Shown here: positions 1 through 64,000 of the stretch, one piece after another
Position numbering within the stretch: the stretch's first letter is position 1
How the letters are laid out: every line of letters begins with the position of its first letter
Assembly: GCA_018715625.1 (NCBI GenBank)
Contig: DVLG01000054.1
Location: 4,160 to 68,159 of the forward strand
DNA length: 64,000 nucleotides
Direction of reading: 5' to 3'
Source of the DNA: Candidatus Scatovivens faecipullorum
Lineage (GTDB): Bacteria > Bacillota > Clostridia > TANB77 > CAG-508
Made by a program: the position numbers and the translations under genes
Notes under the pieces: generated by a model
What the model saw: the letters and a program-made list of their open reading frames with translations, nothing else
Databases searched by the model: none
Told to the model about the DNA's origin: nothing

Positions 1-490
1 CTGTTCTTGCTGTAATTCTTTGTCCATTAACTGAAATTGCTTCTGCTCCTGCATTTTTTAATTCATTTATTATTTCTCTAATATCTCCATCATGAACTAT
101 ATAACTACTAGCACCTAAACCTTTTAGTCCTGCTGCATCACCATCATCCAATGTTATTATAATTCCTTGACCTATAACGTCTGTATATCCTAATAATGTA
201 TTATATTTTAAAAGTTTATCATTCAAAGAACTAGAAGAACCATCTAAATTTGCAACATTTTCTCTAGCCGTTTCTAGTTCTTTTTCCTTTTTTTCTAATT
301 TTGCATAAGCATTTTCATATTTTTCTTTCCATCTCAATGCACTATCTCTAAGTCCATTTTCCATCTGCGTTCTTCCAACTGTCTGAGTACTTTCATTCAC
401 AGTTTTTATTTGTACAAATATTCCAGCAGAAAGAAAAATGCACATTACACCTAATAGTATTGATATTGTTAGTTTATTTGTCTTTTTCAT
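1..490 (-). CDS. DUF881 (YlxW/YlxX-like) division-cluster protein, C-terminus runs off the window
   Basis: My own translation from the ATG at 488-490 gives MKKTNKLTISILLGVMCIFLSAGIF (an N-terminal TM) followed by ...GQGIIITLDDGD...IVHDGDIREIINELKNAGAEAISVNGQRI, which is typical of DUF881. It lies directly downstream of divIB. Confidence 0.75.
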   Translation of the reverse strand, partial: MKKTNKLTISILLGVMCIFLSAGIFVQIKTVNESTQTVGRTQMENGLRDSALRWKEKYENAYAKLEKKEKELETARENVANLDGSSSSLNDKLLKYNTLLGYTDVIGQGIIITLDDGDAAGLKGLGASSYIVHDGDIREIINELKNAGAEAISVNGQRITART

Positions 491-517
491 ATTTAGCTCC
501 CTTCTTTTATATCTTTA

Positions 518-1399
518 CTAATTTACACTTTCTCTAAAATACGTTTTTTGTGTATTTAAATCTACATTTAAAAATATTTCTCCCTTTTTTCCCTTAGTTT
601 TTTCTAAAATTGTTATTAAATGAATCATTCTTGCATTTAAATCAGAACCATCTCCTAAATATACTGTTTTTCCCTCACTTTCTAAAATTATAGTATAATT
701 TTTTTCATTTGAAATATCAATCTTAGTTATTAAATTTGCTAAGTTATTTATTTTTGCAATTTCATATATTTTTATAACTATATTCATTTTTTCCAAATCT
801 TCTTTATTTAATCTGTTGCCTGCTGTTATATTGCTTAAATCTGTTGTAAATCCTACTAAAACTGGAACTTCTAACTTTTCATTTGAAATTTCTAACATAT
901 ATCCTTGATTATTTATATAAACATAACTATCAGCAAATTGAAGCATATATGTTACAATTCTTTCCTTTATGTTAATTTCTACTTTATTAGGTAACTTTCT
1001 TTTTAAGTTTACATCTTCTACATATGCATTTTCTTTTATATTACTAATTATTTTAGATTTATTAAATTTAAAAATATTAGAATGTAGTTGAAGTCCTGAA
1101 ATACTTATAATTTTATTTTCTGAAAGTTTTTCATTTCCTGTTACAGTAATTGTATTTATATTAAATAAGCTAGAACTACAAATAATAACAGTTAAAACAA
1201 TAATAATTATGAAAATAAGAATAATTTTTACAAATCCAAATTTGCTATTTTTAACTTTATTCTTATTAAGTTGCTTTTTATTTTCTAATGATTTATTTAA
1301 TTTTTTTTTCTTTTTTTTATTTTTTGTTTTTTTCTTATTAGAAATGTTTTCTTTTCTATGAACATTAATAATAATCTCATCATCTTCCAAAACTATCAC
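518..1399 (-). CDS. divIB: Cell division protein DivIB/FtsQ (POTRA domain), with a lysine-rich N-terminus
   Basis: Single TM (FVKIILIFIIIIVLTVIIC) followed by a POTRA-like ITVTGNEKLSENKIISISGL...YVEDVNLKRKLPNKVEINIKER. GTG start. Sits after murA. Confidence 0.75.
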   Translation of the reverse strand: MIVLEDDEIIINVHRKENISNKKKTKNKKKKKKLNKSLENKKQLNKNKVKNSKFGFVKIILIFIIIIVLTVIICSSSLFNINTITVTGNEKLSENKIISISGLQLHSNIFKFNKSKIISNIKENAYVEDVNLKRKLPNKVEINIKERIVTYMLQFADSYVYINNQGYMLEISNEKLEVPVLVGFTTDLSNITAGNRLNKEDLEKMNIVIKIYEIAKINNLANLITKIDISNEKNYTIILESEGKTVYLGDGSDLNARMIHLITILEKTKGKKGEIFLNVDLNTQKTYFRESVN

Positions 1400-1426
1400 C
1401 TACTTTAACTTCTTTTAAAAGCTGTT

Positions 1427-2680
1427 TTATAATTCTTCTCTTATAATATTAGCACCAAGCGAATTTAATTTTTTATCAAAATTATCATATCCTCTTAGCA
1501 AATATTCTAGCTTACTTACTTTCGTAACTCCTTTTGTTGCTAAGGCAGCCAGTACTAAAGAGGCTCCTCCTCTTAAATCTGTACTTTCTACACTTGCTGG
1601 GTGTAATTTTCTTACTCCTTTTATAATCATTGTTTTACCTTCTATTGTTACTTTTGCTCCCATTCTTTTTATCTCTTGCATAAATTTAAATCTATTTTCA
1701 AAGATATTTTCTGTTATAATAGAAGTTCCCTTACATATTGTAAGCATTGTAGAAAATTGTGGTTGAAGATCTGTTGGAAAGCCTGGGTATGGCATTGTTT
1801 TTATATTAACAGCTTTTAATCTACCACTTGAATTTAAATAAACAGAATTTTTATCTGATATAATTTCACAGCCACATTCATTTAATTTATTTATAACTGG
1901 CCTTATATGCTCTGGTATTACATTTTTTAATTTAATAGAACCACTAGTAATAGCTCCTGCAATTAAAAAAGTCCCAGCTTCTATTCTATCTGGCATAACT
2001 TTATAAGAAATATCTTTTAAATTTTTTACACCTTTTACTCTTATAATATTTGATCCAGCACCATATACTTTTGCTCCCATTCTATTTAAAAAATTAGATA
2101 AATCAATAATTTCTGGTTCTCTTGCAGCATTATTTATCGTTATTTCATGATCACCTATTATTGCTGCCAAGATTAAATTTTCAGTAGTACCTACACTTGG
2201 AAAATCTAATTCTATATTTTTCGATTCTATTTTATCACATTTACACTCTATATATCTACAATTTTCATTTATTTTTATTCCAATTTTCTTAAAATTTTCT
2301 AAATGTAAATCTATTGGTCTAGAGCCAATGTCACAACCTCCTGGGTATGAAAATTGAGCTTTTTTAAATCTAGCTATTAAAGCTCCTGCTATAATAACAG
2401 ATGATCTTAATTTTCTCATTAATTCATCTGGAATTATAGTATTATCAATCTCTTTTGAATTAATAATTACTTTATTTTTATCTTTTTTTACTTTACATCC
2501 TAATTCTTCTAAAATTTTTAAAGTTGTTTTTACATCTTCAATATCTGGCAAATTGTATAATTTAGTTGTTTTTCCACTTATTATAGTAGCTGCTAAAATA
2601 GGTAAACTTGAATTTTTAGATCCTGAAATAGCCACTTCACCATGTAGCTTTTTTCCACCTTTTATTATGTAACTATACAT
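1427..2680 (-). CDS. murA: UDP-N-acetylglucosamine 1-carboxyvinyltransferase
   Basis: 417 aa with full-length MurA-like sequence (GGKKLHGEV.ISGSKNS.LPILAA, PGGCDIGSRPIDLH). RBS GAGGAGG upstream. Confidence 0.9.
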   Translation of the reverse strand: MYSYIIKGGKKLHGEVAISGSKNSSLPILAATIISGKTTKLYNLPDIEDVKTTLKILEELGCKVKKDKNKVIINSKEIDNTIIPDELMRKLRSSVIIAGALIARFKKAQFSYPGGCDIGSRPIDLHLENFKKIGIKINENCRYIECKCDKIESKNIELDFPSVGTTENLILAAIIGDHEITINNAAREPEIIDLSNFLNRMGAKVYGAGSNIIRVKGVKNLKDISYKVMPDRIEAGTFLIAGAITSGSIKLKNVIPEHIRPVINKLNECGCEIISDKNSVYLNSSGRLKAVNIKTMPYPGFPTDLQPQFSTMLTICKGTSIITENIFENRFKFMQEIKRMGAKVTIEGKTMIIKGVRKLHPASVESTDLRGGASLVLAALATKGVTKVSKLEYLLRGYDNFDKKLNSLGANIIREEL

Positions 2681-2743
2681 ATTACAATCCTCCTCATAAT
2701 ATTTTCTGTTACATATTATGAGAATTTTACATAAATAGTTCTA

Positions 2744-4645
2744 TTACTTAATTACTAATTTGTTTATCTTTGAATTTATATATTTTTTTAATTTCTCCAT
2801 AAAAATTTCTGGTGCAATTTCTTTTTTAGCCACCATATCTAAACCTTTTTCCCAACTTGCAGTCAAATTTGGATTAAGCATATCTGGTATTGATTTATTT
2901 ACTATATCATATATTGCTTCTCCTTTTGCTGTTGGAGTAATTATTTGTGTTTTTGAATTTATTTCAATGTATTTTATTCTCTCTAACTTTTTTATAATTT
3001 CTCCTCTTGTTGCTGAAGTACCTATTCCTGCCCCTTTTATTTGTTCTCTTAATTCTTCATCTTCTATTAATTTTCCTGCATTTTCCATAGCAAGTACCAT
3101 TCCTCCAGAATTATATCTAGAAGGAGGTGATGTTTCTGAATCTTTTGTTTCATAATTTAAAACTTTTATTTCTTGCATTTTTTTTAATTTAGACAATATT
3201 TTTAAATTTTCATTTTCTTCATCATTTTTTACTCTGCTTTTTAAAACCTCTAAAAAACCTTTATTTACACACACTCTGCCACTTGTATTAAACTCTTCTC
3301 CCTCTACATCTATTGTTAAGTTAACTTTATTGTATTCTGCTGGAGGATAAAAAATAGCTATAAATCTTTTTACTATTAGCTTATATATATTCTTTTTTAG
3401 TTCAGATAATTTATCATAATTTTCAAATCCCTGACCTGTTGGAATTATCGCATAGTGATCTGTTATTTTACTATCATTTACATATTTAGTCTTAATTAAA
3501 TTCGTACTATACTTTTCTTCTACCATTTTTTTTATATAAGAGCTTATTTCTTCATCTGTAAAATTTTTATATAAACCATTTAGATTTTTTCCAATCTCTT
3601 TAGCTATTGCAGTAGATAGAACTCTTGCATCTGTTCTTGGATATGTAACTAATTTTTTTTCATACAATTCTTGTATTATTTCAAGTGTTTCATCTGGTTT
3701 AATTTTAAATGTTTTAGTACATTCATTTTGAATTTCTGCTAAATTAAAAAGTAATGGTGCATTTTCCTTTTGTTTAGATTTTTTTATTTCAGATACAATT
3801 GCCTTTTTATCTTTTAAACTAATAATAAATTTTTTAGCATGTTCTTCTGACTTAAATCCACTTTCATTATATAAAAATGGGCTATTATATAATTTTGATT
3901 TTTCTCCTACTTTCCATTCTGCTTTAAAATTTGATTCTTCATCACCAAAATTTCCTATTATTTTATAATATTTAGTTTTAACAAAATTTTTAATTTCCCT
4001 TTCTCTTGAAACAACCATCCCTAAAACACAAGTCATAACTCTACCTATTGAAATTGAAACTTTTTCTTCATTAATGTCTTTAGCAATTCTTTTTCCAAAA
4101 ATTATTGATAATAATCTAGAAAAATTTATTCCAATTAAATAATCTTCTTTAGCTCTTAAATATGCAGAATCTGATAAACTATTATATTCCTTCCAATCTT
4201 TAGCTTCTTTTATTCCTTTTTGAATTTCTTCTTCTGTTTGAGAGTCTATCCATACTCTTTTCCTTATTTTATCTTCTTTTACTTCTGCCATTTTATCTAC
4301 TAATCTATATATATATTCTCCTTCTCTTCCAGAGTCAGTAGCAATATAAATTTCTGTTACATCTTCTCTTGTAAGGAGTCCTTTTACAATATTAAATTGA
4401 TTTTGAACTGCCGGTATTACTTCATATTTAAATTCTTCTGGAATAAAAGGTAAAGTATTTAAATTCCAATATTTAAGATTTTCATCATATTTTTCAGGAT
4501 ATGACATTGTAACTAAGTGTCCAACACACCAAGTTATAATCCATTCATTTCCTTCCAAATACCCATTTTTTCTAGTTGTATTTACTTTTAAAGCTTTAGC
4601 AAATTCCATTGCTACAGATGGTTTTTCTGCAATAAGTAATTTCAT
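2744..4645 (-). CDS. topB: Type IA DNA topoisomerase, TopB-like (topoisomerase III)
   Basis: N-terminal Toprim MKLLIAEKPSVA...CVGHL, the DSGREGE acidic motif and the YPRTD active-site tyrosine region. No C-terminal zinc fingers, unlike the topA in this window. Confidence 0.8.
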   Translation of the reverse strand: MKLLIAEKPSVAMEFAKALKVNTTRKNGYLEGNEWIITWCVGHLVTMSYPEKYDENLKYWNLNTLPFIPEEFKYEVIPAVQNQFNIVKGLLTREDVTEIYIATDSGREGEYIYRLVDKMAEVKEDKIRKRVWIDSQTEEEIQKGIKEAKDWKEYNSLSDSAYLRAKEDYLIGINFSRLLSIIFGKRIAKDINEEKVSISIGRVMTCVLGMVVSREREIKNFVKTKYYKIIGNFGDEESNFKAEWKVGEKSKLYNSPFLYNESGFKSEEHAKKFIISLKDKKAIVSEIKKSKQKENAPLLFNLAEIQNECTKTFKIKPDETLEIIQELYEKKLVTYPRTDARVLSTAIAKEIGKNLNGLYKNFTDEEISSYIKKMVEEKYSTNLIKTKYVNDSKITDHYAIIPTGQGFENYDKLSELKKNIYKLIVKRFIAIFYPPAEYNKVNLTIDVEGEEFNTSGRVCVNKGFLEVLKSRVKNDEENENLKILSKLKKMQEIKVLNYETKDSETSPPSRYNSGGMVLAMENAGKLIEDEELREQIKGAGIGTSATRGEIIKKLERIKYIEINSKTQIITPTAKGEAIYDIVNKSIPDMLNPNLTASWEKGLDMVAKKEIAPEIFMEKLKKYINSKINKLVIK

Positions 4646-4857
4646 TTAAAATAACATCCTTTATTAATTTTAATAGATTTATTATATATTATTAGCATAC
4701 ATTTTTCAAACACTTTTATTTATATTATACTTTTAAGAATAAAAGTAAACATCATTGCAATTTAAAATAAAATGTTTTATGCAAATATTGGTATCTTTAT
4801 TCTATCACAAATTCCTTATATAATAAGAGTTATTTAAATTTTCTATTATATAAAAAA

Positions 4858-4888
4858 AAGGTTAAACAAAATGTTTAACCCTTTTTTT
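4858..4888 (-). terminator. Rho-independent terminator downstream of the cohesin-like gene
   Basis: GGTTAAACA / TGTTTAACC stem flanked by an A-run and a T-run, so it could act in both directions. Confidence 0.6.
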
Positions 4889-4907
4889 TAAGTTATCTTT
4901 TATTTTA

Positions 4908-5672
4908 TTACTTAATTTCTTTATTTATCTTTTCAAATTTAATATAGAATACTATTGCTACTACAATTATAGCGCCTATAATATACATAATTGTATCTTC
5001 TACACCTGTATATGGAATATCTTCTTCTGTTGATTCATTAACATAAGATGATATAGGTTCATTAGAATAATTAGCTTTATTATTTGCTGTATTATTTGTA
5101 GTATTATTTGTATTTTCTGTACTATTATTTGGTTTAGCAACTATACTAGCAGAGTTTCCTGATGAATTTGTAGTGTTTCCAGTATTTGATGCATCATCTC
5201 CAATAGTGATTTTTGTAGAAACATCAGAAGCTGATATTGTTGTTTCACTATTTGAAGAAACTATATTATTAAATTTGATTTCTCCAGTTTTTCCTGAAAT
5301 TCCTGTTTTTGTTTTAAAAGTAACTTGAAAAACTTCTTCTTCAGCTTTAACAAAAGTACCTTTAGTTAGAGTAATTTTCCCGCCATCTGAGTTAAAATTA
5401 ACTGACCAACCATTAATTCCTTCAATGCTTGATTCATTTATTTCTTCAAAAATATCTTCATCATACTTTAAATAACCACTCATTGAGTTTATTCCATTTG
5501 AACCAACATCTAAGTTAGATATCTTTATTGATATTGTGAACTCTGTTGATTCTGGTACTGTTGTACTACTTGATGTCATTGTTGCTGTAAAGCTTAAAGC
5601 ATTTACTATATTGGCATACACAAATATTAACAACATCGTTATTATAGCAATTTTTAAAACTCTCTTTTTCAT
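4908..5672 (-). CDS. Secreted cohesin-like domain protein with an IPYTG cell-wall sorting signal
   Basis: Signal peptide MKKRVLKIAIITMLLIFVYANIVNA. About 130 aa of cohesin-like beta region (FTISIKISNLDVGSNGINSMSGYLKYDEDIFEEI...). N/S/T-rich linker. C-terminal IPYTG, a hydrophobic helix and a KFEKINKEIK tail. Confidence 0.55.
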   Translation of the reverse strand: MKKRVLKIAIITMLLIFVYANIVNALSFTATMTSSSTTVPESTEFTISIKISNLDVGSNGINSMSGYLKYDEDIFEEINESSIEGINGWSVNFNSDGGKITLTKGTFVKAEEEVFQVTFKTKTGISGKTGEIKFNNIVSSNSETTISASDVSTKITIGDDASNTGNTTNSSGNSASIVAKPNNSTENTNNTTNNTANNKANYSNEPISSYVNESTEEDIPYTGVEDTIMYIIGAIIVVAIVFYIKFEKINKEIK

Positions 5673-5774
5673 TTGAACACTCCTTTCCTTTAGTATAACT
5701 TTTCATTTAACAAAAATCAAGTAAAATTATATATTTTTTTATTACATTTTTATAACATTATTAATAATATAAAG

Positions 5775-7928
5775 TTATATAGCATTATATAAAACTATCA
5801 TTTGTGATACATCTACTAGATCAATTTTACCATCTAAATTCATATCTGCTGCTTTTAATGGATTTCCAGATAATTCAAATCCCTTATTTTCATTATAATG
5901 TAAAATTAATTTTGAAACATCAGTTAAGTCTAATATACCGTCTGTTTTTATATCACCCCTTACAATTAAAGTATATTCTAATGAATCTGATAATTTTAGT
6001 TTCATTCCTGTTGCCAATACTTCATCACTATTTGTTATTTCAGTTCCTTGTTCATTATAAACTTTTTTAATTAAATTAGTGTCTATATTATTTAGAAATT
6101 CTTTCACTTTTGTTCCATGAGAAATTTTCATTATATATTTATTATCTATTACATATACATTTGAAGTTAATCCACCTTCATCTTCATCTTCATTAGGTTC
6201 TTGGTTATCATCTTCACCTGGAGTTTCATTTGGCTTTTCATCGTCATCTGGAGTTTGATCTGGATTTTCCTCTTTTGCTCCTAATGTTGTAAATGCTTTT
6301 ATACATACATCTGCTGTATCCATATCAATACCAGAAATACTTAAACTTGATAAATTTACCCAATTGTATCCATCTAAAGATATATAGCTTCTATTTTCAG
6401 AATCAGCAAATTCATACGCAGTTCCCGGCACACTAGCTTCTACTTCAAAATAAAATGCATCCCCTTCTGAAGTTTGTTTTACAACTATTGAAAAATCTCC
6501 TTCTTGTAATTCTACAGGTGTTATATCTACCCTATGATATCCAGGTGCTAAAACACCATCTGATTCTCCAACTTTTATTAAATTTTCATTTCTAAAACTA
6601 CTTCCATTAGGATTTACATAAACTTCAAAAGCTGCATAATCTGCAAGTGTCACGCCAACACTATTTAAAACTTCATCTTCTGAATTATCTTTGTTATACA
6701 CTACACCATAAGAACCTGTTTTTGTGCTTTGTGTACCAACTTGATATATTCCTCCATAATAGTCATATTGATAAATATTATCATAATCTACTTTAGAAGT
6801 AGATTGTATTCCATACATTTCATTTTCGATAATTGCATCTTCGTAAGAAATATACATATATCCATTGTCAAAAGATTCAGTTCCATAAGAATTAAGAACT
6901 ATATATGCACCATCTTCAGAAGGCTTAGCACCTTCTGCAAAATTATCTCTTGAATAATTATCATCCCAGCCAACTATTGTTATTGCATGATCTCTTATTA
7001 AACTGCTATCATTACAATTATAGGCAGTAGCTGCAAAAGGATTTTTTTGATTATTATAATATTGAGAATAATTTCCAGCTGTCATTGTAGCAATAGCACC
7101 ATATTTTACTAAATGTTCTTTTATAATATCTCTTAACGCATTAACTTCTTCTTTTGAATATTCATTACCATTTACATCAAAATAAGAAACTGATTTTGTA
7201 TTTCCAGTACCATCAATTTCATATTTTTTATAAATTGATGGTAAAATTTGATAATCAGTAACTACAGTATCAACTGGCTTATCTATTTCAGTTAAGTTTA
7301 TTTTTTCTTCATTATCTTCAAAAGGCATTTCTTCTTCTAAAACTGCTCCTTGACCATTGGTCAAATATGCTAAAGCTGAAATTGGAAGTCCACCATTTCC
7401 TAATTCCCTATTAAATCCATTTTCATTTATACCATCAAGAAAAGTTCTAGAAGTTGCATAATCAGCATGTCTTTCTGAAAAATTTGGTATATCTGTTAAA
7501 CCATTTTCTATAGCAATATTAGATTCCATAGATTTTAAGGTTGCAAAAGCCCAGCATTCTGTTGTACTGCCTTGGTGCTCAACTCTCAAATTCAACAAAT
7601 CTGCTAAAGAATATCTAGAGTTTGATACAGTTGCCGAAACATTATCAAATCCGCCAATCTTCTTGCCTAACAATGAATTTACTAAATACGGAACATCTTC
7701 CACTTCGTACTTATTCAAAATATTTTCTGGTACTTGTGCAGAATTTGTTTGTGGCATAAGTGTAGTTTCTTTTTCTTCTATTGTTAACTCATTCCAAACT
7801 TTGTATTCATCAGGAAGATTTACATTAAATTCAGTAGCAAAAACTTTTCCTGAAAATATACTAGAGAAAAGAATCGCACCTATTGAAATTACCCTAATTT
7901 TTTCTTTACTTAACTTATTTTTTTTCAT
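5775..7928 (-). CDS. Secreted C1 (papain-like) cysteine peptidase with a C-terminal type I dockerin
   Basis: Catalytic motifs QGSTTECWAF (Cys), DHAITIVGWDD (His) and LNSYG (Asn). The C-terminus has two Ca-binding dockerin repeats, GDIKTDGILDLTDVSKLILHY and ADMNLDGKIDLVDVSQMIVLY. I prefer the start at 7928 (MKKNKL...) because a GGTGAGGAG RBS precedes it. The ORF-track start at 7985 has no RBS. Confidence 0.8.
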   Translation of the reverse strand: MKKNKLSKEKIRVISIGAILFSSIFSGKVFATEFNVNLPDEYKVWNELTIEEKETTLMPQTNSAQVPENILNKYEVEDVPYLVNSLLGKKIGGFDNVSATVSNSRYSLADLLNLRVEHQGSTTECWAFATLKSMESNIAIENGLTDIPNFSERHADYATSRTFLDGINENGFNRELGNGGLPISALAYLTNGQGAVLEEEMPFEDNEEKINLTEIDKPVDTVVTDYQILPSIYKKYEIDGTGNTKSVSYFDVNGNEYSKEEVNALRDIIKEHLVKYGAIATMTAGNYSQYYNNQKNPFAATAYNCNDSSLIRDHAITIVGWDDNYSRDNFAEGAKPSEDGAYIVLNSYGTESFDNGYMYISYEDAIIENEMYGIQSTSKVDYDNIYQYDYYGGIYQVGTQSTKTGSYGVVYNKDNSEDEVLNSVGVTLADYAAFEVYVNPNGSSFRNENLIKVGESDGVLAPGYHRVDITPVELQEGDFSIVVKQTSEGDAFYFEVEASVPGTAYEFADSENRSYISLDGYNWVNLSSLSISGIDMDTADVCIKAFTTLGAKEENPDQTPDDDEKPNETPGEDDNQEPNEDEDEGGLTSNVYVIDNKYIMKISHGTKVKEFLNNIDTNLIKKVYNEQGTEITNSDEVLATGMKLKLSDSLEYTLIVRGDIKTDGILDLTDVSKLILHYNENKGFELSGNPLKAADMNLDGKIDLVDVSQMIVLYNAI

Positions 7929-8202
7929 TAGCTCCTCACCTTTAATTTTCAATCTAATATAAGTATAGGCTTTTTTTACTTGCAAATCAAGCTGTTTTCC
8001 AGTATTTTCAATGGTTTTATGATTATACTGGTCTTTTATTATTTACGGAAAACATATATATAAGCATTTTATTTTTGTTTTATTAAATTTTAGTAACATT
8101 ATCTTTGTAACAAAATTGTAATATTTTCTTAACATTGTTGATATGTTTATTTATTTTTTTTGTTGTATAATATACATATACGAAAGATTTAAGGAGTTTT
8201 AG

Positions 8203-9336
8203 ATGAGTATAAATTCTACTTTAAAAAAAGAAGGTATAAAAGTAATTGGTCAATTAAATACTTTAGAAATAAACAAAATCGCTTCAAGTATTTCTGAAAA
8301 AATATCTAAAGCTTTTCCAGAACATAATTTAAATCAAAGTGATTTATTTATTTCAATAGCAAGACTAAACATGTATATAGCAGAGATGCCAGATAGTATG
8401 GTTATGGCTAAATATTTTTATAAAAATAATTCTATATATTTTAGTAAAGACATGGATTTAGACAATATAAATGCTCTTGCTCTTCATGAATGTTTACATT
8501 TTATTCAAACTTTAAAAAATAAACATGGAAAATTGTTACGTTTAGGTCTTTATAATTTAGAAGGTTCAAATAATAGTGGTATGGGATTAAATGAAGCAGC
8601 AGTCCAACAAATGGCTTCTATTGCTTCTGATGCTAAGTTAGATACAGTAAAATATTATAATATGGAACTTTCAACAGAAAGTCCTGACTTTTATCCTTTA
8701 CAAACAGCTCTAATAAATGAGATGACTTATTTTACTGGTACATATCCTTTATATCACAGTACCCTTTACAGTAATGATGTATTTAAAAATACATTTATTG
8801 CAAAATCAAATACTAAAGCATATATACAAATTGAAAAAAATTTTGACTTAATTTTAGAATATGAATCAAGACTTTCAGAAGAAACTTATAAGTTATCTGT
8901 TTCATCAGAAGAATTAAAGAACTTAGATAAAATAAAAAGAATAAATGCAAAAATTGACGCACTTAAAAAAATTATTTTTGAAACAACTTTAGAAACTCAA
9001 AATTTGATTATAGTAAATTGCTTTAATAACGAACTTAACTCTATTAAAACTTTAGAAGATGTCAAAAACTTTCAATATAATTTATACAATTTTAAACATG
9101 TTTTGATAACTACAAACAATTATAATTTTTTTAATGATTTTTATACAGATATGATGAGTAAACTAGATGAAAAAAAAGAATTCATTCTAAAATATGGGAA
9201 TATCTTAGCTCTTGATTCTTTAACAAATGAACTTTCAAATGTGGAGGAAAATACTTATGGGTTTCAGTTTTTTAAAAGATTATTTAAAAAATTGAAATTG
9301 CTATTTGAAGAAAAAATAAGAGAGAAAAACTATTAA
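8203..9336 (+). CDS. Hypothetical protein with an HExxH...E motif (possible minimal zinc metallopeptidase)
   Basis: ALALHECLHFIQ followed about 30 aa later by GLNEAAVQ. The C-terminal half looks helical. RBS AAGGAG. No family recognised. Confidence 0.4.
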   Translation: MSINSTLKKEGIKVIGQLNTLEINKIASSISEKISKAFPEHNLNQSDLFISIARLNMYIAEMPDSMVMAKYFYKNNSIYFSKDMDLDNINALALHECLHFIQTLKNKHGKLLRLGLYNLEGSNNSGMGLNEAAVQQMASIASDAKLDTVKYYNMELSTESPDFYPLQTALINEMTYFTGTYPLYHSTLYSNDVFKNTFIAKSNTKAYIQIEKNFDLILEYESRLSEETYKLSVSSEELKNLDKIKRINAKIDALKKIIFETTLETQNLIIVNCFNNELNSIKTLEDVKNFQYNLYNFKHVLITTNNYNFFNDFYTDMMSKLDEKKEFILKYGNILALDSLTNELSNVEENTYGFQFFKRLFKKLKLLFEEKIREKNY

Positions 9337-9369
9337 AATTAAGAATAAAATAATACTTTACTAAAACAA

Positions 9370-9415
9370 CTATGGATATTTGCAAAAAAATATTTTGCAA
9401 ATATCCATAGTTTTA
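9370..9415 (+). terminator. Rho-independent terminator
   Basis: Perfect 18-bp stem CTATGGATATTTGCAAAA / TTTTGCAAATATCCATAG followed by TTTT. Confidence 0.75.
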
Positions 9416-9480
9416 CTAATAACTATTTTAGTACTAAATTTTATGAAATAAAGAATCTTTATGATACTATACTAATCTAA

Positions 9481-10047
9481 TTATATTTTATAATTTTGCC
9501 TTATAGCCTCTTTTTTTACTAGTTCTAAATCATTCCAAAAATCTATTTTTTTACTTTCATCTCTTAATAAAGCTGCTGGATGAAAAGTTGGCATATACTT
9601 GATTCCTTTCTTTTCTATCCATCTTCCTCTTGAAGCTGTTATTCCATATTCATCTCCTAAAATATTTTTTAGCGCTGTGCTTCCAAGTAAAACTATTATT
9701 TTAGGTTTTATAACCATTACTTGGTTTCTTAAATAATCCAAACATGCTGTAGCTTCTATTTTTAATGGTGTTCTATTATTTGGTGGTCTACATTTAACTA
9801 TATTAGATATATATACTGCCTCTCTTGAAATTCCCAAACCAATAAATGCTTGGTTCATAAGTTTTCCAGCTTTTCCAACAAAAGGTATGCCTTCTCTATC
9901 TTCATCCGCACCTGGACCTTCTCCAACAAACATAATATCAGCATCTTCATTTCCTGTACCAAATACTACATTTGCTCTCCTTTGGCAAAGTTCACATTTA
10001 TTACATTTTTTTACAATTTCATTTAATTCTTCTAAATTTTTGTACAT
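9481..10047 (-). CDS. Uracil-DNA glycosylase, family 4
   Basis: CNKCELC, GEGPGADED, FVGKAGKLM and HPAALLR motifs. 188 aa. Confidence 0.85.
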   Translation of the reverse strand: MYKNLEELNEIVKKCNKCELCQRRANVVFGTGNEDADIMFVGEGPGADEDREGIPFVGKAGKLMNQAFIGLGISREAVYISNIVKCRPPNNRTPLKIEATACLDYLRNQVMVIKPKIIVLLGSTALKNILGDEYGITASRGRWIEKKGIKYMPTFHPAALLRDESKKIDFWNDLELVKKEAIRQNYKI

Positions 10048-10082
10048 TTATTTTAACATCCTCTCATAATACAATAAACATC

Positions 10083-10874
10083 TTATAAACTAATTATTGC
10101 TGTTGCAAGTTTAAAGTCTTTTCCCTCTGCTCTATATGAAGAAATCTTATTACTATTACATACACTACATATATCAGAATCTATAATATTTTCTTTTCTT
10201 ATACCTAGTCCTGTTAACAAAATTTTGTTAATTAAAACTGTATCTATCATATATTTTTGAACACCATCAACTATGTTTCCTTTTTCTATAAATTCATTAG
10301 TTCTTTCTGTAAATTTAAAAATATTTTCACATAAAGTTTTTACATCTTCTTCAACTTCAAAATGGCATTTACGTATGCTTGGACAAATACAACATATTAT
10401 ATCTTTTGGATTGCATTTATAATAATTTATCATTTTTATTACACATTTTTCTGAAATTTTTTGAAAAGTACCTCTCCAACCAGAATGAATATTTGCAATT
10501 ACTTTTTTTACAGGATCGTAAAACATAAATAAAATACAATCTGCATTTGTTGTAGTAATTGCAATATTAGGCTTGTCAGTAATTAAGCCATCTATATTCT
10601 CTAATTTTTCTTTACTTACCAACTGATCAATACACTTTACATTTGATGTATGTTTTTGTATAGGTTTCATCAATGTTTTTACATCTAATCCAAGAGCAGT
10701 AAAAACTTTTTTATAACTTATTTCCATTTCAGGAGCGGAGCTACGGAAATTAAGATTTTCTCCTTTTAAAGTATAAGCATGCTTTATTCCATATTCTAAT
10801 AGTCTCTTAAACTGTATATATTCTATACCATTTTTATTATTATATAAAATTTTTTCATTATTAAAAATATCCAA
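10083..10874 (-). CDS. pgeF: Peptidoglycan editing factor PgeF / YlmD (laccase-domain, YfiH family)
   Basis: KHT.NV...ADC.P...D...IHSGWRG...CPSI..CHFEV pattern. TTG start with a GGTGG RBS. Confidence 0.75.
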   Translation of the reverse strand: MDIFNNEKILYNNKNGIEYIQFKRLLEYGIKHAYTLKGENLNFRSSAPEMEISYKKVFTALGLDVKTLMKPIQKHTSNVKCIDQLVSKEKLENIDGLITDKPNIAITTTNADCILFMFYDPVKKVIANIHSGWRGTFQKISEKCVIKMINYYKCNPKDIICCICPSIRKCHFEVEEDVKTLCENIFKFTERTNEFIEKGNIVDGVQKYMIDTVLINKILLTGLGIRKENIIDSDICSVCNSNKISSYRAEGKDFKLATAIISL

Positions 10875-10893
10875 AACTATACCACCTTTATTC

Positions 10894-11985
10894 TTATTTT
10901 ATATAAACTCTCGGAACTCTGTCTGAAATTGTACTTATAATTTCATAATTAATAGTATTGCAGATTTTAGCTATTTCATCAACTGTAATTATCTCATTAT
11001 CCCAAATATATACATCATCTCCAACTTTTACATTTTCTATATCTGTAACATCCACCATAAAACTATCCATACAAATTTTTCCTATAATTTTAGCTTTTTG
11101 AGTATTTATTATAACTTCTCCTGTATTTGAAAGAGCTCTTTTTAGACCATCTGCATATCCAATTGGAACAGTTGCTATTTTAGTTCTTCTATTAGTTATA
11201 AAACTTCTCGAATAACCTATCGAAATTCCTTTTTCTACTTCTTTTAAAAAAGTAATCTTAGATTTTAATTTAGATACAGGTTTTAAATCAATTTTTCCAT
11301 TTATATCATCACAAGATTTATATCCATATAAAATCATCCCTGGTCTTACTAAATTATAATAGGCTTTTGAGAAATTTAAAATTCCATTTGATGCTGAAGC
11401 ATGTATATATTTCAAATTATTCAAATTTTCTTTAGCAACAGAAATTGCTTTTTCAAATCCTTCTATTTGCTTATTTGTATAATCAAAATCGCAATCTGCT
11501 GATGAAAGATGTGTATATATTCCCTCTATAATTATATTTTTATATTTTTTTATCTTTTCAATATATTCTTTAGTTCTTAATGGATTTATTCCTGTTCTTC
11601 CCATTCCAGTTCCAATTTCTATATGGACAAAAACTTCTTTTCCTGTTTTTCCCAGTTCTTCTACAAATGAATCTGAACTTATTCCTATTGAAATATTATA
11701 TTTTATAATTTTGCTAATTTCATCTTTATATGGTTGGTTAAGCACAAAAATTTCTTTAGTATAACCTTGTTTTCTAAGTTCTACTGCTTCATCAACTATT
11801 GCAACAGCAACTATGTCAAATTTATTTAAGACTTCATTTACTTTATTTATATAAGTTCCATAAGCATTAGCTTTTATAACAGGCATTATATTTACATCTA
11901 TTCCAATTTTTTCTTTAATTTGTGATACATTATATTCAAAGTTTTTTAAATTAATTTCCATAACAGTAGGTCTTGTAATATCCAT
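10894..11985 (-). CDS. alr: Alanine racemase
   Basis: 363 aa with the PLP-lysine motif MPVIKANAYG and a C-terminal beta domain (PIGYADG, CMD). Confidence 0.85.
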   Translation of the reverse strand: MDITRPTVMEINLKNFEYNVSQIKEKIGIDVNIMPVIKANAYGTYINKVNEVLNKFDIVAVAIVDEAVELRKQGYTKEIFVLNQPYKDEISKIIKYNISIGISSDSFVEELGKTGKEVFVHIEIGTGMGRTGINPLRTKEYIEKIKKYKNIIIEGIYTHLSSADCDFDYTNKQIEGFEKAISVAKENLNNLKYIHASASNGILNFSKAYYNLVRPGMILYGYKSCDDINGKIDLKPVSKLKSKITFLKEVEKGISIGYSRSFITNRRTKIATVPIGYADGLKRALSNTGEVIINTQKAKIIGKICMDSFMVDVTDIENVKVGDDVYIWDNEIITVDEIAKICNTINYEIISTISDRVPRVYIK

Positions 11986-12000
11986 AAAAATTCCTTTCTA

Positions 12001-15000
12001 TTATATGTAATTATATTCATTTCCTTTAATATTTGTATTAAACATACAAATAGTTTTATATTTACAATAATCACAACCTGTTTTTCCATTATAATAATAA
12101 GGTTTAATATCTATTTTTCCTTTTAAGATTTCTTTTGAAATCTCTTTTATTATCTCTTTAACTTTAACTTGGAGTTTATTAAAATCATCTCTACTAATTA
12201 CACTTGATTTTTTTTCTGAAATTGTACCATCTTTATTAATATATACAGGAACAATATCAGAAGAGCCAGTTTGTAATTTATTATCCATCATTTTTATAAC
12301 ACTCACATCAGCTAAAATTAAACCTTTCATCCTAAAATTGTTTCTAATTTTATTTTCAATTTCTTCTTCTGTTAAATTTTTAGCATCTTTTACTACATTA
12401 TAAATAAGTCCCATATACAATATTCCACTTGGTTCAAAAGAAGTTTGCTCTCCTATTGCATCTAAATATGTAATAAGTTGTATTTGAATACCTGATAAGA
12501 CTTGATTTAAATCTAAATCTTTACTTGAAGACTTATAATCTATTATTCTTACATATTGTTTATCAGATAGTTTAGCAATATCTACTCTATCAATCTTACC
12601 AGTAATTTCAACTTTCTTATTTTCTATTTCTAATTTTATGTTTTTATATTCTCCTGTATTACTAAATTCTACTTCATGTCCTAAAATTTTAAAGTCACTA
12701 TATTTTAAAGAATAGACTATATAACAAATAGATTTATAAACTACTTTTTTTAATCTTCTAGTTAATAATCTATATTTTGCAGAACTAGAAAAAATATAGT
12801 ACTTAGAAGTCTCAAGTAACTCTCGTATTATGTCACTTACTATTTTTAAGATTTCTTCATCTGTTACTTCTTTTAAATTCAAATTATTTTCATCAAGACT
12901 TTTAAAAAACAAGTCAATTACTTCATGCATAAATGAACCTGTATCGATTGCTTCCATTTTTAATTGATCTTTTTCCTTCAATTTCAAACCATAAGTTAAG
13001 TGAAAAGAAAAAGGGCATTTTCTATAAGTTTCTAATCTTGAAACGCTTGTTTTTAAATAATTGCCATACAAATTTTCTACATTTTCTGAATTAATATCTT
13101 CCGCTTTATTTGAATAATATATACCAGAAATTGCTTTTTTAAATTTATTTTTATTTTCTAAATAGAAATATCTAATAATATCTTCCCACTCTTTTTGAAT
13201 TTCGTTTCCTTCTAAATATTCTTTATAAATATTCATAGCCTCGTCAAAAGTTCCCATTTCATTTGTTATACTGTGTTTTCTTTTAATTATATCGCTTTCT
13301 TCTTCCAGTTTTGGAAACATTTTTTTTATTTTTTTTATTAATATTGACGGTCTAATAGATACCCCCTGTTTATCTGACGAAGAATAAGAAAGAAATAATA
13401 ACTCTTCAGGAGTCGTTAAAGTTCTATAAATATTAAATTGTTCTTCATATAAACTATCCATTGAAGTTTTTGCAAGTTCTATTCCAGCATTTTTTAAAAG
13501 TTCTCTATCATTATCATTTAAAAAACCTTCTTCTTTATTTACTTTAGGAAAACTTCCGTCATTTATACCAACTACAAATAAAACTTTTAATTTATTACTT
13601 CTTGTTCTTTCTGTATCCCCGAATATAACTTGGTCTTGAGTTGCTGGAATTTTTCCAAGTTCTGATGAGCTAAGTCCTACTTGTAATAAATCTTTATATT
13701 TATCAAAACTCATTTTTTCGTCTTTAAAAATCAAACATATATCTTCTAATATTCCAACTAATAATTTATAACTTGTATTATATTCATCAGAAATATCCTG
13801 TTCATTATATTTTTTTAATTTTTTATCTAAAATTTCATTTATATTATTTTGAATTAAAAAATTGTAAATTTCTTTAGATATTTGAATCGCTGTTTTATTA
13901 TTAGACACTCTTCTTTTAAATTCTAACAAAGGTTCAACAATTTTATTTCTCAAATTTTCCAATCTTTCTTGTAGTTCATTTATTGTTTCATAATTAAATG
14001 AACTATTATACCATTTACTACCTTTTATTCCCCACTTCTGACAATAATTTTCTAATAAATAAATATCTTCTCTTCCTATTTCTAATAATCCTGTTTTTAA
14101 ATAATTAAAAACTGATTCATAAGACCAATTATTAGAAAAAATCTCTAGCATTGCTAGAATAAATTTTACTAAAATATTTTGATTTAACTCTTTTTTTTCA
14201 TCTATAAATAATGGTATTTCAAATTTTCTAAATATAGCTTTAGCATCTTCTGAATATTTTTCTAAATCTTCTGCAATAATTCCAATTTCATTGTAATTAT
14301 ATCCACTATTTTTAACCAAACTGTGAATATGTATTGCAACATTTTCAATTTCAGTATATGGATTATTTGCTAAAAATAATTTTATATTATTTACTTTATT
14401 TTCATATTTTTTATTTATTTGATCAAAATTTTCTTCTAAAAATTTTATTTCTTCATTTTTGAATCTTAAATTATCTTTTAAGAATTTTATTTCAATTTCT
14501 GAATTATATTTTTTAGCTATATCTATTAATTTATTCGTATAAAGTTTATTAAAATAAAAAATATCTGTTTCTTTATTTGTATTCTTCTCTAACTCATCAA
14601 TTGGTATAGCAACAGTTACGCTACTTGCTTTTTGTAATAATTTTTCAAATATATTGTATTCTTGCTTAGTAAAACCTAAAAACTCATCTATATAAATAAG
14701 AGAGTTATTAAACATATCCGTTTTATCTAAATTTTTTGCAAGTATTGATAAACTGTCATTTTCGTCTAGAAAATTACTACTAATTTTTTCTTCATATTTT
14801 TCATATAAAGTAATAATATCTTTTAATTTTAAATTTGTGTATTCCTCTTTAGTTTTTATATCTATTAATTTTTGAATACTTATTTCATGTTTTTTTAATT
14901 CTGTAAACATTCTGTTTACTATATCAATATTTTTTTCAGTTTTTCCTAAAAATTTTAAATTGCTTTTTTCAGTAGATAATATATCAAAAATAAGCATATC

Positions 15001-15261
15001 TTTTCCAGCCTCAGAAAGATGATTTAAATTACCACCAATCTCTGAGGCTACACGATATGCCATTCTACTTAATGTTAATACTTCTACATCTATAAGGCTA
15101 TTTCTATCTGAATTTTCAAACAATTTTCTTTCAGCTGAAAGGTTTGCCTGTTCTGGAACAATAAGAAATATCTTTTTCTCCCCTATTTGTTTAGATATAG
15201 AACTATATATATATTTACTTTTTCCTACTCCACTTCTTCCTAAAATTAAATTTAATCTCAT
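12001..15261 (-). CDS. addB: ATP-dependent helicase/nuclease subunit B (AddB/RexB)
   Basis: 1086 aa. N-terminal Walker A GRSGVGKS. C-terminal PD-(D/E)XK nuclease region with Fe-S cysteines (CPFSF ... CDYCKYKTIC). Confidence 0.8.
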   Translation of the reverse strand: MRLNLILGRSGVGKSKYIYSSISKQIGEKKIFLIVPEQANLSAERKLFENSDRNSLIDVEVLTLSRMAYRVASEIGGNLNHLSEAGKDMLIFDILSTEKSNLKFLGKTEKNIDIVNRMFTELKKHEISIQKLIDIKTKEEYTNLKLKDIITLYEKYEEKISSNFLDENDSLSILAKNLDKTDMFNNSLIYIDEFLGFTKQEYNIFEKLLQKASSVTVAIPIDELEKNTNKETDIFYFNKLYTNKLIDIAKKYNSEIEIKFLKDNLRFKNEEIKFLEENFDQINKKYENKVNNIKLFLANNPYTEIENVAIHIHSLVKNSGYNYNEIGIIAEDLEKYSEDAKAIFRKFEIPLFIDEKKELNQNILVKFILAMLEIFSNNWSYESVFNYLKTGLLEIGREDIYLLENYCQKWGIKGSKWYNSSFNYETINELQERLENLRNKIVEPLLEFKRRVSNNKTAIQISKEIYNFLIQNNINEILDKKLKKYNEQDISDEYNTSYKLLVGILEDICLIFKDEKMSFDKYKDLLQVGLSSSELGKIPATQDQVIFGDTERTRSNKLKVLFVVGINDGSFPKVNKEEGFLNDNDRELLKNAGIELAKTSMDSLYEEQFNIYRTLTTPEELLFLSYSSSDKQGVSIRPSILIKKIKKMFPKLEEESDIIKRKHSITNEMGTFDEAMNIYKEYLEGNEIQKEWEDIIRYFYLENKNKFKKAISGIYYSNKAEDINSENVENLYGNYLKTSVSRLETYRKCPFSFHLTYGLKLKEKDQLKMEAIDTGSFMHEVIDLFFKSLDENNLNLKEVTDEEILKIVSDIIRELLETSKYYIFSSSAKYRLLTRRLKKVVYKSICYIVYSLKYSDFKILGHEVEFSNTGEYKNIKLEIENKKVEITGKIDRVDIAKLSDKQYVRIIDYKSSSKDLDLNQVLSGIQIQLITYLDAIGEQTSFEPSGILYMGLIYNVVKDAKNLTEEEIENKIRNNFRMKGLILADVSVIKMMDNKLQTGSSDIVPVYINKDGTISEKKSSVISRDDFNKLQVKVKEIIKEISKEILKGKIDIKPYYYNGKTGCDYCKYKTICMFNTNIKGNEYNYI

Positions 15262-15274
15262 TTACATTTTCCTT

Positions 15275-16516
15275 TTAATTATAATAATCTAATACACTTA
15301 ATTTAGGATATTCAAAATCTGCTTCTCCTACAATATTTCCATCTTCAAAATGATCTTCAAAAAATTTATTGGCTCCTTTTAAAAAGTATTGATATTTTAT
15401 GCTATCACTAATTATTCCACTTCCTATTATTACTGGATCATCCCAAGTTACATCAATAGCATACCATTGCCCATTTTCTAATTGAACATAATTCCAAGCA
15501 TGTGTTTCTGTAACTCCTGCACTATTCTTAGCTAAACCACAAGCAATTACAGTTGGAATTTCTAAGTCATCTAAAATATACTTAAAAGCTCTTGCATATC
15601 CTTCACAAACAGCTCTTTTATCTATTAATGTTCCGTATATATTATATATATTACTTCCTGCTTCTAAGTCATATTCTACAGTATCTACTAAATAATCATG
15701 AACTATCTTTATTTGTTCTACTCTATCTTTACCTGTTGTTTTACTAATAATATTATTTTTTATATCCTCTACATATCCTAAAGCTATATCAACATACTCT
15801 TCATCCCAAAAACCATCTGCTAAATAGCTTTGTCCATTTCCTCCAATTTTTACTCTATATGTAGTAGAAAAAGCTCTTGTTGTAATTTCTGTTAATAAGT
15901 TTATTTTTGTTACATCTATATAGAATAAATCTGTATTATCAAAAGTTAATGCATTTATTGCAAGTTGAAAAGAATTATTTAGTACTTCTGTTCCATTTTC
16001 TTCATGTAATAAATCATTAAATTCTGTTCCAAAATCTGCTTCATAAGTACCTGTTTTTAATTTATCTATATTTTCATATAATCTATCGTATATTATTTTA
16101 CCATATTCATCTAATTGTTCATAATAAAAATTATTTACATTTACAGTTTGACTTGATTGATAATTATTTAAATTTTGCTCTTCTTGTAACCTTTCAAGTT
16201 CTTCTAATGGATCTTTATAATCATCTGCCGAAACTTCTTCTGTTTCAGTAACATTTTCAATAATAAAATTATTATCATTAACTTTATCTTTATCTTTATC
16301 TTTGGAATTAAAATCATCTTGAATTATATCATCAGTTAAGTTTTCTCCTGCAGCAATAACCTCTATCTGAGAATAAAGTAATGAAGCTAGACTGTATTTT
16401 TCTGGTACATGTATAACACCAAATACATCTAGTGCAAAAAAAACAGTTCCACCAAATATAATAATTATTAAAAATATTAAAATAAAGGTTATAAAGTTTT
16501 CTATAAATCTTCTCAT
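15275..16516 (-). CDS. Membrane-anchored transglutaminase-like (Cys-His-Asp) domain protein
   Basis: N-terminal TM. Core RAVCEGYARAFKYI ... THAWNYVQLENGQWYAIDVTWDD. Confidence 0.7.
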   Translation of the reverse strand: MRRFIENFITFILIFLIIIIFGGTVFFALDVFGVIHVPEKYSLASLLYSQIEVIAAGENLTDDIIQDDFNSKDKDKDKVNDNNFIIENVTETEEVSADDYKDPLEELERLQEEQNLNNYQSSQTVNVNNFYYEQLDEYGKIIYDRLYENIDKLKTGTYEADFGTEFNDLLHEENGTEVLNNSFQLAINALTFDNTDLFYIDVTKINLLTEITTRAFSTTYRVKIGGNGQSYLADGFWDEEYVDIALGYVEDIKNNIISKTTGKDRVEQIKIVHDYLVDTVEYDLEAGSNIYNIYGTLIDKRAVCEGYARAFKYILDDLEIPTVIACGLAKNSAGVTETHAWNYVQLENGQWYAIDVTWDDPVIIGSGIISDSIKYQYFLKGANKFFEDHFEDGNIVGEADFEYPKLSVLDYYN

Positions 16517-16526
16517 AACTTATCTC

Positions 16527-17399
16527 CTAAGCACTTTTTCCTTCTTCTCTTTTCCAATAGAATAAATATTGTTGAGCAATCCCTTGCAAGCTTCCAAATT
16601 TATCTTCTGCCAATTTTTGCAATTCCTTTTTATTTACTTTTTCTTCATTTATATTATGGATATATAAATCGTTCATAACTCTTCTTACCCATACATCAAT
16701 AGGAAAAACATCTATTCTTTTTAGTGCAAAAAGTAAAATACAATCAGCAACTTTTGGACCTACTCCATCAAGTTTTAATAGTTCATTTCTCATTTTTTCA
16801 GTATCATCCATACTTTTAATAGAGTTTAAATTTACTTCATTTTCTATAATCATCTTAGTTGTATTATAAATTCTCTTATCTCTAAATCCTAATCCTAAAT
16901 TTCTTAAATCTTCTACACTCGCTTTTGATAATTCTTCTGGTGTAGGAAAAAAATAATATGTATTTCCATTAAATTCAATTTTTTTCCCATATTCTTTTGA
17001 TAATTTCTCAATTATCTTTTTTATTCTTGGTATATTATTATTTGCAGAAATGATAAAAGAAATTATACATTCCCATAAATCTTGTCTTAAAATTCTTATT
17101 CCAGAACCAAATTTTATACTTTCTTTTAAATAGTTGTCTATATTTGATAGTATTTTTTTATATTCAGTATAATTAGTATCTAAATCAAAATAATATCTTA
17201 TAATCTCTTTTAAATTTCCATTAATAGTACTTCCTGTAAAAATAAATTTACCATTTTCTTCTTTTACATTTATTACAGCATCTTTAATTACTCCAATATA
17301 AGAATTATCTTCTAATTTATTCCATCTAAAACATTGTCCACATTCAAATATATGTTTTAAATTAAAAGATTCTTGTTTTTCTAATATATATTTTTCCAT
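16527..17399 (-). CDS. ogg: 8-oxoguanine DNA glycosylase/AP lyase (HhH-GPD, clostridial Ogg type)
   Basis: The HhH-GPD motif LKLDGVGPKVADCILLFAL and a downstream VD.W. I prefer the ATG at 17399 (RBS AAGGAAG 8 nt upstream) over the TTG at 17405. Confidence 0.75.
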   Translation of the reverse strand: MEKYILEKQESFNLKHIFECGQCFRWNKLEDNSYIGVIKDAVINVKEENGKFIFTGSTINGNLKEIIRYYFDLDTNYTEYKKILSNIDNYLKESIKFGSGIRILRQDLWECIISFIISANNNIPRIKKIIEKLSKEYGKKIEFNGNTYYFFPTPEELSKASVEDLRNLGLGFRDKRIYNTTKMIIENEVNLNSIKSMDDTEKMRNELLKLDGVGPKVADCILLFALKRIDVFPIDVWVRRVMNDLYIHNINEEKVNKKELQKLAEDKFGSLQGIAQQYLFYWKREEGKSA

Positions 17400-17564
17400 A
17401 TACAACTTCCTTAATATAAATCTACTATTTTATTTTATTATACTTTATATAAATAATCAATAGAAAAATAAACCTTAAGCTAGTATCTAAATAAATACAT
17501 TGCACAGTATTTATTTGAATACATGATAAAATTATGTTAAATAATATTATAAGAGGTATCAAAA

Positions 17565-17792
17565 ATGTATTTAAAACGTTTAAAAGATTTAAGAGAAGAT
17601 CATGACTTATCTCAAGAATATATTTCAAAAATATTAAAAATTACCAGACCACAATATAGTTTATATGAAACAGGTAAACGTGATATTCCAGTTGATTTAT
17701 TAAGTGTTTTAGCTAAATTTTACGATACAAGCATTGATTATATTGTTGGAATCACTAATGTTTCAAAAAGGTATCCAGAAACAAAAAAATAA
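17565..17792 (+). CDS. XRE-family helix-turn-helix transcriptional regulator
   Basis: 75 aa with LSQEYISKILKITRPQYSLYETGKRDIP, a typical Cro/CI HTH. Confidence 0.8.
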   Translation: MYLKRLKDLREDHDLSQEYISKILKITRPQYSLYETGKRDIPVDLLSVLAKFYDTSIDYIVGITNVSKRYPETKK

Positions 17793-17828
17793 ATTTTACA
17801 AAAGTATTTAATTAATTTCTTAAATTAT

Positions 17829-17868
17829 AAAGTATTACATTAAGTTTAATGTAATACTTTATTTGTTT
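17829..17868 (+). terminator. Rho-independent terminator after the first XRE gene
   Basis: 14-bp stem AAAGTATTACATTA / TAATGTAATACTTT followed by a T-rich tract. Confidence 0.65.
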
Positions 17869-17977
17869 AGATTTTTTTATTTTTTTACTAACTCAAAATC
17901 CTATAAAAAAATACCTTATTGTCAAATCTCTTTTAAATAGATATAATTTAATTATTAGATTTAAAAGGGGTTTTTTT

Positions 17978-18199
17978 ATGTTATACAATCGTTTAAAAAA
18001 ATTAAGAAAAGAAAATAATTTAACACAAAAAGATATCTCTAAAATATTAGAAATATCTCAAAGCTTATATTCGCTTTATGAATCTGGTAAAAAAAATATT
18101 CCAATAACAATTTTTTCAAAATTAGCAAAAAAGTATAATACAAGTATTGATTTTCTAATCGGTGATACAGATACAAAAACACCATTTATAGAAAATTAA
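17978..18199 (+). CDS. XRE-family helix-turn-helix transcriptional regulator (paralog of 17565..17792)
   Basis: 73 aa with LTQKDISKILEISQSLYSLYESGKKNIP. By eye it is about half identical to the upstream XRE. Confidence 0.8.
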   Translation: MLYNRLKKLRKENNLTQKDISKILEISQSLYSLYESGKKNIPITIFSKLAKKYNTSIDFLIGDTDTKTPFIEN

Positions 18200-19035
18200 T
18201 TTTTAAAACCTAATCCGTACACTTCTCGTGCATCTGTTATTATTATGAAAGAATTCTTATCAATTCTTTTAGAAATATTTTTTATTTTTTCGATATAAAT
18301 TCTTTTAGTAACACACATAATAACCATTGTATTTTTTTTGCTATAACTACCTCTTGCATATAAGGCTGTTGCACCTTTATTAATTTCCGTATTTATTATT
18401 TTCATTATCTCATCATGCTTTTCTGAAATAATATAAATAATTTTACAAAAATTAATTCCTTCAAAAACAATATCAATCATCTTCCCTATTATTAATATTG
18501 TTATTGCTGAATATAATCCAATTTCAAATTCTTTAAAAACTATTAAATTTGAAATTACAACCAATGTATCTATAATAACTATTATTTTGCTCATTTTTAC
18601 ATTTACATTATAATTTTGAGCTATTTGAGCTATTAAATCTGTACCACCAGTTGAAGTATTTGCTTTAAATATAATTGCAAGGCCTATTCCTATAAAAAAT
18701 CCTCCATATAGGCTTGCAAGCAATCTATCTGTTGTAAAACCTCCAAAATTTTCTAAAATGTCTATAAATTTAGAATAAAGTAAAGTTGCAAAAATAGTTT
18801 TTAAAATAAATTTCATTCCAAATTTTTTATAACCAATAAAAAATAAAGGTATATTTAAGAACATAATCATATTTCCCATTGGAATATCAAATAAATAATA
18901 AGTAATAGTTGCAATACCTGCAAATCCACCACTAGATAATAAATTTGGTAAAAGAAAATTTGCTGTTCCAAAAGCAATAGATAAACATCCAACTATAAGC
19001 AAAATCATTTCATAAAAAAATTTAAAAACACTCAT
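18196..19035 (-). CDS. YitT-family membrane protein (with C-terminal DUF2179)
   Basis: Five or six TM helices, a GGTD motif, and a soluble C-terminal domain ending in ...ITDAREVYGLGF. Confidence 0.7.
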   Translation of the reverse strand: MSVFKFFYEMILLIVGCLSIAFGTANFLLPNLLSSGGFAGIATITYYLFDIPMGNMIMFLNIPLFFIGYKKFGMKFILKTIFATLLYSKFIDILENFGGFTTDRLLASLYGGFFIGIGLAIIFKANTSTGGTDLIAQIAQNYNVNVKMSKIIVIIDTLVVISNLIVFKEFEIGLYSAITILIIGKMIDIVFEGINFCKIIYIISEKHDEIMKIINTEINKGATALYARGSYSKKNTMVIMCVTKRIYIEKIKNISKRIDKNSFIIITDAREVYGLGFKN

Positions 19036-19068
19036 ACAAATAGTATCAGTGTTTCTATATTTTTTATA

Positions 19069-20148
19069 CTACTTTTTAGAAGTAACTTTCTCTTTATCAT
19101 CAATAAAATCTTTAAATTTTTTTGAAATTAATACACCTATTTTTTCTAATGGTTGTTTTATGTCTTGTACAACTACAACATCTACGTCATACATTTCTTT
19201 AAGTTTCAATATATTTTCACGTTTATATCCTATCACATTATTTACATTTTGTGGATTTACTATTATCTCAACTTCTTTAACCTTAGTATTAAATTTTTTT
19301 ATTTTCTCTACTATTGTATCATAGTAAATAGAAGATTCTACAAGTTGTCTAAAAGTATCATGGTATGGACCGGCAACAACTTCGCTTCCATTACTATTTG
19401 GAGAACAAATTGTATCAGTATTTTGAAGTCCAATTCTAATAACATTTATATTCTTTTCTCCAAAAATATAACATAATTCTTTAGATCTTTCCACAGCTTG
19501 ATTTAAAGTTAATGGTTCATATTTACCTTCTCTATATTCTTTTTCAAGTTCAGTTCCTCTAATGACTAAAACTGGATAAATTCTGACAATCTTTGGCTTT
19601 AATTTTATTAAGTCTTTTGCTGTATTTATATCATCTAATTCCGTACTTTCTGGAAGTCCTATCATCATTTGATGCCCTAAATTAAATCTATATCTTCTGA
19701 TTAATTTTGAAGCATTTACCACATCTTTAAATGTATGTCCTCTTTTACATCTTTGTAAAATATAATCGTTTGTAGATTGAACTCCCAGTTCTATTGTCTT
19801 AACTTTATATTTTCTTAATCTCCTCAATACCTTTTTATCTATATAATCTGGTCTTGTTGAAACACGGATTCCGTCAATTTTCTTTTCTTTAATATATTCG
19901 TAAACTGTAGATAATAGTTTTTCTTGTAAGTCTGAATCAATTCCTGTAAAACTACCTCCGTAAAAAGCAACTTCTTTATATGCATCTTTTTCCTTAAAGT
20001 TACTTAAATAAAATTCTATAGTATCTCTTACATCGTTTTCCGTTATGTTCTTTAACTGACCACTAATCTTTCTTTGATTACAAAAAGTACAATCATTTGG
20101 ACATCCTAAATGTGGTACAAAAATTGGAATTATATACTGTTTTTTCAT
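19069..20148 (-). CDS. Radical SAM protein (ELP3/coproporphyrinogen oxidase-like fold)
   Basis: CPNDCTFC (CX3CX2C) near the N-terminus. 359 aa. Confidence 0.7.
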   Translation of the reverse strand: MKKQYIIPIFVPHLGCPNDCTFCNQRKISGQLKNITENDVRDTIEFYLSNFKEKDAYKEVAFYGGSFTGIDSDLQEKLLSTVYEYIKEKKIDGIRVSTRPDYIDKKVLRRLRKYKVKTIELGVQSTNDYILQRCKRGHTFKDVVNASKLIRRYRFNLGHQMMIGLPESTELDDINTAKDLIKLKPKIVRIYPVLVIRGTELEKEYREGKYEPLTLNQAVERSKELCYIFGEKNINVIRIGLQNTDTICSPNSNGSEVVAGPYHDTFRQLVESSIYYDTIVEKIKKFNTKVKEVEIIVNPQNVNNVIGYKRENILKLKEMYDVDVVVVQDIKQPLEKIGVLISKKFKDFIDDKEKVTSKK

Positions 20149-20158
20149 TTTACACCTC

Positions 20159-20839
20159 CTAACTTAATAATTCTATTGCTTTTCTTGCTGCCTCCATTTC
20201 AGCTCCTTTTTTACTTCTACCTGTTCCACTTGCAAGCTTTTTTCCGTCACATTCAACCTCTGCAGTAAAAGTCTTGTTATGATCAGGTCCGGATTCATTT
20301 ATTATATTATATCTAATATTTACTTCACCATTTTCTTGAAGTTTTTCTTGAAGTACGGTTTTATAATCTTTTACCCCGACATTTTTACTTGCATATTCAA
20401 CTGCATCTTTTATATTTTCTAAAATAAAATTTTGAACTATTTTAATATCATTAGAATCTAAATAAATTGCTGCAATTACTGCTTCAACACAATCTGCAAG
20501 TATAGCTTTTTTATCTGTTTTTGTTGATTTTTCACTTTTACCTAAATATAAGAAATCACTAAAATTATGCTTTACTGCTATTTCATATAAGCTATTTTCA
20601 CATACTGCATAAGCTCTAACTTTAGTCATTTCTCCTTCAGATAATTCTTGAAAGTTTTCAAATAAATATTTACTACTTATAAATTCTAAAATACTATCAC
20701 CTAAATATTCTAATCGTTCATAACTTTTAGTTTTATTTTCATAAGCATAAGAAGTATGTGTTAATGCAGTTTTTAATAAATTTAAGTTTTTAAATTCATA
20801 TCCTATGTTTTGTTCAAATTTTTTCAAACTTATATCCAC
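20159..20839 (-). CDS. rnc: Ribonuclease III
   Basis: The signature ERLEYLGDSILE plus a C-terminal dsRBD (GPDHNKTF...GRSKKGAEMEAA). GTG start with an AGGAGG RBS. Confidence 0.9.
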   Translation of the reverse strand: MDISLKKFEQNIGYEFKNLNLLKTALTHTSYAYENKTKSYERLEYLGDSILEFISSKYLFENFQELSEGEMTKVRAYAVCENSLYEIAVKHNFSDFLYLGKSEKSTKTDKKAILADCVEAVIAAIYLDSNDIKIVQNFILENIKDAVEYASKNVGVKDYKTVLQEKLQENGEVNIRYNIINESGPDHNKTFTAEVECDGKKLASGTGRSKKGAEMEAARKAIELLS

Positions 20840-20981
20840 CAGTTATTTACCTCCTTTTTAATGTCTATATTCTATATTGTTTTGATATTATTTACAAGTC
20901 TTTTAAATAAAAAAATATATAAATGATATGTTATTGTAAAAAAAAAGAAAGGCATAATACCTTTCAGTTTTATTTTATAAG

Positions 20982-21221
20982 TTATACATTTTCTTTGATG
21001 TATTCAACAACATCTCCAACTGATACAACTTTTTCTGCATCAGAATCTGGAATTTCCATATCAAATTCTTCTTCTAAAGCCATAACTAATTCAACTATAT
21101 CTAAAGAATCTGCACCTAGGTCATCTATAAAAGATGCTTCCATTGTTACTGAAGCTTCAGCAACTCCTAGTTGTTCAACTATAATTGCTTTAACTTTTTC
21201 AAAAACTTCCTCTGTACTCAT
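20982..21221 (-). CDS. acpP: Acyl carrier protein
   Basis: 79 aa with the [20 protein letters not shown] phosphopantetheine site. Confidence 0.9.
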
Positions 21222-21300
21222 TTATGTTATACCTCCTTTTCTTTTCTCTAAAATTTATATTTTAGTTTTATTATATGTTTAATAAAAAGTCAAGTGTTTT

Positions 21301-22320
21301 TTACCTTTTTTCAAACTCTTCTTTCATTTTCTCTACAGCTCCACTTTTTACAAAGTTTTCTGCTTGTTTTAATGTAAAATAAAATAGATACTCATCACTA
21401 CTTCCATGTGCTTTGACTACGGGCTTTTTTACACCTAAAAATAATGCACCACCATATTCTTTGTAATCAACCTCTTTAGAAAATCGTTTTATTGCTGGTA
21501 AAGATGGAATTGCTCCTATTAATGAAAAAATATTTTTCTTTAAACTTTCAGTTAATGTTCTTTTTACAAGTTTTCCTAAACCTTCTGTAGTTTTTAAGAA
21601 TACATTTCCTGTAAAACCATCTGTTATAACAGCATCAACTTCTCCTGAAAAGCAATCTCTACCTTCTATATTTCCTATAAAATTAATACCATATTCTTTA
21701 CCATGTTCTTTTAATATGCTATAAGTTTCTTTAACTAAATCATTACCTTTAGTTTCTTCTGTTCCAATGTTTAATAAACCTATTTTTGGACTTTCAATAC
21801 CAAAAGTATTTTTCAAATATATTGTAGACATTTGTGCAAATTGAACTAAATTTATTGGTTTACAATTTGTATTTGCTCCTGCATCCATTAGCATAAAACT
21901 TTTTTTATAAGCTGGTAACATTGGTGCTATTGCTGGTCTATCAATGCCCTTGATTCTTCCAACTAAAAGAGTAGCTCCTGTAAGTAATGCTCCAGAATTT
22001 CCAGCAGATATAAATACATCTCCTTCACCTTCTTTTAGCATTTTAAATCCTATTACCATAGAAGAATCTTTTTTATGTTTTATCGCAACAGTTGGAACAT
22101 CTTCCATTGTAATTTGATCTTGAGCATGTTTAATTGTAATTTTATCAGTTATATCTGATATTTTATCTTTTCCATAAAATTCTTTTATTTTTTCATTTAT
22201 AACTTGTTCATTTCCAATTAAAATAATTTCAGATTCTATTTCTTTTGCTGCTCTTATTGCTCCTTTAATTGTTGCATCTGGTGCATTATCACCACCCATG
22301 GCATCTAATAATATTTTCAA
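21301..22320 (-). CDS. plsX: Phosphate acyltransferase PlsX
   Basis: 339 aa with MGGDNAP, GNSGA and HGSS motifs. Confidence 0.9.
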   Translation of the reverse strand: MKILLDAMGGDNAPDATIKGAIRAAKEIESEIILIGNEQVINEKIKEFYGKDKISDITDKITIKHAQDQITMEDVPTVAIKHKKDSSMVIGFKMLKEGEGDVFISAGNSGALLTGATLLVGRIKGIDRPAIAPMLPAYKKSFMLMDAGANTNCKPINLVQFAQMSTIYLKNTFGIESPKIGLLNIGTEETKGNDLVKETYSILKEHGKEYGINFIGNIEGRDCFSGEVDAVITDGFTGNVFLKTTEGLGKLVKRTLTESLKKNIFSLIGAIPSLPAIKRFSKEVDYKEYGGALFLGVKKPVVKAHGSSDEYLFYFTLKQAENFVKSGAVEKMKEEFEKR

Positions 22321-22434
22321 GTGTATACCCCCTAAATTTTCATTTATTAGACATTACTATTTTAAAGTCTTTTATAAAAAAAATCAATACTTTTGTCATA
22401 ATTTGACCATTAAGTCAATTTTATATTTTGCATT

Positions 22435-23211
22435 TTATCTATTTACTTTAAATTTATATTCGTCAAATGGAAAAGTATTAATAAGTACTTCTTTTGATTT
22501 TAGTTCTTTTTGAAGTTGATTAACAATTTTGAAATCATCTACATATATAATTGTAAAATCAGTTGGTTTACTTTCTAAAATACACTCTTGAATATCATCA
22601 TATATTTCTACATATATATTTTCAATATAAGCATATTTCATTATTTTTTTATATTCTTCTTTGTATTTTGATTTATCCATAAAAAGTTTTATATATCCGT
22701 AATTATTATACTCAACTTGCTTTTTGAAGAAAGTTTTAAATCTTTCAAATTCAAAATAATCACCAATATACACAATTTTATTGAAATATTTTTCATTATC
22801 TCTTAAATATATCTCATTATAATTAGGCTTATAGTTTATCCATTGATTTCTAATTTTACAATTTCTCATGCTTTCTAATATTATAGTAATTAATATCTCA
22901 TTTATAACCTTATTACCACTAATACATAACGTTATTTTATTATTATAAATAATAGAGTCTATAATATATGTTATAGTTATTTCTGGTTTTCCTGAATAAC
23001 AAACAGCTATACTTTTATTTTCAGGCTTATGCACTTCTTCTGAAATTTTTTCAAAATTCTTTAATATTTCTTTTAGTTTATCAATGTGAACAGAATTGCC
23101 TTTACTTAATTCTTCTTTTATAGCTTCATCTAATATTTTTTTATTTTTTTTAATCCCGCTATTAATTTCTTCTAATATTTTTTTAAATTCTACACTTTCC
23201 ATTTTCTTCAT
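22435..23211 (-). CDS. Hypothetical protein, 258 aa
   Basis: Long ORF co-oriented with its neighbours. No motif I can assign. Confidence 0.45.
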   Translation of the reverse strand: MKKMESVEFKKILEEINSGIKKNKKILDEAIKEELSKGNSVHIDKLKEILKNFEKISEEVHKPENKSIAVCYSGKPEITITYIIDSIIYNNKITLCISGNKVINEILITIILESMRNCKIRNQWINYKPNYNEIYLRDNEKYFNKIVYIGDYFEFERFKTFFKKQVEYNNYGYIKLFMDKSKYKEEYKKIMKYAYIENIYVEIYDDIQECILESKPTDFTIIYVDDFKIVNQLQKELKSKEVLINTFPFDEYKFKVNR

Positions 23212-23240
23212 TCCTTTTCTATCTTTTTTAAGATCTTATA

Positions 23241-25193
23241 TTATCTATTTTCTAGAAGTTCCTGATAGTTGCTTACTACCTTTTGATGCCATTTTTCTGT
23301 ATTTTCTTTTTCAAAATTTGCTCTTGGATTTAATGTTAAAATTTTACTTTCTATATTTTTAACCCAATTCATAGTATGAGCTACTCTTCTCACATGTTTA
23401 CTATCATGTATTAATTGTTGTTTATTTCTCTTTTCACAAAAGTCTTTTGCAAGTCCTATTGGAAAAATATAAGTTGCATTCTCGATTGCTGGAATTAACC
23501 TATCTTTTTCATCTTTTTTATATACAACTTCTCCTTCTTTATTTCTAGTAACTTCATAAAATTTTTCTAAAATTGCTACTCTTTTATCAGGTACAATTAT
23601 TAGTTGATAGCCATCTAAAGAATTTCTTTTTGCTGATCCATCAGCCTTTCTTGCAGAATCATCTTGCATCAAAGGTTGTCCCTTTATAAAAATATCTTTT
23701 ATGTCTCCAATGCTTTTTAAATATTCTTTTCTTACTCTAGGATCTATTGTTACACCTTTACCACTTAAATTAGTTGATGATTCTACCATATTTGTGGCAT
23801 CTGAATAGTTTCTCTTTCCATTCTCAGTTTCATTTAAAAGTTGCTTAACTTTAAAATCATTCATGATTTCATCTAGATATTGTCTATCATTTTCTGAAAT
23901 ATAACCTTTATCTTTTAAAATATCTAAAAATTGCATAGATTGGTTAAAGTCTAATACTTCATGTGTTAGAAGTTCAGCAATCTTTTTAATATTAAAAACA
24001 TAATTAAAAGATATCTTATTAAATACTTCATCTGGAATTTGTTCTTCCATTTCAATATTAGGAATAACTGATGATTCTAATTCATCTATTGATATACTAC
24101 CTTTGCTATATAATAATAATTTACTACTAAAAGATACTTTTGATTTTTTTATTATATTAGAAACATTATTTTCTTTAAATACTTTTTTTAAATCTTCTTG
24201 GTCAAATACTCCTTGATAGAAAAGGTCGATAGCATAATTAGGATCCATATTATTTTTATTAATAATATTAATTATAGTCCATTTATCTATTATTCCTTTT
24301 TTTAAGAATTCTCCTAATTTCTCAGGTCTTATTCCATCTTCGAAAACTTTTCCGCTTCTTACAAATTTATGTAATTCATCACTTGAAAATCTTTCTTTAC
24401 TAGAATTCCTTTCTTGTCCTCTTGCTGAATAAACTCCAGAAATAGTAGAAACTCTATTTTTATTTTTAGCTTGTAATTCTCTATCTGCAATTAAAATTGT
24501 TTCAATTAAATCTTCCTTTAAGCTTTCTACACTATCATGAAATTGTAATGAAATTTTATTTTCATTTATTGTAATAATTTCTCCATTTTCAAAACAAAAT
24601 TCATTATAACCTTTATGTTGCCCTTGCTTGGCAGATTTAATCCAATCTAAATACTTTTTTGCAAGCATAGCATTATATAAAATAAAACTATCTGGATTTA
24701 TTGCACTTGCATTATCCTTTAATAATTCTTTTATTGTTTTTGCATTTTGACGTGTCACATAAGAATCTGAATCTTTCCTTAAAAAAATTCCTTTCTCCTC
24801 TTTAGTTAACATTTTAATTTTTTTTGATAAATCTTCTTTTTCTTTTATTAAATTATGAAATCTTGTTAAGATTTGATCTGTATCAGCATTTGAAACTCTT
24901 TTTTGCAAATCAGATAAGATTGATTTTATTTCTTCATCAACTTCTAAACTTCTTTTTTCTGTTTTAGAAAATCTCATTTCAATATTATTTGCCATTTTCT
25001 GTATTTCATTTGCTCTTTCAAGTAATCTTTCTCCTATTAGCATTTCTTCATAACTTTTACTCATTTTTTCATGTAATTTTTGAGAAATTAAAGTTCTATT
25101 TTTAGGTTTATCTATAAAAAATACTAAATCACTTGGATGAATATAAAAATCAAATTGTTCTATGTCTAAAATTTCTTTTATGCTTTTTTTCAT
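23241..25193 (-). CDS. Hypothetical protein, 650 aa, K/E-rich, no signal peptide
   Basis: Long ORF preceded by a TTTACA-17-TAAAAT promoter-like element and a GGAGAG RBS. No recognisable family. Confidence 0.5.
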   Translation of the reverse strand: MKKSIKEILDIEQFDFYIHPSDLVFFIDKPKNRTLISQKLHEKMSKSYEEMLIGERLLERANEIQKMANNIEMRFSKTEKRSLEVDEEIKSILSDLQKRVSNADTDQILTRFHNLIKEKEDLSKKIKMLTKEEKGIFLRKDSDSYVTRQNAKTIKELLKDNASAINPDSFILYNAMLAKKYLDWIKSAKQGQHKGYNEFCFENGEIITINENKISLQFHDSVESLKEDLIETILIADRELQAKNKNRVSTISGVYSARGQERNSSKERFSSDELHKFVRSGKVFEDGIRPEKLGEFLKKGIIDKWTIINIINKNNMDPNYAIDLFYQGVFDQEDLKKVFKENNVSNIIKKSKVSFSSKLLLYSKGSISIDELESSVIPNIEMEEQIPDEVFNKISFNYVFNIKKIAELLTHEVLDFNQSMQFLDILKDKGYISENDRQYLDEIMNDFKVKQLLNETENGKRNYSDATNMVESSTNLSGKGVTIDPRVRKEYLKSIGDIKDIFIKGQPLMQDDSARKADGSAKRNSLDGYQLIIVPDKRVAILEKFYEVTRNKEGEVVYKKDEKDRLIPAIENATYIFPIGLAKDFCEKRNKQQLIHDSKHVRRVAHTMNWVKNIESKILTLNPRANFEKENTEKWHQKVVSNYQELLENR

Positions 25194-25274
25194 AAATCTC
25201 TCCTGTAAAAACCATTATATAAATATATTTTATACAAAAAAACATACATTGTAAATACTAATTGTTTATAATTT

Positions 25275-25312
25275 AAAACAAAAAAGATAGAGCTATAATG
25301 CTCTATCTTTTT
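25275..25312 (-). terminator. Strong rho-independent terminator ending the str operon after tuf
   Basis: Stem AAAGATAGAGC / GCTCTATCTTT with a U-run on the minus-strand transcript. A-run and T-run flank both sides. Confidence 0.8.
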
Positions 25313-25331
25313 ATTTACTTTATTTAATAAA

Positions 25332-26534
25332 TTATTCGATTATGTCAGAAACTACACCTGAACCAACTGTTCTACCACCTTCACGGATAGCGAATCTTAA
25401 TCCTTTTTCGATAGCAATTGGTGTAATTAATTCTATTGTCATAGAAACGTTATCTCCTGGCATTACCATTTCTACACCTGCTGGTAAGTCAATAACACCT
25501 GTAACGTCTGTTGTTCTGAAATAGAATTGTGGTCTATATCCATTAAAGAATGGTGTATGTCTTCCACCTTCTTCTTTTGTTAGAACATAAACTTCTGATT
25601 TGAATTTTGTATGTGGATGTATTGATCCTGGTTTAGATATAACTTGACCTCTTTCGATGTCTTTTCTATCAATACCTCTTAAAAGTACACCTATATTATC
25701 TCCAGCTTCTGCTTGATCTAATAATTTTCTAAACATTTCAACACCAGTAACAACTGTTTTTCTTCTTTCTGTTGATAAACCAACTATTTCAACTTCATCT
25801 TGTAATTTAACAACTCCTCTTTCTACTCTACCTGTAGCAACTGTTCCTCTACCTGTAATTGTGAATACGTCTTCAACAGGCATTAAGAAGTCTTGATCTG
25901 TTGGTCTTTCTGGAGTTGGGATATAACTATCTATAGCATCCATTAATTCTTTCATTGGTTTGTATACTTCATCATTAGGATCTGTAGATGTTGATTCTAA
26001 TACTTTTAATGAAGAACCTTTAACAATTGGAATCTCATCTCCTGGGAAATCATATTTAGATAATAAATCTCTAACTTCCATTTCAACTAATTCTAATAAT
26101 TCTGGATCATCAACCATATCGCATTTATTTAAGTAAACAACGATATATTTAACTCCAACTTGTCTTGCAAGTAAGATATGCTCTCTTGTTTGAGGCATTG
26201 GTCCATCTGCTGCAGATACAACTAATACTGCACCATCCATTTGAGCAGCACCTGTAATCATGTTTTTAACATAATCAGCGTGTCCTGGGCAGTCAACGTG
26301 TGCATAATGTCTTTTTTCTGTTTCATATTCAACGTGAGCTGTATTAATTGTTATACCTCTTGCTTTTTCTTCTGGAGCTCCATCGATTTGATCATAAGCT
26401 TCATATTTTGCTTGTCCTAATAAGCTTAAGTATTTTGTAATAGCAGCTGTTGTTGTTGTTTTTCCATGGTCAACATGTCCGATTGTACCAATGTTAACGT
26501 GTGGTTTTGTTCTTTCAAATTTAGCTTTAGCCAT
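25332..26534 (-). CDS. tuf: Elongation factor Tu
   Basis: [14 protein letters not shown] and NKCD motifs. 400 aa. Confidence 0.97.
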
Positions 26535-26616
26535 TTTAAAATCCTCCTTTAATATTTGAGATTTCTCTCGATTATTTATTTAATTTTTAAATTTAATGAC
26601 TTTTACAATCACTTGC

Positions 26617-26645
26617 ATTTTACACTATAAATATTAAAAATGCAA
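26617..26645 (-). promoter_or_regulatory. Putative internal sigma-A promoter for tuf
   Basis: Minus-strand TTGCAT, 17 nt, TAAAAT in the 205-nt fusA-tuf spacer. Confidence 0.4.
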
Positions 26646-26739
26646 GTCTTTTTATAATTTTCTTTATATAGAAGAAAATTTATTTTTCTTCTATATAAAG
26701 TTTATTTTTAAATAAAAATTTTGATTAATCTTTAAATCA

Positions 26740-28824
26740 TTAATCTTCTTTTTTTGCTCTTGAAGCTACAATTGTTTCAAGAATTGATTTTGGAACTTCT
26801 TCATAATGAGATGGTTCCATAGAATATGTTCCTCTACCTTGTGTTTTAGAACGTAAATCTGTTGCATATCCAAACATTTCAGAAAGTGGAATAAGTGCAT
26901 GAATTTCTTGCATTCCATCTGCTCCATCCATTCCTTCCATTCTTCCACGTCTTGAGTTAACATCTCCTATAACATCTCCCATATATTCTTCTGGAACTGT
27001 TATTTCAACTTTCATAATAGGTTCTAATATAACTGATTTACCTTGTTTACATCCTTCTTTGAAAGCCATAGAACCAGCAATTTTGAATGCCATTTCTGAA
27101 GAGTCAACATCATGATATGATCCATCAACTAAAGTAGCTTTAAAGTCTATAACTGGATATCCAGCTAAAATACCACTTTCAGCAGCTTCTCTAATTCCTT
27201 CTTCAACTGGTTTAATATATTCTTTTGGAACAACACCACCAACAATTTTACTCTCAAATTGAATTCCTTTACCAGCTTCTAATGGTTCCATTTCTAGCCA
27301 TACATGACCATATTGTCCTCTACCACCAGATTGACGAATAAATTTACCTTCAACTCTAACTTTATTTCTAATTGTTTCTTTATATGCAACAGAAGGTTTA
27401 CCTACATTGCACTCTACTTTAAATTCTCTTTTTAATCTGTCAACAATTATATCTAAGTGTAACTCACCCATACCAGCAATAATTGTTTGACCTGTTTCAT
27501 GATTTGTATATGTTTTGAAAGTTGGATCTTCTTCAGCAAGTTTTGCTAAAGCAATTCCCATTTTTTCTTGAGCTGCTTTATCTTTAGGCTCAATAGCTAT
27601 ATCAATAACTGGTTCAGGGAATTCCATTGATTCAAGAATAATTGGATGATCAGGATCACATAATGTATTTCCTGTTGTAACTTCTTTTAATCCTACTGCT
27701 GCTGCAATATCTCCAGCATATACTTTATCAATATCTTCTCTATGGTTAGAATGCATTTGAAGTATTCTACCAATTCTTTCTTTTTTATCTTTACTTGAAT
27801 TTAAAACTGTTGAACCTGATTCTAATGTTCCTGAATAAACTCTAAAGAAACATAATTTTCCAACAAATGGGTCTGTAGCAATTTTAAATGCAAGTGCTGC
27901 AAATGGCTCAGAATCTGAAGTTTTTGCTTCAACTTCTTCTCCATCTAAAGTTGTTCCTTTAATGTGTGCAATATCAAGTGGTGAAGGCATATAATCAACA
28001 ACAGCATCAAGTAACTCTTGAACACCTTTGTTTTTATAAGAAGAACCACAAGTAACTGGAACTATTTTATTAGCGATTGTTCCAACTCTTAAACCTCTTT
28101 TAATTTCTTCGTTTGTTAGTTCTTCACCTTCAAGATATTTCATCATTAATTCTTCATCTTGTTCAGCAACTGCTTCTATCATTTTTTCACGATATTCTTT
28201 TGCTAAATCTTTCATATCTTCTGGTATATCTGTTTCTTCAACAACCTTACCTAAATCATCTTTATGAATAAAAGCTCTCATTTTAATTAAATCTACAATT
28301 CCTTGGAAATTATCTTCTGCTCCAATAGGTAATTGAATTGGAACAGCATTAGCTTTTAATCTATTTTTTAACTGATCTACGCAAAGCATAAAGTTTGCAC
28401 CAGTAATATCCATTTTATTTACATATACCATTCTTGGTACACTATATTTATCTGCTTGTCTCCAAACAGTTTCTGTTTGAGGTTGAACTCCACCTTTTGC
28501 TGCTAAAACTGTAACAGCTCCATCAAGAACTTTCAAAGATCTTTGTACTTCAACTGTAAAGTCAACGTGTCCTGGAGTATCAATTATATTGATTCTGTTA
28601 TTATTCCAAAAACATGTTGTACAAGCTGAAGTTATTGTAATACCTCTTTCTTGTTCTTGTGCCATCCAGTCCATAGTTGCAGCACCTTCGTGAACTTCAC
28701 CAATTTTATGAGTTTTTCCTGTATAGAAAAGTATTCTCTCTGTAGTTGTTGTTTTACCAGCATCTATGTGAGCCATTATTCCTATATTTCTTGTTCTCTC
28801 TAATGGGTATTGTCTTCCAGCCAC
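26740..28824 (-). CDS. fusA: Elongation factor G
   Basis: [14 protein letters not shown] and NKMD motifs. 694 aa. GTG start with an AGGAGG RBS. Confidence 0.97.
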
Positions 28825-28839
28825 TATTTTTTCCTCCTT

Positions 28840-29310
28840 TTACCATTTATAATGTGCAAAAGCTTTATTAGCTTCAGCCATTCTATGTGTATCTTCTTTC
28901 TTCTTGAATGCTCCACCATTTCCGTTTATAGCATCTATTATTTCTCCAGCTAGTTTTTCAGCCATTGTTTTTTCATGTCTTTTTCTAGCATAAGTTACAA
29001 GCCATCTTAAACCTAAAGTTTGTCTTCTTTCTGGTCTTATTTCTAATGGAACTTGGTATGTTGCTCCACCAACTCTTCTTGCTTTAACTTCAAGAACTGG
29101 CATTATATTTTCTAAAGCTGCTTCAAATACTTCTAATGGATCTTTTTGTTCTCTTTCTTTAATAATATCAAAAGCACCATATACTATACTTTGAGCAACT
29201 GATTTTTTACCATCTAACATTATATTATTTACTAATTTTGTAACAACTTTACTATTATATAATGGATCTGGTAATACATCTCTTTTTGCTATATATCCTT
29301 TTCTTGGCAC
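28840..29310 (-). CDS. rpsG: 30S ribosomal protein S7
   Basis: 156 aa, MPRKG...KAFAHYKW. Confidence 0.95.
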
Positions 29311-29468
29311 TATACTTCCCTCCTTTAATTTTTTTAACTTCTGTACATAATACAGAAAGGTACTCTGGAAAGATTATTTCACTTTCCCGTAATAGTGCAA
29401 GAATTCTTTATTAAAATTTATATTCATAAAAAGAATATGCACTATTATCAATTAATAATTTTTAAATC

Positions 29469-29882
29469 TTATTTTTTTGGTCTTTTTGCACCATATTTAG
29501 ATCTAGCTTGCATTCTATCTTTAACACCAGCTGTATCTAAAGTACCTCTAATAATATGGTATCTAACACCAGGTAAGTCTTTTACTCTTCCACCTCTTAT
29601 AAGAACAACACTATGTTCTTGTAAGTTGTGTCCTACACCTGGAATATAAGATGTAACTTCATATCCATTTGAAAGCTTAACTCTGGCAACTTTTCTTAAA
29701 GCTGAGTTAGGTTTCTTAGGAGTAACTGTTTTAACAACTGTACATACACCTCTTTTTTGTGGCGCTCTATGATTTGTTTGAACTTTTTTTCTTGAGTTAT
29801 ATCCTTTTTGTAGTGCAGGAGCTGTAGATTTTGTTGTTGATGTTTGTCTTCCTTTTCTTACTAATTGATTAATTGTTGGCAT
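29469..29882 (-). CDS. rpsL: 30S ribosomal protein S12
   Basis: [12 protein letters not shown]...[10 protein letters not shown] motif. Confidence 0.95.
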
Positions 29883-29993
29883 TCTTCTTTTTCACCTCAT
29901 TTCTAAAATTTAATTTTTGAAAGCTTTAAAAACTTTCTTCTTAATATAATAAGATACGCTACAATGCAGGTTTCCCTAACAAATAGCGTATCT

Positions 29994-30022
29994 ATTTTAT
30001 CATCTTTGTAACATGTTGTCAA
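29994..30022 (-). promoter_or_regulatory. Sigma-A promoter of the str operon
   Basis: Minus-strand TTGACA, 17 nt, TAAAAT, about 110 nt upstream of rpsL. Confidence 0.6.
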
Positions 30023-30055
30023 TAGTTTCCAAAGTTAATTTTTAACTTAATTTTT

Positions 30056-30286
30056 TTACTCATTTACAACTTTATCTGTAACATATTTTATAATTTTTAT
30101 ATCTTCAACAAATTTTATAAAGGTTTTTCCATCTTCATCAATTCTTTGAAAAACTTTGGGAACAATAGGTTTTCTATCTGAACTTGCAAAATAATATTTT
30201 TCTCCTTCATATTCAATAATATCTACAATTATATATTTCTCGTTTTCTCCTAAAGTTACTTTTCCACCTATTTTAAATTCTTTCAT
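30056..30286 (-). CDS. Small hypothetical protein, 76 aa (weakly DUF1292-like)
   Basis: Starts 2 nt after the stop of the 446 aa gene. The ENEKYIIVDIIEYEGEKYYFA pattern resembles DUF1292. Confidence 0.45.
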   Translation of the reverse strand: MKEFKIGGKVTLGENEKYIIVDIIEYEGEKYYFASSDRKPIVPKVFQRIDEDGKTFIKFVEDIKIIKYVTDKVVNE

Positions 30287-30288
30287 AA

Positions 30289-31629
30289 TTATTCTCCTAT
30301 TTCTATATCATCTTGTATTCTTTCTAATTCAATTGGGTCTTTAACATAATTTTCTTTTACTTCTTCTGGCAATAGCTCATAAGCAATTTGCTTGTAATCT
30401 CTTAAATCTTTTTCTGAAATATTTTCAGAGTTTTCTCCCAATGATTTTGTTAAAATTTCTTCTAAAAACTTTTGACTTTCTTCTATTGAATTTATTGATT
30501 GATAATCTTCTAATTTTAAATTATTTTCTAAATATAATATATTTCCGACTGCCTTTATCCTTTCAGGATAATCACTACTTACAATAAGTTTTATTTCATA
30601 TCCTTTTTCCCTAGCACTATTTTTAGCTTCCACAACATCAGTTGAAATTGGATTTCTAACATAAGAATAACCTTCCTCCCATAAGCCAGGTAATGCTAGC
30701 GGTAGTAATTCATAAGCTAGTTGTCTATAATCTCTTTTCTGTTCTTCTGAAAATGAATTATATCTTTCTTCCCCAAAAGAATCTTTTACAATTTTCTCCA
30801 AGTTTTCTTGATCTTTCAATACATTTAATGAATTTTTAAATTCATTAAATGTCATTCCTTTTTCCTCATTCAATATTCTTAAATATCCATCTAAAAGCTC
30901 TGTATCATCTAAATTAGCAAATACATAACCATCTTTTTCTTTAACTTTTTCTAAAAATTTTTCTAAATTAGCTTCGTACATAGCTCTATCATTTTCATCA
31001 AGTGTTTCTATTGTTACTACTTCATTATCAGTAGGATTAGAAATTGTATTTTTTATTTCTCCTCCTATGTGACCTGCTAATGCTAAAGATCCTGCTAATA
31101 GTGAAGCTGCCAGTCCTATCTTAAACGCCTTCCATCCCTTTCTTAATCTAACATCATCTTTTGCATCTTCATATTCTTGAACTTCTTTATAAAATCTTCT
31201 TTCAGATCTTTTCTTTGCGTTTTTAGACATTTCTATTTCTTTTTCAGAAATAAAATCATAATCTTCTTCTATATCCTCATAAAGTCCCTTGTCTAACGCA
31301 TGTTGTAAAATAATTCTAGTTAACAAATTTCTCTTTTTAGGTTCTGTATATCTAGTTTTATGGAATAATTTTTTTTCAATTTGTTTACTTATACTTGCAA
31401 TTCTTTTTTGTTTCTTCTTTTTATCACGAATTTGGGACTTTTGAAAGTTTTCAGTTCTTTTTGGACGTTTTATTTTTCTTCTAATTACCGTCTTTTTTTC
31501 ACTCATGGCAGAATCTTTATTTATTTTTTCAGAACCTCTTGTATTATTTGTTTTTTCTTCTTCTGATGTTTGAAGCATTTTTAAATAATCATCAAAAGAT
31601 TCAATTTCTATTGAGTTTTCCGTGCTCAT
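30289..31629 (-). CDS. Hypothetical bitopic membrane protein, 446 aa, with an internally repeated C-terminal domain
   Basis: Basic N-terminus (KKKKQKR). One TM (FKIGLAASLLAGSLALAGHIG). The motif RDY(R/K)Q(L/I)AYELLP occurs twice. Confidence 0.55.
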   Translation of the reverse strand: MSTENSIEIESFDDYLKMLQTSEEEKTNNTRGSEKINKDSAMSEKKTVIRRKIKRPKRTENFQKSQIRDKKKKQKRIASISKQIEKKLFHKTRYTEPKKRNLLTRIILQHALDKGLYEDIEEDYDFISEKEIEMSKNAKKRSERRFYKEVQEYEDAKDDVRLRKGWKAFKIGLAASLLAGSLALAGHIGGEIKNTISNPTDNEVVTIETLDENDRAMYEANLEKFLEKVKEKDGYVFANLDDTELLDGYLRILNEEKGMTFNEFKNSLNVLKDQENLEKIVKDSFGEERYNSFSEEQKRDYRQLAYELLPLALPGLWEEGYSYVRNPISTDVVEAKNSAREKGYEIKLIVSSDYPERIKAVGNILYLENNLKLEDYQSINSIEESQKFLEEILTKSLGENSENISEKDLRDYKQIAYELLPEEVKENYVKDPIELERIQDDIEIGE

Positions 31630-31673
31630 ATATGAGTCTCCTTTTACATAATATGTTTTTATATCAGTTATTT

Positions 31674-31871
31674 CTATCTCTCTTCTCTTTCAGAACTATC
31701 TTTTTCTTTTTTCGCAGTTGTTTTTTTAATTGGTTGTACAGAAGCATAATCACTTTTTTTATCTCCTGTAAATCCTGCATCAAAATCATATCTTCTTGGT
31801 TGTGGTTTATTTGATTTAACATCTGATTTTGTTTTTCTAAAAATTTCAAATAAATCTAATAATAACCCCAT
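31674..31871 (-). CDS. Small hypothetical protein, 65 aa, homologous to the C-terminal tail of the 1077 aa protein
   Basis: LLLDLFEIFRKTKSDVKSNKPQPRRYDFDAGFTGDKKSDY aligns with ALLVDDIYENARKTKTNVRRTKPQPRNYDYEAGYVGKKQPDY. Weak GGGAAAG RBS. Confidence 0.45.
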   Translation of the reverse strand: MGLLLDLFEIFRKTKSDVKSNKPQPRRYDFDAGFTGDKKSDYASVQPIKKTTAKKEKDSSEREER

Positions 31872-31890
31872 ATCTTTCCCTTTCTAAAAT

Positions 31891-31914
31891 AGAGATACTT
31901 TGCAAAGTATCTCT
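31891..31914 (-). terminator. Hairpin or terminator after the 1077 aa gene
   Basis: Perfect 24-nt palindrome AGAGATACTTTGCAAAGTATCTCT followed by ATTTTA on the transcript. Confidence 0.5.
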
Positions 31915-31930
31915 ATTTATTAATTTTATA

Positions 31931-34900
31931 TTATCTTTCTTCATCGTCTCTATCTTCTTTTTGTTTTTTATCTTGTTTATTTTTCTCTGGTGTTTTATCT
32001 TTTTTATCAGTTTTTGTTTCGATATCATCTTTTATAATATTTCCACCTCTTAAAACACCATCTTTTATTTCTACCACTTCTAAATCAGCTTCATAATCTG
32101 GTTGTTTTTTACCAACATATCCTGCTTCATAATCGTAATTTCTTGGTTGTGGTTTAGTTCTTCTTACATTTGTTTTTGTTTTTCTTGCATTTTCATAAAT
32201 ATCATCTACAAGTAATGCTGATGCTCCAACATCATAAGCTATACCTAATTTATCTAAAACACTAGTAACTCTTGTATTTTCCACCATTTTTGTTACATCT
32301 CTTGTTTTAGTAACCATCTCTGTAACTTTTTCCATGTGTCCAGGAACATCTATAACTTTTTTAACTTCAGTTCCAATTTGAGTTTTAGTTAATCCATCAT
32401 ATAAGTCTGTAAGTTTAACCCAACATTTATCTCCTACTGAAACATATAAGTCTGAAAGTGTATCAGGATTTACCTTATCAGCACCTATCGCATTAATGAT
32501 TTGTTCTACTGTAACATCTTGTTTCAATACTCCATTTGTTCCTAAAAAGCTTGCATCAAAAGCTCTATCTGTTAATGTTGGAGCTGTTAATCCAGCTGTA
32601 TCTGATAGACCTGTACCTTTATTTCCAACACCTTGGAACACAGCAGTGATTTTTTCATTACCTGTTAAATCATACATTTTTGGTCTAGTTTCTCCACCAT
32701 ATACTGAATAATATCCTTCAACTTGTTTACCAGCATTTGAACTCATTATATCTTCAAGTGTAGTACTTGAATGATCAGCTTTAGTTCCATAAACTGGTAC
32801 TGTTTGTTCTTTATATGTAGTTTCTACCCATTTTTCACTTTGTACTGGTTCTTGATATTGTTCTGGCACTGTAACTTGTTTTTGGGTATGCTCTACTAAC
32901 CATTGTTTTATTTTTGGTCCAACAAATTTCTTAATACCAAATCTAGTAAGCATTTTAATTCCTGTTACTGTTCTTGTAACATTTTCTTTATTTGCTTTAT
33001 CATGTTGGTCCATATCAACAGCATCAGTTTGTATTGTTTGTCTTATTTTCATGTTATCTGCTTTTTCTTTATCTAACTTAATTTGAGCTTCTGCTTTCTT
33101 TAATATTTCTAATGTATTTTCAAGCTTAGCTTTAGCTTGTGGATCTGTTGTTTTATCTAGGTCTTCTTTTAGCATTTCCATTTGCTCTTCTATGCTTTTT
33201 CCTGCAAATTCAATTTGTTTTTGTCTTGCAGCTTTAATTGCTTGATCTGTATATTTAGTTTTTATAGATTCTTTAATATCATGAGCTCCAGCAGATAAAA
33301 TTGCTTTATTACCTTCTTTTGCTTTAAATATACTATTAAATCTACTTGCAAAATATCCTTTGCCTTGTGATGCAAAATATTCTCTTCTTGCAACATATCT
33401 ATGTGTAAATTTATTAGAATATAATCCAGCTACATTACCTTTATTTACACCAGTAACCGCTCCATATATAGGTGCAACAATTTTTGAACCTATGAATTTG
33501 TTAATTGGAGCTGTTGTATGATTTCTTATAAATCTTCCTGCATTTCCAACTGCTCTTAATATATTTCTTACAGTTTGTCCTTCTTGCATTTTAGAATATG
33601 GAACTTTTTCACCATATTTTCCTAATGTCATTAAGTTTTTCTGTGTTGTAACTAATCTATTATATGCACTATTATTAGTTTCTATGTAAGATTTATCTCT
33701 TTCTGCAACAGCTTCTGGATTTTTAAATTTTGAATAAGCAGATATGTCTCCAGCTTCATATTTAGTTAATCTTTCTAATCTATCAGCATATTCTTCTAAT
33801 TGTAAAAATGCTAAATCATCTTCCATGCCTTCATAAGGTTCAACTGTTGAATAAACTCCTGTTTGTCTCTTACCATCTTTATCAACAAATTCAAATTCTT
33901 TTTCAACTATATGAGATTTGAATTCTTGCATTTTTTCTTTATATTCAGCTGATTTTTCCTTATTACCATAGTATTTATCAAGCATATCTGTTCTTCTAGC
34001 CATATATTCATCTGCTATAGCTTGTTCATCAATTTCAACTGGCATATCTGGATATTTTATTTCAACTTCGCCTTTTTCATTAATCTTAAATAAAGATTTT
34101 TCTTTAGCTAAGTCTTCTAACTCTTCAATTCTATTTTCTATAACTCTTTTTTGATTTGTTAAATCTACTATATTTCTTTTTTCTAATTCTTCTAAAGATT
34201 TATTAACTTCTTCAAGCTCTTTTTCATTTTCTGCAATACTTTTTTCTAATTCTGCAATTTTTTTATCATCTTCTGTTAGTTCTTTAGGTCCTTGTGAATT
34301 TAAAAGTGCAGATAATCTTTCTTTCCAAGCTTTTAGCTCTTCATATCTTGCAGGATTTAATTCATTTCCTCTTCCTGCTATAATAGCTTCTCTGTTTGCT
34401 ATTTTATCTTCTAAATCTTTTATTTCGCCATTTATAGCTGCTTCTCTTATTTCATCTGTTATTTTTCCAGAATTTAAATCAGCAAGTTGTTTTTTCCATT
34501 CAGCTAATTCTTCATATCTTGCAGGATTTAATTCGTTTCCTCTTCCTGCTATCATAGCTTCTCTATTTGCTATTTTATCCTCTAAATCTTTTTTTGCTTT
34601 TTCTGTAGCTGAATCAAGATACTCTTTTCCTGGTTCAACACTTGTTTTATCATCTTTTTTAGCAGCATTTTCTTTTAATTTTTCTAGCTCTTCTTTTTGT
34701 TTTGCTATTAATGCCTCTAGTTCGCTCTTACGTTTTCCTAAAGCAGAACTATCTAAATTGAATAACATCTTTTTGTATTCTTCTATTCTTTTTTCAATCT
34801 CTTCAATTTCTACAAAACTATATTCCTCTTTTGAAGTTTTTAGTAAATCTTCAAGCTCTTCAATTACATCATTAGCTTTTAAAACTTCTTTATTTTCTTG

Positions 34901-35164
34901 ATTGATTTGATTTACTTTTTCTTCAATTTCCTTTCTTTTCTGTTTTAGTTTTGCTAATTTTTCTTCTCTTTCAGAATCATCTTTAGCTGCTTCTTCCTCT
35001 TTAATTAAATCATTAAATTGGATTTCTAATATATTTAGAGCAGTAATTGGGCTTTTATCTCCTAAATCTTGATTTTGTATTTCTTCATATTTTGAAATTC
35101 TATCTTCAATTATCTCTTTTTTGACCCCATATTTAAATACTTCTTTTTCCTTTGGATCAGCCAT
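31931..35164 (-). CDS. Hypothetical giant protein, 1077 aa: coiled-coil-like N-terminal third and a likely globular C-terminal part
   Basis: Long ORF with an AGGAGG RBS, an E/K/L-rich heptad-like N-terminus and an internal 57-aa duplication. No signal peptide. Confidence 0.6.
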   Translation of the reverse strand: MADPKEKEVFKYGVKKEIIEDRISKYEEIQNQDLGDKSPITALNILEIQFNDLIKEEEAAKDDSEREEKLAKLKQKRKEIEEKVNQINQENKEVLKANDVIEELEDLLKTSKEEYSFVEIEEIEKRIEEYKKMLFNLDSSALGKRKSELEALIAKQKEELEKLKENAAKKDDKTSVEPGKEYLDSATEKAKKDLEDKIANREAMIAGRGNELNPARYEELAEWKKQLADLNSGKITDEIREAAINGEIKDLEDKIANREAIIAGRGNELNPARYEELKAWKERLSALLNSQGPKELTEDDKKIAELEKSIAENEKELEEVNKSLEELEKRNIVDLTNQKRVIENRIEELEDLAKEKSLFKINEKGEVEIKYPDMPVEIDEQAIADEYMARRTDMLDKYYGNKEKSAEYKEKMQEFKSHIVEKEFEFVDKDGKRQTGVYSTVEPYEGMEDDLAFLQLEEYADRLERLTKYEAGDISAYSKFKNPEAVAERDKSYIETNNSAYNRLVTTQKNLMTLGKYGEKVPYSKMQEGQTVRNILRAVGNAGRFIRNHTTAPINKFIGSKIVAPIYGAVTGVNKGNVAGLYSNKFTHRYVARREYFASQGKGYFASRFNSIFKAKEGNKAILSAGAHDIKESIKTKYTDQAIKAARQKQIEFAGKSIEEQMEMLKEDLDKTTDPQAKAKLENTLEILKKAEAQIKLDKEKADNMKIRQTIQTDAVDMDQHDKANKENVTRTVTGIKMLTRFGIKKFVGPKIKQWLVEHTQKQVTVPEQYQEPVQSEKWVETTYKEQTVPVYGTKADHSSTTLEDIMSSNAGKQVEGYYSVYGGETRPKMYDLTGNEKITAVFQGVGNKGTGLSDTAGLTAPTLTDRAFDASFLGTNGVLKQDVTVEQIINAIGADKVNPDTLSDLYVSVGDKCWVKLTDLYDGLTKTQIGTEVKKVIDVPGHMEKVTEMVTKTRDVTKMVENTRVTSVLDKLGIAYDVGASALLVDDIYENARKTKTNVRRTKPQPRNYDYEAGYVGKKQPDYEADLEVVEIKDGVLRGGNIIKDDIETKTDKKDKTPEKNKQDKKQKEDRDDEER
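34335..34591 (-). repeat. Tandem duplication, 171-bp period, inside the 1077 aa gene
   Basis: DLEDKIANREA(M/I)IAGRGNELNPARYEEL encoded twice, at about 34335-34420 and 34502-34591. Confidence 0.8.
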
Positions 35165-35203
35165 ATATTTTTCCTCCTAAATATATACTATTTATTTTAA
35201 CAA

Positions 35204-37201
35204 TTACTCTCTTTCTTCACCTTTTTCTTCTTTTGATTTTTTTGCATTCTCATCTTTTCCTTTTTCACCTTTTTCTGGTATAGGAGTTTTATCTTGTTTT
35301 TGGAATGGATCTTTTTGATCTTTTGGTTCTTTTGCTTTTGCTTCGTCTATTTCTTCATCATGATATATATATATACCATCTTCCTTAATACTTAAATTTC
35401 CAGTTGATAGATAATTAATTGCTTCTTTCTTATATTTTCTACTAGGCAAAAAGAATCTTAATTTTTGTAATAATGGTATAGGCTCATTATCTTCTAATTC
35501 ATTTTTTAATGCCCATGCTTCTGCTTTTAATGCAGCTTTTTGGAAAAATCCAGCATTTTCATATTCTCTTCTTCCATTTATTATTAATTTATTTTTACCA
35601 TCTTTACCATTATTATCGTCTTTGCCATCATTACCATCTTTACCGTCATTTTCATCTTTACCGTCATTTTCATCTTTACCGTCATTATCATCTTTGCCAT
35701 CATTTTCGTCTTTACCGTCATTTTCGTCTTTACCGTCATTTTCGTCTTTACCGTCATTTTCATCTTTGCCGTCATTTTCGTCTTTGCCGTCATTGTCATC
35801 TTTGCCGTCATTGTCATCTTTGCCAGGATTATCGTTTTCTGCTTTTTTATCTTTTCTTGAAATTATATCATTAATTTCTTTTGTAGCATCTTCTAATTCT
35901 TGTGCTATCAAAGCTTTTTGTTCATCACATAAATCTATTGCAGCTTGAATATCATTTAATTGATCTTTTAATGCTTCATACGTTTCATTTAATTTTTTTA
36001 CTTCTCCACCATTTGTTATTATTCTTGTGCCTTCTTGATATTCATATTTAAAATCTTTTAACTGTATTAAAATACCTTGCATTTCATATTTTACTTTTTC
36101 TACTTCTGAATTTAACCTTGCTTTTTCTTGTGTAAAATATTTGGATTTTTCATCTCTCAAATCACTTGCTTTCATTTTTGTTTCTGGAGATTTCTTTTCT
36201 TCCTCAACTTTTTCTTGTCTCTCTTCTAGTTCTTTAACTCTTTTTTCTGCTTCTGCAATTACTTCTTTTAATTCGCTTTTTGCTCTAATTGCTTCGACAT
36301 AATCCATATCTCTTGTATCTAAGTTTTCTAATTCTTCTTTATATTTTTCTACTCTAAGTTTTGCAGCTCTTAGTTCATTATTTTCTAAAGAAATAGAACT
36401 TCTTAAGTCAACTGCTTTTGATTCTAATTTTTGATACTCTGCATTTCCTTCTTTTTTTCCTTCATCTTCCATTTTATGCATTTCTAATTCTGTTTTTTTC
36501 AAATCTGCTTCTAATTCTTCAACTCCAGCAAAATGTGCTGATTCTACTTTTTTAGCAAATTCTGTATCCTTATCTGGACCATCAGAATTAAGATGTGGTT
36601 TTATTCCATCTACTTTATGTTGGATATCTGCTTTTTTAGCTTCAAATTCCTCAATCTTTCTTTTTATTTTATCAACTTCACTCATAATTTTACTTCCTTT
36701 CTCACTTTTTTTATTATTATCATTTTTTTGATTTTCTTTATCTTTCTTCTTTTTGCTACTATTTTCTTTGTCACTACTTTCTTTTTCAGTATTTTCTTTA
36801 CTAGTGCTATCTTTTTTAGACTTTTTTTCTCCAGTATCTTTTTTACTTTTCTGTTCTAGTCCTTTTATGTATTTTTCTAATACATTAATTACTGATTTAC
36901 AATAATCTATATCTTCTTTTGAAAGATCATTTTTCAAAATAAATTCTTCTAGGTTTGATTTTGATCTTTCAGCTTTTTCTCTCCCGCCAAGAACTTGTAT
37001 AGCATTCTGCTTATTTGAAAATCTTAAATTAGCTCCTCCCTTAATCATATAAGTTACTTGCATAATTTCATTGGCTTCATATCTTCCAAATTTGCTTACT
37101 GCTTTAGAAATCTCTCTTTCAGATTTCTTATCTAACTTTTTTTCAGAAATAAGTTTAACTAGTTTAATCATATCTTCAAAAGACATATTTTTTTGCGACA
37201 T
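35204..37201 (-). CDS. Hypothetical protein, 665 aa, coiled-coil-like with an acidic GKDEND repeat tract
   Basis: Long ORF with a GGAGG RBS and its own promoter. K/E-rich. About 13 tandem hexapeptide repeats. Confidence 0.6.
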   Translation of the reverse strand: MSQKNMSFEDMIKLVKLISEKKLDKKSEREISKAVSKFGRYEANEIMQVTYMIKGGANLRFSNKQNAIQVLGGREKAERSKSNLEEFILKNDLSKEDIDYCKSVINVLEKYIKGLEQKSKKDTGEKKSKKDSTSKENTEKESSDKENSSKKKKDKENQKNDNNKKSEKGSKIMSEVDKIKRKIEEFEAKKADIQHKVDGIKPHLNSDGPDKDTEFAKKVESAHFAGVEELEADLKKTELEMHKMEDEGKKEGNAEYQKLESKAVDLRSSISLENNELRAAKLRVEKYKEELENLDTRDMDYVEAIRAKSELKEVIAEAEKRVKELEERQEKVEEEKKSPETKMKASDLRDEKSKYFTQEKARLNSEVEKVKYEMQGILIQLKDFKYEYQEGTRIITNGGEVKKLNETYEALKDQLNDIQAAIDLCDEQKALIAQELEDATKEINDIISRKDKKAENDNPGKDDNDGKDDNDGKDENDGKDENDGKDENDGKDENDGKDENDGKDDNDGKDENDGKDENDGKDGNDGKDDNNGKDGKNKLIINGRREYENAGFFQKAALKAEAWALKNELEDNEPIPLLQKLRFFLPSRKYKKEAINYLSTGNLSIKEDGIYIYHDEEIDEAKAKEPKDQKDPFQKQDKTPIPEKGEKGKDENAKKSKEEKGEERE
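35596..35830 (-). repeat. 18-bp tandem repeat, about 13 copies, encoding (N/D)DGKD(E/D)
   Basis: The plus strand reads ccgtcattttcatcttta and close variants, head to tail. The repeat also produces three artefactual ORFs in other frames. Confidence 0.9.
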
Positions 37202-37255
37202 TTAATAAATACCTCCATACATTTTATACTTAAACGCATAACTCAACTATTTATA

Positions 37256-37284
37256 ATTTTAGCACAAATACTGGGTTTTTTCAA
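37256..37284 (-). promoter_or_regulatory. Sigma-A promoter for the 665/1077 aa genes
   Basis: Minus-strand TTGAAA, 17 nt, TAAAAT, about 50 nt upstream of the start at 37201. Confidence 0.5.
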
Positions 37285-37313
37285 TAGTTTTACATAATTT
37301 TTTTACATTTTTG

Positions 37314-38762
37314 TTATTTTTTGTCAATTAATTCATTACTTAAAATATTCATAGATCTTTCAGCCAATTTACTATATCTTATTTTCTTATCTTTAATCTT
37401 TTCTTCTAATTGTGGTAGTATTCCAAAATTAGCATTCATTGGTTGAAATTTATCATTTTTAGTAGATATATATTCGGATAAAGCTCCTATCACCGTCTCC
37501 TTTGGAAAAGTAATTTTTTCTTTTTCATAAAGATTATCTATTTTTTCTTTATAATTTATGTAAACTTTTTTATCTATATTGTATTTTACATTAGTTTCTT
37601 TTTTTATATTGTTAAATATATTATACATTTTTACAGCATTAATTCCAGCAACAAACCCTGATGAGATTGATTCAACATAACCTTCTACTCCTGTTATTTG
37701 GCCTGCAAAAAATATTCTTCTATCACTTTTTAAATTATACGTATTATCTAAAACTAATGTAGAATTTATATATGTATTTCTATGCATAACTCCATATTTA
37801 ACAAAATTTGCTTTTTCTAAACCTGGAATTAAAGAAAATACCCTTTTTTGCTCTCCATATTTTAAATTAGTTTGAAAGCCTACTATATTATATAAATTTC
37901 CTTCTTGGTTGTCTTGTCTTAGTTGCACTACTGCATAAGGCCTTTTTCCTGCTTTAGGATCTGTAAATCCTACTGGTTTTAAAGGTCCATATCTTAATGT
38001 ATCTATGCCTCTTTTTGCCATAATCTCAATCGGCATACAACCTTCAAATATTTCTCTTTTTTCAAATTCATGTAAGGTTACTACTTCAGAATTTATCAGC
38101 TCATTATAAAATTTCTCATATTCTTCTTTATTCATAGGAAGATTTATATAGCTTCCTTTTATATCTTTTATTCTTTCCAACCAAACATCATAATCTTCAT
38201 CTTTTTCTCTTTCTTGAACATACCTATCACCAAAAAATCCTATATTCATATCTATAGAATCTTTTTCAACTATTGGTGCAGCAGCATCATAGAAAAATAA
38301 TTTATCATTTCCTGTTAAATCAGAGATTTTTTTTGATAGACTTTCAGAAGTAAGTGGACCAGTTGCTATTATAACCACACTATCTTTTGGAATTTCTTTT
38401 ACTTCTTCTCTTACAACTTCTATATATTCATTTTCTTCAATTCTAGCAGTAACTAATTTTGCAAATTTTTCTCTATCTACTGCTAAAGCTTGTCCTGCTG
38501 GAACTTGCACACTATCTGCTACAGAAATTAATTCACTACCTAATCTTCTCAGCTCTTCCTTTAATAAGCCACATGCATTGGTCAAAAGATTTGATTTAAA
38601 AGAATTACTACATACGATTTCAGCCAAATCTTTATTAGAATGTGCCTCTGAAAATTTTATAGGCTTCATTTCATAAAGCTTTACTCTTATTTTTCTTTTT
38701 GCAATTTGCAAAGCTGCTTCTGAACCTGCAAGTCCACCACCTATTACTATAATTTCTTTCAT
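37314..38762 (-). CDS. trmFO: Methylenetetrahydrofolate--tRNA-(uracil-5-)-methyltransferase TrmFO
   Basis: N-terminal FAD motif [19 protein letters not shown] and full-length TrmFO/Gid-like sequence. At 482 aa it appears to carry a K/N-rich insertion near the C-terminus. Confidence 0.88.
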
Positions 38763-38793
38763 AATATATTTGTGATTTTCTCCCTTTTTTTAT

Positions 38794-41790
38794 TTACATT
38801 GTTATATCTTCATATTCTTCAGTTTTTCCTTCTTGATTTTTTTGTCCTTGTTTTTCTCCAGTTACTGTTTGGCTTTGTGACTGTTCTTGAATTTTTCCAG
38901 ATATTCCTTCAACTCTATATTTGTCAAAAGCAGATTCTTGAACTTTTTTAGGATTTTGTCCATTTATTTCATTCTTTTCTTCATTTTTTTCTTCAGGATT
39001 TTTTCCTGCAAATAAATCTTTAAATTTTTTAAATGCATCTCTAGCATTATTCTTTAATTCATTAATTGCTTTTTTAAATCTGCCAAAAATAGAATTATCT
39101 TGTGGTACTAAACTCTTTTCTTCTGTTAAATCTTGAAAATCTCTATTATCTGTACTAAGTTCTTCTGTTTTTAAGGTTGATTGTTTTCCAGATTCCTTTT
39201 TTTCACTTTCATTTGTTTCTTCTGCTTCTTTCTGATTGATTAAATCATCTAATCTTTCTTTGTTTTTTTTCTCCTTAAAACTTATTATCTCACTAAGCTT
39301 TTCATCATCAGAATTTGATTTTAATGCTCCAAAATCAGAATCTTTTAGTTTAGAATATTCTGTCATCTTTCCAACAAAATATACTTTTTGATATTTATCA
39401 TAAAGATTTTTTCCTATTTCATCTAAATTATTTTCTCTTAATCTATTTACTGTAGTATAATTTTTGTATTCTGACAATAGTACATCTTCGTTTACAATTC
39501 CATTTCCATTTTCATCAAATTCTATAAATTTATTTTCCTCTGTATTCATTATTTCTAATGCTCTATTAGATAATTTTAAAAGCATTTGGCTTTCCTCTGG
39601 AGTATCAGCACTTTTAGCTAGCTCTCTTGAAAGTATAGTTATTCTTAAATATTCAAATCTGTCTTGCTTATCTAAATGATAATAATCTGGATTCAAAGTT
39701 AATACATTCTTTTGATAAAAATCCAATACTTTTGCATTTAATTTATCTTTTTCGAATCTTCTCTCTTGTTCTTTTAGCTCTTGTAACTGTTCCGGAGTAT
39801 ATTCAGAAATTTTTTTTGCCAATTCTGGATTCTCTCTTTGCATTTTAGCTAACATATTTTGGCATATTTTATATTTTGTTTGACCATTCGCTATTTCTTC
39901 TTCAGATAATTTATCTTCTAAAAGTAATATTGCCATATATCTATGAAAAAACACTTCCTCTTTTGTACTTATCCAAGAACCTATACTAGATTTTTTATAT
40001 AATTCCATATATGTTTTTTCATCACTCTCAGTAAACTCCATATTAGATTTTTTGTTAAATGCATTTTGTAATTCACTTGCACTATAATCTACTTCTAATA
40101 TTTCACTTCTAATATTAAACATTTGATCCATTTCATGATCTTGTATCTTTGCTTTAGAATCAATTACCTTACCTAATCCCATATCAATAAATTTTCTTTG
40201 TATAGAATAAAATTTATCTTCACATGAATTACTACTATATTCCCCATCTGAAGGAATTTTTAGTACTTCATTAATAACATCTTCAAGAGCTTTACTATTT
40301 TTGTTAAATTCTATTTCTGGATGCAATTTTTTTAGTACAACTTTAGATTTTTCAACAACTTCTTTATTTTTTGAAGATAATCCTACTAAAAAAGATGCTG
40401 TATAATTTCTTAACATATCTTCAGATATTATCTCTTTTTTTTCACAATTTTCTCCTATTAGTTCATACAGTTGGGAAATATCTTTAGCAACTATTTTATC
40501 TTTTAAATTATTGATATAACCTTTTAATGTTTCTTTTCCTTGTTTTGTTATATTTCCATTTTCATCTTTCAAATCTTGTGTAAAATATCTAAGTTCTGGA
40601 TTTTTTTCATAAATTGCTTTTCTTTTATCTAATAAACTGATATACGCTGGACTTAATTTATCCATCACCATAAGTTTTGATTCAATTGCAAACATTTTAT
40701 TTTTTAAGCTATCTATATATTTATTAATATCCTCTTGACCTTTTTCAGTTAATTTTCCATTGTCATCTCTTAATTCATCAAAAATTTTTCTTAATTCAGG
40801 ATTTTTGTTATAAATCTCACTTCTTTGTTTTAATAATTGTTCATATCTGTTAGAAGACTTATCTGTAAGAATTATTTTAGTTTCAATGCTAAGTATTATT
40901 TTTTTATTGTCTATTTCCTTTTTCATATTATTTTTGGCTTCTTCAGTAACAGTCTTCAGAGTCGCAAATATTTCCGGAATATTATTAGAATCAATTGTTC
41001 TTTTTGTTATTATACTTAACAGTTCTGCAAGAGCTTTATTACTACTTTCACCTTCTGGTATTTTATCCGCAAATATTTCACGAATTTTCTTATATGCCAT
41101 TTCTCTGTGTTCTTCTTTACCATTAACAATAATTTCTAATAGTGGAAGACATTTCTTAGCTTTTTCTTCATCTAACTCTTTTTGCCAATCTATTTCATCT
41201 AAACCACCTAAAATATTTTCTCTATAATCATCCAAATCATTTTCCAAATCATTATTTGAATTGTCAAATAGTTGTATACCAGCAGTATAATCAATCATAC
41301 CTCTATTTTCGCTTCTTTCTAAAAAGTCTTTTGGTAAAATCTCATCTGCCATCATCTCTCTTAATATTTTTTTACCTATTTCTTGATTTTTAGTATAATA
41401 TTCATTACTTTCAATTCCTACCCTAACTGCTTGTCTATAACTTGCTTCTGGATCTTTTTCTCCTGTTTTAGGGTCTATAACTATACCATTTGGTAATTTA
41501 TTTATATATCTAACCAAGTTTATATAAACATTTTTTAAAGTATCCATAGCACTATCTCTAGTTTCTACTGAACTAGTTAAGTTTTCATATAAATTAGCTA
41601 TCATTACATCTGTAATACCATACTGATTAAGTTTTCTTAAATTAACTATAACAGGACTATTAGACCTTGCTAGAATATCATATACATCTATGACTTTTCC
41701 ATCAAGACCATTATCAGCAATAAGATTATCTCTATCTTTTGTTTTATCTATTCTTTTTTTTCTATCTTCTCTTTCTTCTTTAGTTGCCAT
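38794..41790 (-). CDS. Hypothetical giant helical protein, 998 aa (paralog of the 1277 aa protein)
   Basis: Long ORF. It ends 31 nt upstream of trmFO with no terminator between them. Internal repeats around NPELR...D.NG.(L/I)T..G. Several blocks align with the 1277 aa protein. Confidence 0.6.
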   Translation of the reverse strand: MATKEEREDRKKRIDKTKDRDNLIADNGLDGKVIDVYDILARSNSPVIVNLRKLNQYGITDVMIANLYENLTSSVETRDSAMDTLKNVYINLVRYINKLPNGIVIDPKTGEKDPEASYRQAVRVGIESNEYYTKNQEIGKKILREMMADEILPKDFLERSENRGMIDYTAGIQLFDNSNNDLENDLDDYRENILGGLDEIDWQKELDEEKAKKCLPLLEIIVNGKEEHREMAYKKIREIFADKIPEGESSNKALAELLSIITKRTIDSNNIPEIFATLKTVTEEAKNNMKKEIDNKKIILSIETKIILTDKSSNRYEQLLKQRSEIYNKNPELRKIFDELRDDNGKLTEKGQEDINKYIDSLKNKMFAIESKLMVMDKLSPAYISLLDKRKAIYEKNPELRYFTQDLKDENGNITKQGKETLKGYINNLKDKIVAKDISQLYELIGENCEKKEIISEDMLRNYTASFLVGLSSKNKEVVEKSKVVLKKLHPEIEFNKNSKALEDVINEVLKIPSDGEYSSNSCEDKFYSIQRKFIDMGLGKVIDSKAKIQDHEMDQMFNIRSEILEVDYSASELQNAFNKKSNMEFTESDEKTYMELYKKSSIGSWISTKEEVFFHRYMAILLLEDKLSEEEIANGQTKYKICQNMLAKMQRENPELAKKISEYTPEQLQELKEQERRFEKDKLNAKVLDFYQKNVLTLNPDYYHLDKQDRFEYLRITILSRELAKSADTPEESQMLLKLSNRALEIMNTEENKFIEFDENGNGIVNEDVLLSEYKNYTTVNRLRENNLDEIGKNLYDKYQKVYFVGKMTEYSKLKDSDFGALKSNSDDEKLSEIISFKEKKNKERLDDLINQKEAEETNESEKKESGKQSTLKTEELSTDNRDFQDLTEEKSLVPQDNSIFGRFKKAINELKNNARDAFKKFKDLFAGKNPEEKNEEKNEINGQNPKKVQESAFDKYRVEGISGKIQEQSQSQTVTGEKQGQKNQEGKTEEYEDITM

Positions 41791-41823
41791 AATACTCCCA
41801 CCATAAAATACTTTATTAATTTT

Positions 41824-41852
41824 ATTATAGATTTTGTCGTTTTAATTTACAA
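41824..41852 (-). promoter_or_regulatory. Sigma-A promoter for the 998 aa gene and trmFO
   Basis: Minus-strand TTGTAA, 17 nt, TATAAT. Confidence 0.5.
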
Positions 41853-41882
41853 TAACAAAAATATTACATTTTATCCATAAAA

Positions 41883-41910
41883 AAAAGAGTTCCTTTCAAA
41901 CTCTTTTTTC
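41883..41910 (-). terminator. Rho-independent terminator after the 1277 aa gene
   Basis: Stem AAAAGAGTT / AACTCTTTT followed by a U-run on the minus-strand transcript. Confidence 0.6.
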
Positions 41911-41945
41911 CCTAAAAGTTTACAACTTTTTTCTAATTTTTAAAA

Positions 41946-44900
41946 TTATTCAACAGTAAGTTCCGCCTCTTGATTTGCTGTTTTTTCTGAAGACTTATGC
42001 AATTCATTTATTGCTCTTTGATGATTTAAACCTTCTACTTTTATTCTCTCATCAAAAGTATTTTGAATTTCTTTATATTCAATTTGTGACTTTCTAATAC
42101 TATCACTAACTTTATTTTCATTTTCAAATTTTTCTCTTTTTAAAAATATATTTTTTACTCCATTTACTAATTTACCTAAAACTCCTGTTTTTCTATTAAT
42201 CAAAGCATTTCCATCTGTTAATTTTTTAGTTTTTATTCTTTTTATGGTATCCTTTACTCTTTCCATAAATCCTGTTTTCCTATATTTTTTTTCATTTATT
42301 ACACTAAAATTTATTTCCTCTATTTTTAGTGACGAATTACTTTCTGCATTATTTTCTTTAAACTCTGATTCAGGTGGTATCTTTTCTCTCTTAGTTTCAT
42401 CTTCATTACTTCTTTCAATTTGATTTGAGTTTCTATTAGTATTATGCTTATTTCTACTTGAAGTTTCTAATAATTCAGTTATTCTCCCAACTTTTCTTTT
42501 TTCAATTTCTAATAATTTTTTTATCCTATTTTCCTCATTTAAAGGAGTAAAATATTTTTCATCTAATCTACTAAAACTATATAGCTGAGAAGGTACATAA
42601 AAATTCTCATGTCTTTTAGCTACTAAATTTCTAGCTTCTTCATAACTCGTACATTGTTTTTTATAAAAAGCTACTGAATTGATCTCTTCAAGAATACTAT
42701 TTTCATTTATAACTCGTTTTCCATTTACATCAAAACTAATAAAATTTTTTTCTTTAGAATTCATTAATTCTAAAGTTCTGTCACTAAGCTTTTGAATTAA
42801 TGCTTTATGATCAGGATTTTCAATAGTTTCTGCAAATTTACTAGCAAACATTGCATATCTTAAAACATTTTTTTTATCAGAAACTATAAGTTTACTATAA
42901 TTTTCAGCTTTTACTAAAATATCCTTTTGAAAGTTTTCTAATAAATCAGACACTAATTTATTTTTTCCAAATGTCTTTGCCTCAGATACTATTTTATTTG
43001 CAAATTCTTCATCATTTTCAAATTTTTCCTTGAAATCTGGATTTTCTCTTAATAATCTATTCAACCTTTTAAAATATTTTTGATTTGATCTTTGAGATTC
43101 CGGACTTTTTTCATTATTTTCAGACAAAAATTTTTTCAAATAAATTATCTCATATCTTGTTACATTTGATTTATCAGATATCCAAGAATTAACTGTAGTA
43201 TCACAGTATAACTCTTTAAATATAGTCTCGTCTTTCTCTGAAAAATCTATTACTGACCCTTTAAATCTATTTTTTATTTCACTTTTCGTTAAATCTGTTT
43301 CTGTAGTTTTTATGGGAACAGCAATTCTTTCAAAAAAATCTTCTGTTTCTTTATCATTAATTTTTAATTTATTTAAATCTATTATATCTTTTTCATTTAA
43401 AATCTTTCTAATTAGGTTTCTTTTTATTTCTCTATTTTTCTTATAAAAGTCATCGCTTATACTATTTCCATAAACAACATGGTACATTTTTTCTTTTAAT
43501 TGTTCATAATCATTTATTTTTGAAAAACCTTGAAACATCTTTTTGAACTTCTCTATCGAATTTATTCTAATTTCTGGATCATCATTCTCAATTCCTAAAA
43601 TCAATATACTAGTAAAATTTTTTCTCTCTTCTGTATCTAATCCTTCTACATTAGTTGCATTTATATTATATTTTATCGTTTCATTTAACAAATTATTTAC
43701 ATATGATTTTAATTCAGTAACACCTTGTCCTGTTAACTCTCCATATATATTTCTAAAGTCTTTAACTAATTGTGAACTTTCTGGATATTGAGTTAAATAT
43801 TCTTTCATAATTGCTAAATTATTTTCATAATCAGCTGTTCCTTTTGAATATTCAATTTTAGCCTGTAAAAGTAAAATATTTTCTCTTTCTGCTTCTTCTA
43901 TTGTAATACTCTTCATGCTTTGAGGAATCAATCTAACGTTAATATCATTTTTTAATTCTTTATCTAAAATGTCATTTATTCTATCTGAATGATAGCTTTT
44001 TAACTTACTTATTAATGCTTCATCTAAAGCTCCTAAATTCATTTTTTCTAATATATCCACAATTGTGCTTTCGTCTTCAAATGTTAATTTATCTGCATTT
44101 ATTTCACTAAGTTTTTCTATGAACTTTTGAGATTTTTCTTTTATTCTTCCAATTTCTTTCTTTTTACTATCTAATTCTCCTTTCATAATAATAGTATTTC
44201 TTTTAACACTTTCAGGTAGTAGATTTCTTTGTAATATCTGTTGAATTCTAGTTATACTAACAGAACCATCTTTGTTAAAAATTCCTTCTGTATCTATATT
44301 TTTAAAGTATTCTTCAAAATATTCTCTATACTGTAAAATATATGTATCCATATATTGCTTTATATCATCTTTTTTCCCGCCTTCTCGATAATATATGTTA
44401 TATAAATTTATAATCTCTAACCCCTTATAATCGTGAATTCCATCACTTTTTCGATTATAATTTTCTGTTAAAATTTTAAATATTTCTTTTTCTTTCAAAG
44501 ATCTATGTATATTATCTACTGAAAGTAAATTTGTATTTAAACAATAACTTTTATTTTCATTTTCTGGATTCTCTAGATTTTGTAATATTCTCATAAATTT
44601 TATGTGACAAGTATTTGAATTAAATTCATGAGATGAAACAAATTTATTAAAATCTTCTTCATTGTTTATCTTTATTCCTAAAGTAGTATATATATAATTC
44701 CATAGGGTTCCTTTATCTAAATTAGACATATTTAATTTCTCAAGTAGAAAATCTCTTTGATTTTTAATTATTTTACTACTTGAGTGAATTTCTGCTTTGC
44801 TTAATGCTAAAATAATTTTTTCTTTAATTATAGGATTTAATTTGTCAAAATCTATATCTTTTTCTTTTTCCTTTTCTCTTTCTAAAGCTACTAATATATT

Positions 44901-45779
44901 ACCTAAATCTGAATATGTATCAGCTAAATTCTTTTTTTCTTCCCATTCTTTTTTAAATTTAATTATACTTTCTTGTGTAATTTCTCCATTTTCATCAACT
45001 AAAAATCTAGCATATTTATTTAACGGATCTTTAAACAATTCTTTTATTTGATTTAAAGCATCTTCAAGTTTATTTGAGTTCGAATCTCTTTGGTACATAT
45101 CAACATAATTATAAATTGATTTAATAAAATCTAAATCTAGTTTTTTTGTAATATTAATATATTTAAGCAATTTTTCTATATCTTTTTTTTCGTTATCATT
45201 CATATTTAGATTATTTTGCATATCACTAAAATCTTCATCTGTTGGTTCTCTATAATTATTCGTATGTGAAACTATGTCTTCAAAACTATAATTTATATCT
45301 TCATTATATTTTATTAAGTTACTCTTTTCAGAATATGCTATAACATTAATAATTTCATCTATCATTTTTGTTTTTTCTGAAATAGGTTTCTTTTCAAAAC
45401 CTTCATATTCTATACCAAAATCTTCGCATTTTTGTATACTTAATTCTATATCTTTTTCACCATTATCAATATCTAATACTATTCCAATGTTTGGATCCGA
45501 ATTTATCTTATTTACAAATATATCAAAAACTTTTTCTAGTTCTTCTATAATTTCATCTACATTTTTTCCTTGTGTGTTTCCTATCATCTCATATACAGTT
45601 TTTATTTGCTCTAAACTAACACCATACTTTATTAAATTATTAATTTTATTAGAAATTTTTAAATTACTTTCTAAAATATCATCAATATCAATAAAGCTTT
45701 TAGAACTTTGATCATAACTTAGTGTATTTTTATCCTTATTTGCTATTCCAGCAGTTTTTTCTAATCTTTCATTCTCCAT
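41946..45779 (-). CDS. Hypothetical giant helical protein, 1277 aa (paralog of the 998 aa protein)
   Basis: Long ORF, K/E/N/I-rich, with no signal peptide or TM. Shares SWIS, L(E)(I/L)MN..E.NFI.FD.NG and N-terminal blocks with the 998 aa protein. Confidence 0.6.
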   Translation of the reverse strand: MENERLEKTAGIANKDKNTLSYDQSSKSFIDIDDILESNLKISNKINNLIKYGVSLEQIKTVYEMIGNTQGKNVDEIIEELEKVFDIFVNKINSDPNIGIVLDIDNGEKDIELSIQKCEDFGIEYEGFEKKPISEKTKMIDEIINVIAYSEKSNLIKYNEDINYSFEDIVSHTNNYREPTDEDFSDMQNNLNMNDNEKKDIEKLLKYINITKKLDLDFIKSIYNYVDMYQRDSNSNKLEDALNQIKELFKDPLNKYARFLVDENGEITQESIIKFKKEWEEKKNLADTYSDLGNILVALEREKEKEKDIDFDKLNPIIKEKIILALSKAEIHSSSKIIKNQRDFLLEKLNMSNLDKGTLWNYIYTTLGIKINNEEDFNKFVSSHEFNSNTCHIKFMRILQNLENPENENKSYCLNTNLLSVDNIHRSLKEKEIFKILTENYNRKSDGIHDYKGLEIINLYNIYYREGGKKDDIKQYMDTYILQYREYFEEYFKNIDTEGIFNKDGSVSITRIQQILQRNLLPESVKRNTIIMKGELDSKKKEIGRIKEKSQKFIEKLSEINADKLTFEDESTIVDILEKMNLGALDEALISKLKSYHSDRINDILDKELKNDINVRLIPQSMKSITIEEAERENILLLQAKIEYSKGTADYENNLAIMKEYLTQYPESSQLVKDFRNIYGELTGQGVTELKSYVNNLLNETIKYNINATNVEGLDTEERKNFTSILILGIENDDPEIRINSIEKFKKMFQGFSKINDYEQLKEKMYHVVYGNSISDDFYKKNREIKRNLIRKILNEKDIIDLNKLKINDKETEDFFERIAVPIKTTETDLTKSEIKNRFKGSVIDFSEKDETIFKELYCDTTVNSWISDKSNVTRYEIIYLKKFLSENNEKSPESQRSNQKYFKRLNRLLRENPDFKEKFENDEEFANKIVSEAKTFGKNKLVSDLLENFQKDILVKAENYSKLIVSDKKNVLRYAMFASKFAETIENPDHKALIQKLSDRTLELMNSKEKNFISFDVNGKRVINENSILEEINSVAFYKKQCTSYEEARNLVAKRHENFYVPSQLYSFSRLDEKYFTPLNEENRIKKLLEIEKRKVGRITELLETSSRNKHNTNRNSNQIERSNEDETKREKIPPESEFKENNAESNSSLKIEEINFSVINEKKYRKTGFMERVKDTIKRIKTKKLTDGNALINRKTGVLGKLVNGVKNIFLKREKFENENKVSDSIRKSQIEYKEIQNTFDERIKVEGLNHQRAINELHKSSEKTANQEAELTVE

Positions 45780-45825
45780 TTTATTACCACTTTTAACTAT
45801 TATTATATTTTTTTACTTTTAATTA

Positions 45826-45854
45826 ATTATAAATTTAGCTAATTTATAATTCAA
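45826..45854 (-). promoter_or_regulatory. Putative sigma-A promoter for the 1277 aa gene
   Basis: Minus-strand TTGAAT, 17 nt, TATAAT. Confidence 0.4.
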
Positions 45855-45959
45855 TTACATATGTATTACAAATGTCAAATTTTAAAAATGAAAAATTGAT
45901 GTAATGTTATGTATTCATATAAGTACATAATATTACATTTATAAAACTCTTTTTTGTAT

Positions 45960-46005
45960 AAAAAAAGCTTAAAGAGTTGAATTTTACTAATTAACTCTTT
46001 AAGCC
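45960..46005 (-). terminator. Rho-independent terminator after topA
   Basis: 12-bp stem GCTTAAAGAGTT / AACTCTTTAAGC followed by TTTTTT on the transcript. Confidence 0.7.
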
Positions 46006-46015
46006 CATAATATAC

Positions 46016-48115
46016 TTATTTTTTCTTTGCTGATGTTTTTTTAGCACTTTTCTTTTTAGTTGTTTTTGTTTTTCTTGCTACTTTTTTCTTTTCTTTTTCT
46101 ATTTCTTCAAGATCTTCCTCACTTGCAGGTTCAAATTTTTCTCCTAATTTTGGTTTATTCCAAGATATATATGTGCAGCCTTCATTTTCACCTTTATTAT
46201 TTTCACAAATATAATAATTACGTCTTTTTTTAGTTTTTCTAACTTGAACTACACCACCGCAAACTGGACAAGGAACATCGATAGTTTCTATTATAGGTTT
46301 TGCATTTTGACACTCTGGATACCCTGGACAAGCTAAAAATTTTCCATATCTACCATATTTTATAACCATCATTCTTCCACATTTTTCACATGGTACATCT
46401 GAAACTTCATATTCTAGTTTTACATGTTCTAATTCTTTCTCAACTTTTTCCACAATTTGTTCAAAAGGTGTGTAAAACTCACTAATTACTTTTTTCCACT
46501 TTTCTGTTCCTTCTGCAACTTTGTCAAACTCCTCTTCCATTTTGGCTGTAAATTCTACATTTATTATATCTCCAAAATTTTCTATTAACAATTTGTTCAC
46601 GATTTTACCTAAATCTGTAGGAATTAATTGTTTTTGAACTTTTTCTATATATCTTCTTATTAATATTGTTGTTATCGTAGGAGCATAAGTACTTGGTCTT
46701 CCAATCCCTTTTTCTTCTAAAGTTTTTACCAAAGTTGCTTCAGTATATCTTGCTGGTGGTTCAGTAAAACTTTGTTTTGATTCTAATTCTTCTTTTTTTA
46801 CTTCTTCTCCTACTTCTAATTCAGGAATCTTTTCAAATTCTTCTTTCTCTTCATTTTCAACATAAAGAGACATATAACCTTTAAACTTCATAGTTTGACC
46901 ATTTGCTCTAAAATTATAATCATTAGCATCTATTGCAACTGTTACTGTATCATATATTGCTGCTGCCATTTGACTTGCCATAAATCTATTATAAATTAAT
47001 TTATATAATTTATATTGGTCAGAAGTTAAACTATCTTTTATTAGATCTGGTGTAAGTTCTATGTGAGATGGTCTTATTGCTTCATGTGCATCCTGAGCAT
47101 CAGACTTTGTTCTATAAAATCTATTTTCATAAAAGTTCTCACCGTAAGTTTTTACTATATATTCTTTTGCAGCTTCTCTTGCTTCATTAGAAATTCTTGT
47201 AGAATCTGTTCTCATATAAGTAATTAAACCAGTTGATCCATATTCAGGCAATTTTACACCTTCATATAAACCTTGTGCTACAGACATTGTTTTTTTAATT
47301 GCAAAATTTAATTTTCTTGAAGCATCCTGCTGTAGAGTACTAGTTGTAAATGGTGGTGCTGGATTTCTTTTTCTTTCACCTTTTTTTACATCTACCACCT
47401 TATATTTAGCTCTTTCTAAATCTTTTAATATGCTATCAACTTCATCTTTAGAATGAAGTTCTATTTTTTTACCAGATTTTCCAATAAATTTACAATTAAA
47501 AATTGTTTTAGTTTTCTTATCAGAAGCTTTTAAATTTATATTCCAATATTCCTCTGGAATAAATTTCTCTATTTCTTCTTCTCTTTCAACTATTAATCTT
47601 ACAGCCACTGATTGTACTCTACCTGCAGATAATCCTCTTTTCACTTTCTTCCATAATACCGGACTAATTTTATAACCAACAATTCTATCAAGTACACGTC
47701 TTGCTTGTTGAGCATCTGTTAGATTTAAATCTATTTTTCTTGGATTATTTATCCCCTTTTTAACTGCATCTTTAGTTATTTCATTAAAAGTAACTCTACA
47801 AGTACTATTTTCATCTATTCCTAAAATATATGCTAAATGCCATGCTATTGCCTCTCCTTCACGATCAGGGTCAGTTGCAAGATAAACTTTTTTAGCATTT
47901 TTAGCATCTTTTTTTAAAGAATTTATCAATTTTGCCTTTCCTCTGATGTTTATATATTCAGGTTCAAAATTATTCTCAATATTTATTCCTAATTTTGATT
48001 TAGGTAAATCTCTAATATGTCCCATTGATGCTACTACTTTGCTTTTGTTACCTAAATATTTTTTAATTGTGTTCGCCTTTGCTGGTGATTCCACAATAAC
48101 TAATTTATCAACCAT
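46016..48115 (-). CDS. topA: DNA topoisomerase I
   Basis: Toprim LVIVESPAKA, DPDREGE, the active-site region YMRTDS, C-terminal C4 zinc fingers (CEKCG...CPGYPEC, CPVCGG...C) and a lysine-rich tail. Confidence 0.93.
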   Translation of the reverse strand: MVDKLVIVESPAKANTIKKYLGNKSKVVASMGHIRDLPKSKLGINIENNFEPEYINIRGKAKLINSLKKDAKNAKKVYLATDPDREGEAIAWHLAYILGIDENSTCRVTFNEITKDAVKKGINNPRKIDLNLTDAQQARRVLDRIVGYKISPVLWKKVKRGLSAGRVQSVAVRLIVEREEEIEKFIPEEYWNINLKASDKKTKTIFNCKFIGKSGKKIELHSKDEVDSILKDLERAKYKVVDVKKGERKRNPAPPFTTSTLQQDASRKLNFAIKKTMSVAQGLYEGVKLPEYGSTGLITYMRTDSTRISNEAREAAKEYIVKTYGENFYENRFYRTKSDAQDAHEAIRPSHIELTPDLIKDSLTSDQYKLYKLIYNRFMASQMAAAIYDTVTVAIDANDYNFRANGQTMKFKGYMSLYVENEEKEEFEKIPELEVGEEVKKEELESKQSFTEPPARYTEATLVKTLEEKGIGRPSTYAPTITTILIRRYIEKVQKQLIPTDLGKIVNKLLIENFGDIINVEFTAKMEEEFDKVAEGTEKWKKVISEFYTPFEQIVEKVEKELEHVKLEYEVSDVPCEKCGRMMVIKYGRYGKFLACPGYPECQNAKPIIETIDVPCPVCGGVVQVRKTKKRRNYYICENNKGENEGCTYISWNKPKLGEKFEPASEEDLEEIEKEKKKVARKTKTTKKKSAKKTSAKKK

Positions 48116-48198
48116 TTGAATTTCTCCTAAAATATTTTATTACTAATGTATTTTAAATCATTATAATAAATTTGGCAAGTATAAATTTTATAATAAAT

Positions 48199-49446
48199 TT
48201 ATTTCTCTCCAAAATCTTCTGCTTGACTATTTCTAGAATCTTTATTAGTTTTATCAAATAAATTATCAACAAAATCTCCTAATTGTTCTTCTAAATGATG
48301 ATTTTTTGCGAAGTTATTCAAAATATCTCTAATATTATGTCTATCACTTTTACTAAGTTCTTGTAATAAGGTTTTAGCTTTTTCTAAATCGTTATTTTCC
48401 ATACTTTTATTAACTATTTTAAATAATTCCATTTCTTTTTTTCTTGAATTTTTTTTAAATATAAAAAGTTTATTTCTTTCATCATCATTTTTGCAATTAT
48501 TCCACTTATATTTAAATTTCTTGTCTTTTGATAATTCTTGCAATTGTGCTTTTGTAGCTCTTTTTTGAGCTTCTTCTACTTCTTGTATAAATTCATCTTT
48601 TGTAGAAAACCTTTTTGCTAATCTTGCATCACTAGATACAGAGTCTTTAAAACGCTCATAAACTTTATCTAAATCTATAGTTCCATCTGGTGCTATAAAT
48701 TCACTTAGTCCATTTCTAGCTGCATATAAACATGCATCCTCCTTTAGAATCGAATTATTAGAAGTTGCTTTTCTTGCTAAAATAAACAAAACTCCTCTTA
48801 TTGATTTATTATCTGGGTTAGCTTTATAGTGTTTTTCACACCCCTCTCCAATTTCCTTGTCAGCAAAATATTTAGCTGCTGCTTCTTTTTCTGTTTCTGT
48901 TCCATTAATCATATCATTTATACTTTGGTTTCTCTGATCTTGTACTTTTTTAGTATTTTCAAAGATATTTGATAGTTCACTTATTTTTTCCAGAGATAAA
49001 GTCCCATTACGTAACATTTCCATTATATTTGAAGTTAAAACATTTCCACTAATTTTATTACTATAAGTCTTCTCCATGACAACACTTAATTCTTCTCTAT
49101 AATTCAATTCATTTGTCACTATTGGCTCTACAACTGCTGATGTTAAAAATTCTTTATCATTTATTTGTGTTATTGATTCAAGATTTCCACTTTCTAAATG
49201 TTGTTCAATTACATTCAATATATCTGTTCTTGTATTTTGGGTAGGAATAAAATTTGGTTTTTGAATAAGAACAGCATATGTAGCTTCTATTTGTTGCTTA
49301 ATTATTTCTTTATTAATATCACTTCTATATAAAATTTTTATTAACATATCTTGATTATCTTTATCTTCTTTTTCAACATAATTACAATCTTTTTTTGCTA
49401 ATTCATAAGCTAAATCACCAATTCTACTCTCAAAATTATCACTCAT
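48199..49446 (-). CDS. Hypothetical protein, 415 aa, translationally coupled to murG
   Basis: The ATG lies 1 nt after the murG stop codon. No signal peptide or TM. No recognisable family. Confidence 0.5.
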   Translation of the reverse strand: MSDNFESRIGDLAYELAKKDCNYVEKEDKDNQDMLIKILYRSDINKEIIKQQIEATYAVLIQKPNFIPTQNTRTDILNVIEQHLESGNLESITQINDKEFLTSAVVEPIVTNELNYREELSVVMEKTYSNKISGNVLTSNIMEMLRNGTLSLEKISELSNIFENTKKVQDQRNQSINDMINGTETEKEAAAKYFADKEIGEGCEKHYKANPDNKSIRGVLFILARKATSNNSILKEDACLYAARNGLSEFIAPDGTIDLDKVYERFKDSVSSDARLAKRFSTKDEFIQEVEEAQKRATKAQLQELSKDKKFKYKWNNCKNDDERNKLFIFKKNSRKKEMELFKIVNKSMENNDLEKAKTLLQELSKSDRHNIRDILNNFAKNHHLEEQLGDFVDNLFDKTNKDSRNSQAEDFGEK

Positions 49447-49447
49447 T

Positions 49448-50563
49448 TTATTTTACTACCTCTTTTATCTCTTGATAAATCTTTTCTTCTACATTTGAAG
49501 GAGCTATTGTATTTGCTATTTTTCCCATCTCTTCTAGTTCAAGGTTATCTAAAATAATATCATCAATTTCTTCTGATAACTTCTGACCTGTAACATCTTT
49601 ATTTAGTATTATCTTAGCTGCTCCAATCTTCTTTAAAACAAGTGCATTATCTTCTTGTCTATTAGCAGACATAGAAGGTAGTGGGATAAATATAGCTGGC
49701 TTCCCAACTATAGAAATTTCGGTAATTGTCATTGCTCCACTTCTGCAAACTAACAAATCAGAAATATTCATCATTTCTTCCATATTGTATATATATGGCA
49801 ATATTTTTACATTTTTTATACTATTTATATATATTTCATCTTTTTCAAAATTTTCTTTTACAATATCATATTGTTTTGGCCCTGTTGCCCAAATTATCTG
49901 ATATTTATCATTTCTCTTCAATTTTATTAATTCTGCAACTGCTTCATTAATTTTTTGAGCCCCTTGACTTCCACCAAATACTAAAACTATTGGCAGATTA
50001 TTTCTTATTCCTATTTCTTCCAATATTTCTTTTTTTCTTATTTTTGAAATATTTAATTTTCTTATTTTAGTAGGTGTGCCCGTAACCACTACACTTTTAC
50101 AACCTTCTAATCTACTTTTAGTTTCTTCAAATCCTACTAAAACTTTATCTACTTTTTTGGAAAACATTTTTACAGCTTTTCCGGGATAAGCATTACTTTC
50201 ATGTAATACTGTTGGTATTTTTTGAGAAGTTGCTACTTCAAATACAGGTCCACATATATATCCACCTGTTCCCAAAACTAAATCAGGTTTAAACTCTTCA
50301 AATATTTTCTTTACATCTTTTATACTAAAAATAGTTTTTAATATATGTTTTAAATTTTGTATAGAAAATTCTTTTTTAAATCCATATACATCTATTGTCT
50401 TTAATTTATAACCAGCTCTTGGTACTAAATCAATCTCTAAACCTCTATTAGTACCTATAAAAATTATTTCTGAATCTGGTTCTTTTTCCTTTATTTTATT
50501 AGCTATTGCAATTCCTGGATTTATATGCCCTCCAGTTCCTGCTGCTGAAATTATAACTTTCAT
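49448..50563 (-). CDS. murG: UDP-N-acetylglucosamine--N-acetylmuramyl-(pentapeptide) pyrophosphoryl-undecaprenol GlcNAc transferase
   Basis: AGTGGHINPG N-terminal motif and GGSQGA. 371 aa. Confidence 0.9.
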   Translation of the reverse strand: MKVIISAAGTGGHINPGIAIANKIKEKEPDSEIIFIGTNRGLEIDLVPRAGYKLKTIDVYGFKKEFSIQNLKHILKTIFSIKDVKKIFEEFKPDLVLGTGGYICGPVFEVATSQKIPTVLHESNAYPGKAVKMFSKKVDKVLVGFEETKSRLEGCKSVVVTGTPTKIRKLNISKIRKKEILEEIGIRNNLPIVLVFGGSQGAQKINEAVAELIKLKRNDKYQIIWATGPKQYDIVKENFEKDEIYINSIKNVKILPYIYNMEEMMNISDLLVCRSGAMTITEISIVGKPAIFIPLPSMSANRQEDNALVLKKIGAAKIILNKDVTGQKLSEEIDDIILDNLELEEMGKIANTIAPSNVEEKIYQEIKEVVK

Positions 50564-50578
50564 TTTAACTTCCTTTCA

Positions 50579-51745
50579 TTATGAACTTGTTTTTCCATTC
50601 CTAGATACACTTAATAATATTCCAACTCCAATTAAATCTGCAAGCATAGCTGACCCACCATAACTAAAAAATGGTAATGGCATTCCTGTAACTGGCATTG
50701 TATTAGTAACAACTGCTATATTAATTAATGCTTGCAAACCAATCATTGTAGTTATTCCTATTGCTATTAATGTTCCAAAATTGTCTTCTGCCTTTATTGC
50801 AATAACAATACCTCTCCATACAAATAAAACAAACAAAAAAATTACTAATATACAACCAAAAAATCCTAATTCTTCTGCTAAAACAGCAAATATAAAATCA
50901 TTTTGTGGTTCTGGTAAATATAAATATTTTTGCCTACTATTTCCAAGTCCTAAACCAAATAATCCACCTGAGCCTATAGCATATAAACTTTGTGTTATTT
51001 GCCAAGCATCTCCTGTTAAATTTGCTTCATCTAAATGTAGCCAAGTCTGAATTCTTGAAGTTCTAAAATCATCAGCTCCTCCAGAAGTTGAAGCCTTTAA
51101 TAAGAAGCCTAAAACTCCAATTATTCCAACAAAAGCACTTGCAAAAAAATATTTTAAGTTAGTTCCTGCAACAAACATTTGAACAAGTGTTATTGCACAA
51201 ATTATAAAAGTTGCACTAAAATGGTTTTGTAATATATATATTGATATTACTATTGGTATTAAGAAAATTAGTGGAAATAAAAAACCTGGAACCAATTTTT
51301 TTATTCTATTTGATTCTTTCATATCACTTAAAAGTGATGCATAAAAAATGATAAAACCAATTTTTGCAAATTCTGATGGCTGAAAAGAAAAGCCAAAAAG
51401 ATTTATCCATCTTCTCGCTCCACCTTCACCAATTCCTACAAATCCAACTGCTACTAATAAAGCAATACATATCGCATATATAAGCCATTTCAATTTTCTA
51501 AAAATCCTATAATCAACTTTTGATAAAACGATCATCATGACTATACCAATACCAGCCACTAACCCTTGTTTTCTTATATACTGATAACTATCATCACCAG
51601 TTTCTGAAAGCGATGCTGGAGCACTTGCTGATAACAACATTATTAGTCCTATACATAAAAGCAATACAGTTACCACAATAATTGTATAATCAAATTTACC
51701 ATTTATAAAAAAACTAAATTTTTTTGATTTATTTTTTTTAGTCAT
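50579..51745 (-). CDS. ftsW: SEDS-family peptidoglycan polymerase FtsW/SpoVE
   Basis: Ten-TM SEDS pattern with QPSEFAK, LPEP.NDFIF and PLPFFSYGGS. Confidence 0.88.
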   Translation of the reverse strand: MTKKNKSKKFSFFINGKFDYTIIVVTVLLLCIGLIMLLSASAPASLSETGDDSYQYIRKQGLVAGIGIVMMIVLSKVDYRIFRKLKWLIYAICIALLVAVGFVGIGEGGARRWINLFGFSFQPSEFAKIGFIIFYASLLSDMKESNRIKKLVPGFLFPLIFLIPIVISIYILQNHFSATFIICAITLVQMFVAGTNLKYFFASAFVGIIGVLGFLLKASTSGGADDFRTSRIQTWLHLDEANLTGDAWQITQSLYAIGSGGLFGLGLGNSRQKYLYLPEPQNDFIFAVLAEELGFFGCILVIFLFVLFVWRGIVIAIKAEDNFGTLIAIGITTMIGLQALINIAVVTNTMPVTGMPLPFFSYGGSAMLADLIGVGILLSVSRNGKTSS

Positions 51746-51766
51746 ATAATTTCCCTTCTTTTTATT

Positions 51767-52738
51767 TTATACAATTAAAATTGCAATTGTTGATGCTACA
51801 AACGTTACTAATGAAAATACTGCAACTACTTTATTTTCTCTCCATCCAGTTAATTCAAAATGATGATGTAATGGAGACATTCTAAATAATCTTTTACCTG
51901 TTTTTCTAAAATATAATACCTGAAATATTACAGATAAAGTTTCAATTACTGGAATTATTGCAATTATTATTAACCAAAGTGGCATTTTTAAATATATTGT
52001 CATACTTGATATTACTCCACCAAGTAAAAGTGATCCTGTATCTCCCATCATTACTTTTGCTTTATAAAAATTATAAATTAAAAATCCTGCACAGCAACCA
52101 ACTACTATTGCCCCAAAAATTGATATATTTTCATATCCTAATTTTACTGCTATTACAGAAATTGCTGTAATCATAATTGCACTTACGCTACCTGCCAGAC
52201 CATCTACTCCATCTGTCAAATTTACTGCATTAGTTGCTGCAAGCATTACAAAAATAGTAAACGGAATATATATCCAGATTGGTAAAATAAAATCATAATT
52301 TATAAAAGGTATAATTATATCTGTTCCTAAATTTGTATAATTTACTAAAAACATTGTATAAATAACTGATATAATTAATAATCCTAGCATTTTTAGTTTT
52401 GGATTTAATCCCTCTGTATTTCTTAAAACTACTTTCTTAAAATCATCTATAAATCCAACAATTCCAAAGCCTATACTTGCTAGTGCTATTGCAACTACTG
52501 GAATAATTTCTTTATTTTCTCTATTCAAAAAACAATATGCTAAAGTAACAACTACAATTGATATTATCATCATAATTCCACCCATTGTAGGTGTTCCTTG
52601 CTTTTTTAAATGAGCTCTTGGTCCATCTAATCTTTCACTTTGCCCAATTTTTAACTTTTTTAATATCGGTATAATAATTTTTCCTAAAATAGCTGTAAGT
52701 ATAAAAGCTATTAATAGGTAAATAATTTGTGTCATCAT
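51767..52738 (-). CDS. mraY: Phospho-N-acetylmuramoyl-pentapeptide transferase
   Basis: KKQGTPTMGG, NAVNLTDGVDGLA and MGDTGSL motifs. The start codon overlaps the murE stop (TAATG). Confidence 0.92.
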   Translation of the reverse strand: MMTQIIYLLIAFILTAILGKIIIPILKKLKIGQSERLDGPRAHLKKQGTPTMGGIMMIISIVVVTLAYCFLNRENKEIIPVVAIALASIGFGIVGFIDDFKKVVLRNTEGLNPKLKMLGLLIISVIYTMFLVNYTNLGTDIIIPFINYDFILPIWIYIPFTIFVMLAATNAVNLTDGVDGLAGSVSAIMITAISVIAVKLGYENISIFGAIVVGCCAGFLIYNFYKAKVMMGDTGSLLLGGVISSMTIYLKMPLWLIIIAIIPVIETLSVIFQVLYFRKTGKRLFRMSPLHHHFELTGWRENKVVAVFSLVTFVASTIAILIV

Positions 52739-54210
52739 TATTTTTTCTCTCCTAATATTTCTTTAACAATTTGTCTTTCATCAAATGGTCTTTTTTCACC
52801 ATTAATTTCTTGATATACTTCATGCCCTTTTCCAGCAAGTATTACTATGTCCCTCTTATTCATCATCTTTATAGCCTTTTCAATAGCTTTTTTTCTGTCT
52901 ACTATTACTTCATATTTGCCTTTAGTTTTTGCAATTCCTTTTTCAATTTGCGCAATTATATCTTCTGGTTTTTCTGTTCTTGGATTATCACTTGTTACAA
53001 TACTATAATCTGCAAGTCGTCCTGCTACTTCTCCCATACGAGGCCTTTTCTCTTTATCTCTATCTCCTCCACATCCAAAAACACATATAACTCTTCCTGG
53101 TGTATATGTTTTTGTTGCTTGTAATATATTTTCTAAACTTTCTGCAGTATGTGCATAATCTATCATAATAGCCAATTCTTCTTTATTAGGAACTAATTCA
53201 TTTCTTCCAGGAACTACAATATTTTCTAAACCTTCCTTTATTTTCTCTGCATCAATGCCTATTGAATTGGCAAATGAAATTGCTGCTAAAGCATTATATA
53301 CACTATATCTACCCGGTATGTTAACTTTTATTCTCTCATTTTTATTTCCAAGCTTTACTTTAAAATCAACACTTATATTGGTAATTGTAATGTCTTTTGC
53401 AAGTAAATCTGCCTTGTTATCTACTGCGTAAGTTTTTATATCACAATTTTTTGCTCCATTTATTATTTTATTGCATTTAAAATCATCACTATTTACAAAA
53501 CCTTTTGGTGTCATTTGAAATAATTTTAATTTTGATTCAAAATATTCATTCATATCCGTATGTTCTTTTAAACTGATATGATCTTTATAAAGATTTGTAA
53601 AAATTGCATAATCAAAATTAGTTCCTTCAACTCTATTTAATTTTAAGCTTTGTGATGATACTTCCATAACTACATAGTCAACTTTTTGTCTTGCCATTTT
53701 ATAAAATAATTCTTGTAGTTCTATGCTCTCTGGTGTTGTTCTATCACTAAATCCTAAACAATCTTCTCCTATATAATTTGCTATTGTTCCAATTAATCCT
53801 ACTTTATAACCAGCTTTTTCTAAAATAGATTTTATCATATATGTTGTTGTTGTCTTTCCTTTTGTTCCTGTAACACCAATAAGTTTAAAATATCTAGATG
53901 GATTTCCAAAAAAATTACATGATACTCTTGCTAAAGCTTTTCTTGTATCATCTGTAATAATTACTGTTATCCCTTTGGGAATATTTATTTTTTTAAAGTC
54001 TGCTGACATATCAAGCATTACAGCTACCGCTCCATTTTTAACAGCTTCTTCTATATATTCATGACCATCAAAATCATATCCTTTTATTGCTACAAACAAA
54101 GAATTTGGTACAACTTTTTTTGAATTAGATGCAACTTTCTTTATATCTAGCTGCATATCTCCTTTTGATTTGAAATTTTCAATTCCTAATAACAATTTTT
54201 TTAATTCCAT
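52738..54210 (-). CDS. murE: UDP-N-acetylmuramoyl-L-alanyl-D-glutamate--(2,6-diaminopimelate or L-lysine) ligase
   Basis: GVTGTKGKTTT P-loop, DYAHT and a DNPR motif near the C-terminus. Confidence 0.88.
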   Translation of the reverse strand: MELKKLLLGIENFKSKGDMQLDIKKVASNSKKVVPNSLFVAIKGYDFDGHEYIEEAVKNGAVAVMLDMSADFKKINIPKGITVIITDDTRKALARVSCNFFGNPSRYFKLIGVTGTKGKTTTTYMIKSILEKAGYKVGLIGTIANYIGEDCLGFSDRTTPESIELQELFYKMARQKVDYVVMEVSSQSLKLNRVEGTNFDYAIFTNLYKDHISLKEHTDMNEYFESKLKLFQMTPKGFVNSDDFKCNKIINGAKNCDIKTYAVDNKADLLAKDITITNISVDFKVKLGNKNERIKVNIPGRYSVYNALAAISFANSIGIDAEKIKEGLENIVVPGRNELVPNKEELAIMIDYAHTAESLENILQATKTYTPGRVICVFGCGGDRDKEKRPRMGEVAGRLADYSIVTSDNPRTEKPEDIIAQIEKGIAKTKGKYEVIVDRKKAIEKAIKMMNKRDIVILAGKGHEVYQEINGEKRPFDERQIVKEILGEKK

Positions 54211-54373
54211 TAGATTTCATCCCTCCGAAATTTATAAAATTAATATAAAATTTTATATTAATTTAAAATATTTTTTTAAAATTCTTAAACTAAAAATTTA
54301 TAGTATCATTTTTGCATTTATTCAATGATATTATATAGTAAATTCCTTTTTTTGTATAGTTACTTTAATTAAT

Positions 54374-56165
54374 TTATTCATTTTCTTCACTACTTGGTTC
54401 TAATTCTAAATAATTTATTACTTCATTTAAAATTTTTCCAGCTACTGGAGCAGCTACTGTTCCTCCCTGATGACCAGATGCTCCTGTAGGATTATATAAA
54501 GTTATTAATATAGCAACTTGAGGATCATCTGTTGGAGCCACTCCTAAAAATGATGTTACATATTTTCCTGTATTTACACCATCTTCTGAAGTTCCTGTTT
54601 TTCCACCAACATTATAACCTTGAACCCTTGCATTTTTTCCAGTACCTTCTGATACTACAGATGTCATCATACTTAAAACTTTTTTTGATGTTTCTTCTGA
54701 TATAACTTGATTTTTATATTCTGTAGCTATTTCTTGTTTTTCTCCTGTTTTAGAATCTACTATTGCTTTTACAACTCTTGGCTTTACATATAAACCATCA
54801 TTTGCTATTGTAGATACCATTGTTATCATTTGAATCGGTGTTACTTCGAATCTTTGACCAAAACTTATTGTTGCAAGTTCAACTGGTCCTACTTTATCTT
54901 CCTTTAAAAATATAGAACCTGCTTCACCTATTAAATCTATTCCCGTCTTTTCCAAAAAACCAAATTTTCTTAAATATTCATAATATTTTGTTACACCCAG
55001 TTTTTGACCTAATCCTATGAATATAGGATTGCATGAATTCATCAAAGCTTCTCTTAAGCTCTGTGATCCGTGAGGTCTATAATATCTCCAACATCTTATT
55101 CTCGTTCCAGCAATTTCTATACTTCCAGAACAATTATAAGCACCAGAAATATCAGTATCTGCTATTTTTTCTTCCAAAGCTGCTGAAGCTGTAACTAGTT
55201 TAAAAGTTGAACCGTGGTTCATAAGTATCTGCTATAGCTTTATTTCTCCACATTCCTTGCAAATATGTATTTTTTTGTGAACTATCAAGTTCACTCCAAA
55301 TATTTTGTATTTCATCATTATTTATAGTATATGGGTCATTTAAATCATAAAAAGGATATGTCGCCATTGCAAGTATATCTCCATTTTGTGGATTCATTAA
55401 TATTACATTTCCACCATCTGTACAAACATTTTCTATACATGCTTGTTGAAGATATTTTTCAGCTATTGCTTGAATATTCATATCTATTGTTAAAATTATA
55501 TCATTTCCTTGAGTTGCTTTTTCATATTCTTCTCCACTATCACCTATTATATTTCCCTTAGCATCTAACATTTTGCTAATACTACCATTTTCACCTGTAA
55601 GAACTTTGTCATATTTTGCTTCTATACCATCTAATCCTTGATTATCACTTCCTACAAAACCAATAATATGAGAAGCAAGAGTAGAATATGGATAATACCT
55701 TTTAGTATCTTCATCAATGTTTATTCCAGTATACAAATTATTTTCTTCCATCCAAACTCTCAATTGATCTGTTTTTTCCTTATCAACTCTCTTTACAATA
55801 GTTTCTATTGAACTATTTCTATTCACTTTTTTTAAAACCTTTTCATAATCCAATTCGAAAATCTCTGATAAAGCTTTTGATACCTTTTCTTTATTTTCTG
55901 CACTTATATTTACCGGATTAACAGTTACTGTTTCTACAGTACTACTTTGAGCAAGTATTATTTCTCCACTTGAATCAAAAATTGTTCCTCTCCCTGCAAT
56001 AATACTTCTACTAACATATTGCTGATTTTCTGACCTTGTTTTCCATTTCTCGCCTTCTATAAACTGTATAATCCCAACTCTAATAATCAATATTATCCAT
56101 ATAATATTAACAACAATTAAAATAAAAATCATTCTTTTTTTTGAGTTTAATTTACTACCTAACAT
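54374..56165 (-). pseudogene. Class B penicillin-binding protein (FtsI/PBP2B-like) interrupted by a one-base frameshift
   Basis: ORF 55200..56165 carries the TM and the dimerisation domain and ends ...DTYEPRFNF*. ORF 54374..55222 begins MNHGSTFK and holds the SxxK, SCN and KTGT transpeptidase motifs. Skipping one base in GAA CCA C GGT TCA restores YEPGSTFK. Confidence 0.8.
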
Positions 56166-56298
56166 TCATTTCCTCCAATGTTCCAATAGTAAATTTTATT
56201 ATTTAAATTAAAAAAAAGACCTATTTATAACACAAAATATAACATAAATCAAAATATGCACAAAAAAATACAAAAACCATTTTCAAAGCTTTTGTATT

Positions 56299-56844
56299 TT
56301 AAAATATATTTTTAATTTTTTCTAAAAGATTATCAAAAAAACTTTTTTCTTCTTCTATTATTACTTCTTCGGTTTTAGGCTCAACATAATCTTTTTTAGG
56401 AAGATTAATATATACAATTTGTTTTGGAGAAATTTTTTGCATTCCCAATAATTCTCTTGCCTTTTGCTCTATATTATTTATATTAGAATTATTTTGTATA
56501 CTTATTTCAAGTTGGTCATTTTCTTTCTCTATTGATGTAATCTGTGCTTTTAAATCTTGAATTTTTGAAAAAGCTTCACTAAGTTGGGAATTTCTAATAA
56601 GCATGAAAAATATTATTCCAAAAAGTAATAAACATTTTACAAAAACTAAAACTTTTGTTTTTCCAACCAACTTTTTTTGTTTTTTTATTTCTTCTTGCTT
56701 TTTATTCTTAATATTTGTTCTATTTTTGGTTGCAGTAGAAGATTTTTTAGTAGTTTTTTTAACTTTCTTTCTTGGACTATTATAGTCTGGTTTAATTTTT
56801 CTAGGACTTGTTTCATATTGATAACCATAATTTCTACTATTCAT
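56299..56844 (-). CDS. ftsL: FtsL/DivIC-like septum formation initiator
   Basis: Basic N-terminus, single TM, then the coiled coil LKAQITSIEKENDQLEISIQ. Positioned between rsmH and the PBP gene. Confidence 0.65.
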   Translation of the reverse strand: MNSRNYGYQYETSPRKIKPDYNSPRKKVKKTTKKSSTATKNRTNIKNKKQEEIKKQKKLVGKTKVLVFVKCLLLFGIIFFMLIRNSQLSEAFSKIQDLKAQITSIEKENDQLEISIQNNSNINNIEQKARELLGMQKISPKQIVYINLPKKDYVEPKTEEVIIEEEKSFFDNLLEKIKNIF

Positions 56845-56883
56845 GCCTTTATTCCTCCTTTCTTTAGTATCTTTTAAAATATA

Positions 56884-57810
56884 TTATTTCTTTTCAAAAA
56901 TTCGTAATTTAGCACTTTTACTTCTTGAATTTTCTTGCAATTCTGCTTCTTTAGGCAATAAAGGTTTTTTTGTTATTATTTTTCCTTTTGATTTTGCACC
57001 ACATACACAATAAGGTAAATCTGGTGGACAAGTACACTTTCCTATAGAATCATTAAATGCATTTTTTACTGCTCTATCTTCTAAAGAGTGAAAAGTAATT
57101 ACACACAATCTTCCACCTGAATTTAAAACATCTATTGAATCAATTATTGTTTGATAAAGTGGTTTTATCTCATTATTTACTTCTATTCTTATAGCTTGAA
57201 AAGTTCTTTTTGCTGGATGCCCTTCTTTATTTCTTCTAGGTACTATTCCTTCGATTATTTTTACAAGTTCGTCTGTTGTTTCAATTTCTTTATTTTTTCT
57301 ATAATCTACAATTTTTCTTGCTATTGCTCTAGAAAATCTTTCCTCTCCATATTCAAAAATAATTTTTGACAAATTTTCTTCACTATATTCATTAATAACT
57401 TTTTTAGCTGTTAATTCTTGAGTTTTATCCATTCTCATATCAAGAGTCGCATCTTTCATATAACTAAAGCCTCTATTTCTTTCATCTAATTGATATGAAG
57501 AAACCCCTAAGTCTAATAGTATTCCATCAACTCCTGTTATATCTAACTTTTCTAATATATTTTTAATATTGTCATGATTATCATGAACAAATTTTATATT
57601 ATTAAATTCTTTTAATCTTTCTTTTGCAACACAAATAGCTTCTTCATCTCTATCAATTCCTATAAGAAGCCCCTCTTTTGATATTCTTTTAGCTATCTCT
57701 TTGCTATGCCCTGCACCTCCCATAGTTCCATCTACATAGATTCCATTAGGTTTTATTGAAAGTCCTTCAATACATTCTTCTAGCATAACAGACTTATGAT
57801 TAAATTCCAA
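56884..57810 (-). CDS. rsmH: 16S rRNA (cytosine1402-N4)-methyltransferase
   Basis: HKSVML.E, DGT.GGAGHS, DLGVSS.QLD and SLEDR motifs. TTG start with a GAGGG RBS. Confidence 0.9.
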
Positions 57811-57859
57811 ATTACTACCCTCATGATAATTTTGCCTTATAGCATAAACAGTTGGTAAG

Positions 57860-57888
57860 ATTATACCAACTGTCTTGCTAAATTGTAA
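57860..57888 (-). promoter_or_regulatory. Putative internal promoter for rsmH and downstream dcw genes
   Basis: Minus-strand TTACAA, 17 nt, TATAAT, with an extended -10 TG (TGGTATAAT). It overlaps a 9-bp hairpin (57849-57872). Confidence 0.4.
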
Positions 57889-57893
57889 TTTTA

Positions 57894-58118
57894 TCTTTTG
57901 TAATTTTAATCTTTTTCTCTTTTGTATTTCAAAATTCTTTTGTATTATATATTTTTACCTTAGTAAATTATATATTTTTCTTTAGTATTACAAAATTTCT
58001 TTTGTAACTTATTCAATTATCTTTAGTTATCTAAAGATTTTATCTTTTGTATGCTTCATCTTTTGTAACTGTTTTCTTTTGTAAACTTAATCTTTTGTAC
58101 TTTATTTTTTCTTTTGTG
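57894..58118 (-). repeat. Array of nine direct repeats, TACAAAAGA on the coding strand
   Basis: Plus-strand TCTTTTGTA at 57894, 57918, 57936, 57998, 58043, 58059, 58075 and 58091, plus the variant TCTTTTGTG at 58110. Four consecutive copies are spaced exactly 16 bp apart. Confidence 0.85.
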
Positions 58119-58138
58119 ACTATATAAACTTTAGCAAG

Positions 58139-58564
58139 TTATATACCAAGCATTTCCATTTTTTCAGCTATTTCATCAGCTGAAATTTCATCATCTGTAT
58201 TTTGCCATTTATCTTTACTCCAAATTTCAAGTCTTGAATCCATACCAATAATTACTACTTCTTTTGTAAGTTCAGCAAATTCTCTTAAATTACTCGAAAT
58301 TAGAAATCTGCCTTGTTTATCGATTTCACAATCAATGGCTCCAGCGAAGAAAAATCTTGAGAAAGCTCTGGCATCTTTGTTAGAAATTGGAAGTGATCTT
58401 AGTTTTTGTTCAAAGTTTTTCCATTCTTCTAATGAAAAAGCAAATAAACAACCATCAAGTCCTTTGGTTATTATGAACTTTTCTCCAATGTCTTCTCTAA
58501 GCTTTGCTGGCATGATTAATCTGCCCTTAGCATCTAGAGAATGCTCATATTCGCCAATTAGCAA
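58139..58564 (-). CDS. mraZ: Transcriptional regulator MraZ
   Basis: 141 aa with two SpoVT-AbrB repeats ([14 protein letters not shown] and [14 protein letters not shown]). TTG start with an AGGAGA RBS. Confidence 0.9.
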
Positions 58565-58591
58565 CTCGATACATCTCCTTTCATTTTTCTA

Positions 58592-58617
58592 CCACTTTAT
58601 ACCACTTCTCTCCACTT
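58592..58617 (-). promoter_or_regulatory. Putative MraZ operator: three AAGTGG direct repeats at 10-bp spacing
   Basis: Plus-strand CCACTT at 58592, 58602 and 58612. On the coding strand this reads GAAGTGGagaGAAGTGGtatAAAGTGG, between the promoter -10 and the mraZ RBS. Confidence 0.65.
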
Positions 58618-58624
58618 CAATTAA

Positions 58625-58653
58625 ATTTTAATATATAACATTTTATTTTGCAA
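58625..58653 (-). promoter_or_regulatory. Sigma-A promoter of the dcw operon (Pmra)
   Basis: Minus-strand TTGCAA, 17 nt, TAAAAT, immediately upstream of the MraZ boxes. Confidence 0.55.
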
Positions 58654-58831
58654 GTATTTTTTAATATTTTTTTAAAAATTTTATTTTAATATCAAATATT
58701 TATATTTTAACTACATATAAAAGAGTTATAAATTTTACATTTCAATAATGATTAATAAATTAAATATACTATATATTGATTGTTTTTATAAAATTATGAT
58801 AAAATCTTTTCATAATTTAAGGAGATTTAGA

Positions 58832-59320
58832 ATGACTGAAATACAACTAACCGGTTTATTTTTAAACTTTATAATATATTTAATAATGATTTTTCCAGTA
58901 ATAATTATTTCTTTAAATAAAAAAAATTACGAAAATAAAAATCATTTTATTTCAATTGTTATTTTTAGTTTTATAATTGAAATAATCTTATCTTTTTCTT
59001 TATATAAATTTTCTCCAAATATATTTAGTTTTTTTTCAAATACTCCTGGAATAGTAAACTATTCTGTATATGCCTCAAAAATTTTATTTATAAGTAGTAG
59101 TTTATTTGGAATAAAAATTTTATTTCCTGTATATTTAATTCAAAATAATATGAAAAAAAAATCAGCAATTCTTGTTTTTTCAAAAATTGCCGTTTTGCTT
59201 ATTTTTATCCTTATTGGATATAATCTATTTAACTTTAAAGGATTGCTATTTGCATTTCCAGTATCTGATTTAATTTTTTATATAATTTATATTATTGTAT
59301 TTTTAAATATTATTAGATAA
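58832..59320 (+). CDS. Hypothetical polytopic membrane protein, possibly a remnant of a MATE/MOP-family C-terminal half
   Basis: I prefer the start at 58832 (RBS AGGAGA) over 58748. Four or five TM helices. The resemblance to MATE C-terminal helices is weak and based on pattern only. Confidence 0.4.
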   Translation: MTEIQLTGLFLNFIIYLIMIFPVIIISLNKKNYENKNHFISIVIFSFIIEIILSFSLYKFSPNIFSFFSNTPGIVNYSVYASKILFISSSLFGIKILFPVYLIQNNMKKKSAILVFSKIAVLLIFILIGYNLFNFKGLLFAFPVSDLIFYIIYIIVFLNIIR

Positions 59321-59854
59321 TATATCTAGATTCGCCTCTAAAGCATCTCTTGTTGTAAGCCCTGCTTTTGCATTCATAATACTATTATCTTCTGCTATAT
59401 AAATCATTGATGGAAACTCTGAAATATTATACTTTAATACACCTTCTTTATATAAATCATAATATATTTCCATAGAAATACTATTTTTTATTTCATCACT
59501 AACTTTTTCTGTAGTATTAATCATAAAAAAATTAATTTTATCTTTATATTTTTCATACATTTCATTTACTCTTTTTAACATCTCCACAGCGTCTTCTGTA
59601 TCTTCATTCCAAAATAAAATCATTACTGGTTTATCTTTATAATTTGATAATCTTACTTCACTTCTATCTTCTCTATAAAATACAAAATCTGTATAATCCA
59701 CATCTTCTAAATCTTTTGTTTTAGAAACTTCTTCTACTTCTATATTATTTTGACTATTTTCTTTTTTTGAATTGATTGAAAAAATTAAAAAAACTAATGC
59801 CAAACAAAATATAATAATACCAATTATTAAAATAATAACATTTTTTTTATTCAC
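59303..59854 (-). CDS. Membrane-anchored thioredoxin-fold (TlpA/ResA-like) protein lacking the CXXC motif
   Basis: N-terminal TM. KPVMILFWNEDTEDAVEML aligns where TlpA-like proteins have FWATWCPPC. The FPSMIYI..DNSI region resembles the cis-Pro loop. Confidence 0.5.
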   Translation of the reverse strand: MNKKNVIILIIGIIIFCLALVFLIFSINSKKENSQNNIEVEEVSKTKDLEDVDYTDFVFYREDRSEVRLSNYKDKPVMILFWNEDTEDAVEMLKRVNEMYEKYKDKINFFMINTTEKVSDEIKNSISMEIYYDLYKEGVLKYNISEFPSMIYIAEDNSIMNAKAGLTTRDALEANLDILSNNI

Positions 59855-60084
59855 TTTCTATACTCCCTTCATTTGTGTTTTATTATATAAAATTTATATA
59901 ATAATTTTTATCAGTCTGTTAAACCAATATTTTTTCATATTATTACATACAATCTTATATAATAAGTATTCTTATTTTTATAAATTTTATCAATAAAAAT
60001 TTTATTTGTAAATAATACTGTTAAAATATTGTATTTTTAAATAAATTATGCTATATTGCTATATTATAGAGAAAGGAGGTTTTT

Positions 60085-60396
60085 ATGGATTTAGAATTTT
60101 TTGAAAATAAAAAGAATGTTTTAAATAATGATTTTTCAAAAGAACTTGAAAAATCTATTTTAAAATCTAATATATCTTATTCCATAGATAGGTTTGAAGG
60201 AGAATACGCTATATGTGAAAATAGAGAAACTAAAGAATTTATTAATATAAAAAAAGATTTGCTTCCCAAAAATTGTAAATCTGGTGATATTATTACTTTA
60301 AAAAATGGAGAATATGTTTTAGATGTAGAAACTACACAAAAAGAAAAAGATGAAATAAAACACTTAGTAGATAATCTTTTTAAAAAAAAGAAATAA
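60085..60396 (+). CDS. DUF3006-like small protein
   Basis: SIDRFEGEYAICENRE...LPKNCKSGDIITL pattern. RBS AAGGAGG. Confidence 0.5.
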   Translation: MDLEFFENKKNVLNNDFSKELEKSILKSNISYSIDRFEGEYAICENRETKEFINIKKDLLPKNCKSGDIITLKNGEYVLDVETTQKEKDEIKHLVDNLFKKKK

Positions 60397-60419
60397 CCTT
60401 TTTACTTCATCTTTAAACC

Positions 60420-61427
60420 TTATTTATTTCCATCTAAACTTATGTCTATTTTTCTAAGTTCTTGATTATTTCCATCACTAATAATTTGAATTGTTCCATC
60501 TAAATCTGTTCTGTAAATTTCTGTTCCTATTTTTTTCAATCTATCAATTATTTTTTCTTTTGGTAATCCATAAGAATTTTCTGCACCTACTGAAATTATT
60601 GCAATCTCTGGAGATACTTGATTTAAGAAATTTATTGAACTACTAGTATTTGAACCATGATGTCCTACCTTTAAAACATCTACATCATTCCACGTTCTTT
60701 CTTCTTCATTTTTAGTTTCAGCATCTCCCATAAATAAATATTTTTTATTTCCATAAGTTAGCTCTAATACTATTGAAGATTCATTTGCATTTTCAGGTTC
60801 GTCATTTCTTACACTCATTACTTCACAAATTATATTTGAAAGTTCTATTTTATCTCCGATAACAGTTTCATTAATGCTTAAATTTTTATTTGCAAGTGAT
60901 TTTAACAAATTTTTATAATAACTAGAAGTAGTTTGTGTATTATAAGGTAAATAAAATTCTCCTATCTCAAAATTATCTATAATAAAACTCATTCCTCCAA
61001 TATGATCTTCATGAACATGTGTACCTATAACATAATCCAATTTTGAAATTCCTAAAGTTTTTATCGCATTTACTATTTTTTCACCATCTTTTGTATTTCC
61101 CGCATCAATAAGCATAGTTTTATTATCATAAATAATTAATTCGCTATCTGCTTGTCCAACATCAAAAAATAATATATTTAGCTTTCCTTTTTCTATGGAA
61201 ATATTTTTTGAGACACTTTCTACAATTTGTTCATCTATTTTCACTTTGGCTGCTGTAGAAATATTTGAATTTTCAACAGTCCTTATTTGATTTGCAAATT
61301 CACTATTTCCAACATAATCATCAATATATTTTAATACACCTGTTTTATCTGCTATAATAATAATTAAAATTAAAGCAGATAAAACAATTAACTCTTTTAC
61401 TTTATTATTTTTCTTTTTTCTTCCCAT
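60420..61427 (-). CDS. Membrane-anchored MBL-fold metallo-hydrolase (ComEC C-terminal domain-like)
   Basis: N-terminal TM. DVGQADS, HVHEDHIGG and VGHHGS motifs. Confidence 0.75.
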   Translation of the reverse strand: MGRKKKNNKVKELIVLSALILIIIIADKTGVLKYIDDYVGNSEFANQIRTVENSNISTAAKVKIDEQIVESVSKNISIEKGKLNILFFDVGQADSELIIYDNKTMLIDAGNTKDGEKIVNAIKTLGISKLDYVIGTHVHEDHIGGMSFIIDNFEIGEFYLPYNTQTTSSYYKNLLKSLANKNLSINETVIGDKIELSNIICEVMSVRNDEPENANESSIVLELTYGNKKYLFMGDAETKNEEERTWNDVDVLKVGHHGSNTSSSINFLNQVSPEIAIISVGAENSYGLPKEKIIDRLKKIGTEIYRTDLDGTIQIISDGNNQELRKIDISLDGNK

Positions 61428-61499
61428 TTTCTTCTCCTACATAATTATTTTAACAAAAAAAAATTTAGATAACAAGTTATCTAAATTTTTCTATAAATA

Positions 61500-62645
61500 T
61501 TACACATCATAAAAATCAACATCTTCTGATTTTTTCTTTAAATATTCATCTTTATAAACTAAAGTCTTATCTTCAAAATCAAGTCTAGCAAATTCATATG
61601 GTGTAATGCCTCTTCTAGCTTTGAAGAAAGTAGAAAGTTTATCTGCATCAATCTTTTCAAATTCATAACTTTCAAATAATTTTCTCTTTCTTGACTTTTG
61701 TGGTAAATTATCAAAATAATCTTTATCTCTTTTTATTGCTTTTCGTATCTCTTCTGCTGGATTTAATCCTTGCTTATCAATATTTCTATATCTATATCCT
61801 AACCAAAATGGATACACTTTTCCCATTACATTTGAATTTTCTTTTACTGTTTCTATATCTAAATAACTTCTCCCAGTTAAACTACTATATATCTCTTTAT
61901 CTGTTAAAAACTTAATAAATGCATGAAAGCTTTCTTTTTCATCTCTTGTCATTGATGGAGTATATGGAAGCATTGGTTGATGTACTGCTTGATGTGTTAA
62001 ATAAGCAAGAATCTTACTTGGATTTCTTTCTCCTCTTTTTCCAAAAAATGAATAAGTTTTATTATCTGATACTGGACAGCTTCTATGTGTATCTATATTT
62101 GGATACATTACATATACATTTACTTTTCCAACATTTTTTGGTGTATAACTCCCTAATATTCCTTTGATATGTTTCATAATTCTTGATTCATTAGCTTTCC
62201 AAAGTCTCTCTATAGAATTTTTATATTCAATAGTTTCATCTAAAATAGGTTTTATCTCTGATGATCTATGTAAATTTTCTAAATCTTCTATAAAGCCATC
62301 CATTTCTAGTAATTCTTCATCTGAAATATCATATTCATATTTCATTCTAGATTTTAACATATCTTTATAAGATTCAGTTTCAGAAAGTGGTGAAAGTGGT
62401 ACAATCCCACCAAAGAAATTTCCATTTTGATATATTAGCTTTCTATTTCCAAAAACTTCTTTATGTCTTCCCATAAATTTTATTATTGCTGGTGAAGATT
62501 CAATTATACCTTTTTCCTTATATAATTCTTTCTTTTGTTCATCATTTCTCGAAGCAAGTCTTCCTAGTATCTCCCCATTTAACATATTGTATACTATAGC
62601 ATGTCTGTTTACTGAAAAACTCATATTAGATTGTGTTTGCGACAT
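61500..62645 (-). CDS. Hypothetical protein, 381 aa
   Basis: Long ORF with an AGGAGG RBS. No recognisable family. Confidence 0.45.
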   Translation of the reverse strand: MSQTQSNMSFSVNRHAIVYNMLNGEILGRLASRNDEQKKELYKEKGIIESSPAIIKFMGRHKEVFGNRKLIYQNGNFFGGIVPLSPLSETESYKDMLKSRMKYEYDISDEELLEMDGFIEDLENLHRSSEIKPILDETIEYKNSIERLWKANESRIMKHIKGILGSYTPKNVGKVNVYVMYPNIDTHRSCPVSDNKTYSFFGKRGERNPSKILAYLTHQAVHQPMLPYTPSMTRDEKESFHAFIKFLTDKEIYSSLTGRSYLDIETVKENSNVMGKVYPFWLGYRYRNIDKQGLNPAEEIRKAIKRDKDYFDNLPQKSRKRKLFESYEFEKIDADKLSTFFKARRGITPYEFARLDFEDKTLVYKDEYLKKKSEDVDFYDV

Positions 62646-62995
62646 ATATTCCTCCTATATATGTAATTACATTTATAGATTTTTAAAGTCTTTATGACCT
62701 TTTTTCATAAGTATATATTCTGGCATAATTTTGAGTTCAAAGTTTTTAGTGACACTCAACAAGTATATTTTATCACAAATTGTGAAGATAATAAATAGTT
62801 TTTTGTAATTTTTATGTGAAATTATGTATTTTTTTCAAAATTTTACAAATTATATTACTAAGAATTTCTAAAATTTATTTATTTTTATTAATTTTCCAAA
62901 TAGTTTATATAATAAAAAATTTAAATAACTTTCTTACTTATATATAACAAAAATTAATATTCTAATAATTATAAAACAAAAAGGAGATTTTTAAA

Positions 62996-63730
62996 GTGTT
63001 ATCAATATTTTCTATATCACTAAATGACTTTTTTAAAATATTTATCCTATCCGTAACTTCAGAATTATTTCTATTTGTACTTGCTAAATTTATGGGAAAT
63101 AAAGAAATGTCTCAACTTAGTATGTTTGATTATATTATAGGAATTACAATAGGGTCTATTGCAGCAGAAATGGCTACCTCTTTAGAAAATAATTTTATGG
63201 AACCTTTAATTGCTATGACTGTTTACGCTTCAATTTCATTTCTTATCTCTATTTTCTGCAATAAATCTATAAAATTTAGAAGATTTATTTATGGTAATTC
63301 TTTAATATTATTAGATAATGGCGAGTTTTATCGAGAAAATTTTAAAATAGCCAAATTAGATTTAAATGAATTTTTACTTCAATGTAGAACAAATGGTTTT
63401 TTTAACATTAATGATATTCAAACTGCTATATTAGAATCAAATGGAAAAATAAGTTTTTTACCCAAATCTTCTAAAAAACCTGCAACTTTAGAAGATTTAA
63501 ATATAAATCCTAATACTACTTCTGTTTTAACAAATGTTATATTAGATGGTCATGTGCTTTTAGAAAATCTAAATAAAACCGGAAATGATCTAGTTTGGTT
63601 AAATAAAGAAATTGCAAAACAAAAAATATCTGATATATCAGATATTTTTCTTGCAACTTGTGATAATAATAACAATCTTAGTATCTATACTAAAAAAAAT
63701 ATTTCAAATAACCGCGATTATTTTATATAA
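62996..63730 (+). CDS. DUF421 (YetF-like) membrane protein
   Basis: GTG start with an AAGGAGA RBS. Three N-terminal TM helices, then LLDNGEFYRENF...NDIQTAILESNGKISFLPK, typical of the YetF C-terminal domain. Confidence 0.65.
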   Translation: MLSIFSISLNDFFKIFILSVTSELFLFVLAKFMGNKEMSQLSMFDYIIGITIGSIAAEMATSLENNFMEPLIAMTVYASISFLISIFCNKSIKFRRFIYGNSLILLDNGEFYRENFKIAKLDLNEFLLQCRTNGFFNINDIQTAILESNGKISFLPKSSKKPATLEDLNINPNTTSVLTNVILDGHVLLENLNKTGNDLVWLNKEIAKQKISDISDIFLATCDNNNNLSIYTKKNISNNRDYFI

Positions 63731-63791
63731 ATTAAAGTTATTACAAATTTATTATACAAACTTTTGAATATAAATAATTAAAACTTATAAA

Positions 63792-64000
63792 TTATATATT
63801 GTAGAAAACTAAACTGCTAATATATATAAAATAACTTATAAGATATATATAACCCGAAACTCTTTCAATCTTATATTTTTCTCCAATAAATGGAACTATA
63901 AATAAAAATATCATTCCTATTAAAAATATCATTAAATCTTTATTAAAACTTACCGAATATGGGATAGGATTTATTATAGCCATTATTCCAACTATTAATA
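63792..64000 (-). CDS. C-terminal end of a polytopic membrane protein, tentatively Na+/Ca2+ antiporter (CaCA) family. The N-terminus is outside the window.
   Basis: The reading frame stays open to the window edge (...LIVGIMAIINPI...). The final TM helices resemble CaCA C-termini. Weak assignment. Confidence 0.3.
   Translation of the reverse strand, partial: LIVGIMAIINPIPYSVSFNKDLMIFLIGMIFLFIVPFIGEKYKIERVSGYIYLISYFIYISSLVFYNI

Follow-up and report, generated by a model that had tools for sequence, protein, structure and literature searches.

Organization of the locus

Five co-oriented open reading frames (ORFs), encoding proteins of 665, 1077, 65, 446, and 76 residues, lie on the minus strand between trmFO and the rpsL/rpsG/fusA/tuf genes of the window, the 64-kb stretch of DNA analyzed here (Table 1). 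All five were found where the preliminary description had placed them. The genome, from the gut Clostridia, has a GC content of ~25–30%, and the GC content of the five-gene row equals or resembles that of the flanking genes. Homologs of each gene are under purifying selection (dN/dS of 0.19–0.40 for four of the five genes; the 65-aa gene shows no difference in the compared locus), so that, judged by sequence, all five can be taken as real genes. Their placement among division and translation genes had been read as a functional hint; the position between trmFO and the str operon is conserved synteny and not evidence of function.

Further orphans (1277, 998, 650, and 258 aa) are dispersed among the same housekeeping genes, and the orphan proteins neighboring the row are hypervariable. 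A stand-alone gene with a transglutaminase-like domain is also present in the window.

Table 1 Features of the five-gene row and its borders
Feature	Position	Strand	Details
Promoter of rpsL-rpsG-fusA-tuf	29994..30022	-	TTGACA-17-TAAAAT with TG; separate and strong; downstream boundary
76-aa small soluble protein	30056..30286	-	2 nt between 446-aa stop and 76-aa ATG
446-aa bitopic membrane protein	30289..31629	-	One predicted transmembrane helix
Predicted transmembrane helix of 446-aa protein	31039..31107	-	Residues ~175-197
65-aa tail-mimic protein	31674..31871	-	MGLLLDLFEIFRKTKSDVKSNKPQPRRYDFDAGFTG..., then K-rich stretch; ends ...SSEREER
Palindromic hairpin	31887..31918	-	14-bp stem and 4-nt loop, then TTTTA (short U-run); between 1077-aa and 65-aa genes
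1077-aa protein	31931..35164	-	Helical/coiled-coil N-terminal third and conserved C-terminal domain; ends ...DRDDEER
Family-defining C-terminal domain of 1077-aa protein	32075..34051	-	~660 aa, residues 372-1030; conservation across members
Tail peptide of 1077-aa protein	32087..32212	-	Residues 985-1026, LLVDDIYENARKTKTNVRRTKPQPRNYDYEAGYVGKKQPDYE; copied by 65-aa protein
665-aa K/E-rich helical protein	35204..37201	-	Ends ...EEKGEERE
18-nt tandem repeat	35599..35821	-	12.4 copies encoding DGKDEN units; acidic tract of 665-aa protein
Sigma-A-type promoter upstream of 665-aa gene	37256..37284	-	TTGAAA-17-(TGc)TAAAAT, TG-extended -10
trmFO	37314-38762		Flank of the five-gene row; NCBIfam TrmFO, E 6e-190

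Promoter-like matches occur at the chance rate in this AT-rich DNA (52 found, 47.6 expected). The canonical promoter proposed upstream of the 665-aa gene is credible because the same architecture, a hexamer (TTGAAA or TTGACT) separated by 17 nt from a TGn-extended -10, occupies the same position in seven of the nine intergenic regions compared, a count that includes the window and L009, a locus of the same genus with a near-identical region. The hairpin that follows the 1077-aa gene has the appearance of a terminator or attenuator. In 9 of 11 loci, the corresponding position carries a hairpin with a T-run, with stems that differ in sequence. For both elements, the position is conserved in related genera while the sequences differ.

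The hairpin divides the row, with the 665-aa and 1077-aa genes on one side and the 65-aa, 446-aa, and 76-aa genes on the other. The module consists of two expression units, the promoter-driven 665-aa and 1077-aa genes and the three genes behind the hairpin. As there is no room for a promoter between the hairpin and the start of the 65-aa gene, the latter three are probably expressed by read-through, and therefore presumably at a lower level.

The 665-aa and 1077-aa proteins

The 665-aa protein is rich in charged residues (21% K+R, 25% D+E), in line with its earlier description as a K/E-rich protein with an acidic repeat. It is composed of a conserved N-terminal region of ~120 aa, a conserved coiled-coil core (residues ~276–454), the acidic DGKDEN tract, and a conserved C-terminal block of ~70 aa. 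Relatives carry other low-complexity repeats (PEDKK, EEEH, PTPAPTPG) in place of the DGKDEN tract. The family is limited to a subclade, and L016, L017, and L035 have no 665-aa homolog.

In the AlphaFold2 prediction of the 1077-aa protein, helices span residues 16–354 and are followed by a mixed α/β C-terminal part, as had been anticipated from the sequence. Within the family, the N-terminal part is variable and the C-terminal part conserved. Among 43 diverse members, ~55 positions of the C-terminal domain, mostly polar, are at least 90% conserved, including the motifs DM..K.YG, T.GK.GE, RN, HR..AR..Y, GN.A.L.AG, and QTD....H. This near-invariant polar pattern speaks more for specific binding or catalysis than for a passive strut.

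Nine of 34 long members have a Transglut_core domain fused N-terminally to the conserved C-terminal domain. These include a paralog in the reference metagenome-assembled genome (MAG), which shares 98% identity with the window across the 1077-aa gene and represents the same or a very close species. A 1624-aa Transglut_core paralog (L004) adjoins a SpaA/CLIPPER surface protein, and the N-termini of other members are transglutaminase or LRR-like. Pfam finds no transglutaminase domain in the 1077-aa protein of the window, which has a coiled coil at that position.

The tail mimic and the acidic, Arg-ended C-terminus

The 65-aa protein is 50% identical to residues 985–1026 of the 1077-aa protein over 42 aa (E 2e-15), in agreement with the earlier reading of a terminator-like hairpin followed by a copy of the large protein's tail. 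In relatives, such tail-mimic genes encode 65–85 aa and recur together with the 1077-aa family.

The 665-aa, 1077-aa, and 65-aa proteins have an acidic, Arg-ended C-terminus in common. Among the 46 ORFs of the window, only these three adjacent genes carry the signature; it is also found on proteins that are unrelated but occupy the same slot (23 of 70 ORFs in the slot versus 0 of 136 flanking ORFs). Some 446-like proteins have a GER/YER-like end (...EIGER, ...EDYER, or ...SDLER) on their predicted extracellular C-terminus, which is at odds with reading the tail signal as purely cytoplasmic. No signal peptide or transmembrane segment was found in the 665-aa, 1077-aa, 65-aa, or 76-aa proteins, and no transporter or secretion gene is located in or next to the module at any locus compared.

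The 446-aa membrane protein and its 76-aa partner

The bitopic topology proposed for the 446-aa protein is borne out, with a single hydrophobic window that barely reaches the transmembrane cut-off (best 19-residue window, 171–189), a basic N-terminal part (net charge +14), and an acidic C-terminal part (net charge -28). A polybasic, low-complexity N-terminus (residues 1–92) precedes a conserved cytoplasmic juxtamembrane helical domain (residues 93–174), the transmembrane helix, and an ectodomain (residues 198–446). The ectodomain is acidic, all-α, and duplicated, the internal repeat having 32% identity over 73 aa (E 2e-7).

Conservation within the family is highest in the cytoplasmic juxtamembrane segment. 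In contrast, the ectodomain is fast-evolving, with 46% amino acid identity between alleles and a dN/dS of 0.32–0.59, versus 0.15 for the cytoplasmic domain. The gene contains a recombination breakpoint and the ectodomain was exchanged by recombination; one recombination tract reaches as a single block from the 665-aa gene to within the 446-aa gene. The spacing of 2 nt between the 446-aa stop and the 76-aa start, as noted in the preliminary description, would permit translational coupling.

Conservation across relatives

The order trmFO, (665-like), 1077-family, tail mimic, 446-like, 76-like, rpsL recurs in L009, L011, L013, L015, L016, L017, L026, L029, L030, L035, and L037. The whole set precedes rpsL in more than 10 lineages, and the row is a conserved neighborhood and not a chance succession of ORFs. 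A 76-like gene follows the 446-like gene in all 16 non-redundant loci holding the latter.

The 1077-aa and 65-aa pair occurs without the 446-aa and 76-aa pair in L001, L010, L012, L014, and L020, the last being a paralogous locus of the same genome, and the 446-aa and 76-aa pair occurs without a 1077-aa homolog in L027 and L034. Outside this synteny, small 76-like or DUF1292-type genes follow very distant 1077-aa homologs (L022, L025). Outlying relatives are present in reduced-genome Bacilli MAGs.

Comparison with known families and systems

Searches of Pfam, NCBIfam, PHROGs, PADLOC, and PDB sequences assigned none of the five proteins to a family, as the preliminary description had led us to expect. 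Foldseek searches of the predicted structures against the PDB and viral models gave no assignment either; these structures have moderate confidence (pLDDT 71 and 73.5) and resemble nothing known. Annotations pointing to phage, plasmids, defense, or the cell surface were also sought: PADLOC returned no defense match, no relatives were found in viral contigs, tblastn against phage or plasmid records gave no match, and the module proteins matched no known surface-protein family. The low-complexity repeat region of the 665-aa protein has a weak PHROG match to a tail-fiber family (E 8e-6).

The only lead on a family is a weak link of the 76-aa protein to DUF1292/UPF0473 (the Bacillus subtilis YrzB family), which it resembles in size and in the pattern ...Y.IVDI.E..G..YY.... 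To our knowledge, DUF1292 has no known function; its gene usually neighbors ruvX and mltG. A ruvX neighbor is also mentioned in PMC13014144. Sub-threshold PF06949 matches are observed for three of nine homologs of the 76-aa protein, and a bona fide DUF1292 gene follows the distant 1077-aa homolog in L022. The 76-aa protein of the window itself has no PF06949 match at E <= 1 in a scan whose own filters remove most matches above ~0.1, and profile-based comparisons are weak (jackhmmer E 4e-4, hhalign E 0.007). The 76-aa protein is possibly a remote DUF1292 relative.

In plan, the 446-aa protein is reminiscent of MapZ/LocZ, the mid-cell FtsZ-ring anchor of streptococci, in being bitopic, with a cytoplasmic N-terminal part of ~170 aa, one transmembrane helix, and a helical ectodomain of two subdomains. 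The likeness ends there: neither Pfam, which includes MapZ ectodomain models, nor Foldseek against the PDB shows a match in sequence or fold, the protein begins with a polybasic N-terminus of low complexity, and the taxon belongs to the Clostridia and not to the Lactobacillales.

The long K/E-rich helices of the 665-aa protein and of the N-terminal third of the 1077-aa protein recall EzrA, DivIVA/GpsB, and SMC-like coiled coils. However, similarities to SMC models are weak and confined to the coiled coil (10–18 bits, against cut-offs of 300–730), the module proteins have no ATPase head, DivIVA domain, or EzrA domain, the 665-aa and 1077-aa proteins have no transmembrane helix, and the 1077-aa family has as its conserved core a domain that is not a coiled coil and that contains many invariant polar residues. 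Transglutaminase-like (PF01841) multidomain proteins resemble the fused family members but differ from the 1077-aa protein in having the enzyme domain where the latter has its coiled coil.

Docking-peptide systems, such as the C-terminal peptides of FtsZ and SSB, the small competitor MciZ, and the plant microProteins, offer a parallel in logic: a large protein with a short conserved peptide close to its C-terminus, and a separate small protein that is little more than the peptide. They have no homology to the module proteins, in which a lysine-rich linker and the acidic, Arg-ended terminus come after the peptide. LXG/T7SS-type polymorphic toxin loci likewise combine a large helical protein devoid of a signal peptide with adjoining small genes. 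The present module, in contrast, has no LXG domain or nearby T7SS genes, its 1077-aa family varies at the N-terminal and not the C-terminal end, its small protein is a tail copy, and its housekeeping position is fixed.

Possible function of the module

We tentatively infer an assembly tethered to the membrane, with the 65-aa protein as a docking peptide copied in free form, a reading that we regard as possible but short of probable. The 665-aa and 1077-aa proteins would be cytoplasmic and elongated, with the conserved C-terminal domain of the latter as the site of specific work, either binding or catalysis. The end of the 1077-aa protein would present a docking peptide (LLxDIYENxRKTxTxV..KPxPRxYDxxAGxTG), followed by the lysine-rich linker and the acidic C-terminus, and the 65-aa copy, by taking the same binding site, may cap, compete with, or tune attachment of the large protein. 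Membrane anchoring would fall to the 446-aa protein and its 76-aa partner: the acidic-tailed proteins would be kept at the membrane by the conserved juxtamembrane cytoplasmic domain together with the polybasic N-terminus of the 446-aa protein, and the duplicated, fast-evolving ectodomain would contact the wall or the outside. The whole would be a MapZ/EzrA-like scaffold made from unrelated proteins. We count in its support the conserved order, the positions of promoter and hairpin, the predicted protein locations, the common tail, and the lack of mobile-element matches.

The acidic, Arg-ended C-terminus could alternatively be a sorting signal for non-classical export of the 665-aa, 1077-aa, and 65-aa proteins and of the unrelated same-slot proteins, which would associate with the 446-aa ectodomain in a surface structure exposed to phage or host immunity. 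We consider this unlikely. The restriction of the signature to the slot, the similar ends on the predicted outside of some 446-like proteins, the rapid evolution and exchange of the ectodomain, the hypervariable neighboring orphans, and, among paralogs, the SpaA/CLIPPER neighbor and the transglutaminase or LRR-like N-termini are compatible with it, but the module has neither export signals nor a secretion gene, cytoplasmic proteins are where such very high charge and long coiled coils are typically seen, and we know of no bacterial export signal that ends in Arg. It is unlikely, too, that the 665-aa gene, the 1077-aa and 65-aa pair, and the 446-aa and 76-aa pair are three separate lineage-specific units, adjacent only because the trmFO/str-operon gene order is well conserved in this bacterial order. 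Their co-occurrence in more than 10 lineages, the DUF1292-type genes beside very distant 1077-aa homologs outside the synteny, the tail common to three proteins, and the single recombination tract argue against such independence, for which speak the loci where each unit stands without the others, the hairpin that splits the row, and the other orphans among the same housekeeping genes.

Coat morphogenetic proteins are lineage-specific, repeat-rich, and devoid of signal peptides, a description shared by these orphan, fast-evolving, low-complexity, K/E-rich proteins. A spore coat or exosporium built by such proteins in the mother cell, with transglutaminase-type cross-linking in paralogs, would also accommodate the transglutaminase-like domains of the paralogs and of the stand-alone gene. 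This is nonetheless highly improbable: the promoter conserved among relatives is a vegetative, sigma-A-type one with an extended -10, neither the 64-kb window nor the related loci show any sporulation gene, relatives exist in reduced-genome Bacilli, and no known coat family matches. Scarcely credible, and already largely refuted, is a mobile or conflict element, whether a polymorphic toxin with its immunity protein, a phage remnant, or an anti-phage defense. The fixed chromosomal position across genera, the GC content equal to the flanks, the negative PADLOC, viral, phage, and plasmid searches, a variable N-terminus and conserved C-terminus that reverse the toxin pattern, and a small protein that copies a tail and has no immunity-like fold outweigh the large-then-small gene layout, the recombination and hypervariable neighbors, and the single tail-fiber match.

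The membrane-tethered assembly retains one part of the earlier proposal of coiled-coil proteins with a single-pass partner, namely the bitopic 446-aa protein and two long, mostly helical K/E-rich proteins; the family core of the 1077-aa protein is its C-terminal domain and not a coiled coil, and nothing was found pointing to a cytoskeletal or polymerizing function. Given the invariant polar residues and transglutaminase fusions, an enzyme or effector fits at least as well as a scaffold. Because each pair has lineages in which the other is not adjacent, the proposed anchor role of the 446-aa protein cannot be obligatory, and the five genes do not make up a single indivisible unit. The region is a lineage-specific gene module, fixed on the chromosome, that belongs to uncultured, low-GC gut Clostridia. 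Since no described family matched and an unusual tail is common to three of its proteins, it represents a genuinely uncharacterized module linked to the cell envelope.

Gene order and conservation of the module

The DNA of the window has a GC content of 22–32%, and the minus strand holds nearly all of its genes. Read as transcribed, the row runs from the dcw cluster (mraZ to murG) through a 415-aa orphan, topA, two orphans (1277 and 998 aa), trmFO, the five module genes (encoding proteins of 665, 1077, 65, 446 and 76 aa), rpsL, rpsG, fusA, tuf and another two orphans (650 and 258 aa) to plsX, acpP and rnc. All five ORFs of the module lie where the preliminary description had placed them, and their GC content equals that of the flanks. 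The region of the 1077-aa gene is 98% identical to the human-gut MAG "uncultured Clostridiales bacterium MGYG-HGUT-04073". Relatives at a greater distance are Clostridia MAGs from the guts of sheep, deer, rabbit, mouse and human, including Candidatus Scatovivens, the closest named relative, a genus that GTDB places in the order TANB77.

Synteny was surveyed in 37 fetched related loci (L001–L037), all ORFs of which were compared with the window proteins by BLAST and by iterated profiles. The order trmFO, (665-like), 1077-family, tail mimic (the 65-aa protein and its kin of 65–85 aa), 446-like, 76-like, rpsL is found in L009, a near-identical region from the same genus, and in L011, L013, L015, L016, L017, L026, L029, L030, L035 and L037. 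The 76-like gene is located immediately 3' of the 446-like gene in 16/16 non-redundant loci that carry the latter. A 1077-family gene paired with a tail mimic occurs again in L020, elsewhere in the reference MAG that is 98% identical (the same or a very close species). This pair is directly upstream of secE-nusG-rplK, so that both copies in the reference MAG precede translation or transcription operons. Behind very distant 1077 homologues lie, in L022, a bona fide DUF1292 gene (PF06949, E 6e-9) and, in the Bacilli MAG L025, two small genes, one of them 76-like (hhalign E 1e-4), together with a 69-aa tail mimic. The conserved synteny contradicts a scatter of homologues with no conserved co-occurrence, the outcome that the preliminary description had set against its own reading.

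Several neighbours of the module are themselves unusual (see the table). The 998- and 1277-aa proteins are distant paralogues (27% identity over ~490 aa) with no match in Pfam, NCBIfam, PHROG or PADLOC, and hhalign shows no relationship between their family and the 1077 and 665 families (E 0.19–0.34). Both are hypervariable, with 51–57% aa identity to L009 and dN/dS of 0.43–0.49. L006, which has an identical 1077-aa gene, differs at this place, where ORFs of 106 and 85 aa match the C-terminal end of the 1277-aa protein and a 1113-aa relative of the 998-aa protein is also present. On the other side of the module, the 258-aa protein is kept in related genera at 50–55% identity, and for the 650-aa protein, which is variable, identity to L009 is 74% and dN/dS 0.30.

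In the division cluster, the class B PBP is split by a single extra base just ahead of the active-site motif; the junction reads ...YEP, then RFNF and a stop, in one frame and MNHGSTFKLVTAS in the other. An independent assembly, L007, shows this split too; it may be genuine or mark a pseudogene, or it may stem from programmed frameshifting or from an assembly error that recurs. The 415-aa protein has no family match on record, and topA, not ftsA-ftsZ, comes next behind its gene. Domains of the 413- and 736-aa proteins listed in the table were assigned from precomputed Pfam matches on identical contigs.

Coordinates of the module and of other features in the window and in related loci
Feature	Location	Strand	Remarks
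Five module genes	window 30056-37201	minus	between trmFO and rpsL
Palindrome	window 31887-31918		3' of the 1077-aa gene; 14-bp stem, then TTTTA
Recombination tract	window 30289-37201 vs L009 7856-14893		nearly identical: 1077, 65, first ~100 codons of 446
998- and 1277-aa orphans	window 38794-41790 and 41946-45779	minus	between topA and trmFO
415-aa protein	window 48199-49446	minus	3' of murG, the usual FtsQ/DivIB place
Split class B PBP	window 54374-56165; junction near 55200-55222	minus	overlapping ORFs: PBP_dimer 321 aa, Transpeptidase 282 aa
650- and 258-aa orphans	window 22435-25193	minus	between tuf and plsX
Stand-alone transglutaminase-like protein, 413 aa	window 15275-16516	minus	PF01841; upstream of addB
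Peptidase_C1 protein, 736 aa	window 5775-7985	minus	lectin-like, faint dockerin matches
1077-family and tail-mimic pair	L020 (CABUJR010000022) 6941-12193		1658-aa protein (N-terminal Transglut_core, 1077-type C-terminal domain), then 85-aa tail mimic
Extra small plus large pair	L017 12197-14194
Extra small plus large pair	L035 6896-8893
Extra small plus large pair	L037 1487-3983
Extra small plus large pair	L026 3203-3358

Promoter and intergenic hairpin

The canonical promoter described earlier ahead of the 665-aa gene is credible. It consists of TTGAAA-17-TAAAAT with TG ahead of the -10 element, 55 nt 5' of the start codon. Promoter-like matches occur in the window DNA at the chance rate (52 found, 47.6 expected); here the position of the TTGAAA/TTGACT hexamer, 17-nt spacer and TGn-extended -10 is kept in 7/9 intergenic regions, the window and L009 counted. 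A separate strong promoter, TTGACA-17-TAAAAT, precedes rpsL.

The terminator-like palindrome reported between the 1077- and 65-aa genes is likewise present. An intrinsic (rho-independent) terminator would have a GC-containing stem-loop with a U-run right behind it; here the stem is strong (14 bp, -15.4 kcal/mol) but has just 3 G-C pairs, and the T-run is short (4–5 T). A strong hairpin with a T-run occupies the same gap between large and small gene in 9/11 loci, with stem sequences wholly different from locus to locus, which indicates conservation of structure and not of sequence. Since the 65-aa gene has its ribosome-binding site and ATG directly 3' of this conserved hairpin, and the genes behind it have no visible promoter, it is likely a partial terminator or an RNA-stabilising 3' hairpin. 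We infer that the 65-, 446- and 76-aa genes would have a reduced dosage as a result.

The 665- and 1077-aa proteins

The 665-aa protein has 46% charged residues and no hydrophobic segment. Its conserved parts are the N-terminal ~120 aa, a coiled-coil core (276–454) and a C-terminal block of ~70 aa; a tandem DGKDEN tract (18 nt x 12.4 copies) is replaced in relatives by other low-complexity repeats. Against SMC models it scores 10.6–17.9 bits, in the coiled-coil region only, compared with cut-offs of 300–729. It is thus not an SMC or SMC-like coiled-coil ATPase, which would show Walker A/B heads and a score above the cut-off. The 665 and 1077 families resemble each other only along 53 columns of coiled coil (probability 62%), on which we do not rely, and the large module proteins resemble coiled-coil scaffolds in composition only.

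In the 1077-aa protein, a helical part (residues 16–354) precedes a conserved region of ~660 aa (residues 372–1030), hereafter the 1077 domain; its profile finds just 122 proteins in a set of 1.84 billion cluster representatives. The domain is nearly always C-terminal, behind N-terminal parts of very different length. In 9/34 long family members, a transglutaminase-like core takes the place of the coiled coil. This Transglut_core was the only match in a Pfam scan of the 34 members (E <= 0.1); it is confined to paralogues and homologues and absent from the 1077-aa protein of the window, which is therefore not a member of the transglutaminase-like superfamily (PF01841). Across 43 diverse full-length members, ~55 positions of the domain are >=90% conserved, mostly polar ones, in motifs such as DM..K.YG, T.GK.GE, RN, HR..AR..Y, GN.A.L.AG and QTD....H; D393, K397, D490, N498, R547, H588, R589, R593, D714 and H721 are among the invariant residues. 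This conservation exceeds the needs of a coiled-coil strut.

The tail mimic and a shared C-terminal signature

As had been noticed from the sequence, the 65-aa protein copies the tail of the 1077-aa protein, aligning to its residues 985–1026 with 50% identity (E 2e-15). A small protein copying the large protein's tail was found in 9 other loci that were compared, or 10 counting the window. These proteins share a plan of MGL.., LLDxYENTRKTKTxVK..KP..R.YDFDAG.TG.KK.D, a lysine-rich stretch and an acidic run ending in Arg. Such tail-copy logic recalls the FtsZ C-terminal peptide, MciZ and microProteins, with no homology to them. A Pup/UBact-like tag can be rejected, as the protein ends in ...EER, its Arg being invariant, and not in GGQ/GGE or Q/E, and no ligase-like (PafA/Dop-type) gene is seen in the window or in the related loci.

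The acidic end finishing in Arg extends beyond the tail mimics. Defined as [DE][DEGT]R, optionally with one or two further residues, the signature ends 23/70 ORFs of the trmFO-rpsL interval against 0/136 flanking ORFs in 16 loci. In the window it is carried by 3 of 46 ORFs, which are exactly the adjacent 665-, 1077- and 65-aa genes. It is also present on unrelated large proteins of this interval (L027, 718 aa, ...DDDDGR; L037, 702 aa, ...DRDDEER) and on a more distant 1077-family member of 1448 aa in L029 (...HDDDGR), and 446-like proteins have related ends (...EIGER in L011, ...EDYER in L013, ...SDLER in L015). Among representatives of the 1077 domain family, 63/120 end in Arg, nearly all complete ones being among these.

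In some lineages the same interval holds extra pairs in which a ~50-aa helical protein (...MTDDVI....EE..EY..L..KIKARL) comes first and a large K/E-rich protein of 602–1494 aa second, a second recurring arrangement of small plus large.

The predicted membrane protein, the adjacent 76-aa protein and a mosaic

The 446-aa protein was described as bitopic, with a basic N-terminus and a duplicated ectodomain, and its predicted features bear this out. A single hydrophobic segment barely reaches the TM cut-off (best window 171–189; TM taken as ~175–197), the N-side has a net charge of +14 and the C-side of -28, and the ectodomain is internally duplicated (E 2e-7). The AlphaFold2 model is all-alpha (pLDDT 73.5). 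The exact sequence is present on 140 contigs, and the family profile found only 6 loci in a metagenome-contig scan. In the 84-member family, the best-conserved block is the cytoplasmic juxtamembrane RYTEPKKRNLL...YKEVQ.YEDA.

A bitopic protein with a cytoplasmic N-terminus, a single predicted TM and a two-subdomain ectodomain follows the plan of MapZ/LocZ, an StkP-phosphorylated FtsZ binder that marks the mid-cell position. Neither the 446-aa protein nor 48 family members have a Pfam match (E <= 0.1), and the 446-aa protein has no PDB sequence match and no Foldseek match in the PDB with E <= 0.001. It is not MapZ/LocZ by sequence or fold and, by analogy, appears MapZ-like in plan only. An anti-sigma factor or RodZ-type role is rejected because no HTH or zinc-binding anti-sigma domain is found by Pfam.

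The 76-aa protein of the window has no match to the DUF1292 HMM (PF06949; gathering score 24 bits). Sub-threshold DUF1292 signals appear in 3/9 of its homologues (12–17 bits, E 0.01–0.37), the iterated family profile reaches a true DUF1292 protein (E 4e-4) and hhalign gives a weak E of 0.007. Judged from these profiles, it may be a remote relative of DUF1292, to our knowledge a family without known function; the literature on DUF1292, UPF0473/YrzB and TANB77 yielded no functional information.

Comparison with L009 reveals a mosaic. The 1077- and 65-aa genes are 99.4–100% identical in DNA (dS 0.017), and the flanks of the tract have dS of 0.5–1.4 (trmFO 0.52), with the 665-aa gene intermediate (0.15). 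The 446-aa gene has 62% aa identity and dS 0.70 overall, with a breakpoint near codon 100: dS is 0.02 over codons 1–92 and 1.17 in the juxtamembrane domain (dN/dS 0.15), and the two ectodomain repeats have 46–47% aa identity with dN/dS 0.32–0.59. The ectodomain and the 76-aa gene therefore behave as exchangeable, fast-evolving alleles, which is what one would expect of a surface-exposed part.

Searches for known families

The lack of a recognised family, noted at the outset, persists: Pfam, NCBIfam, PHROGs and PADLOC give no usable assignment for the five proteins and the two upstream orphans. PDB profile searches with alignments of the 1077 domain, the 446 family and the 76 family return chance-level matches only, such as AcrIIA4 for the 76-aa profile (E 0.006). 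The Foldseek comparison suggested in the preliminary description, run with AlphaFold2 models of the 446- and 1077-aa proteins against the PDB and the viral models of BFVD, gives no match with E <= 0.001; TM-scores are <=0.16 when query-normalised and <=0.32 when target-normalised, and those against the viral models are given as <=0.17. On these comparisons, four of the five proteins appear to fall outside all described families, while a faint DUF link is all that the fifth shows. Because the families are undescribed, we would rate the module as outside every known kind of system, a rating that reflects absent matches and not a demonstrated new mechanism.

A possible membrane-tethered assembly and its alternatives

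That the genes are real and kept in order is shown, as are the conservation of promoter and hairpin, the domain limits, the topology features, the tail copy, the signature and the mosaic. We tentatively favour a membrane-tethered assembly that combines a docking tail, a free competitor copy and an anchor of the 446- and 76-aa proteins; taken jointly, these elements are possible rather than probable. The 665- and 1077-aa proteins would be cytoplasmic and elongated, made from the sigma-A promoter, with the 1077 domain performing a specific task, binding or catalysis. The tail of the 1077-aa protein would act as a docking peptide, of which the 65-aa protein would be a free copy, made at a lower level through read-through, that caps or competes for the docking site. 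Anchoring to the membrane would fall to the 446-aa protein and the 76-aa protein, whose gene starts right behind the 446 stop codon; the conserved juxtamembrane domain and the polybasic N-terminus would make the link by pairing with the acidic tails and repeats, and the ectodomain would touch the wall or the outside.

The acidic-Arg end admits another reading, in which it serves as a sorting signal of an exported or surface assembly. Its presence on unrelated proteins of one chromosomal interval is consistent with this, whereas the lack of a hydrophobic segment in the 665-aa protein that carries it speaks against it; we consider this reading rather unlikely. More doubtful still is the broader proposal that, in gut Firmicutes with reduced genomes, ...[D/E][D/E/G]R-COOH acts as a hitherto undescribed signal for protein targeting or recognition. 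Unrelated K/E-rich proteins of one interval would then be marked for a common machinery of export, membrane tethering or covalent attachment, with the 1077 domain as reader or enzyme and the 65–85 aa mimics as free tags or competitors. A bacterial system that reads an Arg at the C-terminus is not known to us. The five genes may also form three independent units tied by synteny only. The module is indeed separable: L001–L003, L010, L012 and L014 have 665+1064+70 without 446+76 at that place, L027 and L034 carry 446+75 as a short pair that follows an unrelated 718-aa protein, and a 665 homologue is absent from L016, L017 and L035. The signature shared by three adjacent genes points to a closer tie, and we regard full independence as unlikely. 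The earlier proposal of a membrane-tethered structural or cytoskeletal assembly is partly supported: the genes do make up a conserved module that includes a membrane partner, yet the unit is separable and a cytoskeletal role is unproven.

A spore-coat module is very improbable; the genes are probably expressed vegetatively. Dispensability is unlikely for large genes kept beside the str operon in small genomes with a vegetative promoter. A mobile, toxin or defence element is largely refuted and barely credible. PADLOC gives 0 matches, PHROGs a single low-complexity match to the 665-aa protein, IMG/VR viral contigs no relatives, and tblastn against phage and plasmid records no match, which argues against a phage-derived or anti-phage defence system. 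With no family, fold, phage or plasmid match, the clear annotation hits named in the preliminary description as grounds for abandoning its reading are absent. An LXG/T7SS polymorphic toxin-immunity system would have the opposite layout to the conserved C-terminal and variable N-terminal parts seen here; Pfam finds no LXG domain, the small downstream protein is a tail copy and the neighbours are housekeeping genes.

Biological implications

The TANB77 clade was recently linked to immunotherapy response (PMC11680825). The hosts of the module are prevalent, uncultured gut Clostridia with reduced genomes, and its definition provides several widespread "hypothetical" families with names and domain limits. 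The fast-evolving, recombining 446 ectodomain could serve as a strain marker and may be a contact point with phage or host. The module also points to a possible new C-terminal recognition signal, and the signature and the tail-mimic gene provide concrete handles for testing.

Follow-up and report, generated by a model that had tools for sequence, protein, structure and literature searches.

The locus described here lies within a 64,000-nucleotide stretch of DNA from Candidatus Scatovivens faecipullorum, which is referred to below as the window. On the minus strand, as are all features given here, topA (46016..48115; TIGR01051, E=1.4e-239) forms the upstream boundary and is followed by big1 (41946..45779), its paralog big2 (38794..41790), and trmFO (37314..38762; NF003739, E=6.2e-190), the downstream gene of a probable operon. 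As the first-pass annotation had proposed, two giant genes part topA from trmFO, and both are intact open reading frames, of 1277 aa (big1) and 998 aa (big2). Calculated from base composition, stop codons make up about 9% of random codons, so a 1277-codon frame cannot be due to chance (probability ~1e-51 at 25% GC). Judged from their alignments, big1 and big2 are true paralogs: BLASTP matches their C-terminal halves with 27% identity over 492 aa (E=6e-35) and their N-terminal ~180 aa with E=2e-8, and the three blocks previously aligned by eye all fall within these matches. A native chromosomal origin, also claimed earlier, is supported; the window ORFs that were scanned include no integrase or transposase, and the GC content is 0.21–0.25 at the locus and 0.25–0.29 in its surroundings. 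A division and cell-wall cluster adjoins the locus together with topA, and orphan genes with low-complexity repeats are among the neighbours.

The surroundings were compared in 19 related species representatives that have topA and trmFO within 10 kb. The two genes are adjacent in only 3 of the 19 (L014, L015, and L081; gaps of 244–858 bp), and at least 7 of the remaining representatives have a full-length SNF2 helicase of ~1000–1180 aa immediately before trmFO, which Pfam confirmed in six. The earlier premise that topA and trmFO are normally adjacent describes some relatives but needs a reservation in this clade, where the interval is usually occupied, most commonly by this unrelated helicase. 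The big1/big2 family is tied to the same interval in every recovered context: every relative that could be placed lies there, and in related loci the family gene always stops 12–35 nt ahead of trmFO. The SNF2 helicase of the sister lineages, which carries SWIM and SNF2_assoc domains, sits in the same place and orientation, falls in the same size range, and shows the same close coupling to trmFO; big1 and big2 might be extremely diverged remnants of it. However, a profile–profile comparison with an alignment of those helicases gave a probability of 0.2%, and the proteins are predicted to be all-alpha, with no sequence similarity, helicase motif, ATPase domain, or RecA-like alpha/beta domain. 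This derivation is effectively refuted.

No family in Pfam, NCBIfam, PADLOC, or PHROGs matched big1 or big2, no Pfam domain was found in fourteen divergent family members, and neither PDB sequences searched with the family profile nor phage, plasmid, and viral-contig records gave a match. Foldseek found no match for the confident model of the big2 C-terminal domain (CTD) in PDB and BFVD, and no significant match for the full model (TM-scores <0.11, E-values of at least 3.5e-3). Searching 1.84 billion proteins exhaustively with an HMM recovered only 119 relatives; none of them has a name, and every one comes from a gut metagenome or MAG belonging to a single low-GC Clostridia clade. The earlier failure to recognise a known family therefore holds after Pfam and NCBIfam HMM searches and AlphaFold with Foldseek, and big1 and big2 represent an undescribed family confined to a single clade of uncultured gut Clostridia with low GC. 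Its habitat is the mammalian gut.

The architecture of the family is modular. An N-terminal domain (NTD) of ~105 aa is followed by an array of helical modules that varies and is joined by DxNG beta-hairpins, by a CTD of ~280 aa, and by a tail that is disordered apart from a cationic amphipathic helix. In big1, which has a long variable helical region, the HMM scan places the NTD at residues 17-122, a single repeat module (REP) at 581-641 (43857..44039), the CTD at 826-1104 (42468..43304; it aligns with that of big2), and the tail at 1161-1277. The corresponding segments of big2 are the NTD at 20-125 (41416..41733), REP at 305-372 and 372-434, the CTD at 567-849 (39244..40092; signature SWI..K, K.a.RrLE, fi.fd.ng...in...il.Ey), and the tail at 890-992. 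The NTD signature (YGIT..., PNGIVID..TG..D...S) was taken from invariant columns and the consensus over 68 dereplicated sequences, and the big2 NTD is 98-99% identical among alleles that are wholly different downstream. The first ~20 residues of the family proteins are predicted to be disordered, yet they are strongly conserved. The internal repeat noticed earlier in the 998-aa protein consists of two tandem ~63-aa helix-hairpin-helix modules (NPELR...DxNGxLT...YI..LK; 40489..40878) that fall within the hypervariable cassette described below, with residues 306-368 and 373-435 sharing 44% identity (E=2e-18); other alleles carry 0-3 copies. In L102, the NTD and CTD lie on separate, adjacent genes, which argues that the modules work together.

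The proteins are predicted to be soluble and all-alpha, and their composition is acidic and K/E-rich. The AlphaFold model consists of bundles in which no helix exceeds ~40 residues and short beta-hairpins link the helices, and it contains no long coiled-coil rods; the big2 CTD modelled alone (AlphaFold2) reached a pLDDT of 88.5 and a pTM of 0.84. Helical repeat adaptors (HEAT, ARM, and TPR solenoids; spectrin-like EzrA) are likewise large and soluble, and they too are all-alpha and composed of repeated helical modules; the weak top Foldseek matches of the full model, which are not significant, are solenoids such as CRM1, importin-beta, and SF3B1. Unlike these adaptors, big1 and big2 contain no repeat family by Pfam, and their modules are ~280-aa bundles with beta-hairpin knuckles rather than two- or three-helix repeats. 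Both N-termini are highly charged, and a simple hydropathy test, used without a dedicated predictor, agrees with the previous claim that signal peptides and transmembrane helices are absent (highest 19-residue Kyte-Doolittle means, 0.84-0.88). The sole predicted helix in the otherwise disordered big2 tail (858-998) is cationic and amphipathic (residues 901-927; 39010..39090); its hydrophobic moment of 0.67 is the highest in the protein (mean 0.26), its net charge is +4, and its motif is conserved family-wide.

Both genes appear to have their own sigma-A-type promoter. A promoter consensus scan alone gave 82 sites against 77 expected in AT-rich DNA, which is not above chance, but conservation in four taxa bears out the earlier report of a -35/-10 element for each gene. 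The big1 element, TTGAAT-17-TATAAT (45826..45854), has both hexamers invariant in the four taxa. That of big2, TTGTAA-17-TATAAT (41852..41824), belongs to a regulatory region (41795..41870) which also includes a AATGTAATAT element and the ribosome-binding site GGTGGGAG and is almost entirely invariant. The big2 promoter and ribosome-binding site, and the stem and T-run of a terminator-like hairpin after the big1 stop codon (41879..41912; the loop varies), are invariant in four taxa whose proteins are now only 40-50% identical. A 15-bp inverted repeat, ATGTAATATTATGTA / TACATAACATTACAT (45899..45938), lies upstream of the big1 promoter and is kept in L090, L010, and L094 with changes on both arms; the window has only three exact AATGTAATAT sites, and one of them is within this repeat. 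Directly after the topA stop codon, another terminator-like hairpin with a T-run (45960..46004), also read by inspection, is identical in L090, and only its T-rich stretch is conserved in L010 and L094; the consensus scan missed it because its stem is AT-rich. The 31-nt spacer between big2 and trmFO (38763..38793) has no hairpin, in line with the earlier statement that no terminator separates them, and big2 is probably read through into trmFO and co-transcribed with it.

These signals bear on the idea that big1 and big2 are spore-coat or exosporium proteins. Synthesis in the mother cell would explain the absent signal peptide, and rapid lineage-specific evolution, usual for outer spore layers, and the low-complexity orphan neighbours would also fit. 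The conserved promoters, however, exemplified by TTGTAA-17-TATAAT, follow the consensus of vegetative sigma-A and not those of sigma-E or sigma-K; big2 is apparently co-transcribed with a housekeeping gene, and none of the genes identified in the window is a sporulation gene. We regard a spore-coat role as very improbable.

The allelic swap of the centre of big2 is a new result that goes beyond the first-pass annotation. Against same-species contigs (L002, L004, and L090), a hypervariable cassette covering residues ~107-586 (40032..41473) has a nucleotide identity of 33-51%, compared with 97-100% in the flanks; in one allele type it reaches nt 39115 (residue ~892). Contigs that are identical in big1, and whose flanking genes share at least 98.8% protein identity, have big2 middles that are only 23-29% identical. 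Against P0006, the big2 of the window is 98% identical in the NTD, 29% in the variable region, 96% in the CTD, and 99% in the tail, and P0015 and P0016 differ in the NTD (65%) and share 95-99% elsewhere. The breakpoints, at residues 106-114, 586, and 892, lie at domain borders. Three allele types form clusters of roughly 22, 54, and 28 sequences, which are database cluster sizes and not population frequencies. Sequence comparison thus shows that the central array behaves as a cassette exchanged by homologous recombination, with crossovers in conserved NTD, CTD, or tail sequences, and that one species holds at least three very divergent cassette types, with cassettes shared between lineages.

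The family is evolving far faster than its neighbours: when the window is compared with L007, identity is 52-57% for big1 and big2, 95% for topA, and 90% for trmFO. Within one allele type, 15.7% of sites vary in the variable region, 1.8% in the NTD, and 3.9% in the CTD. Purifying selection acts on the NTD and the CTD. The values of dN/dS are 0.09-0.18 for the CTD, 0.5-0.8 for the variable region, 0.6-0.8 for the big2 cassette, and 0.06-0.19 for housekeeping neighbours. Rate and allele pattern are typical of diversifying or balancing selection, unlike those of housekeeping scaffolds, although the variable-region dN/dS stays below 1, and relaxed constraint together with imported divergent DNA could mimic the pattern without positive selection.

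The view taken earlier was of a lineage-specific structural, scaffold, or cytoskeletal family. Spelled out further, big1 and big2 would form an intracellular pair, perhaps tethered to the membrane and connected with cell division or the nucleoid, and their centre would be a spacer under low constraint that drifts and recombines neutrally. Large, soluble, all-alpha proteins fixed in a clade beside division and cell-wall genes and topA would suit it, as would the variable-region dN/dS and the amphipathic tail helix, which resembles the helices that target MinD and FtsA to the membrane. Against it stand the short, bundled helices in place of long rods, the lack of SMC, DivIVA, EzrA, or intermediate-filament-like domains in Pfam and NCBIfam, and the low identity to L007. 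Three alleles 23-29% identical in one species and cassettes shared between lineages also fit poorly with a neutral spacer that keeps length and fold, and a variable centre with domain-border breakpoints counts against a housekeeping cytoskeleton. The family is lineage-specific, as proposed; a structural, scaffold, or cytoskeletal role seems rather unlikely to us.

By analogy, the proteins might instead be exported surface or assembly subunits that use a dedicated signal-peptide-free route, with the conserved ends assembling or docking and the variable centre facing host antibodies or phages. The missing signal peptide, judged by hydropathy, may be compatible with such a route; flagellin-type, type VII-type, and lysis-dependent export are the available analogies. 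Conserved ends, a hypervariable centre, mosaic intraspecies alleles recombined at domain borders, and tandem paralogs with their own promoters and no signal peptide make up the classical pattern of flagellins (FliC, FlaA/FlaB) and other surface antigens. The gut habitat, the conserved disordered N-terminus, and fixation at a core locus in all clade members, as for a structural surface component, point the same way. By contrast, neither a signal peptide nor a transmembrane helix is evident, Pfam shows no cell-wall-anchoring, Flagellin_N, Flagellin_C, or LXG/WXG domain, no structural match was obtained, and no secretion-system or flagellar gene is present among the window ORFs scanned. The proteins are two to four times the typical flagellin size, their export is hypothetical, and their acidic, K/E-rich, all-alpha composition, also counted against this role, does not discriminate alone. 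We consider a surface role unlikely.

Our tentative first choice, possible rather than probable, is that big1 and big2 are polymorphic recognition or adaptor proteins with swappable specificity, acting in biological conflict and not as housekeeping cytoskeleton; it is the swapped middle of big2 that suggests recognition. The conserved ends would attach the protein to cellular partners that do not vary, among which the inner membrane face, bound via the tail helix, is a candidate; a classical C-terminal membrane-targeting sequence, however, does not have ~70 further residues behind its amphipathic helix. The central array would form an exposed surface for binding, with diversifying or frequency-dependent selection acting on its specificity, and the likeliest opponent would be a phage or another mobile element because the protein has no export signal. 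The analysis identified neither a binding partner nor an enzymatic motif or effector domain for either protein. Fixation at a core locus throughout the clade also suits a core cellular component better, since known defence genes are mostly sporadic and lie in variable islands. Polymorphic specificity genes such as type I restriction HsdS, LXG toxins, and the middle repeat region of H. pylori CagY similarly combine a conserved framework with swappable, divergent specificity segments, and several of their alleles coexist in one species. They have no homology to big1 or big2, near which no partner methylase, immunity gene, or secretion system lies, and LXG toxins differ further in varying in the C-terminal toxin domain, whereas big2 varies in its centre.

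The interval between topA and trmFO in the window is occupied by two giant genes, referred to here as big1 and big2. Every gene in this part of the window lies on the minus strand, in the order murG (49448..50563), a 415-aa orphan, topA (46016..48115), big1 (41946..45779; 1277 aa), big2 (38794..41790; 998 aa) and trmFO (37314..38762), after which come orphans of 665 and 1077 aa; topA and trmFO are both assigned with very strong family scores. The GC content is 21–25% across big1 and big2 and 25–29% in their surroundings. At the base composition of the two genes about 9% of random codons would be stops, so open reading frames of 1000–1300 codons are not accidental. The first-pass annotation had described the genes as paralogs of native origin without TM helices, and all three points hold. 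BLASTP aligns the C-terminal halves of the proteins at 27% identity over 492 aa (E=6e-35) and their N-termini at E=2e-8, the composition of both genes is native, and no hydrophobic segment in either protein comes near TM strength, both N-termini being highly charged. The internal repeat reported in big2 is likewise recovered (63 aa, 44% identical, E=2e-18).

Both topA and big1 are followed by a hairpin with a T-run. It had been proposed that each of the two genes carries its own promoter, and a near-consensus sigma-A-type promoter is present upstream of each. A consensus promoter scan alone is uninformative in the AT-rich DNA of the window (82 sites versus 77 expected); the promoter claim stands because the elements are invariant across four taxa in which the identity of the big1 and big2 proteins is just 40–57%. 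The invariant elements of this intergenic comparison are the terminator stem and T-run of big1, the -35 and -10 hexamers of big2, the GGTGGGAG ribosome-binding site and the big1 promoter. As also proposed, no terminator separates big2 from trmFO, the 31-nt spacer containing no hairpin. A spore-surface role for the proteins is very improbable, since the promoters are of sigma-A type and big2 is coupled to trmFO. Exact copies of a AATGTAATAT element occur in the window only in the big1 and big2 promoters and at one intragenic site, and the shared element may simply be a promoter that was duplicated along with the gene. A regulon marked by this element was considered and rejected, as the element is not enriched window-wide (33 one-mismatch sites, 33 expected). 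An inverted pair of AATGTAATAC, similar to the AATGTAATAT element, lies at 17832..17857 within the intergenic region 17405..18196.

Word-indexed searches returned 4 big1 clusters and 19 big2 clusters, every one of them metagenomic and unnamed, and a word-indexed profile search added no further family sequences. An HMM was also searched exhaustively against 1.84 billion representative proteins and recovered 119 sequences at E<=0.001 (83 of them at E<=1e-30), the full-length members being about 730–1770 aa long and the remainder shorter fragments. The closest species representative is a human-gut uncultured Clostridiales MAG, MGYG-HGUT-04073, with a trmFO that is 90% identical; further carriers are rabbit and mouse gut MAGs. 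Genomic contexts were recovered for related loci and contigs designated L007–L010, L011, L013 and L090–L102, among which L007 represents a sister species and L090 is a contig of the window's species. Each member with a recoverable context lies between topA and trmFO, with its stop 12–35 nt before trmFO. A sporadic distribution in defence islands was not seen, the address being fixed at topA-trmFO in every sampled carrier genome. What varies is the number and partition of the genes. There is a single-gene version of 1101–1767 aa (L098, L100), a two-gene version (the window, L010, L094, L097, L101), a 1433–1482-aa gene carrying two or three C-terminal domains (CTDs; L011, L013), and a split version in which the N-terminal domain (NTD) is on one gene and the CTD on the next (L102). 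L011 has an additional family copy between murG and topA. Within the window, the family HMM matches big1 and big2 alone, with no other copies or silent donor cassettes; no relation to the family was detected for the neighboring orphans of 415, 665 and 1077 aa, and no rRNA or tRNA lies within the window.

Among 80 species representatives fetched around trmFO, the family is present in just three, and topA and trmFO are adjacent in three others (L014, L015, L081). Most of the remaining ones carry an SNF2 helicase of ~1000–1180 aa (SWIM, SNF2_assoc, SNF2 and Helicase_C) directly upstream of trmFO, often between topA and trmFO. The description of topA and trmFO as a normally adjacent pair therefore needs amending: the two genes do split the pair, but such splitting is common in the clade. 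Because the occupants of the slot vary, the topA-trmFO interval is a recurrent landing or birth site. Descent of big1 and big2 from the helicase of the same slot is effectively excluded, as the SNF2 ATPase and Helicase_C domains present in the sister-lineage occupants are absent from both proteins in Pfam searches and hhalign gives a probability of 0.2%. In most of the loci L016–L089, the SWIM, SNF2_assoc and SNF2 helicase upstream of trmFO is apparently co-transcribed with it; an unrelated 961-aa orphan takes that position in L017, and in L079 a papain-like protease with Big_3 domains occurs besides the SNF2 helicase.

Alignment and module HMMs define a four-part layout of the family proteins. 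The NTD of ~105 aa, with the signature YGIT... and PNGIVID..TG..D...S, is followed by a variable helical region of 310–715 aa that holds 0–3 copies of a ~63-aa helix-hairpin-helix module and, in some members, partial CTD matches. Then come one to three CTDs of ~280 aa each (signature SWI..K, K.a.RrLE, fi.fd.ng...in...il.Ey) and, in the close relatives of big1 and big2, a K/E/N/Q-rich disordered tail. The CTD has invariant residues at S582, S605-W606-I607, K739, R743 and E746. The big2 tail contains one helix (residues 901–927), whose hydrophobic moment is the highest of the protein and whose net charge is +4.

In agreement with the first-pass annotation, which recognized no known family, neither big1 nor big2 has a significant match in Pfam, NCBIfam, PADLOC or PHROGs. 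Pfam finds no domain in 14 of the most divergent family members, and a PDB profile search with the 19-member family profile returned no chain at E<=1. PADLOC-DB gives no family for either protein at E<=0.1, that is, no known anti-phage defence model; PHROGs gives none for big2 and one weak match of unknown function for big1 (E=0.011). A phage or plasmid origin was rejected on the grounds of the native composition and of searches without significant PHROGs matches, without a match in BFVD or a relative in IMG/VR, and without a tblastn match of big2 to phage and plasmid records. No WXG100 or LXG N-terminal domain is matched in either protein by Pfam or NCBIfam, and neither an EssC-type FtsK/SpoIIIE ATPase nor a downstream immunity gene is found at the locus, where the neighbors are topA, trmFO and orphans. 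A calcium-binding (Dockerin_1/EF-hand) reading of the DxNGxI motif was also discarded, as there is no Pfam match and loop positions 5, 6 and 12 are unconserved between the paralogs; the same Pfam scan does detect a dockerin in another protein of the window.

AlphaFold2, run on the 19-member family alignment, predicts an all-alpha protein with a mean pLDDT of 65.5, in which the CTD reaches 80–93 and the last 140 residues are disordered except for one helix. HEAT, ARM and TPR repeats have no Pfam match, and Foldseek with the full-length big2 model gives just non-significant solenoid matches (best E-value 3.5e-3, TM below 0.11). Modeled by itself, the CTD attains a pLDDT of 88.5 and a pTM of 0.84, yet neither the PDB nor the set of viral predicted structures contains a match to it (best E-values 0.12 and 0.66, respectively). 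The best PDB match, the CdvB2 ESCRT-III filament (TM 0.23/0.33), is regarded as generic helical similarity. None of the families considered has its defining feature in these proteins. In both family and fold they fall outside the known kinds, and they form an orphan group whose fold is predicted to be new.

The two genes diverge far more than their neighbors. Between the window and L007, protein identity is 95% for murG and topA (dN/dS 0.06 for each) and 90% for trmFO (dN/dS 0.10), as against 52% for big1 (dN/dS 0.48) and 57% for big2 (dN/dS 0.43). Among contigs of the same species, big1 is 100% identical and topA and trmFO are at least 98.8% identical, yet big2 is 998, 961 or 1118 aa long, with an overall identity of just 45–69%. 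The DNA is 97–100% identical as far as nt ~41,460, falls to 33–51%, and returns to 89–100% at nt ~40,030 (961/963-aa alleles) or ~39,115 (1118-aa allele). The corresponding breakpoints in big2, at residues 106–114, 586 and 892, are the borders between NTD and variable region, variable region and CTD, and CTD and tail. For example, the window's big2 and the allele P0006 are 98% identical in the NTD, 29% in the variable region, 96% in the CTD and 99% in the tail, and for P0015 the values are 98%, 23%, 26% and 83%. P0015 and P0016 form the reverse mosaic (NTD 65%, variable region 95%, CTD 99%, tail 99%), and the cassettes therefore move between backgrounds. The big2 alleles are old lineages exchanged through recombination and not recent mutational bursts, because synonymous divergence in the cassette (0.3–0.6) is far above that of the flanks (0.004–0.05). 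The dN/dS is 0.09–0.18 in the CTD and 0.5–0.8 in the variable region, and within the 963-aa allele group variable sites reach 15.7% in the variable region and 17.4% in the tail but just 1.8% and 3.9% in the two conserved domains. These comparisons show that the terminal domains are under purifying selection and that the center of big2 is highly polymorphic and exchanged by recombination. The three types comprise roughly 22, 54 and 28 sequences, which are database cluster sizes and not a population sample, and suggest that none of the types is rare.

The first-pass annotation had favored a structural, scaffold or cytoskeletal role, and a scaffold with a neutrally drifting spacer would suit the soluble helical build of the proteins and a site that adjoins division and cell-wall genes. 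The extreme polymorphism within species does not fit this idea. SMC-like, DivIVA, EzrA or intermediate-filament-like domains were not found in Pfam or NCBIfam, and long uninterrupted coiled-coil rods are not predicted, the longest helices of the model being ~40 residues and packed as bundles. We consider a scaffold rather unlikely. Surface antigens and specificity subunits are well-known cases of mosaic alleles with conserved ends, and the evolutionary pattern is a very good fit to an exported, flagellin-like surface subunit. However, the proteins lack an export signal or anchor, and no machinery is found: Flagellin_N (PF00669) and Flagellin_C (PF00700) are absent from both (Pfam, E<=0.1), no flagellin is among the Foldseek matches, and no flagellar export or assembly genes were seen among the window ORFs scanned. 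A surface subunit of this type is accordingly judged unlikely.

We tentatively favor a role in a conflict, as a polymorphic recognition or adaptor protein, the likeliest opponent being phage or mobile elements if the protein is intracellular. This reading is preferred because of the modular ends under purifying selection and the polymorphic, exchanged center, together with the roles that these parts may have: the conserved ends would serve docking or assembly, the tail helix may bind membrane, and the center would form a surface that sets specificity, on which diversifying or frequency-dependent selection acts. A wider proposal, which we put forward as doubtful, is that the topA-trmFO interval of this prevalent clade of uncultured gut Clostridia is a new polymorphic "identity" locus. 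Here giant new-fold proteins, with neither an enzymatic effector nor relatives beyond the clade, would carry a recombination-shuffled central specificity cassette under frequency-dependent selection and would recognize phage or mobile elements, or interact with a host or partner, in a way not previously known.

The host organisms are uncultured; their genomes are very rich in AT, and they turn up repeatedly in gut metagenomes from humans, mice, rabbits and ruminants. Genes for proteins without family assignment take up about a third of the window, a 64-kb piece of core genome. The big1/big2 family is an entry point to them: one of its domains is confidently predicted and lacks a known fold relative, its fixed address makes it simple to locate, and its hypervariable cassette, which has sharp borders, shows where selection acts and can be used as a strain-typing marker. 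What is new is the protein family and its predicted fold; the mosaic-allele phenomenon with conserved ends is already known. If the cassette sets phage sensitivity or host recognition, this abundant gut lineage would possess a new specificity system; otherwise the family remains a clear example of giant genes that arose, duplicated, fused and split rapidly at a single chromosomal slot.

Several further observations concern the neighboring genes. Relative to the libraries scanned (only one library for some), 14 of the 42 window ORFs of at least 150 aa are unmatched. Together these ORFs span about 22.6 kb (35% of the window) and lie scattered among core genes from the division/cell-wall cluster, from the ribosomal str operon and for DNA repair. 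The usual order of the division/cell-wall cluster is broken, because FtsQ-like and MurA-like genes (518..2680, -) lie ~47 kb from murG and not directly after it; ftsA and ftsZ are not present in the window. The murG-topA interval is a second variable slot. In the window it holds the 415-aa orphan (48199..49446, -); L007 has an unrelated orphan of 609 aa there, L011 a big1/big2 family member of 906 aa, and L013 a protein of 554 aa. TrmFO has a K/N-rich insertion at residues ~381–425, outside the family-model match and polymorphic in length, the protein being 482 aa in the window, 512 in L090 and 452–467 in more distant relatives.

The 1077-aa orphan (31931..35164, -) shares 99% protein identity with its counterpart in L007 (16597..19854; dS 0.017), whereas the flanking topA and trmFO have a dS of 0.43–0.52 and big1 and big2 are ~52–57% identical, which suggests a very recent transfer or sweep over the species boundary. 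Just downstream, a 65-aa ORF (31674..31871, -), called at the same position in L007 and L008, repeats the C-terminal motif of the 1077-aa protein (KPQPRRYDFDAGFTGDKKSDY vs KPQPRNYDYEAGYVGKKQPDY). The 665-aa orphan (35204..37201, -) contains ~14 tandem DGKDEN/DGKDDN hexapeptide repeats, which produce spurious collagen-like and tail-fibre matches, and its length varies among strains (665, 671 and 701 aa); in L090 it is called together with the 1077-aa gene as a single 1777-aa gene. The 446-aa orphan (30289..31629, -) has no family match. Its K/R-rich N-terminus precedes one clear hydrophobic helix (GLAASLLAGSLALAGHIGG), the motif RDY(R/K)Q(L/I)AYELLP marks a duplication within the protein, and the orphan probably spans the membrane as a bitopic protein. 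Its position next to rpsL is kept in related contigs (444 aa in L007 and L008), and a 430-aa gene in L100 is a candidate counterpart by position only. Besides topA, the window encodes a second type IA topoisomerase (2744..4645, -; 633 aa), with Toprim and Topoisom_bac domains and without zinc ribbons. Finally, a papain-family cysteine protease at 5775..7985 (-) also carries a lectin-like domain and a type I dockerin, and the dockerin hints at cohesin-dockerin surface assemblies in this organism.

Follow-up and report, generated by a model that had tools for sequence, protein, structure and literature searches.

The spacer between mraZ and rsmH in a 64-kb stretch of DNA (the window, about 3% of one genome and the portion examined directly) carries an array of short repeats that is strand-specific, has a conserved core, is flanked by two RNA hairpins and recurs in other transcripts. 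The spacer may be read as a transcribed multi-site RNA platform for a sequence-specific factor that would tune downstream expression, a reading that the sequence comparisons make a little likelier right than wrong. Arrays of this kind, leaders and intercistronic spacers with ACAAAAGA repeats, are a widespread undescribed class in Clostridia; they usually adjoin a hairpin or terminator, and division or wall genes follow most of them. The original prediction had offered three roles, of which a protein-binding platform on the mRNA is favoured here, while a DNA iteron array and a centromere are not supported.

The genes and control sites around the spacer are the following.

58625-58653, minus strand: promoter-like TTGCAA-17-TAAAAT, 5′ of mraZ (consensus scan, putative function)
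58590-58615, minus strand: MraZ-binding repeats GTGGAG / GTGGTA / GTGGTA, period 10 (match to the Firmicute consensus)
58139-58564, minus strand: mraZ, 141 aa (ORF; Pfam MraZ, identical protein)
57811-58138: mraZ-rsmH spacer, 328 bp (gene coordinates)
57817-57822, minus strand: rsmH Shine-Dalgarno GAGGGU (kept as (U)GAGGG in relatives)
56884-57810, minus strand: rsmH, 308 aa, TTG start (ORF; Pfam Methyltransf_5 on a same-species contig)

Downstream of rsmH, the order continues with ftsL and a PBP gene (ORFs; Pfam DivIC and PBP_dimer on same-species contigs). The TTGCAA-17-TAAAAT site is the probable source of the array-bearing transcript. The Firmicute MraZ box consists of three GTGG[A/T]G copies with 4-nt spacers (bioRxiv 10.1101/2022.02.09.479790). 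The array is devoid of GTGG and does not form three such boxes at a 10-bp period; the repeat thus differs from the MraZ box, as had been stated, and the true boxes lie upstream and are unrelated to it. The spacer had also been called unusually long, and gene calls bear out its 328 bp. It has the same length in ten contigs of the same species, with a single SNP that falls outside the sites, and in distant Clostridia whose array lies at another point of the operon, the mraZ-rsmH spacer is short. Comparison among lineages marks the long gap as a putative mobile regulatory module with a function, inserted at this place, rather than junk.

Read 5′ to 3′ along the coding strand, the spacer and its edges are organized into these elements.

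58121-58145, minus strand: hairpin H1 across the mraZ stop codon, UAUAUAACUU-GCUA-AAGUUUAUAUA (fold; conserved)
58043-58118, minus strand: proximal cluster of five sites, CACAAAAGA followed by four TACAAAAGA at 16-nt spacing
58019-58038, minus strand: small hairpin AUCUUUAG-AUAA-CUAAAGAU, holding a ACTAAAGA variant at 58020-58027 (sequence and fold; kept in close relatives)
57988-58007, minus strand: hairpin UUACAAAAG-AAA-UUUUGUAA, sequestering the sixth site at 57998-58006 (fold; in a subset of relatives)
57944-57987, minus strand: central conserved block, a 23-nt direct repeat with AAAAAUAUAUAAU twice, including the ACTAAAGA variant at 57979-57986 (sequence)
57894-57944, minus strand: distal cluster of three TACAAAAGA, the last site ending 14 nt 5′ of the terminal hairpin
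57860-57888, minus strand: promoter-like TTACAA-17-TGGTATAAT, its -10 within the H4 loop (consensus scan)
57840-57880, minus strand: terminal hairpin H4, UAGCAAGACAGUUGGUA-UAAUCU-UACCAACUGUUUAUGCUA, about -22 kcal/mol (folds)

The spacer holds nine ACAAAAGA cores, eight of them TACAAAAGA, and two ACTAAAGA variants, all on the coding (minus) strand. The eight perfect copies and one variant that had been described are thereby accounted for, the ninth core being CACAAAAGA at 58110-58118, and the four copies said to be exactly 16 nt apart are so by position; Tandem Repeats Finder reports a period of 16 with 4.5 copies at 58042-58110. Enrichment beyond chance, previously a rough estimate, is upheld by shuffling: TACAAAAGA occurs 13 times in the 64-kb window against 2.9 +/- 1.9 expected, and none of 100 shuffles reached 13. 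The stray copy placed at 56289-56296 does not exist. Outside the spacer, the window holds 10 further 8-mers and 5 further 9-mers, scattered and all on the minus strand, with one copy inside mraZ at 58260. With the relaxed motif ACNAAAGA, the spacer is the sole array of at least three sites in the 64 kb. A core-mutated counterpart of ACAAAAGA is ACUUAAGA.

Whether the spacer and its repeats might be absent from all relatives, a question raised with the original prediction, was checked in related genomes: both are present in all 79 checkable species, the spacer being long throughout (195-781 bp). Coding-strand copies of ACAAAAGA number 1-13 per relative, opposite-strand copies 0-1. In total, 484 copies fall in 29 kb of spacer versus 117 in 574 kb of flank, an 81-fold enrichment, and the reverse complement occurs only twice in those 29 kb. 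No second cluster was found in the relatives' flanks or in the 64-kb window. The sequence between copies has diverged while the cores were kept, and start-to-start spacing is bimodal and broad, at 16-19 or 22-25 nt. Position 3 of the core takes any base (U, G or C in 165 variants; ACNAAAGA, n=658), and the flanking positions carry little information, with a preceding U in 62-73%. Such loose flanks and a tolerant position 3 fit protein recognition better than base pairing. Short and long spacings tend to alternate (30 short-short pairs observed versus 48.6 expected, chi-square p=0.03), a weak signal among related sequences, and a reading of the sites as paired was not relied on for that reason. 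The homologue search with the MraZ protein returned near relatives only, at 88% identity or above.

The structures on either side of the array bear several marks of RNA. H1 has loops that vary among relatives (GCUA, GCAA, GAAA, UUUGA, UUAU, UCU), and relatives with a shifted mraZ stop retain a separate 5′ arm. A sigma-54 promoter at this end (TTGGTATATAACTTGCT, GG-N10-GC) was considered and rejected: its GG is a Gly codon of MraZ and turns into AG, TG or CG when the stop moves, and its GC falls in the variable H1 loop. At the other end, the hairpin originally located at 57849-57872 was recovered with perfect 10-nt arms (57848-57857 and 57864-57873). H4 is a stable hairpin of 17-20 bp about 30 nt 5′ of the rsmH ribosome-binding site, with a stability of -18 to -27 kcal/mol across relatives in per-sequence folds. 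Its upper stem is invariant in 57 sequences and offers no covariation of its own, and its loop measures 8-15 nt between UUGG and CCAAC. The lower stem shows compensatory changes (UAGCA/UGCUA, AGCU/AGCU, GCACA/UGUGC, GGCAG/CUGCC, GUAG/CUAC) and G.U pairs that are valid on the sense strand only. Lower-stem pairs number 8.0 versus 5.1 in shuffled A/U-rich flanks, a modest signal among related sequences. A covariance model of H4 (R1) finds one match per locus, with 66.7 bits in sense versus 30.7 in antisense; its alignment shifts the lower stem between clades, for which reason per-pair counts were dropped and per-sequence folds used. About 20 species have an unrelated hairpin in the place of H4. 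Covariation, sense-only G.U pairs and variable loops are signs, on modelled folds, that the structures flanking the array may act as RNA.

The 9-bp inverted repeat that had been described as bracketing the array is present and can be lengthened to 14 nt with 86% complementarity (57874-57887 versus 58125-58138), but it is better explained as parts of two local hairpins than as a bracketing helix. A long-range helix between the 9-nt arms was rejected because the 3′ arm varies (UUAAGCUAG, UUAAGCAGG, AAAGCUGAG) while the 5′ arm is constant, leaving no compensation. The 3′ arm pairs locally with UGCUA 3′ of the terminal hairpin. A terminator scan did not call H4, which has no clean U-tract; its tail, UUUAUGCUAU, pairs into the lower stem. 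Clear U-tracts follow the hairpin in some lineages (L045-L050, L028/L036, L055, L059/L060). With a stable stem, no clean U-tract and no terminator call, H4 is compatible with termination, processing or stabilisation alike. Between the hairpins, the predicted probability of being unpaired is 0.73 at motif positions versus 0.48 in the rest of the spacer, a difference seen in 79 of 80 spacers and partly due to composition, the spacer being 51% A (and 12% G).

A scan of metagenomes recovered such arrays from distant Clostridia, with an unchanged logo and spacing and in sense orientation in all cases among the matches listed. At least 23 of the 119 matches listed adjoin mraZ or rsmH. Representative contexts are as follows.

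L300/L221: mraZ 5′ leader, 3′ of the promoter and GTGG boxes
L228/L248: mraZ-rsmH spacer, with MraZ only 54% identical
L245, L268, L301, L305: rsmH-ftsL spacer
L207, L307: between 6S RNA and a terminator, 5′ of a SpoIID-domain gene
L316: 5′ of a 3D-domain gene
L239: leader of an XRE-type HTH gene
L284: PTS IIB-IIC spacer in the cultured Eubacterium ventriosum
L293: stand-alone sRNA-like unit

Three places in one operon are occupied by the module, depending on lineage. Several arrays sit just 5′ of terminators, and two (L293, L219) form stand-alone RNAs with their own terminator. A PTS operon, a tRNA-proximal unit and a recombinase neighbour are contexts unlike those of a pure cell-wall regulon. 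Three-copy, equal-spacing matches in viral contigs were set aside as coding or tandem repeats of giant viruses and phages, and unequal-spacing patterns in viral contigs returned nothing relevant.

Taken as a working model, the spacer would be a non-coding RNA module inside the mraZ-rsmH-ftsL-pbp transcript, arranged 5′ to 3′ as H1 at the mraZ stop, 9-11 sites, and a stable hairpin 5′ of the rsmH ribosome-binding site. We infer from the sequence patterns that an RNA-binding factor with sequence specificity, most probably a protein, occupies several sites together, the sites being mostly single-stranded (U)AC(N)AAAGA at 16-25 nt intervals. Its presence beside the hairpin would then alter how the downstream RNA is read through, processed or stabilised, and the level of rsmH-ftsL-pbp could be set separately from the autorepression that MraZ exerts at the operon promoter. 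More tentatively, UACAAAAGA arrays might be the recognition code of an unrecognised global post-transcriptional regulator in Clostridia, with a regulon of mraZ/rsmH/ftsL/pbp and SpoIID-type and 3D-domain hydrolases, acting through repeat-plus-hairpin leaders and buffered by stand-alone and 6S-linked array RNAs; this broader proposal is speculative. KhpA/KhpB (EloR/Jag) could be the binder but is only a candidate. Division mRNAs, ftsL and ftsZ among them, are recovered in KhpA/B pull-downs from F. nucleatum, S. pneumoniae and C. difficile, and no RNA-binding motif has been defined for the pair (PMC11039985; PMC10117727). If KhpA/KhpB bind, the arrays would connect envelope sensing with dcw expression; a full-text literature search for the motif and for mraZ with KhpB returned nothing relevant.

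The same repeats could instead work as DNA, as iteron-like transcription-factor sites in an operator array, with an internal promoter under their control that serves rsmH and the dcw genes beyond it, as had been proposed. A near-consensus extended -10 promoter match does directly follow the last repeat, two repeat clusters round a central block resemble parC-type or iteron layouts, and transcription of the spacer is itself predicted from sequence. The predicted promoter sequence stands in the window at 57860-57888 as a sigma-70-type match, but relatives do not preserve it as a promoter: position 6 of the -10 is T in 22 of 53, about background, the H4 loop that contains it differs from relative to relative in both sequence and length, and the -35 hexamer is absent in more distant relatives. 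The loose spacing, moreover, lacks helical phasing, and some ten independent contexts among the matches listed place every array in sense within a transcription unit, including positions between a 6S RNA gene and its terminator and 3′ of the mraZ promoter and MraZ boxes. With G.U pairs and covariation marking RNA structure on both sides of the array, a DNA operator is quite unlikely. An array of recognition or cut sites for an endoribonuclease such as RNase Y or a sequence-specific toxin RNase would uncouple the fate of the mraZ mRNA from that of the rsmH-ftsL mRNA, the hairpins blocking exonucleases. RNase Y prefers cutting after G in A/U-rich single strands, and the sites are A/U-rich, predicted to be single-stranded, supplied with a lone G and set between protective hairpins. 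Arrays also lie in intercistronic spacers and 6S 3′ trailers that need trimming, and RNase III reportedly cleaves mraZ mRNA in Corynebacterium. Such an array is nevertheless unlikely, as a strict 8-9 nt motif with an invariant C exceeds the specificity known for general RNases, one cut needs no multiple copies, and UACAA does not fit the Firmicute MazF motif UACAU.

Pairing with another RNA, as a sponge or target mimic for a trans-acting sRNA with a UCUUUUGU seed, would allow titration or regulation. A short motif repeated along an mRNA spacer is reminiscent of a target mimic; ChiX is trapped by the spacer of chbBC, which like the L284 array lies between PTS IIB and IIC genes, and the stand-alone, terminator-bearing array RNAs would suit the same purpose. 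Against this, U, G or C at position 3 would leave an 8-bp duplex mismatched at its centre, substitutions show no bias to G.U-compatible bases, the UCUUUUGU complement is absent from transcripts within the 64-kb window and no candidate sRNA is known, which makes the pairing distinctly unlikely. That the array is a functionless low-complexity or slippage repeat in an A-rich spacer is highly improbable. The genome has a very high AT content, a 41-nt tandem expansion has arisen recently in one relative (L003), and ACAAAAGA also occurs in many unrelated tandem repeats; slippage would not, however, keep the core and not the inter-core sequence in 79 species, enrich it 81-fold with complete strand bias or hold copy number constant within species, and the same core is found in organisms of 40-47% GC whose MraZ is only 35-40% identical.

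A multi-site RNA platform in this position would bear on a poorly charted layer of control. The dcw/mra operon is known to be regulated mainly via MraZ at its promoter, and in Firmicutes the post-transcriptional tuning of ftsL and PBP genes is largely unknown. The motif defines a candidate regulon by sequence alone and offers a bait for the binding factor; it could also be the missing recognition sequence of a known, poorly defined RNA-binding protein. It is carried by many gut Clostridia that have yet to be cultured and by at least one that has, Eubacterium ventriosum.

Among known systems, plasmid iterons and parC centromeres share direct repeats in two clusters round a central block. They, in contrast, are sites on double-stranded DNA that keep a fixed phasing and neighbour rep or par genes, whereas the array is loosely spaced, oriented with transcription and set between RNA structures. 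Its broad spacing does not follow a helical phase of 10-11 or 21-22 bp, and the centromere or replication element once suggested finds no par or rep genes nearby in a locus that is chromosomal and syntenic in 79 species. The boxes of WalR, PhoP, DnaA, Spo0A and SpoIIID, in their commonly described forms, disagree with the motif at its conserved positions, and so do Rho rut and MazF sites and pairing with the anti-SD or the tRNA-Lys anticodon. The mraW RNA motif (RF01746) of Actinobacteria is likewise a candidate cis-regulatory RNA just 5′ of mraW/rsmH in the dcw cluster, but it is a single hairpin with a conserved loop in a different phylum. Rfam cmscan of 56500-59500 at E<=10 gave spurious matches elsewhere and none on the spacer, RF01746 included; the whole window gave 0 matches at the gathering threshold, and the arrays of L239, L284, L316 and L293 went unmatched.

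The Hfq-sequestering RNAs CrcZ and CrcY of Pseudomonas also contain repeated A-rich motifs. They are encoded directly 3′ of a regulator gene, whose read-through transcript can be processed to yield them. Compared with the Hfq patterns (ARN)n and AAnAAnAA, AAA-AGA makes two triplets, the invariant C occupies a position that the patterns leave free, and the U before it (62-73%) puts the triplets out of frame. Hfq recognition probably does not account for the motif, as ACAAAAGA has an invariant C and G where these patterns are free or A, even though AAA-AGA fits two triplets. RIP-seq of C. difficile Hfq gave only a degenerate motif (PMC8583004).

The trp leader bound by Bacillus TRAP, with 11 (G/U)AG triplets and a terminator, is alike in placing about ten sites directly 5′ of a hairpin or terminator, a layout that would suit an oligomeric or multi-copy binder. 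The array differs in its sites of 8-9 nt with linkers of 8-17 nt, where TRAP reads triplets with 2-3 nt linkers, and in being intercistronic; folds showed no antiterminator helix competing with H4. The CsrB/RsmZ decoys and CsrA leaders differ in motif, which is UACAAAAGA here and not GGA (absent from the 328-nt spacer), in site placement, which is here outside hairpin loops, and in targets, which are here mostly cell-wall and cell-division genes. They are alike in gathering many copies of a short, mostly single-stranded motif on one RNA, and in carrying it on mRNA leaders as well as on free-standing RNAs that end in a terminator of their own; the arrays likewise have many accessible copies (9-11 here, 1-13 in relatives) and stand-alone forms. 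The resemblance is functional only, and the expected logic would be the same, namely binding or titration of a global RNA-binding protein.

The gap between mraZ and rsmH spans 328 bp, as the original prediction had it, and all local genes lie on the minus strand. Eight copies of TACAAAAGA are found in this gap, together with one variant copy that brings the ACAAAAGA cores to nine. All are carried by the coding strand and four are exactly 16 nt apart, again in line with the prediction, and two ACTAAAGA variants raise the array to 11 sites.

Features of the mraZ-rsmH region (window positions)
58590-58615: MraZ boxes GTGGAG, GTGGTA and GTGGTA, period 10, upstream of mraZ
58139..58564, minus strand: mraZ
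58121-58145: hairpin H1, UAUAUAACUU-loop-AAGUUUAUAUA, directly over the mraZ stop codon
58110-58118: variant copy CACAAAAGA
57840-57880: hairpin H4, 17-20 bp, about -22 kcal/mol, at the 3' end of the array
56884..57810, minus strand: rsmH, TTG start

The claimed non-random enrichment is borne out, the 9-mer occurring 13 times in the window vs 2.9 +/- 1.9 in shuffles. A stray copy had been placed at 56289-56296; none is there, and ten further 8-mers are instead scattered elsewhere in the window, all on the minus strand. The mraZ-rsmH array is the sole array of three or more sites within the 64 kb, which was the only part of the host genome covered, along with syntenic flanks of relatives. The repeats are indeed distinct from the MraZ box; the genuine boxes sit upstream of mraZ and agree with the published Firmicute consensus (bioRxiv 10.1101/2022.02.09.479790).

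A scan with MraZ, taking one genome per species, recovered 80 loci (MraZ 73-96% identical), all from uncultured gut Clostridia, of which some carry the label Candidatus Scatovivens. The proposed comparison of relatives revealed a long spacer (195-781 bp) in all 79 loci that include rsmH, the coding strand of each carrying 1-13 ACAAAAGA copies and the opposite strand 0-1. Over all spacers together (29 kb) the 8-mer is found 484 times, vs 117 times in 574 kb of same-strand flank, so it is enriched 81-fold; the spacers contain two copies of its reverse complement, and no second cluster was found in the flanks of these loci. The site logo is (U>A,C)AC(A>U,G,C)AAAGA(U/A)AAA, in which core position 3 accepts any base and conservation is poor outside the core. 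Start-to-start distances fall into two groups, 16-19 and 22-25 nt, separated by a trough at 20-21. Ten same-species contigs all have a 328-nt spacer with one SNP, outside the sites, so the array is not an unstable repeat. One relative's spacer (L003:4427-4954) has grown to 13 cores by recent tandem duplication (period ~41 nt); each copy of the unit spans two sites with a short and a long interval, a hint that duplication acts there on a two-site unit.

The flanks of the spacer form hairpins. The upper stem of H4, CAGUUGGUA/UACCAACUG, is unchanged across 57 sequences, and the distance from its UUGG to CCAAC ranges from 8 to 15 nt among relatives. The lower stem shifts in sequence while keeping its pairing (UAGCA/UGCUA, AGCU/AGCU, GCACA/UGUGC, GGCAG/CUGCC, GUAG/CUAC), and several of its G.U pairs are valid on the sense strand only. 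Extra pairs from the H4 flanks number 8.0 vs 5.1 in shuffled sequence. The H4 covariance model finds exactly one copy per locus and scores 66.7 bits on the sense vs 30.7 on the antisense strand of the window, and about 20 species have another hairpin at this position (AUAGGUCGCC...GACGACCUAU, GGCGG...CCGCC, AGGAUGC...GCAUCCU, or clear terminators). The H1 loop is variable, and where the mraZ stop lies further upstream a separate H1 5' arm is retained in non-coding sequence. These features indicate selection on RNA structure at the spacer flanks, which suggests that the spacer is transcribed. Predicted unpaired probability is 0.73 at motif positions vs 0.48 in the rest of the spacer and higher in 79 of 80 spacers, a difference that is partly compositional (spacer 51% A). 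The H4 5' arm CAGUUGGUA (57864-57873; invariant in the 57 species of alignment A1) is identical to a common tRNA D-loop sequence and similar, with one extra U, to the local MraZ box AGUGGUA.

Array-like matches (three cores, unequal spacing) number at least 119 in metagenomes. Of those listed, many are tandem or coding repeats with no relation to the array; at least 23 adjoin mraZ or rsmH, including organisms with MraZ only 35-62% identical and local GC up to 47%, and array position within the operon varies by lineage.

Array contexts in metagenome loci
L300/L221 ("Clostridiales bacterium"): mraZ 5' leader, downstream of promoter and GTGG boxes
L228/L248 and others: between mraZ and rsmH
L245, L268, L301, L305: between rsmH and an FtsL-family gene; mraZ-rsmH gap short
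L207, L307: 6S RNA gene (Rfam, 71 and 59 bits) on one side, intrinsic terminator on the other; a 741-aa SpoIID-domain gene follows
L316: ahead of a 3D-domain protein gene
L239: leader of a small XRE-type HTH gene
L284: PTS fructose IIB-IIC spacer; IIB protein identical to Eubacterium ventriosum ATCC 27560
L293, L219: sRNA-like units that have a promoter-like site and a terminator of their own

In every context found among the matches listed, the array has the sense orientation of the local transcript, and its end usually lies 4-22 nt short of a hairpin or terminator. Distant arrays share the logo and spacing seen here, with one array region per locus. No Rfam family matched any array locus tested, and full-text literature searches found no description of the motif. 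As judged from these comparisons, the motif is strand-specific, conserved and multi-copy, with RNA hairpins on both sides, and recurs in leaders, spacers and small RNAs with a strong bias to division and cell-wall genes.

The two 6S-linked loci (6S at L207:6703-6882, minus strand, and L307:2124-2316, plus strand; array downstream) are Lachnospiraceae-like and hold five ACAAAAGA sites each. No terminator separates the 6S gene from the array, so this 6S RNA may be made with an array-bearing 3' trailer. An unrelated T-box leader (123 bits) lies ~3 kb downstream (L307:5721-5950, plus strand). L205, L241 and L244 matched the search pattern, but their different AT-rich repeat family, with ACAAAAGAG inside a small hairpin (AAAGAGGAUAUCCUCUUU), looks unlike the single-stranded arrays.

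A neutral repeat can be ruled out, since the array is conserved between species and turns up again in organisms whose GC content is normal. The original prediction placed an internal promoter beside the repeats, and an array of DNA operators serving it would be the corresponding reading. The promoter-like sequence and the 9-bp hairpin overlapping it are both present; however, the -10 lies inside the H4 loop and is not conserved (T at position 6 in only 22 of 53 relatives), and the -35 is gone in distant relatives. The 9-bp inverted repeat said to bracket the array also exists, and is explained as the H1 loop region plus the 5' side of the H4 lower stem; this stem strand varies, and the H1 loop region does not change to compensate. 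Site spacing without phasing, orientation always that of transcription and the RNA structure formed by the flanks further disfavour DNA operators. An array of RNase sites is a real alternative, overlapping with the main model of an RNA platform bound by a factor.

Binding of the sites by a sequence-specific factor is inferred from these patterns. The core's free middle position disfavours a small-RNA sponge and, since substitutions there are not pairing-preserving, makes a protein more likely than an RNA as the factor. With a minimum spacing of ~16 nt, several sites could carry the factor simultaneously. The last site directly adjoins a stable hairpin that precedes the downstream ribosome-binding site, so binding probably alters read-through, processing (H4 is long enough for a double-strand RNase to act on) or stability. 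The output of rsmH-ftsL-pbp would thus be set apart from MraZ autorepression, and arrays that stand alone or are linked to 6S could serve to titrate this factor. KhpA/KhpB offer a lead as a reasonable candidate, since division mRNAs, among them ftsL and ftsZ, co-purify with them in three species, they influence cell division, and their binding motif is not known (PMC11039985; PMC10117727).

The PBP (FtsI/SpoVD-like) gene after ftsL (54374-56165, minus strand) is broken by one extra C (CCA-C-GGT; junction 55200-55222) immediately ahead of the active-site motif STFK, leaving a PBP-dimer ORF of 321 aa and a transpeptidase ORF of 282 aa. The split recurs in each of the ten same-species contigs and in L001, the closest species; in most relatives the gene is one ORF of 576-674 aa. 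The frameshift is either programmed or fixed, the latter meaning a pseudogene or a split gene.

In its logic, the array is reminiscent of CsrB/RsmZ-type decoys and CsrA-bound leaders, the TRAP-binding trp leader and CrcZ. It nevertheless lacks the GGA of the first and the (G/U)AG triplets of the trp leader, and its invariant C and G are unaccounted for by the ARN rules of CrcZ; the actinobacterial mraW motif is unrelated. We classify the array as a repeat-motif RNA platform whose motif, putative partner and target set appear to be new.
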